Part shown: in pieces, positions 1 to 58,302 of the stretch
How positions within the stretch are numbered: the first letter of the stretch is position 1
How the letters are laid out: each line of letters opens with the position of its first letter
NCBI GenBank assembly: GCA_963977705.1
Contig: CAXBSH010000001.1
Span: 1-58,302, forward strand
Source: an uncultured Planctomycetaceae bacterium
GTDB lineage: Bacteria; Planctomycetota; Planctomycetia; Planctomycetales; Planctomycetaceae
Length of the DNA: 58,302 nucleotides
Direction of reading: 5' to 3'
Notes under the pieces: model-generated
Database searches by the model: none
What the model saw: the letters and a program-made list of their open reading frames with translations, nothing else
What the model was told of the DNA's origin: nothing
Program-made: the position numbers and the translations under genes

Positions 1-327
1 GCAGATGCGGTTCTTGCACATTTCGCAGTTCCACTGCGTGGAGAGAAACCCGCGACAGTCTTCCACAGGACACCTGCGCAGAGAACGATTTCATCGACGG
101 TCGACGACATCCATGAAATCGAGAGACGCACTTGTGCACAAACTTTTTCCGTTCCACTTGTTCGGTGGTTCCACCGCGACGAAGACTATTTTGCCACGCT
201 GGATTTTGCTGAGTTGGCAGCGGCAGGCGGTATGGAGCGGTGAGTTTCCGGCCGCACTTTCGTTGATGGCTCAGAGTCTAAGCCGTTGCATTCTGTCAGT
301 GATGTCCGGGTGGTGGAGGAGAGAGTC

Positions 328-1497
328 ATGGTTCAGATACATGAGCAGCGTGCAATCGGTCGGGTGATGGATCTGATTGCGATTCCCGGCGGCAGTGGGA
401 CAGAGCACGATGTTTCTGCGTGGATTTGTCAGCAGTTACGTGGTGCGGGGGTCCCGGATTCGGCCATTGAAACAGATCGTGCTCATAAAAAGAGCCCTGC
501 GGGCGGGACGACCGGCAATCTGATTGTGCGTCTGAAGGGCACTAAGAAGGGGCCTCGGCGATTGCTGATGGCGCATATGGATACGGTGCCTCTGGCGGTT
601 GGTGCGAAGCCAGTTCGTGAGGGTGACTGGATTCGTCCGGCAGCAGCAACGACGGCTCTTGGTGGTGACAATCGTGCGGGGTGTGCCGTAGTGCTGACAG
701 CTCTTCTGGAGGTTTTATCACAGGGGCTGGATTATCCGCCGCTGACGTTGTTGTTTACGGTCCAGGAGGAGACTGGCCTGCGTGGAGCGCGGTGGCTAAC
801 GGCATCGAAACTGGGTCGCCCGGCGTTATGTTTTAACTGGGATGGTCGTGATCCTGCGGCGCTGATTATCGGGGCTGTGGGTGCCAGTAATCTGACGATT
901 GAGATCGATGGAATCGCCAGTCATGCAGGTGCTCATCCGGAGGACGGCGTCAATGCGGCTGTGGTGTCATCTCTGGCGATAGCGCAGTTGCAGAAGTCTG
1001 GTTGGCACGGGCAGATTCGTCGCGGTCGTCAGCGGGGAACCAGTAATCTGGGAGTTGTGCGTGGTGGTGCAGCGACGAACGTAGTGATGCCTCTTGTGCA
1101 GCTTGAGGCTGAGGCCCGCAGTCATGATTCCGAGTTTCGTGCTCAGATTGTCGCAGCGTGGCGAGCGGCATTTGAAGCAGCGAGTTCGGCCGTCAGCAAT
1201 GCTGCTGGTGTGACGGGTGTGCTGCGGTTCAGCGAGGAGGTGCGGTACGAACCGTTCCGGATGCCTGCTGACAGTGCCTGTGTGGAGTCAGCGGCTGTGG
1301 CGGTGCGAACTGTGGGCTTAAAGCCAGCCACACAGATCTGCGATGGCGGTCTGGACGCCAACTGGATGGCTGAGCATGGATTTCCGGCTGTCACACTGGG
1401 GTGTGGCCAGCATGACATCCACACGGTACGTGAGCGTCTTTGTATCTCTGAGTACCTGCAGGGGTGCCGAGTGGCAACCCTGCTGGCGAGTGGCTGA
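328..1497 (+). CDS. M20-family metallopeptidase (peptidase T / tripeptidase-like)
   Basis: 389-aa ORF from ATG 328, preceded by GGAGGA at 315-320; the track ORF starts at an upstream TTG at 286. Motifs 'LLMAHMDTVP' and 'TVQEETGLRGA' match M20 metal-ligand and catalytic-Glu regions. The C-terminal 'GCGQHDIHTVRE' is PepT-like. Confidence 0.8.
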   Translation: MVQIHEQRAIGRVMDLIAIPGGSGTEHDVSAWICQQLRGAGVPDSAIETDRAHKKSPAGGTTGNLIVRLKGTKKGPRRLLMAHMDTVPLAVGAKPVREGDWIRPAAATTALGGDNRAGCAVVLTALLEVLSQGLDYPPLTLLFTVQEETGLRGARWLTASKLGRPALCFNWDGRDPAALIIGAVGASNLTIEIDGIASHAGAHPEDGVNAAVVSSLAIAQLQKSGWHGQIRRGRQRGTSNLGVVRGGAATNVVMPLVQLEAEARSHDSEFRAQIVAAWRAAFEAASSAVSNAAGVTGVLRFSEEVRYEPFRMPADSACVESAAVAVRTVGLKPATQICDGGLDANWMAEHGFPAVTLGCGQHDIHTVRERLCISEYLQGCRVATLLASG

Positions 1498-1519
1498 TCT
1501 GGATGATCAGCCCAGGTGC

Positions 1520-1744
1520 TTAGGCGCTGGGTTTCATCCGTGAGTACAGCGAAAGGATTTCGTACAGATCCGCAGAGACTTTGACTTCATCGTCGGCGAA
1601 ATCTGACACCCATGTGCGATCCCAGATGATGGCATCTGAAAGGATACGGGTCAGTTCGCCCAGTTTGATGGTAGCCTCAGGCTCGTGCAGCATCGTCGAC
1701 TCAGAATCTTCTGAGCCGGTAAAAAGTCTGAGTCTGGGACGCAT
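1520..1744 (-). CDS. hypothetical small acidic protein (74 aa)
   Basis: ORF only, convergent with the peptidase gene. It is D/E-rich ('WVSDFADDEVKVSADLYEIL') and I recognise no motif. Confidence 0.4.
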   Translation of the reverse strand: MRPRLRLFTGSEDSESTMLHEPEATIKLGELTRILSDAIIWDRTWVSDFADDEVKVSADLYEILSLYSRMKPSA

Positions 1745-2146
1745 CCGTGATCCCCTGTTTCGTTGGTTGCCATACCCGTTCAGGTGACAGAAGCCACCTG
1801 ATTCCCCCCGGGGTCTGGCTGATTTCTGGTTGTGTTATCGGGCAGGCTGCAGGGGGTGCTTCATGAAAATTTCCGATTGCGCAAGGGCTGCGGATTTCAC
1901 CGGGAAAAGCGCAGGAATTGTCTGAAACGATTCAAGTTTGGTGGTGTGATCGGGGGTGCTCTGGCAGCAGAAAATGCCTTGTTGGTTGCATTTCGGGACA
2001 AAACGGCGTCTGGTGCAGTGGTGATGTGGGGGGAATGAGGCGACTTGTGGGCAGATTTGACGAAATTGGCTGATGACCGGTCATGAATCGTGGTGTTCGG
2101 GGGGCGGTAGTGTTCCGTTTCCTCAAATTCCGGCTAGAATTCGTGC

Positions 2147-3907
2147 ATGAAGGTTTTCACAGGCATCGCTGTTTCTCCGGGCATAGAGACCGGCCCGGTT
2201 CTGGTACTGGGTTCGGAGAACTTTCGAATCCCTCGAGTGTATCTCACGCGCGACGCGGTGGATGCAGAGCTTCAGCGTTTTCATGAGGCTCTGGATCACG
2301 TCTGTGCTGACATTCGTGAGAACGAGCAGTTGGTTTCATCGCAGCTTGGTCAGCAGTATGGGGCCATTTTTTCGGCTCATCTGCAGATGGCTGGTGATCC
2401 TCGTCTGATTCGCGAGGTTGAGGCACTGATTCGTGATCAGTGTCGTTCACCCGAGTTTGCGGTCAGTCGAGTGCTGCGTGGTTACGCCAGTCAGTTGCAG
2501 AAAATGGGCAACCAGTATCTGTCTGAGCGTGCTCTGGATATTTTTGATCTGGAGAAGCGTCTGCTGGGCAAGTTACTGGGTGCCAGTCGGGAAGAGCTCC
2601 GTAACCTGTCTGCACCGGTGGTCCTGCTGGCTCATGATTTGACTCCGGGCGAGACAGCATCTCTGGATACTCGTTTTGTCCTTGGATTTGCGACAGAGGC
2701 TGGTGGTCGAACCAGTCACACCGCAATTCTGGCGGGTGCACTTGAGATTCCTGCTGTGGTGGGATTGGGGCGCTGTCTGGCTCAGGTTTCCGGCGGTGAG
2801 ACGGCTATTCTGGACGGTGACCGTGGCCAGGTGGTGGTAGATCCGGACGCGGATTCACTGGGCCGTGTTGAGCGATCGCGGGCGCGTCGACATCTGGTGC
2901 GTGAGCGTCAGGTGCGGGTTAACAGTCTTCCTGCAGAAACTCAGGATGGTCATCGAATACAGCTGAGTGGGAATATTGAGTTTCCCGAGGAGGTAGGTCC
3001 GTGCATGCAGCGCGGAGCTGACGGTATCGGTCTGTACCGTACGGAATTTCTGTTTCTGAGCGGGAACCGTGAACCTTCAGAGCAGGATCATTACGAGGCT
3101 TATTGTCGGGTACTGGATGCCTGTCAGGAAAAGCCGGTGGTGATTCGCACGCTGGATCTGGGTGCGGACAAAGTTCCGCAGTTGTTGCAGAGTCAGTTTG
3201 AGGAATCTCCGAATCCCATGCTGGGATTGCGCAGTATTCGGCTGAGTCTGCAGAGTGCTCCGATGTTCAAGCGTCAGTTGAGGGCGATTCTGCGGGCATC
3301 GGTCCGGGGTAATGTCCGGATCATGTTTCCTCTGGTGTCCTCGCTGCTGGAATATCGGCAGGCGCGTATGATCCTGATGGATGTGATGGAGGATCTTGAA
3401 GAGGAGGGGGTCCCTTTTCAGCGAAATCTGCAGGTTGGAATGATGGTCGAAGTGCCTTCGGCTGTGATTCTTGCTGAGGAATTTGCCAGGGAAGTGGACT
3501 TCTTTTCGATTGGTACAAACGACCTGATTCAATACACTCTGGCGTGTGATCGTTCAGATCCAACGGTGGCCGGTCTTTATCGGGCGGGCGACCCTTCGAT
3601 TCTGAGGCTGATACGAATGGTGATGCGGGCGGCGGAAAAGCACCGGAAACCGGTGACGGTCTGTGGACAGATGAGTTCTGAGCCACGATTCGTACCGCTG
3701 CTTCTGGGTATGGGTCTTCGCAGTCTCAGTGTCACACCACAATCAATTCCGCTGTTGAAGGAGATCGTCAGAAGTCTGTCGATTTCCGAGGCAGAGCGGA
3801 TTGCTCAGCATGCCTGTCAGTTGGATCTGGCGCGGGATGTTGAGCATTATCTGCAGGGGGAATTGTCGAGGTTATGTCCTGATCTTGTAAGCGGCAGTGA
3901 CTTCTGA
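2147..3907 (+). CDS. ptsI: phosphoenolpyruvate-protein phosphotransferase (PTS enzyme I)
   Basis: 586 aa. Phospho-histidine region '[21 protein letters not shown]', plus '[11 protein letters not shown]' and '[15 protein letters not shown]' PEP-utilising-enzyme motifs. Confidence 0.92.
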
Positions 3908-4168
3908 GGTTTGACTGCAAAGTCAGCTTTGGGGGTGTTGCTGTTTTTTGAAATACGGCGTCAGCAGTACCTGCTGAGCTTCTGATGGCCTCCGGCGTTC
4001 TGCCGGGGTATCAGGATCTCTGGGTGTGTGTGTGACGCACATGCGGCGGCTGGCGACGTTCGTCGGCCGTGCTGAGTGAATCACTGACGCTATGTGCAAG
4101 CGTAGCGTTGACATGGCAGGGGCACTGGTTTACTTCGGGATGTCTCTGCGCAGATCTGAAAGACTATC

Positions 4169-5743
4169 ATGAAGAAGGAAATGCTGATTAATGTGCTCCA
4201 GCCTGAGGAGAGCCGAATTGCCATTGTGGAAGACGGCGTGCTGGAGGAGTTGTATGTTGAGCGGAGCAGTGCAGAGAACTACGTCGGGAACATCTACAAG
4301 GGCCGAGTGGTCAATATAGAGCCGAGCATTCAGGCGGCATTTGTGGACTTTGGTGTAGGGCGTAATGGTTTCCTGCACGTGAGCGACGTGGAGTTTCAGT
4401 ATTACCGTCATCTTGTGAAGGATGGTGGTGAGGATGACCGTGAGCAGCGTGAGTTGTCCCGCGGAGGTCCTCCGCCGAAGCATCTGAACGAGCGGAATGC
4501 TCGGAATAAGCCACCGATTCAGAAAATTTTCCAGCGTGGCAGCGAAGTGCTGGTACAGGTGATCAAGGAGGGGATTGGCAACAAGGGGCCAACACTTTCC
4601 ACTTACATTTCGATTCCAGGTCGCTATCTTGTACTGATGCCAGGCCTGCAGCGAGTGGGTGTCAGCCGCAAGATTGATGACGAGAAAACGCGACGTCGTC
4701 TGCGGCAGACGATGAAGTCAATTCAGCCTCCGGAGGGTTTGGGCTTCATTATTCGGACGGCGGGAATTGACCGGGAAGAGTCGGATCTGAAGCGTGACCT
4801 CAGTTATCTGCTGCGACTCTGGGAAACCATTGTGACTCGTCTGAAGAAGACGCCGTCTCCGGCCGGCATCTATGAAGAGAGTGACATGATCATTCGTACG
4901 ATTCGGGATATTTATACGAATGAGATCGACACGGTTCTGATTGACGAAGACGGGGCTTTCGAGCGTGCTCGGGAGTTCATGAAGATCGTGATGCCGTCGA
5001 ATGTGAACCGGATTCAGCGCTATTCGGGCAGTGAGCCGTTGTTCAACAAGTATGGCATCGAGAATGAGATTGCTCGAATTCACGATCGCCATGTGCCGCT
5101 TCAGGGTGGTGGTTCGCTGGTCATTGACCAGACGGAAGCTCTGGTAGCGATTGACGTGAACAGCGGCAGTTTCCGGGCTGACAACGACGCTGAGAAGAGT
5201 GCATATCTGATGAATCTGCGAGCAGCGGAAGCGATTGCTCGTCAGATTCGACTGCGCGACCTCGGCGGTGTGATCGTTAATGACTTCATCGACATGCGTG
5301 AGGAACGTCATCGTCGGGGTGTCGAGCGGGCGCTGCGCGAGGCTGTTGAACGCGATCGCGCTCGGACTCGAGTACTGAGAATCAGTCCGTTCGGGCTGAT
5401 CGAGATGACGCGGCAGCGGATTCGTCCATCGCTGCGCAGGTCTGTCTATGAAAACTGTCCATCATGTAACGGTGTGGGTCAGGTGAAGACTGCGGAAAGT
5501 CTTTCGATTGAGGTGATGCGACTGGTGATGTCAGCTGCGGGTCACGAGCAGGTGACTCGCATGCTGATCGAGGTGCACGATCGGGTCGGTAATTACCTGA
5601 ACAACCGCAAACGCAAAGACCTCATCCGGATTGAGGACGAAAATGAAGTTGAGGTTGTGATTGTGACGAAGTCAGATGTGTCATTCGAGCATATGACGTT
5701 TCGTGCCGAAGATGCAGCAGGGCGCGAGGTGAATCTGAGCTGA
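4169..5743 (+). CDS. rng: ribonuclease E/G family endoribonuclease (RNase G-sized)
   Basis: 524 aa. S1-domain start 'GNIYKGRVVNIEPSIQAAFVDFG', catalytic region 'LVAIDVNSGSF' and Zn-link 'CPSCNGVGQV'. Confidence 0.88.
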   Translation: MKKEMLINVLQPEESRIAIVEDGVLEELYVERSSAENYVGNIYKGRVVNIEPSIQAAFVDFGVGRNGFLHVSDVEFQYYRHLVKDGGEDDREQRELSRGGPPPKHLNERNARNKPPIQKIFQRGSEVLVQVIKEGIGNKGPTLSTYISIPGRYLVLMPGLQRVGVSRKIDDEKTRRRLRQTMKSIQPPEGLGFIIRTAGIDREESDLKRDLSYLLRLWETIVTRLKKTPSPAGIYEESDMIIRTIRDIYTNEIDTVLIDEDGAFERAREFMKIVMPSNVNRIQRYSGSEPLFNKYGIENEIARIHDRHVPLQGGGSLVIDQTEALVAIDVNSGSFRADNDAEKSAYLMNLRAAEAIARQIRLRDLGGVIVNDFIDMREERHRRGVERALREAVERDRARTRVLRISPFGLIEMTRQRIRPSLRRSVYENCPSCNGVGQVKTAESLSIEVMRLVMSAAGHEQVTRMLIEVHDRVGNYLNNRKRKDLIRIEDENEVEVVIVTKSDVSFEHMTFRAEDAAGREVNLS

Positions 5744-5774
5744 CCTTCGAAATACTTCTGTTGTGATGATTGTT

Positions 5775-5808
5775 GACCGTCAGGCGAATGTCTGGCGGTC
5801 ATTTTTTT
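5775..5808 (+). terminator. rho-independent terminator downstream of rng
   Basis: Stem GACCGTCAG (5775-5783) pairs with CTGGCGGTC (5792-5800): 9 bp including one G-U pair, with an 8-nt loop. It is followed by A then T7 (5802-5808). The T-run overlaps the TAA stop (5807-5809) of the convergent 1823-aa gene. Confidence 0.7.
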
Positions 5809-8800
5809 ACGGCGCGGGGCGAAGGATTTCTCCGGCAGCTTTTCTGACGGCTGGGTTGTCGCTGTCGAGGAGTTTCCTGACGGCTTCAATCCGGCCCACT
5901 TCAGGTGGCAGTGTGCCGGTTTTCAGGGCTTCCAGCAACTGCAGGCTGCGGACGTGGCTGCGAGTCATGGCGTTGACAGCTAGTTGCTGATTTTCGGGCG
6001 TGAGTCCGGGGTAATGCTGGATCAGTGCGGCGGTGGCGGTGGGGTTCTGAATATCGCCGAGCCCGCTGACAGCGCCCATCTGCAGTTCGGGATGGACGTC
6101 GGATTTCAGCCACGGCTGGATTCCTGATATGGCCTGCTGTTCCGGCAGGAGTGCAATCATTCGCAGTGCATCGTAGCGAGTTCCTGTTGGAACGTTGTCG
6201 TCACGCAACATCTGATCGGCCAGATGCAGGGCCGTATTCCAGCGTTCGAGCAAGCCACGATCGGAAAGTCGAGCAGCTGTCAGTACGTCCTGTGGCCAGC
6301 GACCAGCAAGAGTAATGCCGTTGATGAGGCCGCCACCAATAACGACCGCCTGCCAGTGTTCAAGTCGATCATTTCGATCGGGCAGTGATTTCTCCAGCAG
6401 ACTGAGGATGAGGTCATCCTGAGCACTTTTTCCTGCGGCGATCGCAACCCGCCAGATCCATGGAATCCTGCGGTATTCCTCGGACGATCCTGCGGTATCC
6501 GGCAGCTCAGCAGTGAGCAGCGGCAGGATCTGTGGGGCAATTTGAAGTGTTGGACCAACGGCAGCTTCGCGGTCGGACTGTGGCAGGCTGTCGTTCAGTA
6601 ACCATGCGGCCAGCCCGGCCGGTGTATCCGGCAGTGGTACAGTTTTGGCGGTCATGCCACGTGCCAGCGGGACACCATCATCTGCAACAAGGTGGATGGC
6701 ACGCAGGTCGGCCAGTGCATTTCGAGGGTCAGATTCGGGGCGGACGATCAGGTCACTGTCGCCGACGGGAATCAGTACAGTGCCAAGGCGCTGCAACTGG
6801 TAGCGATCCCAGCCGCCGGTGGATTGCACGGAAGCACGCAGTCTGCCGGCTGATGTTTCGATGATTACCGGGTTTTCAGCCGAGTCCGGGTGGCAGGCCC
6901 ATTCAGCCCACACAGTGAATTCTCGGGCAATGGAAGAGCGTAGTTGCCAGCGAACATGGTCTTCCGGGCCGTGCCAGTAGCCGATGTTTTCAAATGGCCG
7001 TTCGAACAGAATCTCTGTGCCATAGATTTCCGCTGTCGCAGCGTTGAGCAGGCCGTTACCGGACTGTGGGATATCGATCACTTGAGGCTGATTACCCTCG
7101 AACGTGCGGGGAGGGCTTCGGAGAGTTCTGAGCCATGCGTACAGATGGTTCAGGTCAACCGGAGTGAGATTCTGTTCAAGACCTTCCGGCATCAGTGATC
7201 TGGCTGTGCTGCGAATAAGTTCGATATCGGTTCGCAGCAGCAGGCTGCTTCGACCTTCGGCTGCAAGCAGGCTCAGGCTGTTGTCGGTTTCGTCGCGGAT
7301 GAGTCCGTTCAGGCTGCGACCGTCTGTCAGCAGGATTGCATATCCCTGATAGCGCGGATCAACAGCGAGGTTTGGATCCAGAACTGCCTGTAGCAGTGCT
7401 TCAACGGGGCGTGCGCCCCACGCAGTGATATCCGGACCGACCTCATTGCCAATGTCGCGTATTTTGTGGCATGCCGAGCAATGTTTGCGGAATATGTCAG
7501 GCCCGTTGGCTGGATCTCCGGGTTGCCGCATCTCAGATGAGTATTTCTGGATCAATCGGGCACGACTGTCCTCAGATGGTGTTTCAAGCACACTCAATGC
7601 CATTTCACGAATTGCTGCTGTGGAGTGGCTGAGCAGTTGCTGTTTCTGAAGGACACTGAGTTCTCCGGGATTCAATTGTCTGGATTTCAGCGACTGCAGC
7701 ACAGTCTGCGTCCATTCGTCACGTTGCAGGAAGCCTGTCAGCAGAACACCGCGAATCTCCGGGGATTTTGAGTTCCAGTCGCTGAGCATTTCGCGGGCCA
7801 GATCAGGCTGGCGACTGAGCAGAAGTTCTTCGGCAGCCACCTTCTGCAGTGGGAGCGGAGTCTGCGGTGTAAGCAGTCGCACCAGAGCCGGTCCGGAATC
7901 AATCTGTACGCCGGCTGCGGCTCCCAGCAAACGAGTGGCTGCGATACGAGTTTCAATTTCGTTGTGTGCATCAACCGAGAGCCGTTCGCAGTTTCTGAGA
8001 AGCGACTGTAAAGGTTCAAGCTGGCGGGGTTCGATTGCCTGCTTTCGCTGAAGCCAGCCACGGAGTGCACTTGTGGCTGCCGTGAGATTTGAGGAGTTGG
8101 GAGTCAGGTCAGCTGTCTGCAACAGATCCTGCAGAAGTGTTCGAGCAGAATCATCAGCCGTGATGGCAATGGCCTGTTGCAGCAGTTGGTGCGGTGCTGC
8201 TGCGTTACTCCCACGCAGTCTGTGCAGCACCGGAAGAATGTTGTCAGAGTTCAGAGAACTCTGAGCAGCACTCAGCAGGAAAGAATCGCTGTCGGGATCG
8301 CCAAGGATATCCGCAAGGACTTCACCAGCCTGCGCAGAGGGCAGCAGTCCGGCGGTACAGGCCAGTTGCATGCGGACCACTTGCGACTGGTCATTCCGGA
8401 GTGCGGTAATGGCTGTAGCCGCAGCAGTTGAATCGGGCAGCCATGGCTCACACAAACGAATGGCATGTCGCCGAACCTGCGGATCAGGATCCTGCAGCAG
8501 GCGGACCGCTGCTGCTTCACTGAGTCTGTTGAGGCAGGCAAGTGTGGATGCTGCCTGCAGTCGAACTGCGGGCAGCGTGTGCTGCAGCAGTGTCTCAAGC
8601 GCCCCGGCAGCGGTCAGATCAGAATTCCAGAGGATCAACTGCTGGACAAGATCACGCACTGTGCCGTTTGGTGACCCCATAGCCGCCGCCAGTTCAGTAC
8701 CCTGCAGCTTTGTCAGATCCTGAACGGTGCGCAGTTCCGCGGCTTTTGGACGAATTCTGTAAATTCGTCCTCGATCAGCGCCTGCTCGTGTGTCCAGTTC

Positions 8801-11278
8801 CGCCAGTGTTGCCGGCGGAATCCAGATGGGATGTTCGATCACGAACCGGTACATGTCCACGATCCAGACTGCACCGTCGGGTGCGGTGCGAGCCTGGACA
8901 GGTCGAAACCACGGATCGCGTGATGCCAGAAATTCCTGCTGCTGTTCTGACTCGGGGCGACGACTTGAGAATGTGGATCCGTTCTGCGTCAGAAGTTGTC
9001 TGTAGACGAGATTATTCACAGGCTCGCAGGTCAACGTACAACCGGTGACTGCGTCTCCTTCCAGCAAGTCTCGGTAGATTCCGAGGCCACAGGCGGCGGT
9101 GGAGCGTCCAGGTGGGCCGGAGAGTGCAAATAGTGTCTGGCTGGAGATCGGATAGAGGCGGCCGGGTTGGGGTTCCGCAAGAAGACTGACTGTGGTGCGT
9201 GCAGCGGCAAGACGTGGATTGCGGCGCAGATAGTGATCCTGCAGAGGATAGTGCAGCAGTGGTTCCGTATTATCGCAACCGAACCAGTCACCAAAGTCAT
9301 TGCGGACTCGTCCCTGCTGTGTGGACCCGGACGCCGGTTCAAGTACACCAGTGTCGGGATTGCAGCGGAAGTCTCGTTGTCCAAGCTCGACAACCCTGCC
9401 GGTTTTCTGACAGGTAATTGTTCCGCCGAATAATCCGCAGCTGCCGTACAGCCATCCATCGAGGCCATATTCAAGACTGTTGACTCGGGCCTGATAATTG
9501 TGGGTGGCAAACCCTGACCAGAGCTTGACCACGTCGTCAGCATGGCCGTCCCCATTATGGTCTTTAGCCCAGAGGATATCCGGGGCCGCACAGATCAGCA
9601 GGCCGTCCCTCCAGACTGTGACTCCGGTTGGAAATGGCAGGCCATCGAGGAACACCTGTGAGTGGTCCAGCTGACCATCGCCATTTGTGTCAGTCAGGCG
9701 TCGAATTGTTCCGGAGATACCGGCTTCCGGTCCTCCCTGTGGATAATCGCGCATCTCAGCAACCCAGACGCAGCCATCGGGGCCGAATGTGACAGCAACC
9801 GGACTTTGTATCAGCGGTTCGGCGGCGACAAGTTCGGCGATCAGGCCTGGAGCCGTCTGCAGACTCTGCAGGGCCTGTTGTGGATCAAGCGGGGCAGTTC
9901 CGCCGGTGCGTGTCGTATCAAGCGAACTTCGTGCAGTCTGGAACGATGGTCCAATCAATTGTCTTCCGACTGCAGAAATGAGCTGTTCTTCGAGGCCCGG
10001 AGCCCAAGGGCCGGGAATGTCATAATAGACAGTTGCGCTGCCACCCTCGTACCCGCCTTCCTGGAGGACGCGTTCAGACGGGACGTACCCCGGGCAGGCA
10101 TTGGAATATGCCGCGATCCAAAGTGATTGATCGGGAAGTTCACGAAGTAATCGCAGTGAATAATCAGCAACTGCCTCACCGGGCAAAAACACCATAGCCA
10201 TTCGATCATCGAAGCGGATTGTCTGAATGGGTACAGGTATTTCTGTGGGCAGTGGTGTACCGGCAGCAAGTCGCTGCAACTGCACGCGGGCATGGTGTCC
10301 AACGGCATTATCTGCTGTGGCTCGACGTTCCCATTCACTGCGATCCGGCAGTGGAGCAAGCTTGAGCGAAATATGTTCGAGTGTTGAGCGAGGAACCGCA
10401 GCGATGGTCTGGAGGCCAGCCTGCACGGTCTTTTGTACGGCTTGAGCGAGTTCCAGTCCGAGGCTGTCGGCAACATCAGCGCGATCACCCAGCACTCCAC
10501 CGCGAGGATTGGCATCTGCTCCGCAGCCTATGGCAATCATGGGCTGGCAGGACGGGTAAAGACGCTGAAGGTGTTCGGCAGCATAGCCAGCCCAGTCGCC
10601 GCTGACGAGGTTATCACTCAGTGTGACACAATGGCAGGCGTATGATACGAGTACAGACCGCAGTGTTCCGTCGGGTGAGTGAACGGCGAGCAGTGGCAGT
10701 CGGTGATCGACGGGACCACGTGGCGTCCTGCGATTTTCAGCGAAACCGACTGTTCCGATACCCCACGAAAGGACCGCAGGTTGCCGATTGCGAAATGCGG
10801 AAACAGCAGCATCCACAAGTTGCTTTTCAAGGAAGGCTGTATAGGCGACGATTCTTTGCCAGTGATCTGCGGGTATGGGGGTTCCGAAGAGCGTATTGGC
10901 GCATCCGACAATCATTGGGGCGCTGTGTGTATGCGTTGCACAGATTGCCAGATTCTCACGAGGAATCTGAGTTTTTTGTGCGACATTCTGCCAGACACGC
11001 TGAGAAAGCTCATCAGGAATACCGAGTGTATCCACGGTCAGGATAATGACAGTATCGGAGGCCGTTCTGCCGCAGGCCAGAGCACGGGCAAACAGGCGTT
11101 GCCGGATCCCCTGCGACTCCTGACGGCGACCACCAAATCCATTCAGTCTGATTGGTTCTGCTGGAGTGATATCGACAGTAGCAGTGCCTGCCAGCAGGGG
11201 GCTGTTTTCATCTGCTGACATGCAGCAGTTCTGAAACACAAGGGTCAGCAGCAGAGTCGTCAGGCTGATGATTTTCAC
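5807..11278 (-). CDS. 1823-aa exported multidomain protein: neutral/alkaline ceramidase-like N-domain + PVC-type membrane-bound-dehydrogenase (beta-propeller) domain + HEAT repeats + CxxCH haem-binding domain + beta-sandwich-like domain + HEAT repeats
   Basis: GTG start at 11278 with GGAG upstream; signal peptide 'MKIISLTTLLLTLVFQNCC'. Ceramidase-type motifs 'RLNGFGGRRQESQGIRQRLFARAL' and 'CATHTHSAP' lie in aa 25-445. 'ELVAAEPLIQSPVAVTFGPDGCVWVAEMRDYP' matches the paralogue at 54388-57399. CSACH lies at 7466-7480, followed by '...LMPEGLE' as in the paralogue. Confidence 0.9.
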   Translation of the reverse strand: MKIISLTTLLLTLVFQNCCMSADENSPLLAGTATVDITPAEPIRLNGFGGRRQESQGIRQRLFARALACGRTASDTVIILTVDTLGIPDELSQRVWQNVAQKTQIPRENLAICATHTHSAPMIVGCANTLFGTPIPADHWQRIVAYTAFLEKQLVDAAVSAFRNRQPAVLSWGIGTVGFAENRRTPRGPVDHRLPLLAVHSPDGTLRSVLVSYACHCVTLSDNLVSGDWAGYAAEHLQRLYPSCQPMIAIGCGADANPRGGVLGDRADVADSLGLELAQAVQKTVQAGLQTIAAVPRSTLEHISLKLAPLPDRSEWERRATADNAVGHHARVQLQRLAAGTPLPTEIPVPIQTIRFDDRMAMVFLPGEAVADYSLRLLRELPDQSLWIAAYSNACPGYVPSERVLQEGGYEGGSATVYYDIPGPWAPGLEEQLISAVGRQLIGPSFQTARSSLDTTRTGGTAPLDPQQALQSLQTAPGLIAELVAAEPLIQSPVAVTFGPDGCVWVAEMRDYPQGGPEAGISGTIRRLTDTNGDGQLDHSQVFLDGLPFPTGVTVWRDGLLICAAPDILWAKDHNGDGHADDVVKLWSGFATHNYQARVNSLEYGLDGWLYGSCGLFGGTITCQKTGRVVELGQRDFRCNPDTGVLEPASGSTQQGRVRNDFGDWFGCDNTEPLLHYPLQDHYLRRNPRLAAARTTVSLLAEPQPGRLYPISSQTLFALSGPPGRSTAACGLGIYRDLLEGDAVTGCTLTCEPVNNLVYRQLLTQNGSTFSSRRPESEQQQEFLASRDPWFRPVQARTAPDGAVWIVDMYRFVIEHPIWIPPATLAELDTRAGADRGRIYRIRPKAAELRTVQDLTKLQGTELAAAMGSPNGTVRDLVQQLILWNSDLTAAGALETLLQHTLPAVRLQAASTLACLNRLSEAAAVRLLQDPDPQVRRHAIRLCEPWLPDSTAAATAITALRNDQSQVVRMQLACTAGLLPSAQAGEVLADILGDPDSDSFLLSAAQSSLNSDNILPVLHRLRGSNAAAPHQLLQQAIAITADDSARTLLQDLLQTADLTPNSSNLTAATSALRGWLQRKQAIEPRQLEPLQSLLRNCERLSVDAHNEIETRIAATRLLGAAAGVQIDSGPALVRLLTPQTPLPLQKVAAEELLLSRQPDLAREMLSDWNSKSPEIRGVLLTGFLQRDEWTQTVLQSLKSRQLNPGELSVLQKQQLLSHSTAAIREMALSVLETPSEDSRARLIQKYSSEMRQPGDPANGPDIFRKHCSACHKIRDIGNEVGPDITAWGARPVEALLQAVLDPNLAVDPRYQGYAILLTDGRSLNGLIRDETDNSLSLLAAEGRSSLLLRTDIELIRSTARSLMPEGLEQNLTPVDLNHLYAWLRTLRSPPRTFEGNQPQVIDIPQSGNGLLNAATAEIYGTEILFERPFENIGYWHGPEDHVRWQLRSSIAREFTVWAEWACHPDSAENPVIIETSAGRLRASVQSTGGWDRYQLQRLGTVLIPVGDSDLIVRPESDPRNALADLRAIHLVADDGVPLARGMTAKTVPLPDTPAGLAAWLLNDSLPQSDREAAVGPTLQIAPQILPLLTAELPDTAGSSEEYRRIPWIWRVAIAAGKSAQDDLILSLLEKSLPDRNDRLEHWQAVVIGGGLINGITLAGRWPQDVLTAARLSDRGLLERWNTALHLADQMLRDDNVPTGTRYDALRMIALLPEQQAISGIQPWLKSDVHPELQMGAVSGLGDIQNPTATAALIQHYPGLTPENQQLAVNAMTRSHVRSLQLLEALKTGTLPPEVGRIEAVRKLLDSDNPAVRKAAGEILRPAP

Positions 11279-11505
11279 GGATTACTCCAGCCGGGTTGCC
11301 TGTGATGATCTGGATTGCATGCAATACCGTACGTTCTCGACGAAAATCGTTCGAGTTGCAACTCCGCAACGATGGCGATGACGACCGGAACCGGATTTGC
11401 CAGTGTGTGAAATTCTTCATCGGAGATTAAGGTGACATCTGTAGACTCAGGACGTAATTGACGGCGGATATTTTCCAAAGGTGCGGCAAGCGAGGAGTGG
11501 GCCAG

Positions 11506-12807
11506 ATGAAGACAGGCAGAAGTTCGTGGTGGAATCTGGTGACATTTCTGAGTCTGATCGGTCTGAGTTTACTGTCGTCGGCCTCTGTGAAGGCTCAGGA
11601 GTGGGCCAGGTTTCGGGGCGTGAATGGCGGTGGTCAGAGTTCCGTTGGCGACCTGCCGACTCGCTGGAGTGAGTCTGAGAATCTGGTATGGAAGCTGGAT
11701 CTTCCGGGTGAGGGGTCTTCAAGTCCGGTCATTGGAGGAGATCGTATTTTTGTCACCTGCAGCTCGGCTCCAGCGGGCGATCGCAGATTCCCAAAGCGGC
11801 TTCTGGTGTGTGTTGATGCGGTCAATGGGAAGGTGTTGTGGTCTGCCGAGGCACCTGATCCAGAGCGGGAAGACCCGGCACAGGGTTATCTTCTTGAGCA
11901 CGGTTATGCCAGCAACTCTGCGGCCACAGACGGTCGGGCGGTCTATGCATTCTTCGGCAAATCAGGGGTGGCCGCCTACGACATGGATGGCAGGAAACTG
12001 TGGGAGGTGAGTGTGGGTTCAGAGTCTTCAAATCGGCAGTGGGGCTCGGCGGCCAGCGTGATGCTGCTCGATGAGTTTGTGATTATTAATGCGGCTGAAG
12101 AGGGAAGGGCCGTGTTGGCACTGCATCGCGATGACGGGCGAGTTGTCTGGAAAGCAGAGGCGACGGCTCTTGAACTGGCATATGGGACACCGGCGCAACT
12201 GAAATATGACGATGGTCGAACTGAGTTGATTCTGGCGGTACCTGGAGAAGTCTGGGGGCTGAATGCAGCTACAGGAAAGCTCAATTGGTTTGCCGAAACG
12301 CAGTTGACGGGAAATGTGTGCCCAAGTCCTTTGGTGGTGGGTTCAGACATCTTTATTTTTGGGGGCTTTCGTTCGTCGGGAAGTTACTGCCTGCGATCTG
12401 GTGGCAAGGGCGATATCACCGGAACTCACGTGCGCTGGCAGAGTCGATCCAGTTCGTATGTGGCGACCCCGGTGCATGTTGACGGACGGTTGTACTGGGC
12501 TGATGACCAGGGGATTGCCTGGTGTCTGCGAGCAGATACCGGTGCAACCGTGTATCGGGAGCGGATTCCTGATCTGCGAGCGGGCGGTAGGCCGGTATAT
12601 GCTTCGCCGATCGTTGCTGGTGGACGAATCTATGTGCCAACCCGTCGTGACGGAACGCTGGTAATTCCGGCAGAGGAAACATTTTCAGTACTTGCTGTCA
12701 ATCGGATTGCCGGGGACGACACAGACTTCAATGCAACTCCGGCTGTCCATGCAAATCGTCTGATTCTGCGCTCGAACAGGGCGCTGTATGCGATTGGCGG
12801 TAAGTGA
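11506..12807 (+). CDS. PQQ-like/BamB-like beta-propeller repeat protein, exported
   Basis: 433 aa from ATG 11506 with AGGAG upstream. Signal peptide 'MKTGRSSWWNLVTFLSLIGLSLLSSASVKA'. Recurring blade motifs: 'SSPVIGGDRIFV', 'ATPVHVDGRLYW', 'ASPIVAGGRIYV' and 'ATPAVHANRLIL'. Confidence 0.8.
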   Translation: MKTGRSSWWNLVTFLSLIGLSLLSSASVKAQEWARFRGVNGGGQSSVGDLPTRWSESENLVWKLDLPGEGSSSPVIGGDRIFVTCSSAPAGDRRFPKRLLVCVDAVNGKVLWSAEAPDPEREDPAQGYLLEHGYASNSAATDGRAVYAFFGKSGVAAYDMDGRKLWEVSVGSESSNRQWGSAASVMLLDEFVIINAAEEGRAVLALHRDDGRVVWKAEATALELAYGTPAQLKYDDGRTELILAVPGEVWGLNAATGKLNWFAETQLTGNVCPSPLVVGSDIFIFGGFRSSGSYCLRSGGKGDITGTHVRWQSRSSSYVATPVHVDGRLYWADDQGIAWCLRADTGATVYRERIPDLRAGGRPVYASPIVAGGRIYVPTRRDGTLVIPAEETFSVLAVNRIAGDDTDFNATPAVHANRLILRSNRALYAIGGK

Positions 12808-12811
12808 TGCA

Positions 12812-13549
12812 TCAGGATGGTGGTGGTTGTAGCGTGTCTGCTGCCGCCACCGTTTGCCACTGATATTGAAACAGTTGCAGTTCAGTCTCAAAGAGCGCCT
12901 CGATGGTCTGTCTGTCCTGTTCTGCCAGTAATTGCGAATAATGCAACCCCGGCGGTCGCAGTCCGCTTTTCGCCAGTGGAAGTTGCAGTGGTTCGGGGAT
13001 TCCGAGTTGCAGGCGCACGGCCTCCAGTTCTTCAGAAAGACTTTCATATCTAAGGACTCGATTGACCAGCAGTTGTCCATTGCTGGCTGTATAGATCTGC
13101 CTTCCGCGCTGAATCAGCAGTTGGATACGGGCAGACTGCAGGAATTCGCTGATACAGGGGCGGTGTCCCTTACGGCAGCACCAGTAGTAGAGTGAGATTA
13201 CGCGATCGAACGGATTGCGCTCGACACAGAAGCGGAAGTAGGACTGCCACGTGTGCTCTCCGACGAGTGAGCGGACTTCTGTGGCCGGCATATGGTGGTA
13301 GAACGCGGGTTTCCTCAGGCAATTCAGCATTGTTTTCAGTGATTTCCCGGAAGTTCCCGGGGGGTGCCGATAGTTCTGTGGTCCGACTCCTCCGCTCTGT
13401 TTTCGCAGCAGTTCGTCATCAGCGGATACGGGGGTGATAATGTCGTCTGGTCCGAGGAATTTTGAGAGAGCAATTTCGATACTGGTACCGGCGGTTTTGG
13501 CCGTCTTCAGAAAGATGAAGCGATATCGATGTGAAACGATCACCAGCAT
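12812..13549 (-). CDS. sulfotransferase (family-2-like)
   Basis: 245 aa. The N-terminal 'HRYRFIFLKTAKTAGTSIEIALS' is the PAPS 5'-phosphosulfate-binding loop typical of this family. Confidence 0.75.
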   Translation of the reverse strand: MLVIVSHRYRFIFLKTAKTAGTSIEIALSKFLGPDDIITPVSADDELLRKQSGGVGPQNYRHPPGTSGKSLKTMLNCLRKPAFYHHMPATEVRSLVGEHTWQSYFRFCVERNPFDRVISLYYWCCRKGHRPCISEFLQSARIQLLIQRGRQIYTASNGQLLVNRVLRYESLSEELEAVRLQLGIPEPLQLPLAKSGLRPPGLHYSQLLAEQDRQTIEALFETELQLFQYQWQTVAAADTLQPPPS

Positions 13550-13563
13550 CGTCTCCAGGTGAT

Positions 13564-14394
13564 TCAGGCTGCAACCTGATCGGGGCCATATCCCATGTCA
13601 GCAAGAATGGCGGCCAGTTGTGGTAATTCGTTGTGAATCTGAGTCAGCCTCGCTGAGTGTTCTGCTGAATTCCATGCATTGATCCGTGATGTTTCCGTCG
13701 GTCGCAGTCCATTGAGTGCACGGAGGTCGAAGTCACGTGGTACATGAGCCAGATAATCATCGAAACTGCTGGCTGTATCGAGCCCCGCAAATTGGCAAAT
13801 CCGGGCCTGGATTGTTTGTGGACTGCTGACCAGCATTTCATAGCTGACTGGCAGCACGTCAGCGCGTGATCGTGACCAGTTCCAGTGCTGATAAAAGTGC
13901 AGCCAGTCGTGGCAACTGAGGTAGTATTGAGAGGGGGCTGAAAAGTGTTTTGATGTCAGTACCGACCTCGGATCTCGATGCATCAGCAGAAAGCAGACAC
14001 GGGACCCGTTCAGCTGATGCCAGTCAGCAATTTCGGGTATCAGAAAAACGTCTTTGGGGCGTTTCGTGAGAATCGTTGCATGTGTTCGGGGACCACAGGC
14101 AGCAATTTCAAGTGCTCGTCGTTCTTTCCCGAATGAGCCGATGTCTTTGATACAGGACTCGATCAGCAATTGCAGCAGCGTAGTCCCACTGCGTGGGAAA
14201 CCGCAGATAACGATCTGCTTCCGGAGTGGGATTCCGTGAAGTCGTCCCTGATCTTTCTGTCGAGCAAGCCAGCGAAAAGCCGGCTGCAGCAGCGTTTTGG
14301 GGAATTGAAACGTGGGTCGGCGTCTGGCAAGTGGCTCCGGGGGAAAATCCGGACGGGAATTGATCAACAGCCGGTCATTCGCGGGGCAATTCAT
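13564..14394 (-). CDS. sulfotransferase (Sulfotransfer_1/3-like)
   Basis: 276 aa. 5'-PSB motif 'ICGFPRSGTTLLQLLI' and 3'-PB-like motif 'LLMHRDPRSVLTSKH'. Confidence 0.78.
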   Translation of the reverse strand: MNCPANDRLLINSRPDFPPEPLARRRPTFQFPKTLLQPAFRWLARQKDQGRLHGIPLRKQIVICGFPRSGTTLLQLLIESCIKDIGSFGKERRALEIAACGPRTHATILTKRPKDVFLIPEIADWHQLNGSRVCFLLMHRDPRSVLTSKHFSAPSQYYLSCHDWLHFYQHWNWSRSRADVLPVSYEMLVSSPQTIQARICQFAGLDTASSFDDYLAHVPRDFDLRALNGLRPTETSRINAWNSAEHSARLTQIHNELPQLAAILADMGYGPDQVAA

Positions 14395-15401
14395 GCCGGA
14401 GCTCCGGAGAGTGACTGACCTCTGCCGGGGCAGGGCAGGAAATCTACTTCATAGTTTCCACCACTGGTAAGTTCTGCACCGGGTTTTGGCTGTGTGGACA
14501 GCAGCAGTGATTCGAGCAGAGCGGCGCAGCGATCGCTCTCCGACCGAGTGGGGCAGGGAGGTCGTGTAACTGTTCGAGCAGTACAATCAGAGTCAGCGAA
14601 GCGTCCGGATCGCACAAGTCTGCACAGTTCCTGTGACAGGCGACCGGACCTGCGCAGTGGCAATCGAATGAGTGAGACGGAAGCCCCGGTACTAAGGGAC
14701 TCGTAAATCATGGACATGCTGTCGCAGGTGACGGCGATATGTGCGGACTCAGCCATTTTTTTCAGCAGCTGTTCAGCAGGCAGGATTCCGACGAAGGAAG
14801 CATTTGCTGATGGCAGATTGTACAGCAGGGCAGGCAAGCTGGTGGGAGTACGTCGGGATGCAGCGATCGTCCACGAGATCCCCGGTAGGGACACAAGCCT
14901 GCGAATTTCGGCCAGCACCAGCGGATCACTCCATTCGAAGTGTCTGGAGATACCACCAAGCAGCAGCAGGCCTGTGTCTGACAGCAATTGATCGGCTCCG
15001 CGTGCCCTGCTGAGTACTCCCTCAGTGCGATGAATACTGGGGGATTTCAGCCAGATCCGGTCATGCATGGGAACGAAGCAGGCATCGAACAGTCTGGCGG
15101 GCAGGCTGGGTTTCATCAATACAACCGTTTTTCCACCGAATCGATGGCGAGCTGCAAGCATTGGGAGGTGTGTGCTGTGTCCCGCACCAATTAACAGATG
15201 CGGCGGGTGTGCAGGAGTCATCAGCTGCAGCGACGGGGAGCGGAGTGCGCGCAGGCCTTGCAACTCAGGGGTAATCTGCAGATCGTGAAACAGGCAGGAA
15301 CGACGGCGAGCAAGTGATTCGGTCAGAGCCAGTACCTGGTTTTCGTGGCCCGTTCGTCCATCCAGAAAGCGCCAGATAACTGTAGTATCGGATGCAGGCA
15401 T
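14391..15401 (-). CDS. ELM1/GtrOC1-family putative glycosyltransferase
   Basis: 336 aa. The N-terminus 'VIWRFLDGRTGHENQVLALTESLA' resembles the conserved ELM1 (PF06258) start. Its stop overlaps the downstream sulfotransferase start by 4 nt (ATGA at 14391-14394). Confidence 0.65.
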   Translation of the reverse strand: MPASDTTVIWRFLDGRTGHENQVLALTESLARRRSCLFHDLQITPELQGLRALRSPSLQLMTPAHPPHLLIGAGHSTHLPMLAARHRFGGKTVVLMKPSLPARLFDACFVPMHDRIWLKSPSIHRTEGVLSRARGADQLLSDTGLLLLGGISRHFEWSDPLVLAEIRRLVSLPGISWTIAASRRTPTSLPALLYNLPSANASFVGILPAEQLLKKMAESAHIAVTCDSMSMIYESLSTGASVSLIRLPLRRSGRLSQELCRLVRSGRFADSDCTARTVTRPPCPTRSESDRCAALLESLLLSTQPKPGAELTSGGNYEVDFLPCPGRGQSLSGAPA

Positions 15402-15451
15402 GATTGCTGTTCCGAAATGGCTCCGGGCAGGTGCAGCCCTTGAATTGCAGG

Positions 15452-17458
15452 TTATGCAGCTCGAGTCTGAGGAATGTCAACCTGCAGCATATGCAGGACA
15501 GATGGAGCGTGTTGTTGCAGTTCTGCGACGGTACCTACAGCTCGCAGCTGACCATGTTCAAGTACGGCGATGCGGGTCACAAGGTCAAGAAACGCGCTAC
15601 TGAGTGAGTGTGTGATAATGAATACGGTCCTGCCGACAGCGAAGTCCTTCAGTACGGTATGGATGACATCTTCGCTGTGCGAATCGACAGCAGAGGTGGC
15701 TTCATCGAGGATCAGGATACTGGGGTTTCGCACGATTGCTCGGGCGAGTGCAATTCGTTGTCGCTGCCCACCTGACAGTCTGCCACCCTTTTCACCGATG
15801 ACTGTCTGGTAGCCCTCAGGCAACTGATTTATGAAGCCTGCCGCCTGGGCTTTTTCCGCTGCCTGATGGATCATTTCCGCGGTGGCAGTCGGGTTTCCGT
15901 AACGGATGTTTTCGTAGATTGTGTCGTTGAACAGGAAGGTTTCCTGAGTTACCAGTCCGATCTGACTACGCAGTTCTGATGTGCGCAGTTCGCGGATATC
16001 AACGCCATCAATCAGCACCTGACCTTCGGCTGGGTCCATAAACCTTGGCAGCAGACTGAGCAGAGTGGATTTCCCGGATCCATTGCCACCGACGACAGCG
16101 ATTACTTCTCCAAAACGAATATCGAGGCTGATATTTCTAAGAGCCAGCGGTCGGGGAATACCCTCTGTGTCCGTGCCTTCATACCGAAAACTGACGTTTT
16201 TGAAGGAAATCAGCGAGTTGTGCGGGATGAGCACACGAGGAGTTGCCGGTTCCGGAACAGTCGTTCGTTGATCAATCAGTCCAAAGACTCGTTCACAGCC
16301 AGCCATACCGCGTTTGATCTGTTCGAAGACACTGGACAGTTTTCGTACAGGATCGAGAGTGCCGGCAAGGAGTGCATAGAGTGTGGCCAGTTCGGCGATA
16401 CTCATGGGTTCAGCCGCCAACTGAATTCCGAGGATGGTATCAGTCTGTCGCAGCACGAGATAGGCACCGGGCGCGAGCGCAGCAAAGACGCAGAGCACGC
16501 CCATGGTTTCCGAGATGGGACGGGACAATGCACCCAGCATCACGATTTTCATGGAGCCAGTATAGTAATCACGATTGGCCTTCAAAAACTGCCGTCGATG
16601 CTTACGGAAACCCGAAAATGCAATCACGATGCGGGCGGCGCCAAAAGTTTCGGCAATGCACTCGTAGATCCGAGCCATGCTCTCCATGGTGCGATGAGAT
16701 GCGCGTCGCAGACGCTTGCCAAAGAAATTGAATACCAGTCCCAGCAGCGGGACCATAGTGACTGACAGCAATGCCAGTCGCCAGTTGACAAAAAACGCCC
16801 AGATGGTGCAGGCACCGGCCTTCAGCGGTTCACGAACGAGCGTGACACCGAACACACGAATGGCCTGCGTCATCTGTTCAATGTCATTGGTCATGCGTGA
16901 CATGAGGGACGGAGTGCCAATATTTCCGAGAGACTGAATATCCAGTCGCAACGCTGCTCGAAAACAATCCTGTCGAATGGCATTCACGGTAAGTTGTACG
17001 ATGCTGCCTACCAGTAATTCCTGAAAGTAGATGAACATCCCTTTGACGACGGTGGCCAGCAGCAGAATCGCAAGGATGGCTGCCATTGTGTCAAAGCGAT
17101 CCTGGGGTACCCATGGCAGAACAGAATTGCGAATCCGAGTCAGCATCAGAACGTAGCCGGACTGTTCCCCCATCAGATACTGAACGCGGGCCCGTCGTTT
17201 CACATCTGATTCGGGAAGCTTCTGCAGAGTGGCGGAATGTTCTGCAATTGTCGCCTGTCGCGCAGCAATTTCCTTATCCACGAATTCGTGGAGACTGTCG
17301 TTTTCAAACAGGACTTTTACGACGGGAAAGGCGAGTGAAAGATTCATCGCCCAGAATGCCGAGACGATCAGAGCACAGACAACGGAAAGCGTCACCAGCT
17401 TTCGATATCTGAATACGTACAGCGAAATTCGAACGTAGTTCTGCATCGATCCGTCCAT
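15452..17458 (-). CDS. ABC type-I exporter, fused permease/ATPase (MsbA/lipid flippase-like)
   Basis: 668 aa from ATG 17458 ('MDGSMQNYVRISLYVFRYRKLV...'). Six-TM N-domain, Walker A 'GGNGSGKSTLLSLL', signature 'LSGGQRQRIALARA' and Walker B 'ILILDEATSAVD'. The track ORF extends 101 codons further, to 17761, into the rhomboid gene; I reject that extension. Confidence 0.88.
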   Translation of the reverse strand: MDGSMQNYVRISLYVFRYRKLVTLSVVCALIVSAFWAMNLSLAFPVVKVLFENDSLHEFVDKEIAARQATIAEHSATLQKLPESDVKRRARVQYLMGEQSGYVLMLTRIRNSVLPWVPQDRFDTMAAILAILLLATVVKGMFIYFQELLVGSIVQLTVNAIRQDCFRAALRLDIQSLGNIGTPSLMSRMTNDIEQMTQAIRVFGVTLVREPLKAGACTIWAFFVNWRLALLSVTMVPLLGLVFNFFGKRLRRASHRTMESMARIYECIAETFGAARIVIAFSGFRKHRRQFLKANRDYYTGSMKIVMLGALSRPISETMGVLCVFAALAPGAYLVLRQTDTILGIQLAAEPMSIAELATLYALLAGTLDPVRKLSSVFEQIKRGMAGCERVFGLIDQRTTVPEPATPRVLIPHNSLISFKNVSFRYEGTDTEGIPRPLALRNISLDIRFGEVIAVVGGNGSGKSTLLSLLPRFMDPAEGQVLIDGVDIRELRTSELRSQIGLVTQETFLFNDTIYENIRYGNPTATAEMIHQAAEKAQAAGFINQLPEGYQTVIGEKGGRLSGGQRQRIALARAIVRNPSILILDEATSAVDSHSEDVIHTVLKDFAVGRTVFIITHSLSSAFLDLVTRIAVLEHGQLRAVGTVAELQQHAPSVLHMLQVDIPQTRAA

Positions 17459-17540
17459 GGTCGGCAATCCGTCAGCACCAATCCTGCTTTCTACGCCGGA
17501 TCTGCAGTTCAGGTCAAGGTCAAAGAGCCAGCCGCAGGAT

Positions 17541-18134
17541 TCAGGAATCGGTTGTTTTGGCTGGTGGCGGGGCGATGGTTGGTGGGGTCTGACGGGTTCG
17601 TGGCAGTACAGCCCAGGCAAGTGCCGCGCCTGCGGCCGCACCGAGCGAGTGTCCATCCCATGACACATGTGAGCCTGCGGTGGGAAACAGTCCCCAGAAC
17701 AGAGGGCCAAACAGCACGGGAACGAGCACCGCGGCGGCGATGGAAAGTGGTCGTCGTTCATGGAAAGCAGCTGTGATTAGCCATGCAGCAACGGCATAAA
17801 TCAGGGTGCTGGCGCCCATGTGCAGTCCTTCCCGACCAAGCAGCCAGACAAGAGTCCCACTGCAGATCCACAGGCCGGTAAGAATTCGGCCCCAGCGTCG
17901 CTGGGTGGTCTGCAGCATCAACAGCAGTGCCGTCAGTGGAATTGTGTTGCCAAGGATATGATTCAGATCCTGGTGCAGCAGTGGCATCGTTGCCACTCCG
18001 ACGAGCCCCGAAACTGAGCGAGGCTGCAGCGCCAGAAAGCGGATATCGACGACTAGGCTGACCATCCACGCCACCCAGAGCAGGCCGATAAAAACAAGGA
18101 CTCGCCACAGATCGCCCCAGAGTTTACGAATCAT
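17541..18134 (-). CDS. rhomboid-family intramembrane serine protease
   Basis: 197 aa, polytopic. TM2 'HILGN' (HxxxN), catalytic-Ser motif 'GASTLIYAV' and His motif 'GHSLGAAAGAALAW'. Confidence 0.7.
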   Translation of the reverse strand: MIRKLWGDLWRVLVFIGLLWVAWMVSLVVDIRFLALQPRSVSGLVGVATMPLLHQDLNHILGNTIPLTALLLMLQTTQRRWGRILTGLWICSGTLVWLLGREGLHMGASTLIYAVAAWLITAAFHERRPLSIAAAVLVPVLFGPLFWGLFPTAGSHVSWDGHSLGAAAGAALAWAVLPRTRQTPPTIAPPPAKTTDS

Positions 18135-18143
18135 TGGTGATTC

Positions 18144-20066
18144 CTACAGTGTATCCAGCAGGTTCAGCAACAGCTGGATCTGGTGATCTGTGAGCGGTTC
18201 ATTGGGGTTATGGTGAGCAGATCGCAGGACATCTTCCAGCGTGGCTGCACGACCGTCATGGAAGTAGGGTGCCCTCTGGCTGACTCCACTCAGGCTGGGA
18301 GGGTTAAAGCGAGTTTCACCCTGTTCATCATGGATGCCGACGTCATAGATATCAGCACTGGTCAGGGTTCTGCCGGCATGGCAGTTTGTGCAGCCGACGG
18401 TTTCGAAAACGCGCCGAGCTTCCTGCAGAATCCGGGGGTCAGGAAGTCGGTTTCCGGCAGTGGCAATTCCGGGTGCTGGCTGCAGTGTCCGCAACCAGGC
18501 GGCCAGCGGCTGGACGGGCAACTGTTCAGTGCTGATCTGTGATTGCATTGAAATCAGCAGTGATGTGTGAATCTGGTCCTCCAGATGTTTCCTGGCGCCA
18601 TTCCAGGCCCAGGGGCCAGCAGCAGCTGATCCGAGGAGCGAGATCACTTTTTTCGGTGCACCGCGGTCTTCGTCGCCGAATGTGTCTGCCAGCATGCCGT
18701 TGGTGTGGCCATCGGTATGGCAGGAGTGGCAGCTGTACCAGCCATCAAGGGAAACCTGAGCGTTGAAGAAGGTCTGCTCACCGATATCTTCTTCCGTCAA
18801 TGATCGCATCGTTCCGAGGGCAACAGTGGCTTCGATTGCAGCCGTGTCTTTGCCGAAGGCCAGCACGGTCAGTGAATCTTCAAATCGATTTGCAATGAAG
18901 GCACGAGACTGGTCTGCTGACAGACAGAGAGCTTCAGGTCGCCTGCCCGTGGTGATACGCTCGAATGGCAGATGGCTGGCCATACGAAACGCAATCTGGC
19001 TGGTTCCCGAGAGCACGAGTGCGGTAACGTCACCGGAGGTCACGACGATAGCACCCGGATCCCCTGAACCTATTGAAGGTGTTCCGAGCGGATATCTGGA
19101 AGCACCAGGACCGTCCTGTCGTGCGTAGGCGGGGGCTGCTGCCGCGGCTTCAGATTTCACGGCATAATTGCCACCCTGCTGAAATTCGCTGCGTTCCTGG
19201 ACACCTTTTACAAACGATGGCTGAGGAGACGAGGAGAAGAGTGTGTTGAGGGGCAGCGAGTGCAGCCCGTTCTGCATCAGAACGCCCCAGAAAACGCGTT
19301 CGTAGGTTGTGAATGTGCTGGAGTCCAGTGTCTGGCAGGAGACAAGCAGGGAGTTTGTGCGGGGATTGACCGCCAGCCCACGGATGTTATGACCGTGCAC
19401 GGAAAATTGTTTCAAAAGTCTGCCGCTGGTGGCATCGAGTGCTGCGAGGTTTCCTCCGAAACTGTCAGCCGCTATGACAGTGCAGCAGTCAATAAACAGC
19501 AACCTGCGCGGACAGAATGGAAGAGAAACACTGGACTGCAGCCGGACTGTGCCCGAGGAGTCAAGAGTGAGCAGGGAAACGGTGCGGGACCAGAGTGAGG
19601 ACACTGCAACGAGCCCACCATCACTACTGACGGCAAGATCCACAGGATTTGTCGGCAGGCTGTGCTGGCTGTTCAATAGAAGTTTGCTCTGCGACAGATC
19701 TGGTGTCATGACCAGCAGACGGCCGGCGGATTCATCTGTTGCGATGAGGAAACGTCCGTTCGATTCGATGGCACTGAGCGTACCGCCAGTACTCCATTCC
19801 CCGATGACGGTGAGTGTTTTCTGATCGATGGCTGTAATTGAGCCGGTGCGGGAGTTGGCAGTGAACACGGCAGATCCATGGGACACGACATCCAGCGGTG
19901 TACGCAGTGTGGGTGTTGTGCGATCGATGCTTTGCAGAGGAGACGGTTCTTCCGCAGCAGCTTTGTCAGCGACGGGTGCGGTTGCAAAGACCAGCAACAG
20001 TATCAACGCTGCGTAAATTCGCGAACGATGACAGGGGATTGAGCGGGCTGGGCGTGATGGCTGCAT
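18144..20066 (-). CDS. di-haem cytochrome c peroxidase (CCP/MauG family) with N-terminal beta-propeller-like domain
   Basis: 640 aa; signal peptide 'IYAALILLLVFATAPVADKAAA'. CHSCH lies at 18717-18731 and CTNCH at 18378-18392. The 'PSLSGVSQRAPYFHDG' C-terminal CCP motif is present. The first ~430 aa are beta-rich repeats. Confidence 0.85.
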   Translation of the reverse strand: MQPSRPARSIPCHRSRIYAALILLLVFATAPVADKAAAEEPSPLQSIDRTTPTLRTPLDVVSHGSAVFTANSRTGSITAIDQKTLTVIGEWSTGGTLSAIESNGRFLIATDESAGRLLVMTPDLSQSKLLLNSQHSLPTNPVDLAVSSDGGLVAVSSLWSRTVSLLTLDSSGTVRLQSSVSLPFCPRRLLFIDCCTVIAADSFGGNLAALDATSGRLLKQFSVHGHNIRGLAVNPRTNSLLVSCQTLDSSTFTTYERVFWGVLMQNGLHSLPLNTLFSSSPQPSFVKGVQERSEFQQGGNYAVKSEAAAAAPAYARQDGPGASRYPLGTPSIGSGDPGAIVVTSGDVTALVLSGTSQIAFRMASHLPFERITTGRRPEALCLSADQSRAFIANRFEDSLTVLAFGKDTAAIEATVALGTMRSLTEEDIGEQTFFNAQVSLDGWYSCHSCHTDGHTNGMLADTFGDEDRGAPKKVISLLGSAAAGPWAWNGARKHLEDQIHTSLLISMQSQISTEQLPVQPLAAWLRTLQPAPGIATAGNRLPDPRILQEARRVFETVGCTNCHAGRTLTSADIYDVGIHDEQGETRFNPPSLSGVSQRAPYFHDGRAATLEDVLRSAHHNPNEPLTDHQIQLLLNLLDTL

Positions 20067-20294
20067 GGGCTGACTTCAGGCAGATACAAGAATTTGCGGC
20101 ACAGACCTGCCGGCATAATAACGCACCTTTTTTTGCATCAGTCCGAAATTCCGACGGAATTTATCCGGAACAGGATTAAAAAAAATGGGAGTGCATGTGG
20201 TGGATGGGGCGGCATACTGTGTGGTATCGGTAGGGTTGTGTTCGATTCGTGTGTTTTTCGTTCAGACGCAGGCTGGCAGAGGGGCAGGGCGAGT

Positions 20295-21008
20295 ATGTCA
20301 GAAACTGGACAAATCCTGCATCGGAATCTGATGGCGGTGCAGTCGCGGATGCGAGCAGCCTGTGAACGTTCGGGTCGGGATCCGAGGACTGTGCGGCTGG
20401 TTGCCGTGACGAAGTACGCTGAGCTGTCGTGGGTTCGGACGCTTGCGGGGATGTATACCGTTTTCGGAGAGAATCGACCGCAGCAACTGGCGGAACGGTC
20501 CGAGTTACTGCCGGCGGAATGGCATCTGATTGGGCATCTGCAGCGAAACAAGGTGAATCTGGCCGTACGGCATGCATCGCTGATTCATTCCGTCGACTCG
20601 CTCAGACTGCTGGAGGCGGTGTCGGACTGTGCGACAGAAAACCATCGTCCTGCGGTGCTGCTGCAGGTCAATGTATCGCGTGAGGCTTCAAAGACAGGCT
20701 TTGCTGTAGAAGAGTTGCCGGGGATCTGGGAGTCCATAGTGGCGTATGCGGGGCGAGTTGAGATACGAGGGCTGATGACGATGGCGGCTGAGTCGGCAGA
20801 TCCGGAGGAGGCGCGCCCGGTTTTTGCAGAGCTGCGTCGTTTGCGGGACCGCCTGAGCGAGGCAGCGGCGACGCACGCGAGTGGAATTTGTCTGAATGAG
20901 CTATCGATGGGTATGAGCGGGGACTTTGAACCTGCGATCGAGGAGGGGGCCACGCTGATACGGCTTGGGAGTCTGTTATTTGAAGGTCTGTCGAGTACGA
21001 CGGTCTGA
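20295..21008 (+). CDS. yggS: YggS-family pyridoxal-phosphate homeostasis protein
   Basis: 237 aa from ATG 20295. Motifs 'VRLVAVTKY' (PLP lysine), '[10 protein letters not shown]' and '[27 protein letters not shown]'. The track ORF starts 67 codons upstream. Confidence 0.9.
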
Positions 21009-21226
21009 GCGTGGCTGGCAGCGGACTATGAAGCGGCAGTTCCTGCCGGTAGTGAACAGACTGACGTGATGTTTCCGTTTGGCGCGAAAGTTCGAGTGAT
21101 TCGTTTTCGGAAGAATGTCGCGAGAATGCCGAAGACACCAGCGGGGGAACTTTTTGCGCCGGCAGAGGTCCGTGCGCCGGGTGGCAGGCTGCCATCCGTG
21201 GGGTGGGCAGCAGCAGCGGAGGCGCC

Positions 21227-22276
21227 ATGGGGACGGGATTGATGCGCTGGGAGCGATTTATCGCAGGTCTTCTGGCCTCCGGTCTTTGTGTGGGAGGTGT
21301 GGCAGCGGATGAAGAGTGGCTGCCAACGACACTGGTTCCCGAGGAGACATTGATCAGTGAATCTGAAAGTGTTCCGGCAGCCGATCAGATGTCGGACATG
21401 GAATTCAATCGTCCGATCACCGAACCGGCGGAGCTTTTCGGTGATGCTCCTGATGCGGGGTGTGCGGATGTCTGTGGTGAGCTGCCGATTTCACGCGGTC
21501 GTCAAGGCTGCTGGCAGGGGGCAACATTCATCAGCAGCTACATACATGATGATTCCAGTACGGGTCTGGCTATCGGGGGACTGGATGTCTCTTCAACGTT
21601 TGCTGTGCCACTGGGAAGTTACGAGAACATTCTGCTGCTGACACCGTTGTTTCGTGCGGATTTTCTGAATGCAGCGGCGATTTTTGACTTGCCATCAGAA
21701 GTCTATGAGACGGGAGTGCGCGGGCTCTGGAGGACGTCGCTGACCGATCGTCTGAGTACGATGGCAATTGTTACTCCCGGTGTCAGGACAGATTTTCAGA
21801 ACAGCGACAGTGCGTTTCGCCTGTTTGGGATGGGATTGCTGACGTGGCAGACGATTCCGGACAAGTTGTCACTGTCGGGAGGTGTTGTATACACGGGGCG
21901 AGACGATTTTCCTGTGCTGCCGGCTGTGGGTCTGCTCTGGACTCCGACCACGGAATTGAAGTTTGATATCCAGTTTCCGTCACCCAGAATTTCGTATCGT
22001 CTGGCGAAGGATGGCCAGAGCAGTGAGTTGTGGGGGTATCTGTCGGGTGTGTTTGGTGGCAATACGTGGTCAGTCCAGAGAGCGTCGGGTGTGAATGATC
22101 AACTGACGATTCGGGATCTGCGATTGATGCTTGGGCTTGAGAACCTGCTGCCAGAGAATCGATCGGCATTTATGGAATGCGGACTGGTCTTCGATCGTTC
22201 GTTTGCATGGCAGGACAGCACAGAGGATACGCCACTGGACAGTACGTGGATGCTGCGTGCCGGGATCAGTTTCTGA
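21227..22276 (+). CDS. putative outer-membrane beta-barrel protein (family not identified); paralogue of 47904-49064
   Basis: 349 aa from ATG 21227, with GGAGG at 21218-21222. Signal peptide 'MGTGLMRWERFIAGLLASGLCVGGVAA'. It shows an alternating beta-strand pattern and a C-terminal aromatic residue ('LRAGISF'). Shared motifs with the paralogue: 'RDDFPVLPAVG'/'RDDFTALPVFG', 'FPSPRISY'/'FPRPRIEY' and 'GGNTWSV'/'GGTWDI'. Confidence 0.7.
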   Translation: MGTGLMRWERFIAGLLASGLCVGGVAADEEWLPTTLVPEETLISESESVPAADQMSDMEFNRPITEPAELFGDAPDAGCADVCGELPISRGRQGCWQGATFISSYIHDDSSTGLAIGGLDVSSTFAVPLGSYENILLLTPLFRADFLNAAAIFDLPSEVYETGVRGLWRTSLTDRLSTMAIVTPGVRTDFQNSDSAFRLFGMGLLTWQTIPDKLSLSGGVVYTGRDDFPVLPAVGLLWTPTTELKFDIQFPSPRISYRLAKDGQSSELWGYLSGVFGGNTWSVQRASGVNDQLTIRDLRLMLGLENLLPENRSAFMECGLVFDRSFAWQDSTEDTPLDSTWMLRAGISF

Positions 22277-25200
22277 CGTTTCCGGGAACTGCGGAAGACC
22301 GTTCAGGTAAGGCAGCGGAGGCTTCTGAGTGTGTGCCTTCCATTTGTCCTGCGGTGACTCTGAGTACTGAGTTATCCACAGTGATGACCGTTGTAAGGGT
22401 GTAATCGGCGCGGACTGTGGCGCTGGCGGACATCACAGCCAGCACCATGACGAACATGGCAACACCGATTGGGATGATGGTGGTCAGTTCGAGGTGTCTG
22501 CGAAAGGAAATCGTCACAGGGTCTGTGACTGTTCTGTGCAATCGAATGGTGCGTTGTCCGGCATCTGTGGTTTTGCGATTCAGAAAAAGGGAAACAGACT
22601 CAGCAAGGGACCCGGAAAGTAGTTCTGTTGTGGCCACATTCTGATCTGGTCGGAATGCCGAGTTTCGTGAGAGCAGGCTGATGCCTGTACGCAGATCCTG
22701 CTCCAGCAGCAGTTGTTGCTGTTCACTGGTCAGGGTTTCGACTGTGGGCGCCGTTGAGGGCATCTCACGAAGTGGCGAAACGATCCAGAGATGCTGTCGC
22801 TGCTGACTGTTTCGTACAAAGGGCACTGTGAACTGAATTCTGGATTGTCCTGGGTGTTCCGGGGCCAGTCGTCCCAGCCAACGGAGCCTGATCTGCGTCA
22901 GATTTGTGGTGGAGTTGACGATCAGGCGTCGGCGAGTTGCATCTTCCCAGTTGACTTCGACACCGTTTGGAAGTTCGGTAATCGCCACGTTGTCCGGGAT
23001 TTCCAGAATACAGGTGAAGGGTGCCGTCCGACTGAAAACGAGGTACTCTGTTTCTGCTGCCGGAGACTGTCCGGGAATTGCAGATATGACGGTTGCAGAG
23101 ACTGCGACGAGGCTGTTTCCAGGCCCTGAGTCCGGGTCTGCTGGTGCTGCTGCGATTGGCAGTTGAATACGACTGCCTGCAATGAGTGCTGCGGCATCAA
23201 ATCGACCTGCCGATTCGGCACTGCGTGCCGCTGGTGCTGCGAGCAGAGTTCTGTCAATTTCTGTGGCCCATGAGGGCAAGCGACTCTCTGCTGACCGACT
23301 TTCTGTTGACCCATTGAATACGAACATATCGGTCCACAGAATTCGATCGGAGATCAAAGGCCAGTTGAGGCTGTATGGCTGTGCGTTGGAAGCACTCTTT
23401 CTGTCTGGCAGTGGCAGGCTCCAGGTAACCGTGAATTCGGACTTCCCAAACAGCGTTCGGATAGCGGCACTGTCTGGAAAGAATCGGCCTGCCGTCCGCT
23501 GGAGTGTCAGCTTTCCCGGATCCAGAACGACGGCCGGCTCACTGACGAATTCCGTGTTATCAGGGAATGTCATTTCCAGTGGACCGAGCGCTGCAGGCCA
23601 CTGTGACAGTCGTACGGCAAACTGCATTCGATCAGGGAGCCACCACGCTGCCACGGCACCGAGTGGATCCACGGGGGTTTGTCTGGTGAGACATATCGGG
23701 CGAGTTTCACCGACAACCGTAAGCCTGAGTGAAACTCCTTTCTGCAGAGCGTCACCCGGTTTGAGTGGTGGATCTGAAACGGAGTCTCCGGTATCGGAAA
23801 AGGCGAGTCCGCTGCCGGACTGATCAGTCAGGATCAACGATGATTCGAGGATTTGAGAGTTTTCAAGTGTGGGGGCAGCCAACTGGATCTCTGAATCGTC
23901 CGGGAGCAGAGTCCGTGAGCCCTCGAGAGTGATTGCATGCAGCCCGGTGGTACCTTCGCGGAGCAGTAGAATGACCACGTTGCCCTGGCGATGCCAGGAG
24001 GCCAGTCGATTGGCCTCACCGGCAGAAACTTCCACCTTACGGACTACGACCTGTTCAGGAACTGTGATTCGATGGCGAAAAACTGCAAGTGTGGAGGTTT
24101 CAACGTCCATCCGACAACTCCAGTTCATGTTCTGTTCTGCGAACGTGCATTCCTGCAGGATTCTGACTTCGTTAGTAGCCGCGCGATCGGGAGCCGTGAC
24201 GAGCAGGCTTTCCGTGCTTTTACCTGTTTCGAAGATCAGGTCGGAGCGTCTGAGCCATGGGCCCCAGCGTGCTGAGACGTCAGCGAAGCTGAGCGGAGTT
24301 GCGGCACTGCGGTCGGGTGAGTAGGGGGCAAAAATAGAACTGGCTCGCAGTGCAAGAATGCCTGTATCTGCGGGTTTACAATCGTCGAAATGGTTCAACT
24401 GGTGAATCGGGATCACCTGCTGTTGCAGTGGTATCGCTCGTGTTGATCGCAGTTGCAGGTGCAGGATGAAATCTGCTGGCACAGCGCGAGGGAGGGTGAT
24501 GACTGCTGACTGATTTTCCACAGACCACAGCAGGTCGGGGCTCTGGAGGCCAGCGGCGGCTGAAGCTGAGAGCAGGCGGAATCCTTCCGGGATGTGGTAT
24601 CGGATTTCGGGACTGAGCGGATTCCAGCCAACGAAACGGCAATAGCAGCTGAGGTTCTGAAGTCCGGTCGTGTTTTCTGCGACCGTCATCACTTCAACAG
24701 TGGCGAGCTTCGGGCCACGACGTTCGAGATCCGTCTGCAGCAGCCTGACATCGATACCGTCACCATCTGCCAGACCATTGAACTGGACAGGACCGTCTGC
24801 GGGATTCCAATGCAGAATTCCGTCAGCGGTCTGCAGGCGGGCTGTGGAAAACAGGCCCTTTGGTGTTTCGATTCTGATTTCGGAGTCCGGTCCTGGTGGT
24901 GTCGGGAGGCGAAACTGTAACCCGGACGGCTGTCGCACAGTCGTTGGCCGCAGTCGGCAGATGACAACATGATCCGAGAATGCGGCAACTTCATCAGCTG
25001 GCTCGGCACGACCACTGGGAGCGGTGACAGCAATCGGGATTTGCGGTACTGCGCGAGAGGCCGGAATGGGGATTGAGATCTGTTCGGGAAGCTCAGGGTC
25101 CGGAAACACCTGCTGACCATCGACTGTGCAGTCAACGAGGCGAGCGCCACGAATCGGCAGGCTGAGTGCAGCGGCCTCGTCGCCACTGGGTACAGAGACG

Positions 25201-28200
25201 TTCAGTTGCAGTTCCAACTGAACAGATTCCGTGGTTTCTGCGGTGACCAGTGCGCGAACCGAGCGGATGACTGCCGAGGGCTCCGGTGAACGCTCGCTCT
25301 GCAGTTGCCGCAACTGTTGCAGATAGCTGCGCCGGATCCACGTCATCGGCGAGTTCTGAGGTAGTGTTCGAAGTACTGCGTCGTCAGGAAGGGTGGCAGC
25401 TTCAGGGGCGGGAGCTTGCCCGGGGTTCGGGGTTTCCTGAGCAGATGTGGACTGAGACAGGACGGCGAACAGCAGAACAAGGCTGTTCAGCACGGGCGTT
25501 CTGCTGAAGCTGCGTAAGTAGCGGACCAGTCCTCGCGCCGACATGATCAGCAGCAGTCCCGCAGCATTTCCCCAGAACGCTCCCTGCAGTGCAGCCTGCA
25601 CGACGGGTGGCAGATCGAATACTCCAGCCAGCGAGAGCAGTATAACGGGCAGGGCAGCGGCCGGAGGATTGCGCAGCAGCATCGCGGAGCAGGACAAGCA
25701 CAGGCCGAAAAAGACCACACCCATTCCGGCTGCGACAATCTGTCGGCGTTGTTTCTGAGTCACCTCAAGCTTCAGCAGGGAACCATTTCCAGCGGGTTGA
25801 ACAAGCCATGCGTAGCTCCAGTCGCGACTGCGGGTCAGTTTCCACAGCAGTTGAAACTGCAGTGTGGTGGCATGTGGCCCGGAAGTGAGCGATGTTGGCG
25901 CGTTTGCAGGGCTCGCAGCATCGTCACTGTCACTGAAGACAAGTTCAACGGGTTCCGGGGCTGTCGCAGCTTTGACGACACGGAACTCAGAGGTGGGCAA
26001 TTCGGGCTCCAGCTCGGGTGCAATCAGCAGATGGTGGACAAACTGGAGGCCACTGCCGTCGACGGATCGAACTCTGGAAAGCACCACACGACTGCGGATG
26101 TTTTCAATTGGACAAAGTTCAGGTTCCCATGCCAGCACGATGCGACAGCGATCCCTTGAATCAGGAATTGGTATTTGCAGTCCGGTCGGGGTAATTGTTG
26201 CAGCGACTCGACGGCCATCTACCAGTACATGTGGCTGTGTCTGGTCAGCATCAATCTGCAGACTTCCTCCGCTGCGACCTGAAACGTCCACGACTGCCAG
26301 CATCTGGTGTTCGACAAGTCCTGCCCGCTCTCGTATCACGTGATAGTTGGCGACGTCGGCCGACTGCGCCGTTGCATCGATTTGCTGGCGCAGTCGTTGG
26401 ACGACAATCGGCTGTGGCAACGCGGGCAGCGTCCAGCCGGCGTATTGCTCATTACTGATGTAGTCCGGATGTTCTTCAAGTCCCACCACCTGCAGAATTT
26501 TCAGATCAGAGCGCGGGACTGTCATTACTGCGCCTGCCACTTCTGCTTCGGGCAGGAATGGAATGGCCGCGATGAATTCGCCTGCGATGGTTCGGCGAAT
26601 GGAACCACTGATTCGCAGGGTGGATTCAGCTGCAGCAGCCGGCAGTGCAAAGACAGCATCACGCCAGAGATTTTCATTGCCGGCAACTGCTCGCCATGCG
26701 GGCAGGACTGCCTCGCCATTGATTTTCCAGCTGAGCTCGTCGGCGAACTCGGACGCGAGGCGAATGACCATGGAGGTTCGGTTGGCAGTGGCCGCGAATT
26801 CCACCTGCAGGTCTTCCACAATGACACCTTCCCCATCAGTCCGCATCTGATGCTTGACATCGCATTTTGCGGGCTGAACTTCCGCAGGAGGTTGCGTGAG
26901 CGTATCACCGGCGAAGAAGCACAGCGTGTTTTCGGGCAGTCCGTTGGCGGGGAACCACGGTGCATCTGAAAGGAAATCAGGGATGGAGGCAGTCTGCTGC
27001 CCTGTCGTCCAGCGGGCGGGCAGGCGGGATTGTGTCTGGGATCGCGGCGAATACAGCAGCCACGAGGAGGTGCGTTCAATACCTGCGGAAACTGACAGTG
27101 GTGGCTGCAGCCGTGCAGGGTCGGCATGCTCCAGTTGCTGCAGCCGCAGTTCGATGACTCGCGATGTGTCTGGTTCCAGTGTTTCCGGCAGATGCACCGT
27201 CAGCATGGAGCTGGCATTCAGTGCCGCTGCATCCGTGCCATCGGCGGTGGGCTGCTCAAAGTAGAGGACACGAGCGTCGGAGGCGTAGCGGGCCGCGACT
27301 GTCTGCCAGCCAGGTGAGATTGGCCATTTCAGTTCGATGACAGCGGCTTCGGTGCATCGAACATTGATGAAGCACCGAACTGCGGCCAGTTGGCCAGCGG
27401 GTTCCATCACAGTGGCAACAGCGTCTGACAGTACAGCGGCTCGTGTGGAAGTTCGGATCGTCGCTGTTGCTGTACTACTGAACTGCGTCAGTTGGTAGGT
27501 ACGCGACTGGTCCGGTCCCGGTACGACATCACGCTCCTGCATTCCGTAAAGGGTCCAGTTATCAACGTTTACTGTTGCTGGAAGCGAAACACTGACGATG
27601 CCGGTTGGGCTGAGCAGATCTCCGCGGATTTCTGAGCTGCTTAACCAACGCTGCATTGAGAGTGCCGGCAGGTCCCACCGGTCTGCATCCGGGATGACGG
27701 ATGCGGCAGAAATCGTGAGTGACCCGGTGCTGCCTGATTCGGGAAGCTGAATTGCAAGGATCTGCTGGTTCTGGGCGAGGCGGGCATCCCACTGCAGGGA
27801 CCGATTTTCATCGGTTTTTACAGCTGTGACTCTGGTGTTCGGACTCAGTTGAGCGGTCAGCAACGTCACGCCTCGAATGTTCTGAGGCAGGCCGATTGTC
27901 CAGCGGGATGACATGATGTCGCCGTTGAGGACGTGGCTGGCTGAGAATGCTGTCAGTGCCAGCGGTTCTGAAGTCTGCAAACTGGTGGTACGACGACAGG
28001 AGAAGGCGATGCGAGCGGGTTCAGCAGCATGCAGTTCCCAGACCAGTCCGGAGTCTGCTGGCTGTGGTCCGAGTACAAGGCAACCCAGTCCTGTGACTTC
28101 AGTTTCAGCGGGGGTTCGTAACTGGAGTTGTGTCGCCGTACTGGCTGGCAACTCAAGACGGAAGATCGTGGTATCTCCGGAAACGAGTCCATCAGCTGTC

Positions 28201-28700
28201 CACGAACCGGTGATATTCCCCGTCAGTCCTGGTTTGAGTACGCATAACCTTCGACTGAGATCGGCTCCGATGGGCAGCGGACCTCGAGGATCGCGCAGCT
28301 GAAGTTTCTGCAGGCTGGTACGTCCGAGCAGTAATCCCTGGGCCGATGCAGTATCGGTGTTGTAGAGGTCATATTCCAGCGTGCCACCATTGAGTGTCCG
28401 CCCCTGAAGTTCTGCCTTGTAGCTTGAAGTTCGAATCGCCGGTGACTCTGGTTGCCGGGAGTGTCGAGCGAGTTTCTGCAGGCGCTCAACCTCAGCCTGA
28501 GGGAGAGGTAAGTAATCTCCTGTTGTGATCAGATCCTGAATTTTTTCGGGGGTATCACCGGGTGAGGTGGGTGGCGCTGCGGGAATCGTTTCGGATGTCG
28601 TGGTTGGTTCAGCCTGACTGCCTGCAGACTGTGGCCCCTGCGTGGTGCCGTCCTGCAGCATCAGCAGCGCGCACAACAGAATGTAGGCCGTTCCAGTCAT
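22266..28700 (-). CDS. giant membrane-anchored protein of unknown function (2144 aa; two tandem ~1,050-1,090-aa modules fused in frame)
   Basis: ATG 28700 lies 1 nt after the upstream gene's TGA (28704-28702); the track ORF start at 28892 lies inside that gene. N-terminal signal 'MTGTAYILLCALLMLQDG'. Three hydrophobic segments lie at 25545-25742. An internal signal-peptide-like 'MSARGLVRYLRSFSRTPVLNSLVLLFAVLSQSTSA|QETP' follows (25544-25440). The final TM is 'TTIIPIGVAMFVMVLAVMSA'. I recognise no catalytic or named-domain motif. Confidence 0.85.
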   Translation of the reverse strand: MTGTAYILLCALLMLQDGTTQGPQSAGSQAEPTTTSETIPAAPPTSPGDTPEKIQDLITTGDYLPLPQAEVERLQKLARHSRQPESPAIRTSSYKAELQGRTLNGGTLEYDLYNTDTASAQGLLLGRTSLQKLQLRDPRGPLPIGADLSRRLCVLKPGLTGNITGSWTADGLVSGDTTIFRLELPASTATQLQLRTPAETEVTGLGCLVLGPQPADSGLVWELHAAEPARIAFSCRRTTSLQTSEPLALTAFSASHVLNGDIMSSRWTIGLPQNIRGVTLLTAQLSPNTRVTAVKTDENRSLQWDARLAQNQQILAIQLPESGSTGSLTISAASVIPDADRWDLPALSMQRWLSSSEIRGDLLSPTGIVSVSLPATVNVDNWTLYGMQERDVVPGPDQSRTYQLTQFSSTATATIRTSTRAAVLSDAVATVMEPAGQLAAVRCFINVRCTEAAVIELKWPISPGWQTVAARYASDARVLYFEQPTADGTDAAALNASSMLTVHLPETLEPDTSRVIELRLQQLEHADPARLQPPLSVSAGIERTSSWLLYSPRSQTQSRLPARWTTGQQTASIPDFLSDAPWFPANGLPENTLCFFAGDTLTQPPAEVQPAKCDVKHQMRTDGEGVIVEDLQVEFAATANRTSMVIRLASEFADELSWKINGEAVLPAWRAVAGNENLWRDAVFALPAAAAESTLRISGSIRRTIAGEFIAAIPFLPEAEVAGAVMTVPRSDLKILQVVGLEEHPDYISNEQYAGWTLPALPQPIVVQRLRQQIDATAQSADVANYHVIRERAGLVEHQMLAVVDVSGRSGGSLQIDADQTQPHVLVDGRRVAATITPTGLQIPIPDSRDRCRIVLAWEPELCPIENIRSRVVLSRVRSVDGSGLQFVHHLLIAPELEPELPTSEFRVVKAATAPEPVELVFSDSDDAASPANAPTSLTSGPHATTLQFQLLWKLTRSRDWSYAWLVQPAGNGSLLKLEVTQKQRRQIVAAGMGVVFFGLCLSCSAMLLRNPPAAALPVILLSLAGVFDLPPVVQAALQGAFWGNAAGLLLIMSARGLVRYLRSFSRTPVLNSLVLLFAVLSQSTSAQETPNPGQAPAPEAATLPDDAVLRTLPQNSPMTWIRRSYLQQLRQLQSERSPEPSAVIRSVRALVTAETTESVQLELQLNVSVPSGDEAAALSLPIRGARLVDCTVDGQQVFPDPELPEQISIPIPASRAVPQIPIAVTAPSGRAEPADEVAAFSDHVVICRLRPTTVRQPSGLQFRLPTPPGPDSEIRIETPKGLFSTARLQTADGILHWNPADGPVQFNGLADGDGIDVRLLQTDLERRGPKLATVEVMTVAENTTGLQNLSCYCRFVGWNPLSPEIRYHIPEGFRLLSASAAAGLQSPDLLWSVENQSAVITLPRAVPADFILHLQLRSTRAIPLQQQVIPIHQLNHFDDCKPADTGILALRASSIFAPYSPDRSAATPLSFADVSARWGPWLRRSDLIFETGKSTESLLVTAPDRAATNEVRILQECTFAEQNMNWSCRMDVETSTLAVFRHRITVPEQVVVRKVEVSAGEANRLASWHRQGNVVILLLREGTTGLHAITLEGSRTLLPDDSEIQLAAPTLENSQILESSLILTDQSGSGLAFSDTGDSVSDPPLKPGDALQKGVSLRLTVVGETRPICLTRQTPVDPLGAVAAWWLPDRMQFAVRLSQWPAALGPLEMTFPDNTEFVSEPAVVLDPGKLTLQRTAGRFFPDSAAIRTLFGKSEFTVTWSLPLPDRKSASNAQPYSLNWPLISDRILWTDMFVFNGSTESRSAESRLPSWATEIDRTLLAAPAARSAESAGRFDAAALIAGSRIQLPIAAAPADPDSGPGNSLVAVSATVISAIPGQSPAAETEYLVFSRTAPFTCILEIPDNVAITELPNGVEVNWEDATRRRLIVNSTTNLTQIRLRWLGRLAPEHPGQSRIQFTVPFVRNSQQRQHLWIVSPLREMPSTAPTVETLTSEQQQLLLEQDLRTGISLLSRNSAFRPDQNVATTELLSGSLAESVSLFLNRKTTDAGQRTIRLHRTVTDPVTISFRRHLELTTIIPIGVAMFVMVLAVMSASATVRADYTLTTVITVDNSVLRVTAGQMEGTHSEASAALPERSSAVPGNVRN

Positions 28701-28701
28701 G

Positions 28702-31700
28702 TCAGCGAGACGATCCTGAGGAGGCGTCCGGTTGGAGTGCAGCGCTGTTGAAGCTGCTTCCCTGGTTTTCCCGAACGGCAGCGGTGGCAAGATCCGGTAT
28801 GCCGAAAATCGACGGCAGTTCCGTTGCGTTAGCGAGTCTATGTGCCACGTTTCCACGAGATCCGAGAGCTCGCTGCAACTGGGCGATGACAAGCCCAGTG
28901 ATCAGGCCGACTACTGCAGGTGGCAGGAATACGGACGACCAGAGTGGCTGGGCAACCCAAACAGCCAGTGCGAGAGCGGGTGTGATCACGAGTGGCACAA
29001 GGAAGGACATACGGCGGAACAAAGACATGGAGAGAAAGATCAGCACACATCCAGGGGCCGCTGCCAGAATCTGCAGGGCGAGGGGGATCTCAATTACTGT
29101 CAACTGGCGAGCCGCAGCGCTGCCGAGGCACAGTGCAGTGGTCCTTCCGGGGGGCAGAATCTGTGCAATCTGAGGAGCAACGGCGCTGCGAATGGCGGGA
29201 GAAAACGTTGAAATGACGGTCGTAAGATCTGCCGCCTGCTGTTCGCTCGCTGTGCGGCTCCATGGCAGTAAAGATAATAAACCGGGGTCAAATGTTTCGA
29301 ATCCCCGGCTGAGCGGAATACTGCGGGAGCCGGGGGCAGCAGACAGGCTCCAGACCACCGGCAATGCGGCTTCTTCAGTGGAAAAGTCTGGTCGCAGCAA
29401 TGCCAGTCGACGGTAGAAACCGGGGCCGGAGGGAATGATCTGCCGGCACTTGACGACAAGTACAGCAGGTCCGGAAACTGCCTGCAACGCAGCCGGCAGG
29501 ATCTGCCAGCGAACTGAGCTTCCGTCAGTGGACGGAATGGCCTGCAGTGAAGTTCGTGCTGCATTGGCTTCGGTCAACAGCTGATTTCCGAGCTGTACAG
29601 ACTCCAGTTGCAAAGAGTCAGCAAGCTGGAAAAACAGCGTTGATGGCACATCCTCCCATGCTGCAAGACTGGTGGTCAGTAATTGTCCGGGAAGCAGTTC
29701 GGACGAAACCAGAATCAACAGCGGGCTTTCGCTGTCGGCAAACGTTGAAGCCTTTGTGCGGCGAATCGGGAGTGCAAGATTCTGTGCGACGAGCGATGGA
29801 ATTGCAGCGGAGGGAGATCCGGTCTGGCCACTGCGCCATTGCCATGCTGCATCCGACACATCGGAGAAGATCGGTTCCCAGCGGGCGGGATCAGCAACCA
29901 GCAACCCACTCCACGAAGCCGTCTGAGCACGGATACTGCGGATCAGACAGTCTGCCGGAATGACCAGAGGCAGTTGCTGCAGTCCGTTGGAGTCCGGGGC
30001 TGCAGACTGCAGATCCGTCCAGATCCAGCCGACCTCCAGCAGCAGTTCTCCTCGTGCTGCCTGTGGCAGGCGAAAGGTCCATTTTCCGGACGGACCGATC
30101 CCGGGACGCAGCGGTTCGCGATTGCCGGCAATCCTGACGATTGGTTGAACTCGCTCCGGCACGAACAGCGTGACTTCAGTCAGGTCTTTATGATCAATCA
30201 GGAAGCGAATCTGTTGCCGTATCTCCAAACCGGATTCCACAGGGGTCAGCCCCGCTGCGACTTCAGCTTCGACAACGGGATCCTGTCGCCGCAGCGAGAC
30301 CAGCAGGGGCTGATCAGGATTGCGATACAGCAGGCTGCGAGGTTGCTGTGCGGTTCCTGCCTGAGTTTCAGAGGGGTCCTCTGAAATTCCGGTCAGATCG
30401 TCAGCGGACGCGGGGGCTGTAACTTCGATACGACTCTGGTCAGATTCCAGCAGACGAAGCACCACTGGTTGCCCTGAGCGAGCACGGATCTGTGGGCAGA
30501 GCAGACTCAGAACAGTGTCAGCAGCAGCTTCCTGTTTCGCAAGGCAACGCATTTCGACCGTGAATTCGCCGGTCTGACGCTCGGGAAATGCCAGCGTCAT
30601 CTGGTCGGGCTGGCCTTCGACCTCTCGAACAATCACCGCCGATTGTTCATTGCTGCTGCGTAAGACAAGGTCGCCGGGAAGTGTTCCCCAGATTTCACGC
30701 ATCGTCTGCGGCCACTGCAGGGGCAATTCCAGCAGCGATCCTCGCAGGACGTTGACACGCCAGCGCATCAGCAGACTGATGGAGTTGTTTTCCGGTCGTA
30801 ACTCCAGCTCTTCCTCGAACACGTACTGTGCTTCGGTTTCCTTGACTTCCAGCTGAATGCGCGATTCAGGCGAGCGGAGGCGGAATGCCGTCGCGGCAAC
30901 GCTGGTGTCTGCATCCGAGGCAACACGACGACGCTGTGCTCCCGTGACCTTCGACTGCTCCACAACAAGTCCGGACGGGATCAGAATATCGAGGTCGCCA
31001 GTCTGGACATTGGCTTCCTGAATGGCCGGTAAGGAGATCTGAATTGACTGTGGGAAAACGGGGTTCTTCAACTCCAGCTCAAACCCGAGTGTCAATTGCC
31101 CCTCCACTGCTGAAGTCAGGCGAATCAGAGTCCGCGTTGGAACTTCGTTTGAAAGGACTTCATAGTTTTTAAGAACAGAAACGTTCGCTGAGTTGCGAGC
31201 ACTCACTTCCTGAAGTTCGAATCCCGGAGGATAGGTCACGCTGACCTCTGATAAAGACCCGCCACTGATCTGCAGTGATTGCGTCCCATTCAGGCTGACT
31301 GGAATGGTGGTCAGGTCCAGCTTGATGCGAGTCTGAGATTGCACAACCGGTTTCACTGCAACCTGTGGAGCAATTTCTGACCACGAGAGCGATACCAGCC
31401 CCGATAAGCCCCAGAACTCGATACCACGGATGCCTTCTGCATCACGCTGTGTCTCTGCGACAGCATCGGGTGGCAAACGCTGCAGATCCACAGGGACAGC
31501 AAAATCCAGACGAGCGTGTGAAGCAGTTGATAGCGGTAATGTCAGATTCAGTTGCCAGCCACCTCCCGGTACAGGACGAGCGCGACTGATCATCTGCAGA
31601 TTCAGAGTGTGCAGGCCACGCCCTTTCAGGTGCCAGGTTCTTGAATTCTGATCGCCCACAGACAACACAGCCTCGGCACCCGGGGCCTGCGACTCATGAC

Positions 31701-32121
31701 GAAACTCCGTCAGAAAGAGTTCACCAAATGACAGTGGGACCGCTATCCACTCACCTTCTGTGCGAACGCGGACCTGCAACCGGAAATTCAGACGGACGAC
31801 ATCCCGCTCGACTGTCCCCGAGATTTCGGTTTGAGCAACAGTGAATGCCGGAACGGAACGTTGTTCAAGCCCGCGCTGCAGAAGTTGATCCGCGATTTCA
31901 GAACCCAGCAGGTTGCGAAGCGGAATCTGTTCGCCGGATTTCATCTGAATCACGATCTCAGAGATTTCCGGAAGATCGCCCGGGGGAGTCTGCGCAGCAG
32001 GGACGTCTGGCGGGGACTGAATGGGTTCAGTCTGCGCGGTACATGGTGTTGCAATCAGCCACAGACTGATCACAGCCAGCAACCGTGCGGCGCTGCCGAT
32101 ATTCGGAAGTCGCCGAGCCAT
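28702..32121 (-). CDS. giant membrane-anchored protein of unknown function (1139 aa; first module of the three-module set)
   Basis: ATG 32121 gives the signal peptide 'MARRLPNIGSAARLLAVISLWLIATPCTA|QTEP'; the track ORF starts 20 codons upstream. It has a Pro-rich linker, ~950 aa without a recognisable motif, and three C-terminal hydrophobic segments ('GCVLIFLSMSLF', 'FLVPLVITPALALAVWVA', 'VFLPPAVVGLITGLVIAQL'). Confidence 0.85.
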   Translation of the reverse strand: MARRLPNIGSAARLLAVISLWLIATPCTAQTEPIQSPPDVPAAQTPPGDLPEISEIVIQMKSGEQIPLRNLLGSEIADQLLQRGLEQRSVPAFTVAQTEISGTVERDVVRLNFRLQVRVRTEGEWIAVPLSFGELFLTEFRHESQAPGAEAVLSVGDQNSRTWHLKGRGLHTLNLQMISRARPVPGGGWQLNLTLPLSTASHARLDFAVPVDLQRLPPDAVAETQRDAEGIRGIEFWGLSGLVSLSWSEIAPQVAVKPVVQSQTRIKLDLTTIPVSLNGTQSLQISGGSLSEVSVTYPPGFELQEVSARNSANVSVLKNYEVLSNEVPTRTLIRLTSAVEGQLTLGFELELKNPVFPQSIQISLPAIQEANVQTGDLDILIPSGLVVEQSKVTGAQRRRVASDADTSVAATAFRLRSPESRIQLEVKETEAQYVFEEELELRPENNSISLLMRWRVNVLRGSLLELPLQWPQTMREIWGTLPGDLVLRSSNEQSAVIVREVEGQPDQMTLAFPERQTGEFTVEMRCLAKQEAAADTVLSLLCPQIRARSGQPVVLRLLESDQSRIEVTAPASADDLTGISEDPSETQAGTAQQPRSLLYRNPDQPLLVSLRRQDPVVEAEVAAGLTPVESGLEIRQQIRFLIDHKDLTEVTLFVPERVQPIVRIAGNREPLRPGIGPSGKWTFRLPQAARGELLLEVGWIWTDLQSAAPDSNGLQQLPLVIPADCLIRSIRAQTASWSGLLVADPARWEPIFSDVSDAAWQWRSGQTGSPSAAIPSLVAQNLALPIRRTKASTFADSESPLLILVSSELLPGQLLTTSLAAWEDVPSTLFFQLADSLQLESVQLGNQLLTEANAARTSLQAIPSTDGSSVRWQILPAALQAVSGPAVLVVKCRQIIPSGPGFYRRLALLRPDFSTEEAALPVVWSLSAAPGSRSIPLSRGFETFDPGLLSLLPWSRTASEQQAADLTTVISTFSPAIRSAVAPQIAQILPPGRTTALCLGSAAARQLTVIEIPLALQILAAAPGCVLIFLSMSLFRRMSFLVPLVITPALALAVWVAQPLWSSVFLPPAVVGLITGLVIAQLQRALGSRGNVAHRLANATELPSIFGIPDLATAAVRENQGSSFNSAALQPDASSGSSR

Positions 32122-32313
32122 AAAAACGGACCCCCAATGCAGCCTCAAAGGCCACAGACACCGGAACTGAGATCCGATCAAGCCATCCCAGCTGGATCGG
32201 GAACTGACAGAGCACGTCGCGAAGTACGTATTCTGCCAGTCTGCTGCCAGTATAGTTTACGCAAATCACCCGGGCGGGAGAAGTTGCCAAACTTTACGGT
32301 CCGGGTTGACTGG

Positions 32314-33087
32314 CTATTTGAACAGTACTGTCAGGTTCTTTTGCAGTTCAAGCGAGCTGGCTGCGAGCAGGCTGGGTTTGAAGAGGTCAGGGGGATTTCC
32401 GTCGAGGTCACTGACAGTTCCGCCAGATTCAGTAACCAAAAGTACACCTGCTGCGATATCCCAGACATTGAGGCTGCTGGACCAGAAAGCATCAATCCTG
32501 CCGGCGGCGAGGTAGGCGAGATTCAGTGCGGCCGAGCCGGTTCGCTGCACGGTCTGGAGTGTTTGCAGTGCTTTCAGGAATCGGCTGATAGCCGGGTTTT
32601 CCGGATTTGCTGCGATTGGCAGGCTGGCGATGCCAAAGGCTTTTTCTGTACGAGTTTCTCCACTGGTGCGGAGTGGTATTCCGTTGAGAGTGGCGCCGTA
32701 GCCGCGACTGGCGGCGAAAACGTCGTTGCGGGTGGGGTCAAGGATGACTCCAACTTCAACCACGCCTTTGTGCATCAGTGCGATGGATACTGCGAAGTAG
32801 GGGAAACCGTGGACGTAGTTGGACGTTCCGTCGAGTGGGTCGATGATCCAGACCGTGTCCTCAATAGTGCCGCGATCATTGAGATTTTCTTCGCCGAGGA
32901 ACGAGTAATCGGGGAACTGACTTCGCAGTCTGTTGACGATGGTCGTCTGGGACGCCTCGTCAGCCTCGGTGACGAGGTTTGCTCGACTTTTTTCGCGCAC
33001 GGAGAATTTGCCCTGCCAGTTGAGGAGCACATTTCCGGCGAGTGAGGCGGCATCGATGGCCGCTGTCAGCCATTCCTCGTGTGACAT
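32314..33087 (-). CDS. inositol monophosphatase family protein (SuhB/IMPase-like)
   Basis: 257 aa. Motifs 'FLGEE', 'WIIDPLDGTSNYVHGFPYFAVSIAL' and 'WDIAAGVLLVTESGG'. Confidence 0.9.
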   Translation of the reverse strand: MSHEEWLTAAIDAASLAGNVLLNWQGKFSVREKSRANLVTEADEASQTTIVNRLRSQFPDYSFLGEENLNDRGTIEDTVWIIDPLDGTSNYVHGFPYFAVSIALMHKGVVEVGVILDPTRNDVFAASRGYGATLNGIPLRTSGETRTEKAFGIASLPIAANPENPAISRFLKALQTLQTVQRTGSAALNLAYLAAGRIDAFWSSSLNVWDIAAGVLLVTESGGTVSDLDGNPPDLFKPSLLAASSLELQKNLTVLFK

Positions 33088-33417
33088 GGACGATTGGTCC
33101 TTTCAGGTCCTGGTTGGTGTGCGGGGACTGTTCGGGGTGCTGAGCGACATTTCGGTGCAGTGTATCCAAAAGGGAACGTCGTCATAATCGGAATGATCGA
33201 TCCAGACCGCCATTCCTGCGACGATTGAGGAGGTTCCCGCGTGCGGATTGCCGGATTAGGGTTGCCGACATGGTGAATCCCTCCAATTCTGCTGTGTAGT
33301 GTGAGTGAAAACCTGCAGAAAAGTTGTCTGGCGGTGGGCCATTCGGCCGAAATTGCCGATACAGCAGGAAACCGTCGATATCTCTGCTGGCATCATGGAT
33401 AGGGATTTGGAAGTTTC

Positions 33418-33906
33418 ATGAAGTCGGGTCGTGTATCGCTCGGCCGTCGCGGTGCCGTTCTATCGATGGAACTGGTGCTGGTACTGCCGATTTTTCTGTT
33501 GCTGATCTTTGGCATTGCCCAGTATTCAATGCTGATGGCGGCCCACGCGCGGATCACGTCCGCTGCTCAGACGGGCGTACGCCTGATGAGTCTGAGTGGG
33601 GCAAGTGAGGCGGAGGTTCAGCAGAGTGTTTCCCAGTTGCTGGGAGTGTCATTGGCGTCTGAATGTGAGATCGAGGTGGAACCGGCGGAGTATGCTGGGC
33701 AGGTTGGCCGTGTTCATGTGCGTGTTCCGATGGCCAGTGCCAGTCCGGATCTGCTGTGGATGACGGGTTTCAGTCTGGCTGGCCGGTATCTCGAGGCAAG
33801 TTCTGCGATGGTCATGGAGCGTGTGGCACCTCTGGAGTCCGTTGCTGCTGAAGACAGCGATCTGACTGCAGAGAATTCCGTTGCTCCGGCGTCGCAAGCG
33901 TTTTGA
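33418..33906 (+). CDS. TadE-like (Flp-pilus pseudopilin-like) protein
   Basis: 162 aa. The N-terminus 'RRGAVLSMELVLVLPIFLLLIFGIAQYSMLMAA' matches the TadE-like domain pattern (conserved E followed by a hydrophobic helix). Confidence 0.7.
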   Translation: MKSGRVSLGRRGAVLSMELVLVLPIFLLLIFGIAQYSMLMAAHARITSAAQTGVRLMSLSGASEAEVQQSVSQLLGVSLASECEIEVEPAEYAGQVGRVHVRVPMASASPDLLWMTGFSLAGRYLEASSAMVMERVAPLESVAAEDSDLTAENSVAPASQAF

Positions 33907-33924
33907 TGAACTGAGGAGACATCC

Positions 33925-34935
33925 GTGAAGATCACCCCGTGGATGCTGACGATCGCGACCTTTGCCGTTGTTTGCACACTGGCTTCGGGATATTTTTTGA
34001 AGGTGGTGTTTGCGCGTCCGGAAATGCGTGAGTCTGTGCGGACCACGCGTACGATTCCGATGCTGCAGTCCGACGTTGAACCGGGCACCACCATCACTCG
34101 CGCACACCTCGGGCTGGGGCCGTGGGATCGTTCCAAGTCCCTCGAGCCTGATACAATTCTGAATTCCGATACGATTGTCAATCGCATCGCAAAAGAGAAG
34201 ATCTCGGCGGCAACGCCTTTGCGTGGATCAATGTTCTATGCTCCGGGTGACTTTCCGGAGTTGGAAGTGGAAGATGGAAAGCGGGCTGTCGTAGTGCGTG
34301 TCAGCCCAACGACTGCAGCGTTGAACGCCAAACTGAAGCCTGGTCAGTATGTTGACGTGCAGTTGACAGTTGACGAGGCCGACGTTTCAGCGGCAGCTCG
34401 GCGGCGTGCAGGGCTTGATCCGCGCAACGATACACTGTCGGGCGATGCGATGACTGCGACACTGTTTCGTGGAGTGAAGGTGATTCAGGTGAATCGTGCG
34501 TCCGGTGGATCTCGTTCGGCCGGACAGAGTGTGACTCTGGAACTGGATGAGGAACAGTCAAGAATCGCTCTGCTGGCGCAGAAAAAGGGCGAGGTTGATC
34601 TGATCTACAGCAACAGCGGACCAGGGCAGGGTGGGATCAGTATTGAAGCCAGCGAGGATGATCGAATCTTCTTCATGGAGATCCTCGGCCTCAAATCGAT
34701 GGCTCGCGAAGAGAACAAGCCATTTCGAACTGAGCAGTATCGTGGCTCCAGTTTCAACAGCGGATATTTTCAGGATGGTGCAAGACTTGGCAATCCCTCT
34801 GGCCAACGTCCGGCACCGACTGCTCCCAACAGTACACCGATTCGCGGACCATCGACAACACAACTTGATGACAGTGACCTGACGCTGGACGACCTTGCGG
34901 GAACGCTGCCCGACGACAGTGCAGTGCCTCGATAG
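33925..34935 (+). CDS. cpaB: Flp pilus assembly protein CpaB-like, with disordered C-terminal tail
   Basis: 336 aa, GTG start. N-terminal TM 'WMLTIATFAVVCTLASGYFL'; SAF-like 'IPMLQSDVEPGTTITRAHL'; RcpC-like 'KRAVVVRVSPTTAALNAKLKPGQYVDVQLT'. The last ~60 aa are P/S/T/D-rich. Confidence 0.7.
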   Translation: MKITPWMLTIATFAVVCTLASGYFLKVVFARPEMRESVRTTRTIPMLQSDVEPGTTITRAHLGLGPWDRSKSLEPDTILNSDTIVNRIAKEKISAATPLRGSMFYAPGDFPELEVEDGKRAVVVRVSPTTAALNAKLKPGQYVDVQLTVDEADVSAAARRRAGLDPRNDTLSGDAMTATLFRGVKVIQVNRASGGSRSAGQSVTLELDEEQSRIALLAQKKGEVDLIYSNSGPGQGGISIEASEDDRIFFMEILGLKSMAREENKPFRTEQYRGSSFNSGYFQDGARLGNPSGQRPAPTAPNSTPIRGPSTTQLDDSDLTLDDLAGTLPDDSAVPR

Positions 34936-34967
34936 GTTCCAGTGAGTATCGCCGGGGGGGACAAGCC

Positions 34968-36152
34968 ATGCTCAGGATGCAGGCTGTTTATGGACTGTGC
35001 AGTCTGAAGGCTTCGGCAGCTGAAGTCCCTGTCCGGGTGCGACGTGGCGTACTTTCGTTGTGGACTGTCATGGCGCTGGGTTTCATCGGACTCGCGTCAT
35101 TTCTGGTGCTGGACGTTTGGCTGATTTCCGGGCTGCTGCAGCATGCCCGCAACTGCTGTGAGTCGTCTGCAGCGGCTGCTGCGTACAAGTGGGTGTCCGA
35201 TGATCTGCTGCGACAGTCATGGCAGCAGTTTGAGGTGGATGGTCGACAGGCGGAGTGCACCGCAGCGGCAGTAGAGCAGGCAGACTGGTACTCTGAACGC
35301 ACACCTCTGCCGGCTTTGAACGCCGACGATGTGGAATATATCTGGTCGCAGTCAGAAGATGCGACGGATGAGGCGGGCTTTCCGATACCAACAGCAATCC
35401 GTGTGCGACATTCCACTGCGGATGCTCGCGTCTACCGACGTGCAGGCAGTCTGTTGAACCTGGCGCCGGTGACGACGGCAGCGTCGGCTCGTCTGGAGAA
35501 TAGACCGGTTGCATTTCGTCCGGCACCCGGTCAGACTCTGCCCATGCTGCCTTTTTCGATCTGTGATGATCCGAATCTGAGTGGTGCTGGCTGGTGGACA
35601 TCACAGGTGGAGCAGGGTGGTGGAGCGGATCAAGTTGCCTGGAATCCGGAAATGAGGATCTTCGAGCAGGGGCCGGATGGAATTCCGGAGATCGTGGTGG
35701 AACTCACAACGGAACCTTCCGGAAAGCCACAGGAACTTGTGTTACTGGATTTTAACGCAGGTGACTCGACCAGTGTTCGTCCGTTGAACCGACAGATTCA
35801 GGAGGGACTGCGTTCGTCCGATCTTGAATCGCTGGGGATGAGGGAATTGACTTTTCCCTGTGATTTTCCCTCGCTCACTCCGACTCTTGAGCAGTTGGGA
35901 GAGGTTGAGGAGGAATTGGCAGATGGTCGTGCGGAGCCTGCTCTGCTGATGCTCTGCAGTCGTTTGTCGTCATCGGGGTTTTCACTGCAGCGACCGGTAG
36001 CGGTACGCGTGGTCGACGCAGTACGTCCGGACAGCGAGACATTGCAACTGACGTTTCAGCCCTGTGTTCTTGTGACCGGGATGGCAGTGACTGCAACGGA
36101 CGATGCAACTCCCTCGAATCGCTACGTCTACAGCATCCGACTGGCTGACTGA
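34968..36152 (+). CDS. TadG-like (Tad_N-type) putative pilus-assembly protein
   Basis: 394 aa. The N-terminal 'RRGVLSLWTVMALGFIGLASFLVLDVWLISGLLQHARNCCESSAAAAAY' follows the TadG N-terminal pattern (TM helix, then D..., then an Ala-rich helix). I see no vWA motif. Confidence 0.55.
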   Translation: MLRMQAVYGLCSLKASAAEVPVRVRRGVLSLWTVMALGFIGLASFLVLDVWLISGLLQHARNCCESSAAAAAYKWVSDDLLRQSWQQFEVDGRQAECTAAAVEQADWYSERTPLPALNADDVEYIWSQSEDATDEAGFPIPTAIRVRHSTADARVYRRAGSLLNLAPVTTAASARLENRPVAFRPAPGQTLPMLPFSICDDPNLSGAGWWTSQVEQGGGADQVAWNPEMRIFEQGPDGIPEIVVELTTEPSGKPQELVLLDFNAGDSTSVRPLNRQIQEGLRSSDLESLGMRELTFPCDFPSLTPTLEQLGEVEEELADGRAEPALLMLCSRLSSSGFSLQRPVAVRVVDAVRPDSETLQLTFQPCVLVTGMAVTATDDATPSNRYVYSIRLAD

Positions 36153-36399
36153 ACTGCATGCCGCAGGAAGGTAGGTTCTGCTGTATAGGCGCCGAGGACA
36201 AAAGGTGGCCCGAGTATTCCTGCTCGGCCCCCTCCCTTGAAAAACACGGGGGATTGCAAGGGTGACGAGAACTTCTTGCCCGGGCTGAAGCCCAGACTAC
36301 GACTTTGGTCCCTCGCGTCTGTATAGTCCGACGCTGCTGAGCGTGGGCCGAGGCCAGCAGTGCCAATCCGGACTGGAATTTTTCCCGCCCCGCTTGCAG

Positions 36400-36419
36400 T
36401 TCCGTGGAATTCCGTGGAG
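36400..36419. repeat. tandem direct repeat TTCCGTGGA(A/G) x2 with 10-bp phasing, 46 nt upstream of ATG 36465; possible operator
   Basis: The exact 9-mer TTCCGTGGA occurs at 36400-36408 and again at 36410-36418. The junction forms the palindrome GGAATTCC. Confidence 0.5.
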
Positions 36420-36464
36420 CATTCAGCAGAACGATTCCTTGCCACGTTCCGGGAGCAGACAGTG

Positions 36465-37913
36465 ATGTTGCGTATAAACGGTGTGTTTTCCCTGTTGCTG
36501 TTGTTTCAACTGTCTTTGTTGCCTGCCGTCGCTTTCGCGCAGACCAACTCTGCTCCTGAGGGCCAATCTGCGGCAAAGGTGCCGCGGGGTGGTCTGCTGC
36601 AGCAACTGCAGAGTGAGACTCCTGAAAATGCCGCACGGTTGCTGGACGAGGCGATCGCTGCAGATCCCCAGAACCTGACTCTGCATCGGTATCGGACTCT
36701 TACGGCCAACCGTTATATGGCGGCCAATGACCTGCCTGGTGCAGTGAAGCAGCTTGAACAGGGGTGTGACGCACTGCAGCAAAACCTCAGCACTCCGCAG
36801 TCTGCCGGGGATCTGGCATCCAGTCTGATGGCCTACTATTCGTATGCGCGTCGTGCTGGCAGTGTGGATTCTGCTCGTGTGCAGGTGGCACTTGAGCAGA
36901 CGCGGAAACTGGCCAGTGGAAATCAGGATGGGGCTTTCTTTCAGTCCCTTGCACAGTTGACGATGATCCGCAGCGATGTGCTTGCCAGTGGTGGTCAGGT
37001 CAAGGAGGCTGAGGCAGCAATTCGCGAGGAACTTCAGACTCTGCGTGCTGCAATCGAGCAGGAGTCAACAGCAGAGCGAGCGGTGCTTGCCAGTTCCCGG
37101 CTGTTGCAGGCATTGAGCAATCCGCAGATCGGGGCCGATTCCGAAGCACTGGGGCGACAGACCGAAGAGTTTTATGCGGACGCGTTGAAACGCCTGCCGG
37201 ATTCAGCGGTGGTGCTGGCCGACTATCTGCGTGCGCGGGGCTCTGAAGCGTCGCGACTTTCCGGCAGCGATCCGGACGCTGCTGCTCGACTGCTTGAAGC
37301 GGCTCGTGCGGTGGCAGCGGAATCCGCACTGAAGGACCAGCCTGCGGTGAAGGCCGCTGTGGCGATGTATGCTCCATTGGAACGTCGCATCGAATCTTCC
37401 CGACTACAGCTGCAGATGATTGGTAAGCCGGCTCCGGAACTGGATATTGCGGCAACAGCCCATGGCAGTGCGGTTACGGCTGAGGGATTGAAGGGCAAGG
37501 TTGTTTTGCTGGACTTCTGGGCGATCTGGTGTGGTCCCTGTATTGCTACATTTCCTCATCTGAACAGTATGTATGATGAGTTTCACAGTCAGGGTTTTGA
37601 GATCGTGGGAGTGACTCGACAGTACGGCTATCAGTGGAACGCTGAGAGCAAGCGTGCTTCGAAGGCAGATGCAGAGGTATCGCTGGAGGCAGAGTTGTCG
37701 ATGCTTGAGGAGTTCATGAAGCATCATGAGTTGCGGCATCCGACGATTGTGACTCCGAAGGAGTCGAAGTTGCAGAATCAGTACGGTGTGACGGGGATTC
37801 CCCATGCCGTACTGATTGACAGGAAGGGCAATGTTCGGATGATCAAGGTGGGTTCTGGTGAGGCCAACGCGAAGGCGCTGCACGACATGGTGCAGACTCT
37901 GCTGGCGGAGTGA
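36465..37913 (+). CDS. exported TPR-like helical domain + TlpA/redoxin-type thioredoxin-fold protein
   Basis: 482 aa from ATG 36465. Signal peptide 'MLRINGVFSLLLLFQLSLLPAVAFA'. About 330 aa are Ala/Leu-rich and helical, followed by 'KVVLLDFWAIWCGPCIATFPHL' (WCGPC active site). Confidence 0.85.
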   Translation: MLRINGVFSLLLLFQLSLLPAVAFAQTNSAPEGQSAAKVPRGGLLQQLQSETPENAARLLDEAIAADPQNLTLHRYRTLTANRYMAANDLPGAVKQLEQGCDALQQNLSTPQSAGDLASSLMAYYSYARRAGSVDSARVQVALEQTRKLASGNQDGAFFQSLAQLTMIRSDVLASGGQVKEAEAAIREELQTLRAAIEQESTAERAVLASSRLLQALSNPQIGADSEALGRQTEEFYADALKRLPDSAVVLADYLRARGSEASRLSGSDPDAAARLLEAARAVAAESALKDQPAVKAAVAMYAPLERRIESSRLQLQMIGKPAPELDIAATAHGSAVTAEGLKGKVVLLDFWAIWCGPCIATFPHLNSMYDEFHSQGFEIVGVTRQYGYQWNAESKRASKADAEVSLEAELSMLEEFMKHHELRHPTIVTPKESKLQNQYGVTGIPHAVLIDRKGNVRMIKVGSGEANAKALHDMVQTLLAE

Positions 37914-37971
37914 CTGACTGGAGTGGGAAATCTGTTGCGGTTTGTAGTCAGGGCAGGGGACGAGCAGGCAA

Positions 37972-39177
37972 ATGACGGTACAGGTGTTACTCCCACGGGG
38001 TTTTCGGGCGGCCGGTTACACATGTGGAATCAAGGCCAGCGGGAAATCTGATCTGGCGTTGTTTGTGTCGGACGGGCCCGCTTCGGCGGCCGGAGTGTTT
38101 ACGACCAATCGTGTCTGCGGTGCCCCGGTAATCGTCTCGCGCAGTCGCGTACCCACGGGCACAGCGCGAGCGGTGATCATTAACTCCGGAAATTCCAATG
38201 CAGCCACTGGTGATCCGGGCATAGCCAATGCCCAGCGCATGACAGCGGTGCTGGCAGAGTTGCTGGGTTGTGGGCCTGAAGACGTCCTGGTGTGTTCCAC
38301 CGGTGTGATTGGCGTACCTCTGCCGATGCCGTTACTGCTGGAAGGGATTCCTCAGGCAACCCGGAAACTGGCTGATGATGGGCAGTCTCTGCTGGATGCT
38401 GCAACGGCTATGATGACGACGGATACGTTTCCGAAGCTGTCGTCGCTGGATCTGCAACTGGCTGGTGGCATTGTCAGGGTTTCGGGGGTTTGCAAGGGAG
38501 CAGCCATGATTGCCCCGAACATGGCTACAATGCTGGGTGTGGTCATGACGGATGCTGTTCTGACGCCGGCTCAGTGTACTGAACTGCTGCGTGCTGGTGT
38601 GGATGAAACATTCAACTGCATCAGTGTGGACGGGCACATGAGTACCAGTGACACGGTATTGCTGCTGGCCAGTGGTGCGTCGGGAGTCTGTCCGTCCGTT
38701 GAAGATCTGGAATTGCTGGGAGATGGGATCCGTCAGGTCTGCCAGAATCTGGCGACCAGCATCATCCGGGATGCCGAAGGTGCGGATCACTTTATTACGG
38801 TCGATGTTTCCGGAATCGTCAGCCGCGAGGCTGCTCAGAGGATGGCTCGTGCCATCTGCGACAGTGCTCTTGTCAAGACGGCAATCACCGGCGGAGATCC
38901 GAACTGGGGGCGGATTGTATCGGCGGCGGGGTACAGCGGTGTGGCGTTTGATCCGGCGTGGTTGTCACTGCGAATTAACGGCACCGAAGTTTATCGTGCC
39001 GGAACACCGGCTGTCTTTGACGCGGCTGCCGTTTCGCAGGGACTGAAAGCTCAGCGCGAGGTGCATCTGGAACTGCGGCTCAGTGGTGGGCCGGAATCCG
39101 GCGACTGCGCAGTTCGGTTCTGGACTTCTGATCTGACAGCGGAATATGTGCGATTGAATTCGGAGTACACGACCTGA
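37972..39177 (+). CDS. argJ: bifunctional glutamate N-acetyltransferase / amino-acid acetyltransferase
   Basis: 401 aa. 'GFRAAGYTCGIKASGKSDLALF' and the self-cleavage region 'KGAAMIAPNMATMLGVVMTDA'. It ends with '...NSEYTT'. Confidence 0.93.
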   Translation: MTVQVLLPRGFRAAGYTCGIKASGKSDLALFVSDGPASAAGVFTTNRVCGAPVIVSRSRVPTGTARAVIINSGNSNAATGDPGIANAQRMTAVLAELLGCGPEDVLVCSTGVIGVPLPMPLLLEGIPQATRKLADDGQSLLDAATAMMTTDTFPKLSSLDLQLAGGIVRVSGVCKGAAMIAPNMATMLGVVMTDAVLTPAQCTELLRAGVDETFNCISVDGHMSTSDTVLLLASGASGVCPSVEDLELLGDGIRQVCQNLATSIIRDAEGADHFITVDVSGIVSREAAQRMARAICDSALVKTAITGGDPNWGRIVSAAGYSGVAFDPAWLSLRINGTEVYRAGTPAVFDAAAVSQGLKAQREVHLELRLSGGPESGDCAVRFWTSDLTAEYVRLNSEYTT

Positions 39178-39196
39178 ATCAGTCTGCCGGACAGGT

Positions 39197-40471
39197 ATGG
39201 TCACCGGAGTATTCAGCATGAGGCGTTGGAACGGGAGCGGGATGCGACAGTGTACAGTGCGGGCGACTGTCTGCGGTCTGCTGGTGTGGTGTCTGCTGTC
39301 TCTGGTTACCGGTGGACGGGCTGTTGCGCAGCAGCGATTTGAACTGCAGCGCGAAGCGATGGTGCAGAAGGCACTGGAGGCGGAGGGAATTCGCAATCCG
39401 CGTGTGCTGGAGGCGATGCGTAAAGTGCCCCGGCATGAATTTGTGCGCACGGCTGACCGGGCACGGGCGTATGAGGATACGGCACTGCCGATTGGCAATC
39501 AGCAGACGATTTCTCCTCCTTATGTCGTGGCCTACATGACAGAGGTGCTTGATCCTGGACCAGAGGATCGGGTTCTGGAGATAGGAACGGGCAGTGGCTA
39601 TCAGGCTGCGGTGCTTGGGGCGATCTGCAGGGATGTTTATACAATTGAGATCGTTCCCCAGCTGGCAAAGCAGGCCACTCGCCGATTGCAGGAACTGGAC
39701 TTTGCAAACGTGCATGTCCGAGAAGGGGACGGTTACAAGGGCTGGGAGGAACACGCGCCATTTGATCGGATCATTGTGACGTGTTCGCCTGAGAGTATTC
39801 CGCAGCCGCTGATTGATCAGTTGAAGGAGGGCGGGCGGATGATTATTCCGGTTGGTGAGCGATACCAGCAGTCGTTTCATCTGTTGAAGAAAGAGGATGG
39901 TGAGCTCAGGGATGAGAAGTTGATTTCGACACTGTTTGTTCCGATGACTGGCGAGTCGGAGGAGCAACGGCGGGTACAGCCGGATCCGTCACATCCTCAG
40001 GTTGTAAACGGCGGATTTGAGCGTGATGAAAACTCCGATGGGCGCGCTGATGGGTGGCATTATCAGCGAAATTCGAAACTGGAAACGGCAGATTCGATGG
40101 AAGGGCAGCAGTACCTGAGATTTGAAAATGCTGATCCGGATTCACTGTCTCAGGCACTGCAGGGTACGGCAGTGAACGGTCGTCAGATTGCTGCACTGCG
40201 ATTGCGGTTCTGGATGCGGTGTTCGGGGGTTGTGCCGGGGGCGGGGGCTGCGGGGCAGGCTGCCGTTGTGGTCCATTTTTATGATGGGGTGCGGAAGGAA
40301 ATTGATGCCGTGGTCATTGGTCGCTGGCGGGGGACACTGGACTGGCAGGATGTGCGATCCACGGTACCGGTGCCAGCGGGTGCGAGGGAGATGATTTTTC
40401 GCATCGGATTAAACGGCGCGATGGGGCAATTGGATCTGGATGATGTCAGGATAGAGGCAGTGCCGCGCTGA
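39197..40471 (+). CDS. pcm: protein-L-isoaspartate O-methyltransferase with signal peptide and C-terminal jelly-roll (CBM4/9-like) domain
   Basis: 424 aa. Hydrophobic leader 'MRQCTVRATVCGLLVWCLLSLVTGGRAVAQ' (alternative ATGs at 39218 and 39242). PIMT motifs 'VLEAMRKVPRHEFV', 'TISPPYVVAYM', 'VLEIGTGSGYQAAVL' and 'PFDRIIVT'. The ~165-aa C-terminal domain begins 'VVNGGFERDENSDGRADGWHY'. Confidence 0.85.
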   Translation: MVTGVFSMRRWNGSGMRQCTVRATVCGLLVWCLLSLVTGGRAVAQQRFELQREAMVQKALEAEGIRNPRVLEAMRKVPRHEFVRTADRARAYEDTALPIGNQQTISPPYVVAYMTEVLDPGPEDRVLEIGTGSGYQAAVLGAICRDVYTIEIVPQLAKQATRRLQELDFANVHVREGDGYKGWEEHAPFDRIIVTCSPESIPQPLIDQLKEGGRMIIPVGERYQQSFHLLKKEDGELRDEKLISTLFVPMTGESEEQRRVQPDPSHPQVVNGGFERDENSDGRADGWHYQRNSKLETADSMEGQQYLRFENADPDSLSQALQGTAVNGRQIAALRLRFWMRCSGVVPGAGAAGQAAVVVHFYDGVRKEIDAVVIGRWRGTLDWQDVRSTVPVPAGAREMIFRIGLNGAMGQLDLDDVRIEAVPR

Positions 40472-40529
40472 AGTTCCGGATGGAAATCACTGTCGGTTCA
40501 CTGAAAAACTGTTTCACGGGATTGCTGCA

Positions 40530-42617
40530 ATGATTCGATTACGGATCGGAAGTATGTCGGCATTGCTGGCATTCGGCCTTGTGTTGTCTGGTAATGTGTT
40601 TGCACAGCAGGACACAACCTCTCCGGCAGAGGGTACTGAAAAGCCAGCGACTGAAGGCCCGGAGAATCCTTTCCCGCGAGCAGTGAAGGTACCAGCCGGG
40701 ATTCTTGATGGCGGCGCTGAGTGGTTCAACACAGCAAAGCCACTGGATCTGGCTGATCTGCGTGGCAAGGTCGTGCTGCTGGATTTCTGGACTTACTGCT
40801 GCATTAACTGTATGCATATTCTTCCGGATCTGAAGTTCCTTGAAGAGAAGTACGGTAATCAGCTGGTGGTTATCGGAGTGCATTCTGCAAAGTTCGACAA
40901 TGAAAAGGACTCGCAGAACATTCGCAATGCGATGCTGCGGTATGAGATTGAGCATCCCGTGGTGAATGACAGTGAAATGCTGATCTGGCGACGTTTCGGA
41001 ACTCGGGCATGGCCAACTGTCGCGCTGATTGATCCGGATGGTAATTATTGCGGTTCGCAGAGCGGAGAAGGAAATCGGGAACTGCTGGATAACGTAATCG
41101 GTCGTCTGGTGGAGTTTCATCGGGCGCGAGGGACACTGAATGAAAAACCGATTGTCTTTTCTCAGGAGTCCGTGAAGGTTGCAGAAACGGCGCTGAGATA
41201 TCCCGGTAAGGTATCTGTTGACTCGGAGGGAGGGCGTGTTTTCATCACGGACAGCAATCACAATCGTATTGTTGTGGCGGGCATGAATGGTGAGCTGCAG
41301 TCAGTGATTGGAAGTGGTGTCGCCGGCCGCAGAGACGGCAGATTTCAGGACGCGGAATTCTTCAGGCCACAGGGCACGGTTCTGGTGAACGGTATTCTGT
41401 ACGTGGCCGATACGGAGAACCACCTGATCAGAGCGGTAAATCTGGCTGAAGGCACGGTTTCAACGCTGGCTGGTACGGGAGTCCAGGGTCAGCCTGGGCA
41501 ACCGCTGGATGGTGGGTTGCTGCAGGTTTCATTGAACAGTCCGTGGTCGATTGCGCACGTGAAAGGCAGTCTGTTTATTGCGATGGCGGGTCCTCACCAG
41601 ATCTGGTCGCATGTGCTGGGAAGCGAGCGTCTGGCAGTGCATGCTGGCAGTGGGCGAGAGGACGTGGTCAACGGGACACTGGCCGAGGCGGCGTTCGCGC
41701 AGCCATCTGAGCTGGTGGGCGATGCTGCCGGAGCTGCATTATTCGTTGTAGACAGTGAGGGATCGGCAGTTCGTCGGGTTGCGACCGATCCGGGTGGATC
41801 GGTCGAGACACTTGCGGGCACATCAGAGTTACCTCGTGGCCAGTCACTGTTTGCGTTTGGGTACGAGGATGGTGTGGGGGATGCAGCCCGATTTCAGCAT
41901 CCTCTGGGCGTCGCACTGCAGGATCAGACCCTATATGTTGCAGATTCGTACAACCATCGGATTCGACGGATTGATCTGACGAACAATGCTGTAACGACGT
42001 GGCAGGGCGACGGCACTCCGGGAAATTCTCTGCAGCCACTTCAATTGAGTGAACCGGGTGGTCTTGCCATCGGGTCTGGACGGCTGTTTGTTGCGGATAC
42101 GAACAATCATCGTGTGGTAGCGATTGATGTGGCAACGGGGATGTCGTCAGTGTTTGAAGTCGCAGGTCTGCAGCCACCCGCGGGGTCGGTACGTCGCCCC
42201 TTACCGGATCTGAAATCTGTGATTGAGGTTCCAGCTGTGCGACTGGCAGCGACGGAGGCTCTGCAGACCGTCGTCAAACTGCAGATTCCCGCGGGGTGGA
42301 AGCGGAACACGGAGTTCCCTGTGACATGGGCTGTGTTTTCAGAGGGTGAGCAGTTGGTGGTTCCGGGTGCGGTGCTTGGTGTTCGTCGGGAGGGGACAGT
42401 CGCGACGGACGGTAGTCAGGTGGAGTTTGCTGTGCCTCTGGGTGGTCAACCGGGTGAGGCGAAGTTGATTCTGCAGGTGACTTGGGGCTACTGCACGTCT
42501 GACGACAGCGGGCTCTGCAGGCTGGCGTCTGCGGTCTGGCGAGTTCCTGTCATTCTCAATACGGATGGTGGAGAAAGTCGGCTGGAACTGCAGTTTCCGG
42601 AGCCGGATGTGCAGTAG
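40530..42617 (+). CDS. exported thioredoxin-like + NHL-repeat beta-propeller protein (NHLRC2-like architecture)
   Basis: 695 aa. Signal peptide 'MSALLAFGLVLSGNVFAQQ'. Trx-fold 'KVVLLDFWTYCCINCMHILPDLKFLEEKYG'. Repeated NHL motifs: 'RVFITDSNHNRIVV', 'LYVADTENHLIRAV', 'LYVADSYNHRIRRI' and 'LFVADTNNHRVVAI'. Confidence 0.85.
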   Translation: MIRLRIGSMSALLAFGLVLSGNVFAQQDTTSPAEGTEKPATEGPENPFPRAVKVPAGILDGGAEWFNTAKPLDLADLRGKVVLLDFWTYCCINCMHILPDLKFLEEKYGNQLVVIGVHSAKFDNEKDSQNIRNAMLRYEIEHPVVNDSEMLIWRRFGTRAWPTVALIDPDGNYCGSQSGEGNRELLDNVIGRLVEFHRARGTLNEKPIVFSQESVKVAETALRYPGKVSVDSEGGRVFITDSNHNRIVVAGMNGELQSVIGSGVAGRRDGRFQDAEFFRPQGTVLVNGILYVADTENHLIRAVNLAEGTVSTLAGTGVQGQPGQPLDGGLLQVSLNSPWSIAHVKGSLFIAMAGPHQIWSHVLGSERLAVHAGSGREDVVNGTLAEAAFAQPSELVGDAAGAALFVVDSEGSAVRRVATDPGGSVETLAGTSELPRGQSLFAFGYEDGVGDAARFQHPLGVALQDQTLYVADSYNHRIRRIDLTNNAVTTWQGDGTPGNSLQPLQLSEPGGLAIGSGRLFVADTNNHRVVAIDVATGMSSVFEVAGLQPPAGSVRRPLPDLKSVIEVPAVRLAATEALQTVVKLQIPAGWKRNTEFPVTWAVFSEGEQLVVPGAVLGVRREGTVATDGSQVEFAVPLGGQPGEAKLILQVTWGYCTSDDSGLCRLASAVWRVPVILNTDGGESRLELQFPEPDVQ

Positions 42618-42638
42618 TCCCGTGGTGGCGGTGGAAGT

Positions 42639-43184
42639 TCAGCGGCAGCAGGTGTAGTGATCATCACTGGCCGGGTCGGGATGCAGTTTTTCAGAGCATC
42701 GGACCAGCAGTGGTACGGCGACAGCCCATGTCAGGCCCAGCAGGCCGAGTGCGACGATCGGTGATGGTGGCAGGCTGACGACTCCCATGCGCTGTCCACT
42801 AAGAAAAATGAATGGAACGCTGACGAATGTCAGAGCTGCGGTGATGGCGGGACGGTGGTACATCCAGCGCAGGCAACCGGGAAACGTCATAGCGAATTGT
42901 GCCCAGAGGACTGTCATCCAGAGTGGCGGCAGGTATGGCAGCGGGCCAGCGTGGGGAAACCGCAGAATCCCGACCATGATCAGCAGACTATCAACGAGCA
43001 GCCCGGTTGCGGCAGAGACGGTCATCATCAGCAGTTGCCGTCGGGGGCGCCGATGGAGCAGCAGATGCACGATGAGCAGGAAAAGTGCGGATCCGACTCC
43101 CAGTTGAGGGTATCCGGCAGAGACACCTGCCATGCAGGCCAGCCATCCGATTTCGTACAGCACGAAGTTGAGCAGGCTGGACAT
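42639..43184 (-). CDS. small polytopic membrane protein (DUF2878-like, tentative)
   Basis: 181 aa with ~5 hydrophobic helices. The N-terminus 'LLNFVLYEIGWLACMAG' resembles DUF2878 starts as I remember them; I could not verify this. Confidence 0.6.
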   Translation of the reverse strand: MSSLLNFVLYEIGWLACMAGVSAGYPQLGVGSALFLLIVHLLLHRRPRRQLLMMTVSAATGLLVDSLLIMVGILRFPHAGPLPYLPPLWMTVLWAQFAMTFPGCLRWMYHRPAITAALTFVSVPFIFLSGQRMGVVSLPPSPIVALGLLGLTWAVAVPLLVRCSEKLHPDPASDDHYTCCR

Positions 43185-43214
43185 GGCGATGGTGAATTTC
43201 CGAGGAGTCCGGCG

Positions 43215-43568
43215 TCAGGAGGTTTTCTTTGGTGGTGCATCCCGTTTAAGGATGCCTTTCTGGATTTCCTCAACCACTTTTGCGAGTACGGCTGCGTCTT
43301 TGGTTTTCATGACGTGGGCAATCCGCGTGGCCGGAATCAGCATGCGCGTCATCAATTCTTCAGCGGATTCCCAGAGCTTTGCCTGTTTTTTGGGTGGGGC
43401 GAGGTAGAGGTTGGTAACGAGTTCGGCAAGTCGCTGTTCATCCATCTGTTCGCGGTTGTCGTAGTATCGCTGAATGACTTTCTGCTGATAGGCGGTGTAG
43501 TTGCGGTCGCTCATGAAATTGCTGCTGTATTGTGGTGATTGACTTTGTGAAGACGAAGTTGGCTGCAT
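43215..43568 (-). CDS. hypothetical protein (117 aa; alternative start 43514 gives 99 aa)
   Basis: ORF only. It is helical and K/E/Q-rich ('YQQKVIQRYYDNREQMDEQRLAELVTNLY') and divergent from the DapA-family gene. No motif recognised. Confidence 0.45.
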   Translation of the reverse strand: MQPTSSSQSQSPQYSSNFMSDRNYTAYQQKVIQRYYDNREQMDEQRLAELVTNLYLAPPKKQAKLWESAEELMTRMLIPATRIAHVMKTKDAAVLAKVVEEIQKGILKRDAPPKKTS

Positions 43569-43778
43569 GGAAGGAACTCATGCAGCCGGTATTTGAGAGG
43601 AAGTGGCAGACAACTTCCAGTCCATTTTCACCGGCAAATTCGACCAGAATTCCTTGTGTTTTTCCGCATTTGACGCGATTCGGACTACGAAATTCATTAG
43701 GATTCGAGGGGTACGTCTGTGCCAGCGGCGACTGTGCCTGGCCAATCTTCGGTATTTCTGACTGGTGGTGATCTGAAA

Positions 43779-44723
43779 ATGTCTGACGGTGGCAACATTT
43801 TTCGTGGCTGTATTCCCGCATTGATGACTCCGTGTTCCGCATCTGGTCAGCCGGACTTTGATGCTCTGGTAGCGACCGCGCAGCGTCTGGTTTCTGCTGG
43901 GATGCGCGGGGTGGTGTATTGTGGATCGATGGGTGACTGGCCATTACTGACAGATGCACAGCGGCAGGAGGGTGTTGAGCGACTGTGTTCAGCCGGGGTA
44001 CCGGTTGTTGTCGGAACTGGTGCCCAGAATCCTGCGATTGCAGCGGCTCATGCTGCGCACGCGCGGCGGGCTGGTGCGGCGGGGCTGATGGTGATTCCAC
44101 GAGTCCTGTCGAGGGGGACATCAGCGACGGCGCAGCGGAATCATTTTGCGGGAGTCCTGCAGGCTGCCGATGGCTTGCCTGCTGTGATCTACAACAGTCC
44201 GTACTACGGCTTTGAAACTCGTGCAGATCTGTTTTTTGATCTGCGCCGGGATTTCGCAAATCTGGTTGGGTTCAAGGAATTCGGAGGGTCAAAGTCACTG
44301 AGCTATGCTGCCGAGAACATCACCAGTCGTGATACATCACTGACGCTGATGGTGGGAGTGGATACTCAGGTTTACCATGGTTACGTGAACTGCGGTGCCA
44401 GTGGTGCAATTACCGGTGTTGGAAATGCTCTGCCTAAAGAAGTGCTGCGACTGATTGAGCTTTGTTCGCAGGCAGCAGGGGGCTGTGCAAAGTCACGGCT
44501 GCTGGCCCAGCAGCTCAGTGAGGCCTTAATGGTGCTGTCGACTTATGATGAAGGCCCGGACCTCGTGCTGTATTACAAGCAGTTGATGGTGCTGGAGGGG
44601 CATACCGAGTATCAGTACCAGATCAGTAGTGCGGATCGACTCAGTGACAGTCAGCTCAATTTCCTGAAGGCACAGTGGGCATTGTTCCGCAGCTGGTGGT
44701 CGAAGTGGGAAGGCGCGGTCTGA
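43779..44723 (+). CDS. dihydrodipicolinate synthase/N-acetylneuraminate lyase family class-I aldolase
   Basis: 314 aa from ATG 43779. DapA-family features are 'IPALMTPC', 'GVVYCGSMGDWPLLTDAQRQEGVE', 'VVVGTGAQN' and 'VIYNSPYYGF'. Substrate specificity is not inferable. Confidence 0.8.
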   Translation: MSDGGNIFRGCIPALMTPCSASGQPDFDALVATAQRLVSAGMRGVVYCGSMGDWPLLTDAQRQEGVERLCSAGVPVVVGTGAQNPAIAAAHAAHARRAGAAGLMVIPRVLSRGTSATAQRNHFAGVLQAADGLPAVIYNSPYYGFETRADLFFDLRRDFANLVGFKEFGGSKSLSYAAENITSRDTSLTLMVGVDTQVYHGYVNCGASGAITGVGNALPKEVLRLIELCSQAAGGCAKSRLLAQQLSEALMVLSTYDEGPDLVLYYKQLMVLEGHTEYQYQISSADRLSDSQLNFLKAQWALFRSWWSKWEGAV

Positions 44724-44779
44724 ACAGCAGTGGCTGCCAACGCGATTATGATTCTGAAATCGGATCGGGGAGTTATCGG

Positions 44780-46933
44780 ATGAGATCCTGTGTGCTGGTA
44801 CTGATCATGATGGCTGCGGGAACGGTGCAAATGCTGGCAGATGACGGAATGTTTCCCATGAGTGAGCTGCCTCGCGTGAACCTGCGCGAGCGGGGGATTG
44901 AGCTGACAGCGGACCAGTTGTTTAATCCCAGTGAAATCAGTCTGGTGGACGGAATCTGTCGAGTCAATGGCTGTACAGGCTCGTTTGTTTCAGAGTCCGG
45001 GTTGATTATCACCAATCATCACTGTGCATTTGATGCGATTCAGAAGGCCAGCAGCAGCGAGCGGGATCTGCTGCAGAATGGGTTTATTGCGGGAAGTCGA
45101 TCAGAGGAGATTCCAGCGCCGGATTACCAGGTCCGAATTACCGAAAACTATCGTGATATTTCTGCGGAGGTGCTGTCGGTAGTACAGGATGGTATGTCGT
45201 TCCTCGAGCGGACGAAGGCAATTGAGAAGCGTCGAAAGCAGCTGGAGATCGAGGCTGAGCGAGCGAATCCGGGACTGCGGGCTGAGGTGGCAGAGATGTT
45301 TGCCGGGCGGACTTATGTACTGTTTCTGTATACGTATCTGAAGGACGTGCGTCTGGTTTTTGCTCCACCTGTATCGGTGGGCAATTTTGGGGGTGAAGCT
45401 GACAACTGGGAGTGGCCGAGGCATACGGGTGATTTTTCATTTATGCGTGTGTATACGGCTCCGGATGGCACTTCTGCGACATGGTCAGAGAAGAACGTCC
45501 CCTACCGGCCGAAGCGATTTCTGCGTGTGCAGCAGGCGGGAGTGGACGAGGGGGATGCCGTATTTCTACTAGGATACCCTGGTCGAACAGCGCGTCATCG
45601 TACGGCAAGTTTTCTGGAGTATGAGCAGGCAGTGCGTTTGCCGCTGACTGTGCAGTTGTATCAGTGGCAGATTCGTGAGATGGAGCAGGCGGGGTCGACA
45701 GACCGTGCTGTGGCGATCAGGCATGCGTCGCGAATCAAGTCATTGGCGAATGTGGAGAAGCGTTCGCGTGGTCAGTTGCAGGGTTTGCAGCGTGCCGGGA
45801 TTGTGGGAAAACGGCGGCAGCAGGAGTCCGAGTTACAGTCATTCATCGAGAGCGATGCTGCAAGGCGTCAGCAGTTTGGGGACGTGCTGCAGGGCATAGC
45901 GGCTGTATATGCAGAGATGCAGGCAGCGGGTCCGCTGGAGATTCATCTGCAGCAGTTGCGGCAGGCGTGTCGGGCAGTTGCGTTTGGGTTTGCTGTGGTT
46001 GATGCGGTAAATGAACGTGCCAAGCCTGATCTGGAGCGAGAATCACTGTGGATGGATCGGAATTTTTCGCAGTCTTTGCAGGAACTGAGGGTTTCTCTGC
46101 GTGACTGGCATCCTCCCACCGATGAAGTGATGTTGTCTGGAATGCTGCAACGCTTAAGCTCCATCAAGGGGGCTCACGACATCGCAGCCCTGAAGCCGTT
46201 GCTGGAAAATGCTGAGGTCAGCGGACAGGCGGCACAGCGTCTGATTGCGGGAACGCAGGTGGGGGATGTGGGCTTCATAGACAAGTGCCTGTCGTTGAGC
46301 CCGGACCAGCTGCGCAGCAGCGAGGATCCTGTGGTGCGTTTGGTGCTGGATCTATATCCTGAGTATCTGCGACTGCGGGAACTGGATAAGACTCGTGAAG
46401 GGCGTCTCAGTCGTTTGTATGGTTCATTGCTGGAGGTGAAGGAGCAGTTTCTGCGCACGGGCTTCATACCTGATGCGAATGGGACACTGCGGTTCACTTC
46501 AGGGCATGTGAAGTCCTACTCCCCGGCGGATGCTGTTGTCAGGACTCCCATTTCGACTCTGCGGGGAGTGATTGAAAAAACGACCGGGCAGGATCCATTC
46601 ATTACTCCTGAGCCGGTGCTTCGTGCGTGGCGAGCGGGGGATTTTGAGGGATTTCTGCATCCACGTCTGGGTCAGGTTCCGGTAGCGATTCTGTACGATA
46701 CGGACACTACAGGGGGCAATTCGGGCAGTCCGGTACTGAACTCGCGGGGCGAACTTGTGGGTGTGAATTTTGATCGCTGTTTTGAGGCGACGATCAATGA
46801 TTTTGCGTGGAATGCGGACTACAGTCGGTCGATCGGCGTTGATATTCGATACGTACTGTGGATTACCGGGCGCGTCTATGGTGCGACGGAACTGCTTGAG
46901 GAGATGGGGATTAAGCAGGCTCGCGGGTTCTGA
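44780..46933 (+). CDS. S46-family dipeptidyl-peptidase (DPP7/DPP11-like)
   Basis: 717 aa from ATG 44780. Signal peptide 'MRSCVLVLIMMAAGTVQMLA'; 'GMFPMSELP'; catalytic His region 'GSFVSESGLIITNHHCAFD'; catalytic Ser region 'DTTGGNSGSPVLNSRGELVGVNFD'. Confidence 0.9.
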   Translation: MRSCVLVLIMMAAGTVQMLADDGMFPMSELPRVNLRERGIELTADQLFNPSEISLVDGICRVNGCTGSFVSESGLIITNHHCAFDAIQKASSSERDLLQNGFIAGSRSEEIPAPDYQVRITENYRDISAEVLSVVQDGMSFLERTKAIEKRRKQLEIEAERANPGLRAEVAEMFAGRTYVLFLYTYLKDVRLVFAPPVSVGNFGGEADNWEWPRHTGDFSFMRVYTAPDGTSATWSEKNVPYRPKRFLRVQQAGVDEGDAVFLLGYPGRTARHRTASFLEYEQAVRLPLTVQLYQWQIREMEQAGSTDRAVAIRHASRIKSLANVEKRSRGQLQGLQRAGIVGKRRQQESELQSFIESDAARRQQFGDVLQGIAAVYAEMQAAGPLEIHLQQLRQACRAVAFGFAVVDAVNERAKPDLERESLWMDRNFSQSLQELRVSLRDWHPPTDEVMLSGMLQRLSSIKGAHDIAALKPLLENAEVSGQAAQRLIAGTQVGDVGFIDKCLSLSPDQLRSSEDPVVRLVLDLYPEYLRLRELDKTREGRLSRLYGSLLEVKEQFLRTGFIPDANGTLRFTSGHVKSYSPADAVVRTPISTLRGVIEKTTGQDPFITPEPVLRAWRAGDFEGFLHPRLGQVPVAILYDTDTTGGNSGSPVLNSRGELVGVNFDRCFEATINDFAWNADYSRSIGVDIRYVLWITGRVYGATELLEEMGIKQARGF

Positions 46934-47071
46934 CCCAGGTCCTGGCGGGGCGATTGTGAGTGCGACAGCGTTTTTTTCTGAAGTGTTCTGATCCGAGGTG
47001 GTGTGAGGAGCGTTAGCGAAACAGCGTTCAGCTTATGTTGGATATTTCAAAACGGCCGAAGGGGGCGACTA

Positions 47072-47887
47072 ATGAGCACTGGGCAGAATGAACTGAGACA
47101 GGACCAGGGTTCTCTGGAGATGCTGCTGGTCGTGATTGTTACGCTGTTGACCGGCGGTCTGGCGCTGCTGTTTGGGTTTGTGATCGTCAATCCTCGCGAA
47201 GAGATTGTGGTACTGCGTTTTGGCAAGTATGTGACGACACTTCGGCAGCAGGGAATCAGCTGGATTCACCCGGTTGGTCGTGCTCTGCACAGAATTCCAA
47301 CGCGGGATATGACTCACGACATTCCAGTGACAACGGTTCTGGAGCGGAACGGAAATCCCATTCAGATCAGTGCGATTGTGGTTTACCGTGTCGAGGATTC
47401 GTGGAAGGCCGCATTGGAAGTCGAAAGCTACAGGACGTTTATCGAGGACCAGGCAAGTGCTGTGATCAAGCGTGTCAGTGCGCAATTTCCGTATGAGTCT
47501 CCTGACCACAGTGAACCGTGTCTGAAACTTGAAAACGATACCGTGAATCGAGCTTTTGTTCAGGAGATGCAGGAGGCCGTGCAGGCTGCCGGGGTGAGGG
47601 TCCTGAATGTGCGAATGAACGACCTGACGTATGCTCCGGAAATCGCACAAGCCATGCTGATGCGTCAGCAGGCGATGGCTTTAATTGACGCTCGCAAGAC
47701 AATCGTCGAGGGTGCGGTGGAGATTGTAAAGGATGCCGTGCAGAGGCTTGGGACGGCAGAGTTGCACATGAGTGATGAACAGCGCGAGCAGTTGATCAGT
47801 AATCTGCTGGTGGTGATCTGCAGTGGCGAGCGTGCGCAGCCGGTTGTACAGGTTCAGCCCTCGACTCAGCATCGTGGTCGGCACTGA
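47072..47887 (+). CDS. SPFH/band-7 domain membrane protein
   Basis: 271 aa from ATG 47072. N-terminal TM 'LLVVIVTLLTGGLALLFGFVIV' followed by 'EEIVVLRFGKYVTTLRQQGISWIHP'. A C-terminal coiled region includes 'QAMLMRQQAMALIDARK'. Confidence 0.8.
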   Translation: MSTGQNELRQDQGSLEMLLVVIVTLLTGGLALLFGFVIVNPREEIVVLRFGKYVTTLRQQGISWIHPVGRALHRIPTRDMTHDIPVTTVLERNGNPIQISAIVVYRVEDSWKAALEVESYRTFIEDQASAVIKRVSAQFPYESPDHSEPCLKLENDTVNRAFVQEMQEAVQAAGVRVLNVRMNDLTYAPEIAQAMLMRQQAMALIDARKTIVEGAVEIVKDAVQRLGTAELHMSDEQREQLISNLLVVICSGERAQPVVQVQPSTQHRGRH

Positions 47888-47903
47888 ACAGGGCTGATGG
47901 TTC

Positions 47904-49064
47904 TCAGTAACGTGTGCCGGACTGCAGCATCAGGGTATTGCCAAGTTCGTGTGAGCCTGGCAGTATGCGGTATTCTGCTGTGCGATTGAATAGCCAGCCA
48001 ATCTCCGCGAAGCCGACCTGTCCATCTTCGTCTGCGGTTTCCACGCCGATGGCCAGTTTGTATTCGGTGATTGTTACAACGTCACCTGTGCTGTCCGGCA
48101 TTTCAATATCCCAGGTACCGCCGGCAAGGTTCCCGCTGAGGTAACTGCGGGTTTCTGAGTTCCATGCATATTCGATTCGTGGTCTGGGAAAAATGAGTTC
48201 CATTCGCAGACCACGAATCGCTGTATCCTGGATTGAGACACCGAAGACAGGCAGTGCAGTGAAGTCATCTCTGTCAAGAAAATCGGCACCAAAAACCACG
48301 TCCAGTTCAGGGGTCACGTGGAACGCACCCACGGCATGTGCGGGGAATCTCAGACCCTCCCTCGCACTATCCTCGAAATCCGTGTAAAGGCCGGCACTTG
48401 CCGCGATGTCATAGCTGAGGTATTCGTTGAGAGTTTCTCGGCGCTGATAGAAAAGCAGCATGTCATACAGCCGTGGAGGCAGCGGAACGGAGCCTGGTCC
48501 ATTCAACCAGTGAATACTGACGCTGGCCCTCAATCCGGATGTTTTCTCCCGTGGCAGGTAGGGTGCATTGATCAGGCTGGTCCAACCGGCATCGTCCGTG
48601 GCAGCCCACAAGATGGAAGATTCCTTACTTCGATAAACATGCCAGGGTTCTTGTGACGATTCCCGCAGATCGAGGGGGGCGGTATGTATTCGTTTACCGA
48701 TCTGCAGTTTTGTCTGCGGTTGGTGCCGGGGGGGCAATGGATCCGGAGCACTGGCGGGATCAGCGGTTGTTGTGTCGTGTTGTGTTTGTAATGGGTCAAC
48801 TGGTTTGGAGATTTCAGTGGCAACAGGCGCGGAGGGCAGGCGTCGTGGCGCTGCGTCCTGCTGAAACAGGGCGTTGGGTGAGGTCGTTTGGTAGAGGCTG
48901 GCACTTTCGTCGGGTGTTGACTGATCGACAAACTCCCACAGAGTTCCGAATTCTTCGTTCGGTTGCCCGACTGGTTGTGCGACGACTGGATTTGCTGGCT
49001 GGAAATACACAGCCAGAAACAGGGTTATGATGGCAGAAACTCGCGACGCCACGGCTGTTTCCAT
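47904..49064 (-). CDS. putative outer-membrane beta-barrel protein, paralogue of 21227-22276
   Basis: 386 aa. Leader 'VSAIITLFLAVYFQPANPVVAQP', a Pro/Thr/Gln-rich linker, then motifs shared with the paralogue. The C-terminal residue is aromatic ('LQSGTRY'). Confidence 0.7.
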   Translation of the reverse strand: METAVASRVSAIITLFLAVYFQPANPVVAQPVGQPNEEFGTLWEFVDQSTPDESASLYQTTSPNALFQQDAAPRRLPSAPVATEISKPVDPLQTQHDTTTADPASAPDPLPPRHQPQTKLQIGKRIHTAPLDLRESSQEPWHVYRSKESSILWAATDDAGWTSLINAPYLPREKTSGLRASVSIHWLNGPGSVPLPPRLYDMLLFYQRRETLNEYLSYDIAASAGLYTDFEDSAREGLRFPAHAVGAFHVTPELDVVFGADFLDRDDFTALPVFGVSIQDTAIRGLRMELIFPRPRIEYAWNSETRSYLSGNLAGGTWDIEMPDSTGDVVTITEYKLAIGVETADEDGQVGFAEIGWLFNRTAEYRILPGSHELGNTLMLQSGTRY

Positions 49065-49209
49065 TAAGGGAGAGTGTCAGGCTGAGCGACAGGAATTTAG
49101 CTTCTGATTGGTTCATGGGTAAAGATGGGTGTTTCTCTGAGCGTTGTTATTGGTATAGTGGGCACCGAGGCGTAGCTGGTAATCCAGTGGGATTTGTGGG
49201 CCGGATTGG

Positions 49210-52200
49210 ATGCGATTATTTTTTGCTTTGATAATCCTGTGGCCTGGTATTGAGCGGGCGATGGGGCAGGATGCGAAGTCAGAGGCATTTTTTGAGGCTC
49301 AGATTCGACCGATACTTGCGGGGACGTGTTTTCGTTGCCATGGAGGTGAGCGAGTATCGGGTGGTCTGCGAGTGGATTCCCGGCAGGGATTGCTGGAGGG
49401 TGGAGATTCCGGGCCGGCGATAATCCCTGGTGACCCCGGCAGAAGCCTGCTTTTGCAGGCCATCCAGCGTCAGGCGGATGTTTCGGCGATGCCCCCGGCC
49501 CAGGATCAGGCGCTAACAGCTCTGCAGGTGCAGGCCATCCGCGACTGGATTTCGGCAGGTGTTTACTGGCCGGCGGCTGCGGGGGTCTTTGAATCTGCCG
49601 GCCATTGGGCATTCCAGCCGATCGGCGATCCGATCGTGCCCACTCAGGATACTCCGTGGTGTCAGAATGAAATTGATGCGTTTGTACTGCGTACTTTGCG
49701 TGCTGCCCGGTTGCAGCCGAAAGTGCGGGCTGACCGACGCACTCTGCTGCGGCGCGTGACTTTTGACCTGACCGGGTTGCCTCCGACCCCCGAAGAGCTG
49801 CAGGATTTCGAGCAGGATAGTGCTCCGGATGCGTTCCTGAAGGTCATTGATCGTCTGCTGGCAGCATCTGCCTATGGTGAGAAATGGGGGCGGCACTGGC
49901 TGGACGTGGTGCGGTATGCTGACACGGCCGGTGAGACGGCCGACTATCCAGTCCCTGAGGCATGGCGGTATCGGAACTATGTGATTGAGGCCTTGAACAG
50001 TGATCTGCCATTTGATCAGTTTGTGCGCGAGCAGATCGCAGGTGATATTCTGGCGCAGCAGTCTGACGGTGTGCGATTTGCAGAACAGACGACAGCCACG
50101 GGTTATCTGGCGCTTTCGCGACGGTTTGGCTTCGACTCTGAAAACTACCATCACCTGACGATTCATGACACGATCGACAGTGTGGGTCAGACATTTCTGG
50201 GGCTGAGTCTTGGGTGTGCTCGTTGTCATGACCACAAGTTCGATCCTGTTTCGACGCGGGAGTACTACGCGCTGTACGGAATTTTCGACAGCAGTCGTTA
50301 CCCTTTTCCTGGTTCAGAACAGAAACAGCGAGTTCGTTCGCTGGCACCACTTGTGCCTCCCGAGCAGGCTGCGCAGGGCTGGCGTGATCATATTCGTCAA
50401 ACCGGTGACTTAGCGCATCGGTTGACGGCCTTGCAGAGAGCTGCGCCAGCCGCCGTGTTGCGCAGTCTGTCTGAGCCAGATGGTGATTTTGAGTTGCAGG
50501 CACCTGCAGCAGGTGGCAGTAATGGGATTCCCGTAGCGCCGTGGCTCTACAGTGGTCCGGTCATGGTAACAGGTGAAGCCCAGAGTCCCTATCAGCATGT
50601 CTATCGGCGAGGCAGTCGTGGACTGACTGTGCTGCAGGGGACGCAGGACTGGCGAGTCTGGCAGGCTTTGCCAATCAGAGAAAAGGATCGACAGACACTC
50701 TGGTTCGGTATTGATCTGAGGATTCGTGATGAGGTTGCGGATGCTGTCGACGGGCATCAGTTTCAAATGGTTTCAGCAGGTTCCGGGAAAGCTGTCGGGT
50801 TCACGTTGAAACAGGGGCTGGTGAGTCTGCAGTCCGGCGACCAATCCGTGGTTCTTGGGAAGTATCGTGTGGGGGAATGGATGACCCTGCAATTGGAATT
50901 GAATCCAGAGACGGGCCGGATCGCGGGACAATTGTCTGGCGATGGTCACGAGCAGGTTGCTGAACTGCATTCGGATGTCTGGGAGCGATTGCCCGATAGC
51001 ATGGTTTTTGAGTCATTTGGCAGTTCCGGGGCAGTGCGACCGGGGCTTGACATTGATAATGTGGCTGTGCAGCCGGTGCCTTTTGGCAGGCCGGCTCTGG
51101 ATTGGGTCGTGGCGACGACTCCAGGAGAATCAGCAGAAGTCATCAGTGCGAAGCTGAAACAACTGGTGGGGATTGATGGTGACCTTGAACTTCAGTCTAT
51201 TGATGGGCCATTGGCGGCGCCGTGGAATGCGGGGCCAGGAAGTGTTGTCAGGCTGCGTCCTGAGTCGCAGAGTCCTCTGAGGAATCTTTATGGTGCTGGA
51301 GGGCAGGGCCTCTATCTGCCTCAGCGTGCCGCCTACGATGGATTCGGGCTCACGATTTCGGAGCTGCCAATTGATGCCGCTGGGCTGCTTCATCTGGCAT
51401 TTGACTTTCGACCTTATCCGGCTGATATGGGGTGCGGGTCGTGGAGGTACTATATCGGCCATGGGCCGGGACCATCAGCAGCGGTGGAGTTACATTTTAC
51501 TGATCGTCTGTTTTTCAGCAGGCAGGCCGATGGTCCTGTCCGAGTCGCTGACCTGGTACCCGGGGAGTGGCATCAGTTGCAACTGGTGCTGGATACTCGA
51601 AATCGCACTTACAAGGGTGTGCTGTTCGCACCGGGGCAGCGCACGACCTTTGCCGGGAATTGTCTGGCGAGCTGGGATGGCCAGATTGATTACAGCTTTA
51701 TCGACAGTTACGGACATCTGCCTGGTACACGTCCGGCGATTGATGTTGACAACTTTGCTCTGCGGGATACGGCACTTCCCGATATTGCGCAGAGCTCTGC
51801 GGATGTGGCTGGCGAGTTGCGTGGCGAGCAGATCAGCGTGCTGAGACGTCGTCTTCTGGAACTGCAGGGGCAGGCTGATCAGCTTGATCAGGAACTGCGT
51901 AGTTTACTGGCACACGGGCCGTACCCGATGGCTTATGCGATGGCAGAAGGGACTCCGCATGACGTGCGAATTCAGTTGCGCGGAGAACCCGATCAGCCTG
52001 GTGAATTGGTAGCCAGAGGATTTGTGAGAGTCGTCGGGGGTGAAGTGCCAGAGCTACCATTGACGGGAAGTGGTCGCCTGCAACTGGCGGACTGGCTGGT
52101 GAGTCCGCGAAATCCATTGACGGCACGAGTGATTGTAAATCGCGTATGGCAGTATCATTTTGGGACGGGTCTGGTGCGCACACCAAATGATTTTGGAGTG

Positions 52201-52911
52201 CGTGGAGCAGCTCCAACAGATCCTGAACTGCTGAATTATCTGGCAGCACGATTTGTGCGAGATGGCTGGAGCATGAAGTCGCTGCATCGCCTGATTCTGA
52301 GCAGTGCTGCGTGGCAGCAGGAGTCATCGTCGACAGCCGATGATTCAAAGGGAATCGTCTGTTCCCGCAGGCGTCTGTCTGCGGAAGAGATCCGGGATTC
52401 GATTCTGGCCGTCAGTGGTCGGCTGGATCGTTCTATGGGTGCCGCTCATCCGTTTCCGCGACCATTTGAGTGGGGTTTCAGTCAGCATGTGCCGTTTGGT
52501 GAGACTTATGACCATCGGCTTCGCAGTGTGTATCTGATGACTCCTCGAATTCGCAGGCATCCGTTTCTGGCTTTGTTTGATGGTGCCGACCCAAACGCTT
52601 CGACAGCGGACAGGGCGGGGACCACGGTCCCTACTCAGGCACTGTTTTTCATGAATGATCAGATGATTCATGAATCTTCAGTTGAGTGGGCTGGGCGACT
52701 ACAGGAACTTGCCGCCGATGATTCTGAGCGACTGCGTCTGGCGTGGCGCAGGGCTCTGTTACGAGAGCCGGAAGCTGAGGAGTTACAGGAGGCCGAGGAG
52801 TTTATGCGTGTGTATGCGAGTCAGGCGGCTGTTGTCGATGGCTCACGAAAAGCTCTGGAGGCAGTGTTGCGATCGCTGCTGGGAAGCAATGATTTTCTGT
52901 ATGTTGACTGA
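49210..52911 (+). CDS. PSCyt1 + DUF1549 (PSCyt2) + LamG-like insert + DUF1553 (PSD1) protein
   Basis: 1233 aa. CFRCH lies at 49327-49341 with 'GGLRVDS'. DUF1549 motifs: 'NEIDAFVLRTL', 'RRVTFDLTGLPPTPEEL' and 'YGEKWGRHWLDVVRYADT'. DUF1553 motifs: 'CARCHDHKFDPVSTREYYALYGIF' and 'NPLTARVIVNRVWQYHFGTGLV'. Confidence 0.9.
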   Translation: MRLFFALIILWPGIERAMGQDAKSEAFFEAQIRPILAGTCFRCHGGERVSGGLRVDSRQGLLEGGDSGPAIIPGDPGRSLLLQAIQRQADVSAMPPAQDQALTALQVQAIRDWISAGVYWPAAAGVFESAGHWAFQPIGDPIVPTQDTPWCQNEIDAFVLRTLRAARLQPKVRADRRTLLRRVTFDLTGLPPTPEELQDFEQDSAPDAFLKVIDRLLAASAYGEKWGRHWLDVVRYADTAGETADYPVPEAWRYRNYVIEALNSDLPFDQFVREQIAGDILAQQSDGVRFAEQTTATGYLALSRRFGFDSENYHHLTIHDTIDSVGQTFLGLSLGCARCHDHKFDPVSTREYYALYGIFDSSRYPFPGSEQKQRVRSLAPLVPPEQAAQGWRDHIRQTGDLAHRLTALQRAAPAAVLRSLSEPDGDFELQAPAAGGSNGIPVAPWLYSGPVMVTGEAQSPYQHVYRRGSRGLTVLQGTQDWRVWQALPIREKDRQTLWFGIDLRIRDEVADAVDGHQFQMVSAGSGKAVGFTLKQGLVSLQSGDQSVVLGKYRVGEWMTLQLELNPETGRIAGQLSGDGHEQVAELHSDVWERLPDSMVFESFGSSGAVRPGLDIDNVAVQPVPFGRPALDWVVATTPGESAEVISAKLKQLVGIDGDLELQSIDGPLAAPWNAGPGSVVRLRPESQSPLRNLYGAGGQGLYLPQRAAYDGFGLTISELPIDAAGLLHLAFDFRPYPADMGCGSWRYYIGHGPGPSAAVELHFTDRLFFSRQADGPVRVADLVPGEWHQLQLVLDTRNRTYKGVLFAPGQRTTFAGNCLASWDGQIDYSFIDSYGHLPGTRPAIDVDNFALRDTALPDIAQSSADVAGELRGEQISVLRRRLLELQGQADQLDQELRSLLAHGPYPMAYAMAEGTPHDVRIQLRGEPDQPGELVARGFVRVVGGEVPELPLTGSGRLQLADWLVSPRNPLTARVIVNRVWQYHFGTGLVRTPNDFGVRGAAPTDPELLNYLAARFVRDGWSMKSLHRLILSSAAWQQESSSTADDSKGIVCSRRRLSAEEIRDSILAVSGRLDRSMGAAHPFPRPFEWGFSQHVPFGETYDHRLRSVYLMTPRIRRHPFLALFDGADPNASTADRAGTTVPTQALFFMNDQMIHESSVEWAGRLQELAADDSERLRLAWRRALLREPEAEELQEAEEFMRVYASQAAVVDGSRKALEAVLRSLLGSNDFLYVD

Positions 52912-52940
52912 AACTTGTGAGGCAGAAGGGGGCTGGTGCG

Positions 52941-54362
52941 ATGTCTGAGGCGGGACAACTGAATGGACGTGGGTTGACACGTGGTCAGTGTCTGCGATCT
53001 CTGGCTGCCGGTTCAACTCTGCTGCCGGGGCTTTTAAGCGAGTTATTCGCAGAAGACTCCGGAGTGTCGGGGACTGTTCGGGGGCCTTCACAACTGCCTC
53101 ACGATCGTCCTCGGGCAAATCGAGTGATCATGCTCTACATGAGTGGTGGTGTATCGCATGTGGATTCGTGGGATCATCGTCCGCGGCTATTTCGTGATGC
53201 CGGTAAGACGGTAACGGTAAATGAGTTTCAGGGGCGTAAAGGCAGCTTCAGCATGTACCTGAAGGCTCCGCAGTGGAAATTCCGTCCACGCGGAAACAGT
53301 GGTACGGAGGTCAGTGATCTGTTTCCGTTCATGGCGGACTGTGTGGACGATCTGTGTGTGATCCGGTCGATGAAGTCAGATCATACGAACCACTACGAAG
53401 CAACTCTGGGGATGCACACTGGTTCATTTACGTTTGCTCGTCCCAGCATGGGTTCGTGGATCAGCTATGGTCTTGGGACATTAAACCGCAATCTGCCATC
53501 GTTTATTGTGCTGGCTCCGCATACTCCATATGCCGGTGGTCAGGTGTGGGGCAGTGATTTTCTGCCGGGGGCTTATCAGGGGACTCGGGTCGTCCCGGGT
53601 ACCCAGCCAGTTGCGAATATTCAGCGTCGGGTGGGTTCTGAGGAACTGCAGCGACTTGAACTGGGGCTGCTGGCCGGCCTCAATCGTCGACATCAGTTGC
53701 GGCGATCTGATGACCCGGAGCTGGCTGCTCGGATTCAGTCTTTTGAAACCGCATTTGGCATGCAGCGTGAAATGCCGGATGTGTTTGATTTGAGCGATGA
53801 GACCGAGCAGACATTTCGCAGTTATGGTCTGCAGCCGGGCAGTACTGCAGGGTTTGGGTGGCAGTGCCTTGTTGCGCGGCGTTTGGCCGAGCGGGGCGTC
53901 CGATTTGTGGAGTTGATTGATACAGGTGCATCCGGCAACTGGGATGCGCATGGCGACATGATGTCACACGCGCCACTGGCGGCAAACGTGGATCAGCCAG
54001 TGGCTGCTTTACTGAAAGATCTGAAGCAGCGTGGGTTGCTGGATGATACGCTGGTGGTGTGGACAACGGAATTCGGCAGAACTCCGTTCAATGCGGCGCC
54101 GCAGGCTGCCGGGCGAGAGCACCATCACTGGGTATTTTCTTCCTGGCTGGCCGGGGGCGGCGTGCGCGGAGGGATGTCGTGGGGGCAATCAGACGACTAT
54201 GGGATTGATGTGGCATCAGATGAGGTTCATGTGCATGACTTTCATGCCACCATTCTGCATCTGCTGGGGCTTGACCATACACGACTGACATGGCGCAACT
54301 CGGGCCGCGACTATCGCCTTACCGACGTGCACGGGCGGGTAGTGCATGAGATTCTCAGCTGA
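52941..54362 (+). CDS. DUF1501 (sulfatase-fold) protein, partner of the preceding PSD1-type gene
   Basis: 473 aa from ATG 52941. DUF1501-typical motifs: 'MLYMSGGVSHVDSWD', 'IRSMKSDHTNHYEA', 'WTTEFGRTP' and 'AGREHHHW'. It starts 29 nt after the upstream stop. Confidence 0.88.
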   Translation: MSEAGQLNGRGLTRGQCLRSLAAGSTLLPGLLSELFAEDSGVSGTVRGPSQLPHDRPRANRVIMLYMSGGVSHVDSWDHRPRLFRDAGKTVTVNEFQGRKGSFSMYLKAPQWKFRPRGNSGTEVSDLFPFMADCVDDLCVIRSMKSDHTNHYEATLGMHTGSFTFARPSMGSWISYGLGTLNRNLPSFIVLAPHTPYAGGQVWGSDFLPGAYQGTRVVPGTQPVANIQRRVGSEELQRLELGLLAGLNRRHQLRRSDDPELAARIQSFETAFGMQREMPDVFDLSDETEQTFRSYGLQPGSTAGFGWQCLVARRLAERGVRFVELIDTGASGNWDAHGDMMSHAPLAANVDQPVAALLKDLKQRGLLDDTLVVWTTEFGRTPFNAAPQAAGREHHHWVFSSWLAGGGVRGGMSWGQSDDYGIDVASDEVHVHDFHATILHLLGLDHTRLTWRNSGRDYRLTDVHGRVVHEILS

Positions 54363-54387
54363 CGTTTTTCCGGAATGAAGTCCTGCC

Positions 54388-57300
54388 TTAGGGTGCGGCA
54401 GCAGCCGTGTGTCTGCCGGGTGGCTGTTTCAGGAACGCAAGGATGTCGGCCATCTGTGTAATGGTTACATCCTTCTCGATTCCTTCGGGCATGAGTGATC
54501 GATTGGTGGCCCGCAGTTCTTCCACATCGCTGCGATTCAGGCTCGATTCCCGACCTTCTGCCTGTCGAAGTGTGATTGTCTGCGGTGTTTCGCTGACCAG
54601 CAGACCGTTCAGCAGTCTGCCGTCAGTTGTGACAATGACGTATTCAGAAAACTGTGGATCCACACGACGGTTCGGGTCAAGGATATCATAGAGCAGGGCG
54701 TCTGCTGCCCGTGCACGCGTATCACTGATGTCCGGTCCCACGCCTTGACCGACACTGCCGATTCGATGACATTTGCTGCAGGTTCGTTCAAAAACAAGGG
54801 CTCCGCGCTGCGGATCGCCTTCCGTCTGCAGTGCTGCGGCGTATTCTTCGGCAACCTTGCGACGATCTGCCGAAACCGTGCCCCCAAACAGTTTTCTCGC
54901 CGTTTCCTGAATGGCCTTGTCGGGATTCTGGAGCAGAGGCAATCTTTGATCGATGGACAGGCTGGCGGGCAGGATTATGCCGCTCTGCATCCGCTCAAGC
55001 AGCAGACTGAGACTGTCTCGACGACTGAGAAACAGGTCAACAGCAGCCGAGCGTGCAGCGGGTGTCAGGGTGGGCCACGCATCCATGACCTGCTGTGCAG
55101 CATCCGGTCGTCCGGTGCGACGCACCATTTCCACAGCCGCCTTCTGGCAGGCAGATGATTCGCCCGAAGCCAGCAGGCTGGTGATAGCAGTCTGCAGTTG
55201 CGTCGGGGGCAGCTGCGGGAGCAGTGTCATGGCAGCGATCCTGTCGACGTCAGATAGTTTCCGATCGACAGCATGGAGTGCGGCTGTATCCAGGACCTGC
55301 TGAATTCCCTGCAGGTCGTCCAGAAGTGCCGCAGGTGGGTTCTGCAGGAGTTCAGTGAGGGATTTGGGAAGCTCAGCGCTGCGAGCGCGTGGGAGTCCTT
55401 CCGACAATCCAACGACAATGGCCGTACGGAACCAGACGGGGGTGGCGGCAGGGTCTTTGACTGTCGTGGCGATAAGTCGGAGAGCGGTGAGATCTGCATA
55501 GACACAGCTGTTCAGGGTCAGTCGCCTGACGTAATCCTGTCGAGCAGCAAGGACAGTCTGATTCTGCGACGATGGACCTGCTGGTGAGGCGAGCGACTGC
55601 AGGACCTGCGGTGCAGCCTGTGGTACGGAAAGCAGAAATGCTCGCTGTAGCCACGGATCGTCAGAAGTGGCTGTTTTTGCAGCGGCCTGTAAAAGGTCTG
55701 AATCCGTGTTCCGCAGTGCCAGCAAGGCGTAGAATTGCACGGTGGGTTCAGGATCTGCGAGCAGTTGTTTCAGTGTCTGTGCTCTTTCTGTGGGATTCTG
55801 CAGCAGGTGGGCAAGCTGAGCGACATCACGTCGAATGCTGGTGAACGGGTCACTGGCGGCCGCAGTCAGATCAGCGGAAGTCAGTACACCGAGTCCGTGC
55901 AGAGTCCAGAGTGCATGCAGTCGGCCGAAGCTGGCGTGCAGATCTGAGTTACGGCCTGTCAGCAGATTTCTGAGCATTGGAATTGCGGTGGGGTCTTTTG
56001 TTTCCAGAAGCAGTCGCTGTCCGAGTTGCCTGCGCCAGCCATTGGCATCGCTCAGCAGGGCGATGTAGTCAGCTGTCGATCGTGGCGATCGGAAGGAACT
56101 GGCAGTTGAGTGTTCGGGAGTGATTCTCCAGATACGCCCACGATCCTCGCCGGCGCGCCAATCCATGCGAGCGGCTACGTCATCCGGAACAAATTTCGGG
56201 TGTTCAACCCATAATCGATACATGTCAGCAAGGTAGAGTGAGCCATCAGGGCCGGTTGTCAGGCTGGCAGGTCTGAACCATGTATCGGTGGATGTCAGAA
56301 AGTCGGCGGTGTCGCGAGCTCGCAGCGTGGTCAGCCCAGCCCCGTCGGTGGTGACTACTGACCGTGTGACAAGGTGTCCAACTGGTTCGCAGACAAAGAG
56401 TGACTGATCTGATTCAGGACCGGCGAGCCCGCCACGATATGCTGTGACACCGCAGGCTGACGTATGTGTGCCAGCATGAGAGAGCCAGTTGCTTTTCATG
56501 GCGACTCGGGGATAAACACGCGTTTTTTCTCCGGCAGGGCCGGCATCTGTGTGTCCGGATGTGACTGCTGCGAAAGCATTGCGTGCCAGTTGCTCTGATG
56601 TGAACATGGCAGTCATGGAAGGGTTGCGATTTGAACTGAAAAAGCGACGTCCGTAGCTGTCCACGGTGTTTCCGAACTGCCCCGCGCCGGTCACGGCCTC
56701 AAACTTCATGGTGTATGGATCGAAACAGAAGTCTACTCTTGGTATTTCGACTGGATCTGGTGATTCGAAACCCGGACGCACACAGCGAACTTTGCCATGG
56801 CCGTAGGTGCACCAGATACGATTATCAAGACCGATGCGAGGGCAGCCGATCTGCATTTGCGGGTGTGCGGGCGTAAAGCCTTCAAACCATGTTTCCACCC
56901 GGTCAGCGGTGCGATCGTGGTTATCGTCCGGCAGGTAGACGATGCTGGTTTCTGTACAGGCCAGAACTCCGGTGCCCCACGCCAGAACGCTATGGCAGAA
57001 CTTGAGGTGTCTGGCGAAAACGAAACGCTGATCCATGCGACCATCATTGTCGGTGTCCTGCAGCAGAACAATCTGCGAGAGGGCAGGAGAGGCCGGGTCT
57101 TTCGGACCGACGGGGTAATCGCCGTATTCGGCCACGAACATTCGGCCGGTGGCGTCAAAATCGATAGCAACGGGGTCAAAAACGAGGGGCTCTGCTGCTA
57201 CAAGTTCGATTCGATAGCCTGGTTCAATCTCGAAACAGGCCGCTGACTCAGCAGGGCTTTTGGGGGCAGCGGTTGGTTGATCAATCCAGTGGCGTCCACC

Positions 57301-57399
57301 GCGCTGCTGCTCGATGGTTGTCACAAGGTCATCTGCAGGAGGCTGTGGCATCAGGACCAGCAGGGAAAACAGCAGATTTACCAGCTTCAACAGCACCAT
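54388..57399 (-). CDS. PVC-type haem-binding protein: membrane-bound-dehydrogenase (beta-propeller) domain + HEAT repeats + C-terminal CxxCH domain
   Basis: 1003 aa. Leader 'MVLLKLVNLLFSLLVLMPQP'; 'IELVAAEPLVFDPVAIDFDATGRMFVAEYGDYP'; CSKCH at 54766-54780, followed by 'GPDISD...LDPN...DGRLLNGL...SLMPEGIE'. This matches the TIGR02604/TIGR02603-type layout and the middle of the 1823-aa protein. Confidence 0.9.
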   Translation of the reverse strand: MVLLKLVNLLFSLLVLMPQPPADDLVTTIEQQRGGRHWIDQPTAAPKSPAESAACFEIEPGYRIELVAAEPLVFDPVAIDFDATGRMFVAEYGDYPVGPKDPASPALSQIVLLQDTDNDGRMDQRFVFARHLKFCHSVLAWGTGVLACTETSIVYLPDDNHDRTADRVETWFEGFTPAHPQMQIGCPRIGLDNRIWCTYGHGKVRCVRPGFESPDPVEIPRVDFCFDPYTMKFEAVTGAGQFGNTVDSYGRRFFSSNRNPSMTAMFTSEQLARNAFAAVTSGHTDAGPAGEKTRVYPRVAMKSNWLSHAGTHTSACGVTAYRGGLAGPESDQSLFVCEPVGHLVTRSVVTTDGAGLTTLRARDTADFLTSTDTWFRPASLTTGPDGSLYLADMYRLWVEHPKFVPDDVAARMDWRAGEDRGRIWRITPEHSTASSFRSPRSTADYIALLSDANGWRRQLGQRLLLETKDPTAIPMLRNLLTGRNSDLHASFGRLHALWTLHGLGVLTSADLTAAASDPFTSIRRDVAQLAHLLQNPTERAQTLKQLLADPEPTVQFYALLALRNTDSDLLQAAAKTATSDDPWLQRAFLLSVPQAAPQVLQSLASPAGPSSQNQTVLAARQDYVRRLTLNSCVYADLTALRLIATTVKDPAATPVWFRTAIVVGLSEGLPRARSAELPKSLTELLQNPPAALLDDLQGIQQVLDTAALHAVDRKLSDVDRIAAMTLLPQLPPTQLQTAITSLLASGESSACQKAAVEMVRRTGRPDAAQQVMDAWPTLTPAARSAAVDLFLSRRDSLSLLLERMQSGIILPASLSIDQRLPLLQNPDKAIQETARKLFGGTVSADRRKVAEEYAAALQTEGDPQRGALVFERTCSKCHRIGSVGQGVGPDISDTRARAADALLYDILDPNRRVDPQFSEYVIVTTDGRLLNGLLVSETPQTITLRQAEGRESSLNRSDVEELRATNRSLMPEGIEKDVTITQMADILAFLKQPPGRHTAAAAP

Positions 57400-57530
57400 T
57401 GTAGGCTCCGAGAATGGCAGGGTGTGTCGGCGGGAGCAGGATTCACAGGGAAGGGCAGGAACGGGGTTTCCCGAGTGTCTGATTGTCTCAGCAATTGTCG
57501 GCGGTTGCCAGTGAATATCCGAAGCTCAGC

Positions 57531-58019
57531 TCAACGACGGACTCGAATCGTATCTGAGAGCCATGGATCAGCTGTACAGATTGAGTGAAGTCTGCACGTT
57601 ATAAGGATAGTCCAATCGGTGTCTGGAGGCACACTGCGGAGTAATTTCAGATTATTTTCTGACAGTGCGACCAGCACCTGTTGCAGTCTGGTGTGCATTT
57701 GCCGGCGAAACTGCAGGAGTTCTTCACTGGTTAATTGGGACTGCAGAAGCTGTGTTTCCGTTTCGGTTCTGATTCTTTCAAGGCGAGCAAGTCCGTTGTA
57801 CTGACTGCGGAACAGGAAGCCAGCAACGAAGGCGCGGCGGAGTCGACCGTCCGGGTCGAAGTGGTAAACCTGGTCCTGGCCGAAAAAGAAGCTGGATGCC
57901 TGATTTCGGAGTCCGATGGTCAGTGGTTCGTGCAGTTCCGGCAGAGAAAACTCAGCGCGAGGCAGCAGCGCCACTGCCTCCCGAATCAGGTCCTCGCGTT
58001 CAGATTCGTGGCGTGCCAT
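57531..58019 (-). CDS. hypothetical protein (162 aa)
   Basis: ORF only. The composition looks globular and there is no signal peptide or recognisable motif. It is co-directional with, and 131 nt upstream of, the 1003-aa gene. Confidence 0.55.
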   Translation of the reverse strand: MARHESEREDLIREAVALLPRAEFSLPELHEPLTIGLRNQASSFFFGQDQVYHFDPDGRLRRAFVAGFLFRSQYNGLARLERIRTETETQLLQSQLTSEELLQFRRQMHTRLQQVLVALSENNLKLLRSVPPDTDWTILITCRLHSICTADPWLSDTIRVRR

Positions 58020-58238
58020 GTTGACGAAATTCCGGATCGGGGAGCGAATACTTGACCGTTTGGCGGGATTCTAATCGGCTTTTCGTCGCTGGAAAATGGC
58101 TGCGAGAGCGCGGTTGATTTGTGCCTTTTGACGGGAATGGTAGATTTCAGCATTGTTTTGTGGTGGTTTCGGGTCGCGAAGGTAGTGCTGCGAAAGGCGC
58201 TTTATGCGGACAGTTCTGAGCAGGTTGGTTTTTTTTTT

Positions 58239-58302
58239 CAAGCAGAAGACGGCATACGAGATTGGTCAGTGACTGGAGTTCAGACGTGTGCTCTTCCGAT
58301 CT
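58239..58302. other. Illumina TruSeq P7 indexed adapter (non-biological)
   Basis: 58239-58262 is CAAGCAGAAGACGGCATACGAGAT. 58263-58268 is TGGTCA, the reverse complement of TGACCA (TruSeq index 4). 58269-58302 is GTGACTGGAGTTCAGACGTGTGCTCTTCCGATCT. The adapter is preceded by T10 at 58229-58238. Confidence 0.98.

Follow-up and report, generated by a model that had tools for sequence, protein, structure and literature searches.

The window analysed here, a single stretch of 58,302 nucleotides from an uncultured Planctomycetaceae bacterium, carries a pair of adjacent genes, A and BC, which make up a genuinely undescribed system that falls in no described family. The pair encodes three giant modules, A, B and C, and judging from their sequences these constitute a new family: the homology runs over the full length and in register, and gene A and the fused BC gene are conserved together. 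The triplication of one giant module predates the divergence of the sampled lineages, and C became permanently fused to B while retaining its internal signal sequence. A/BC is thus a clean evolutionary case of an ancient triplication followed by fusion via a retained internal signal.

The Planctomycetota are known for an unusually wide and convoluted periplasm, for crateriform pits with fibres and for the uptake of macromolecules, and the molecular players behind these traits are unknown according to a 2025 review (PMC12673574). With about 3,280 residues, predicted to be periplasmic and anchored in the membrane, A-BC is a concrete candidate for such envelope traits. Its gene order is fixed across deep branches of the phylum, yet it is without annotation in any library.

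The Gene Pair

A and BC are real, conserved genes, and they lie end to end on the minus strand.

28702 to 32121, minus strand: gene A, 1139 aa (ATG at 32121, stop at 28702)
22266 to 28700, minus strand: gene BC, 2144 aa, modules B and C fused (ATG at 28700, stop at 22266)
28698 to 28704, minus strand: A/BC junction TGAcATG, the stop codon of A, one base and the start codon of BC

The junction reads ...CGC TGA c ATG ACT..., and in relatives the gene coordinates show either a 4-nt overlap of the ATGA type or a gap of 0-4 nt. Database proteins nearly identical to A (P0001, 1139 aa, 97% identity) and to BC (P0055, 2144 aa, 99% identity) are of equal length and so support both start codons. A first-pass annotation of this DNA had already placed the two genes on this strand with the TGAcATG join, just as the open reading frames have it; its figure of 17% of the window was recomputed as 16.9% (9856 of 58,302 nt).

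Module Architecture and Predicted Topology

The features within the two genes are as follows.

32035 to 32121, minus strand: predicted signal peptide of A, aa 1-29, MARRLPNIGSAARLLAVISLWLIATPCTA, with cleavage predicted before QTEP
29287 to 31953, minus strand: predicted periplasmic all-beta array of A, aa 57-945, with about five internal repeats of about 170-175 aa (AlphaFold, AF2, secondary structure)
28858 to 29082, minus strand: membrane anchor of A, three predicted transmembrane (TM) helices at aa 1014-1034, 1041-1057 and 1059-1088
25545 to 28700, minus strand: module B, BC aa 1-1052, with a signal-like start, a beta array and three TM helices
25440 to 25544, minus strand: B/C connector, an Arg-rich, presumably cytoplasmic loop and then an internal signal-anchor-like segment, MSARGLVRYLRSFSRTPVLNSLVLLFAVLSQSTSA, followed by QETP (from an alignment of 41 BC relatives)
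22269 to 25439, minus strand: body of module C, BC aa 1088-2144 (from the AF2 model and the hhalign alignment to A)

In A, the signal peptide and a Pro-rich linker lead into a single helix and about five beta-sandwich repeats; two helices and a beta hairpin come next, and three TM helices precede a predicted cytoplasmic tail of about 50 aa. The "AQ" at its predicted cleavage site is the family consensus in the alignment of A relatives; a lipoprotein signal was ruled out from the same alignment, where the Cys is not conserved. Module C starts at BC residue 1053 (nt 25544), and its body runs in much the same order: linker, helix, beta array, two helices, beta hairpin, a single TM helix (nt 22419-22487) and a cytoplasmic tail. 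Hydrophobic segments close all three modules, three in A, three in B ahead of the Arg-rich loop and C's own "signal", and one in C, exactly as the first-pass annotation had counted them. The loops that come after the helices are rich in Arg and Lys, and the B/C junction is conserved.

The signal-like strings that had been quoted for A, B and C are all present in the proteins. The one assigned to C, however, is the internal signal-anchor-like segment of a true fusion rather than the beginning of a separate product; a start codon for C of its own was ruled out, since the Met is not conserved among the 41 aligned BC relatives. This segment would return module C across the membrane, and its cleavage by signal peptidase is a possibility. 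The same annotation had offered "periplasmic or surface" as the location of a membrane-anchored protein. The membrane anchor stands, and the predicted topology of A/BC favours a periplasmic reading; a surface location is unlikely, since both the C-terminal helices and the putatively cytoplasmic, Arg/Lys-rich segments indicate an anchor in the inner membrane.

Homology of the Three Modules

The relationship among the modules was brought out by deep profiles, which combined close relatives, 50%-cluster representatives and distant BC sequences. Using hhalign, A61-1078 aligned with B59-1050 in register over 922 columns with a probability of 99.3% (E 1.8e-20), the match covering the full length with the TM region included; A53-938 aligned with C52-934 with a probability of 98.8% (E 7e-17), and B with C at 92.7% (E 4e-7). 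Reversed-profile controls gave E values of at least 1.6e-3, and none better. Less sensitive comparisons returned very little: pairwise BLASTP of A, B and C found no match below E 0.02, hhalign with shallow profiles of 55 and 35 close relatives gave probabilities of only 7-19%, and HMM-versus-sequence searches between the modules gave only co-linear hints with i-E values of about 0.06-0.1. By these alignments, the three modules are homologous copies and the triplication put forward in the first-pass annotation is real, but visible to deep profiles only. The "faint shared motif" it had pointed out after the linker falls in columns that are matched to one another in the profile-profile alignments.

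It is worth adding that shallow profiles alone would have led to a wrong rejection of the triplication. The internal repeats show in the profile of A aligned with itself, which matches at an offset of about 170 aa (A103-762 with A269-956, probability 97.8%, E 8e-13), with a second match at an offset of about 340 aa.

Conservation and Family Searches

Homologue searches returned full-length relatives of matching length for both proteins (54 for A and 35 for BC), and the A profile found 936 cluster representatives at E<=1e-3. An ORF of more than 1900 aa follows A in all 46 of the loci with sufficient contig flank among the first 61, and in all five of the loci added later (L062-L066); no relative examined has B and C as separate genes. 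The first-pass annotation had noted that absence of the operon from relatives would speak against a conserved system; the A-BC pair in fact extends well past the source lineage, to hundreds of lineages of Planctomycetota. All of these proteins are annotated as hypothetical; look-ups of three clusters gave only "hypothetical protein" from Planctomycetota metagenome-assembled genomes (MAGs).

None of the libraries knows the family. Pfam, searched at E<=1, has no match for A, BC or eight distant A relatives, which includes Ribophorin I/Ost1 (PF04597), BatD, DUF4139 and DUF4140; NCBIfam has none for A or BC, and the PDB sequences, with the Ost1 and RPN1 chains among them, gave only noise with the A profile, whether narrow or wide. 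In none of the libraries searched did A/BC show an enzyme or ATPase domain, and the Pfam scan showed no adhesin repeat, no sorting signal and no autotransporter, T5SS or T9SS domain. A and BC likewise lack Pfam or NCBIfam matches to Tad proteins (RcpA, RcpB, RcpC, TadD, TadG, TadZ and others). Literature searches on bacterial links of ribophorin, Ost1, BatD or DUF4139 and on planctomycetal Tad or crateriform components yielded no account of the family. The novelty claimed at first sight, BatD and DUF4139 included, thus holds, together with the remark that no ATPase, enzyme or adhesin-repeat signature could be seen.

Proposed Role

Our preferred reading, held tentatively and at a little under an even chance, is that A-BC forms a hetero-oligomeric A:B:C scaffold in the periplasm, anchored in the inner membrane. 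The three modules are paralogues within a very old protein family that spans the Planctomycetota, and a Sec-type signal would export each of them, N-terminal in A and B and internal, signal-anchor-like, in C. Each would fold in the periplasm as a chain of about five beta-sandwich domains of the Ost1/LTA4H-N type, and would be tethered to the cytoplasmic membrane by its C-terminal helices (three in A, three in B and one in C) with short tails in the cytoplasm. With A translationally coupled to BC, and B permanently fused to C, the modules would have to be made in equal amounts, and it is on this basis that we propose a single complex; the complex and its 1:1:1 stoichiometry are read from the gene organization. 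Such a complex would be a non-enzymatic scaffold or strut, rooted in the inner membrane and extending into the enlarged periplasm of planctomycetes, that holds or places other parts of the envelope; in some lineages these may include the DUF6268 outer-membrane protein or the tad pilus machine. This structural role is in part an argument from the absence of catalytic motifs.

Neighbouring Genes

The genes and the promoter-like element that surround the pair are listed below.

32314 to 33087, minus strand: IMPase-family gene, 257 aa, Pfam Inositol_P E 2.5e-65
21203 to 22276, plus strand: DUF6268 gene, Pfam E 3.7e-7, converging on BC with an 11-nt overlap with the BC 3' end
33418 to 36152, plus strand: TadE (33418-33906), CpaB/RcpC (33925-34935; TIGR03177, above cut-off) and a 394-aa ORF, divergent from the IMPase gene
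32253 to 32283, minus strand: bipartite promoter-like element CTTCTCC-N14-GCGTAAACTA, in the gap that separates gene A from the IMPase stop codon

The IMPase-family gene, whose product falls below every NCBIfam equivalog cut-off, is the near-constant upstream neighbour of A-BC on the same strand and is absent in L066. Its near-invariant presence is not explained by the scaffold model. The DUF6268 gene is a lineage-specific neighbour that was found in 25 loci, on either side of the A-BC unit depending on the genome; its product is a probable outer-membrane protein, as suggested by the Pfam match and by the OMP-like C-terminus ...AGISF, which is the sole support beside that match. The first-pass annotation had called it a putative outer-membrane barrel gene, and while the neighbour itself and its DUF6268 assignment are there, the "barrel" label was confirmed by no HMM. 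It was much the same with the trio described as tadE/cpaB/tadG-like beyond one IMPase gene: IMPase, TadE and CpaB/RcpC were all recovered, but no HMM confirmed the 394-aa ORF as "tadG-like".

The promoter-like element is the only site of its kind in the window. Of 64 related loci, 44 have a single copy of it with the spacing unchanged, which is consistent with a promoter function. An Rfam scan of positions 21000-34000 gave one sub-threshold chance match, so that the gap between IMPase and A has no riboswitch or leader; a generic scan for sigma-70 promoters and terminators gave counts at or below shuffle expectation.

The tad genes lend themselves to a different reading of A-BC, in which it would serve the planctomycetal Tad (type IVc) pilus machine as a periplasmic accessory, for example an alignment or basket structure that guides the pilus across the wide periplasm and possibly replaces missing components of the tad locus. 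The TadE-CpaB-394-aa set sits beside IMPase-A-BC in 37 loci of the window's clade, in L001 with a prepilin peptidase as well, and it is what is left of a more complete tad locus that occupies this position in other lineages: L004 has an A24 peptidase, a SAF-domain protein, T2SSE and two T2SSF, and L065 has the full set of A24 peptidase, TadE, RcpC, a 397-aa protein, T2SSE and two T2SSF. Divergent tad genes are thus found beside IMPase-A-BC in three separate lineages (the window's clade, L004 and L065), there is no secretin gene within the tad clusters of L004 and L065, and the pili that emerge from crateriform structures are without known machinery (PMC12673574). However, A-BC is kept without adjacent tad genes in L002/L003, L058, L060, L061, L063, L064 and L066, and it is the IMPase gene rather than A that faces the tad genes across their intergenic region. 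Nothing resembling A or BC occurs in the Tad machines that have been described, such as the RcpC-RcpA conduit (PMC12307814), and the neighbourhood could simply have been inherited, without any link in function. Among the best 50 Foldseek matches of the A and C models there is no Tad, T4P or secretin chain. We consider this role unlikely. With synteny this patchy, neither the DUF6268 gene nor the tad genes can be obligatory partners of A-BC, and both were ruled out as such.

Fold and Nearest Structures

The fold is part of the case for the scaffold that we favour. The AF2 models of A and C (pLDDT 77.7 and 76.4) are almost all-beta, in agreement with the beta-rich bodies described earlier, and both share the order of linker, helix, beta array, two helices, beta hairpin and TM; their low pTM values (0.38 and 0.41) mean that the models leave the overall shape and length of the rods unset. 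Foldseek ranked the same structures for both models, namely Ost1/ribophorin I, the integrin alpha legs, PIG-T and the N-domains of M1 aminopeptidases, all of which are non-catalytic beta-sandwich scaffolds. The best match is Ost1/ribophorin I (E 6e-10 to 8e-8 over about 430 columns), which against 6ezn_A extends over 436 of 438 columns, nearly the whole Ost1 chain, at E 6e-10; the matches are weak globally, with target-normalised TM-scores of 0.2-0.3, an rmsd of about 22 Å, and generic sandwich arrays scoring nearly as well. The lowest rmsd in the Foldseek lists, 7-10 Å, belongs to the M1/LTA4H N-domain matches, whose E values are modest (3e-4 to 2e-3). These are about the size of one repeat of about 175 aa, and the repeat unit probably has, going by the models, an M1-aminopeptidase/LTA4H N-type beta-sandwich fold. 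The "unrecognised architecture" of the first-pass annotation therefore needs to be qualified: there is no sequence family, but the fold itself, as modelled, is probably a tandem array of Ost1/LTA4H-N-type beta-sandwiches. The beta array also holds conserved His, Asp, Glu and Arg residues, which could form an unrecognised active or binding site.

The Foldseek ranking suggests another role, one to which we give only a small chance. A, B and C could belong, as non-catalytic subunits, to a membrane enzyme complex whose substrates are lipid-linked or periplasmic, in parallel to Ost1 in oligosaccharyltransferase and PIG-T in GPI transamidase; they would keep substrates or partners close to a catalytic membrane protein encoded elsewhere. 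Besides the rank of Ost1 and the match to PIG-T, the modules share with them the design, here a predicted one, of beta-sandwiches plus TM, a phosphatase-family gene lies nearly always upstream, and bacA (undecaprenyl-diphosphate phosphatase) converges on BC in L004, L060, L062, L063 and L065. Yet bacA is encoded on the opposite strand and does not occur in the window's clade, the TM-scores are low, and the same searches match generic arrays such as streptococcal adhesins and the integrin legs. Neither Ost1 nor PIG-T resembles the modules in sequence, and no glycosyltransferase or transamidase gene is present in any neighbourhood. A bolder version of our own reading is something of a long shot: A-BC would be the conserved periplasmic core of an envelope machine specific to Planctomycetota, either of the crateriform pits with their pili or fibres or as a strut that sets the periplasm width, and its repeat may be truly related to the Ost1/PIG-T domain.

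It is very improbable that the three modules are surface adhesins, or cell-wall proteins that pass beyond the outer membrane. In favour of this are their size, their repeats and beta-rich character, the signal peptide, the Pro/Thr-rich linkers and Foldseek matches to the streptococcal AgI/II and ClfA adhesin domains. Against it, the C-terminal helical TM segments and Arg/Lys-rich tails are conserved in all three modules, the Pfam scan was empty of adhesin and sorting features, and the phylum-wide fixed gene order and constant protein length differ from what is seen in fast-evolving adhesins.

Comparison with Known Systems

The scaffold reading can be set against several known systems. BatD and DUF4139/MuiA-type proteins have a signal peptide, a beta-rich periplasmic body and a C-terminal TM helix, a general plan that A/BC share; no MoxR, DUF58 or BatA-C (vWA) genes were found around the locus in the window or in the related loci examined. 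The Tad envelope components, the RcpC/CpaB conduit and the RcpA secretin, are periplasm-spanning, as the A-BC model would be (PMC12307814).

The Ost1 entries that were matched (PDB 6ezn_A, 6s7o_E and 6c26_1; E 6e-10 to 4e-8) are of the non-catalytic subunit of the eukaryotic oligosaccharyltransferase. Like the modules as modelled, Ost1 has tandem beta-sandwiches on the non-cytoplasmic side followed by a C-terminal TM, and no catalytic motif; unlike the modules, which are predicted to have about five sandwiches and one to three TM helices each, it has two sandwiches and one TM helix. There is neither detectable sequence similarity to A/BC nor a match to Pfam Ribophorin_I, and none of the loci listed has an STT3/PglB-like gene within 10 kb. 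No prokaryotic homologue of Ost1 was judged convincing in a 2016 survey (PMC4973528). If the likeness were homology, a scaffold regarded as specific to eukaryotes would have in A-BC its first relative among prokaryotes, and this in the PVC group, whose eukaryote-like traits are a matter of debate. Even if the function proves to be only structural, the family merits a Pfam/NCBIfam entry, which would name hundreds of "hypothetical proteins".

The N-domains of M1 aminopeptidases and LTA4 hydrolase (3b7s_A, 5ni6 and ERAP1 6q4r_A) are single-domain matches of 205-255 columns with a probability of 1.0. They are appendages of a zinc peptidase, whereas the modules have no peptidase domain or HEXXH. 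The integrin alpha legs (thigh, calf-1 and calf-2; 4g1e_A and 3fcs_A) are, like the modules, a rod of beta-sandwiches followed by a TM and a short cytoplasmic tail. The modules differ in lacking the beta-propeller head and any sequence similarity, and integrins are eukaryotic; the likeness is architectural only. The integrin alpha chain works in a hetero-oligomer, and offers the closest functional analogy for a membrane-anchored strut.

The gene pair and its family

Gene A, which encodes a single module, and gene BC, which encodes modules B and C fused in one chain, meet at the junction TGA-c-ATG and together fill 16.9% of the window.

28702-32121, minus strand: gene A, ORF of 1139 aa (ATG at 32121, stop at 28702)
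22266-28700, minus strand: gene BC, ORF of 2144 aa (ATG at 28700, stop at 22266)

Both start codons are supported by database proteins of 97% and 99% identity that are exactly equal in length to A and BC. The N-terminal strings, Pro/Thr/Ala-rich linkers and hydrophobic ends described in the first-pass annotation were each found in the two proteins, and its observation of the pair is confirmed. As it had anticipated in seeing no motif it could name, neither A nor BC has a match in Pfam or NCBIfam at E ≤ 1; eight distant A relatives gave no match in Pfam, and searches of PDB sequences with narrow and wide A profiles found none. Catalytic, nucleotide-binding or channel-like features are not detectable in A/BC, and there is no further paralogue of the modules elsewhere in the window.

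A/BC is a large, phylum-wide family with a distinctive architecture and with neither a library model nor a literature. A word-indexed search retrieved 54 full-length relatives of A (1081-1264 aa) and 35 of BC (2001-2258 aa), and the named ones are all "hypothetical protein" from Planctomycetota MAGs. An exhaustive search with the A profile reached 936 representatives of 50%-identity clusters at E ≤ 1e-3 (456 at E ≤ 1e-10); of the top 150, those that are complete measure about 1050-1250 aa, and the shorter ones look like fragments. Gene order was compared at related loci. An ORF of more than 1900 aa lies directly after A in 46/46 of the first 61 loci with a long enough contig, and in 5/5 later ones (L062-L066). 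B and C are fused at every relative locus compared, and the stop codon of A and the start codon of BC usually overlap or nearly abut.

Homology of the three modules

The proposal that the modules arose by triplication could be followed with profile-profile alignment. Homology among A, B and C was not detected by BLASTP, and hhalign with shallow profiles gave probabilities of at most 19%. With deep profiles, built from 168 A-type and 41 BC-type sequences, distant lineages included, A and B align with a probability of 99.3% (E 1.8e-20) over 922 columns (A61-1078 vs B59-1050), in register and with the three TM helices included. A and C align at 98.8% (E 7.2e-17; A53-938 vs C52-934) and B and C at 92.7% (E 4e-7), at identities of just 12-14%. 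Controls in which one profile was reversed, retaining composition and strand periodicity, reached a best E of 1.6e-3, limited to the hydrophobic ends. The modules are thus homologous, and the faint motif noted at first pass falls in aligned columns.

Out-of-register hits were also found among the modules, and a self-alignment of A gave matches shifted by about 170 and 340 aa (probability 97.8%, E 8e-13), so that each module is made up of about five tandem repeats of ~175 aa. The in-register score (195) is far above the shifted ones (66 and 53), an indication that triplication copied entire modules and that the three arrays did not arise independently.

Topology and the B/C junction

A begins with a classical signal peptide (family consensus "AQ" at the predicted cleavage site) and, after the beta array, has three helices with Arg-containing and short loops between them and a tail of about 50 aa. 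From this layout we infer a periplasmic array and a cytoplasmic tail. Module B is organized alike: behind its third helix come an Arg/Lys-rich loop and then a fourth hydrophobic stretch with small residues and (A/G)Q at its end, an arrangement kept in 41 BC relatives. Across these relatives the Met that opens the window's module C is not conserved, which rules out separate translation of C. C would instead be re-exported by an internal signal-anchor-like segment (25440-25544, minus strand; BC aa 1053-1087). The same residues carry a putative signal-peptidase site that may split BC into two chains following membrane insertion. Several cysteines of module C are nearly invariant.

Conserved and variable neighbors

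32253-32283, minus strand: bipartite element CTTCTCC-N14-GCGTAAACTA, immediately after the IMPase stop codon
32314-33087, minus strand: inositol-monophosphatase-family (IMPase) gene
33418-36152, plus strand (opposite to A-BC): TadE, CpaB/RcpC and a 394-aa ORF
21203-22276, plus strand: DUF6268 gene (Pfam), convergent with BC

The IMPase-family neighbor was correctly recognized at first pass (Pfam E 2.5e-65); the NCBIfam equivalogs (SuhB-type inositol-1-monophosphatase, HisN, CysQ) all score it below their curated cut-offs. A gene of this family, about 258 aa and on the same strand, lies upstream of A in 57/57 loci that have upstream flank among the first 61, and again in L062-L065, where A identity falls to about 18%; L066 is the sole exception. 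The bipartite element, a single site in the window about 130 nt ahead of the A start codon, is found once per locus, its spacing constant, at 44 of 64 related loci. Its layout (-35-like TTCTCC, 17 nt, -10-like TAAACT) resembles a promoter or operator dedicated to A-BC. The pair is thus probably transcribed from a promoter of its own, and the IMPase gene could be a conserved neighbor, not an operon member. Rfam found no RNA family in the IMPase-A gap.

Other neighbors vary by lineage. In the tadE/cpaB/tadG-like trio proposed earlier, TadE and CpaB/RcpC (TIGR03177, above cut-off) stand, and the "TadG-like" 394-aa ORF is without HMM support. Within the window's clade 37 loci have the trio beside A-BC, and L004 (512-5162) and L065 (1625-8457) have a fuller set (A24 peptidase, TadE and/or RcpC/SAF, T2SSE, two T2SSF). 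Depending on the locus, these clusters comprise a prepilin peptidase, TadE, CpaB/RcpC, a ~395-aa protein, a CpaF-type ATPase and two TadB/C-type genes, and no gene for a secretin (RcpA/CpaC) or TadZ was seen within 10 kb; the window retains just TadE-CpaB-394 aa. The supposed outer-membrane barrel gene is present and converges on BC, "barrel" deriving solely from the DUF6268 hit and an OMP-like C-terminus (...AGISF). A DUF6268 gene is found near A-BC in 25 loci, downstream-convergent or upstream-divergent; it keeps beside IMPase-A-BC on a side differing by genome (window; L028-L034, L045) and may be functionally linked. In the window its 3' end and that of BC share 11 nt. Lineages at a greater distance have bacA (undecaprenyl-diphosphate phosphatase) immediately downstream of BC and convergent with it:

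L004, 16441-17244
L060, 19610-20404
L062, 11544-12353
L063, 20194-21024
L065, 20051-20854

HtrA/DegP-like protease genes often follow, and both are envelope-maintenance genes. Large redoxin/AhpC-TSA-domain proteins (517-575 aa) are encoded near A-BC both in the window's clade (window 36360-37913, plus strand) and in L002 and L003 (L002 20622-22349), in the latter two immediately downstream of BC.

The rest of the window holds typical planctomycetal families (PSCyt1/PSCyt2/PSD1, DUF1501, DUF7133). At 12812-15401 (minus strand) two sulfotransferase-family genes and an ELM1/Mito_fiss_Elm1-family gene (E 1.7e-47) stand side by side, with genes for an ABC exporter and a rhomboid protein next to them; this could be a small cluster for envelope glycans or sulfation. 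In a giant 1823-aa ORF (5807-11278, minus strand), a ceramidase-like N-terminus occurs together with DUF7133, HEAT repeats and cytochrome c motifs.

Predicted structure and proposed role

The AlphaFold2 models of A (pLDDT 77.7, pTM 0.38) and C (pLDDT 76.4, pTM 0.41) share one order of elements: both open with a signal helix and a disordered linker, continue with one helix and a long all-beta array that includes several hairpins of 20 residues, and close with two helices, a beta hairpin and the TM helices, of which A has three and C one. Foldseek ranked PDB structures alike for both models, with Ost1/ribophorin I on top (E 6e-10 to 8e-8), its chain aligned almost in full over about 430 columns. 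Below it came the integrin alpha legs, the streptococcal AgI/II C-domains (for the A model alone), PIG-T and the M1 aminopeptidase/LTA4H N-domain, the last matching over 205-255 columns (rmsd 7-10 Å). TM-scores were low (0.2-0.3 normalized to target), as expected where domain orientations differ. On these models the repeat is taken to be a beta-sandwich of the Ost1/LTA4H-N type.

With A coupled to BC and B permanently fused to C, three diverged paralogues would be kept at equal dosage, the hallmark of an obligate hetero-oligomer. The structures nearest to the models are non-catalytic scaffolds. Our tentative first choice is thus an inner-membrane-anchored A:B:C periplasmic scaffold or strut that would position other envelope components, and the overall first-pass interpretation, a triplicated membrane-anchored periplasmic or surface scaffold, is supported with corrections. 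A Tad-pilus accessory seems unlikely. In its favor, divergent tad adjacency recurs in three lineages, and the adjoining clusters have no secretin gene within 10 kb, but A-BC is kept where no tad genes adjoin. We find equally doubtful a subunit of a membrane enzyme complex like Ost1 or PIG-T, to which the fold match and the adjoining bacA of some lineages would lend themselves, whereas no partner enzyme is apparent. A surface adhesin is very improbable, being contradicted by the conserved TM helices and tails. The remaining probability belongs to something not yet imagined.

Comparison with known systems

A 2025 review calls components of planctomycetal envelope biology unknown (PMC12673574), and A-BC is a strong, testable lead there, at present from sequence and models. 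No convincing homologue of Ost1 turned up among prokaryotes in a 2016 study (PMC4973528), and homology of the repeat to Ost1 is unproven. We rate A/BC as categorically new, both as a protein family and as a system, the familiar part being the fold of its building block only.
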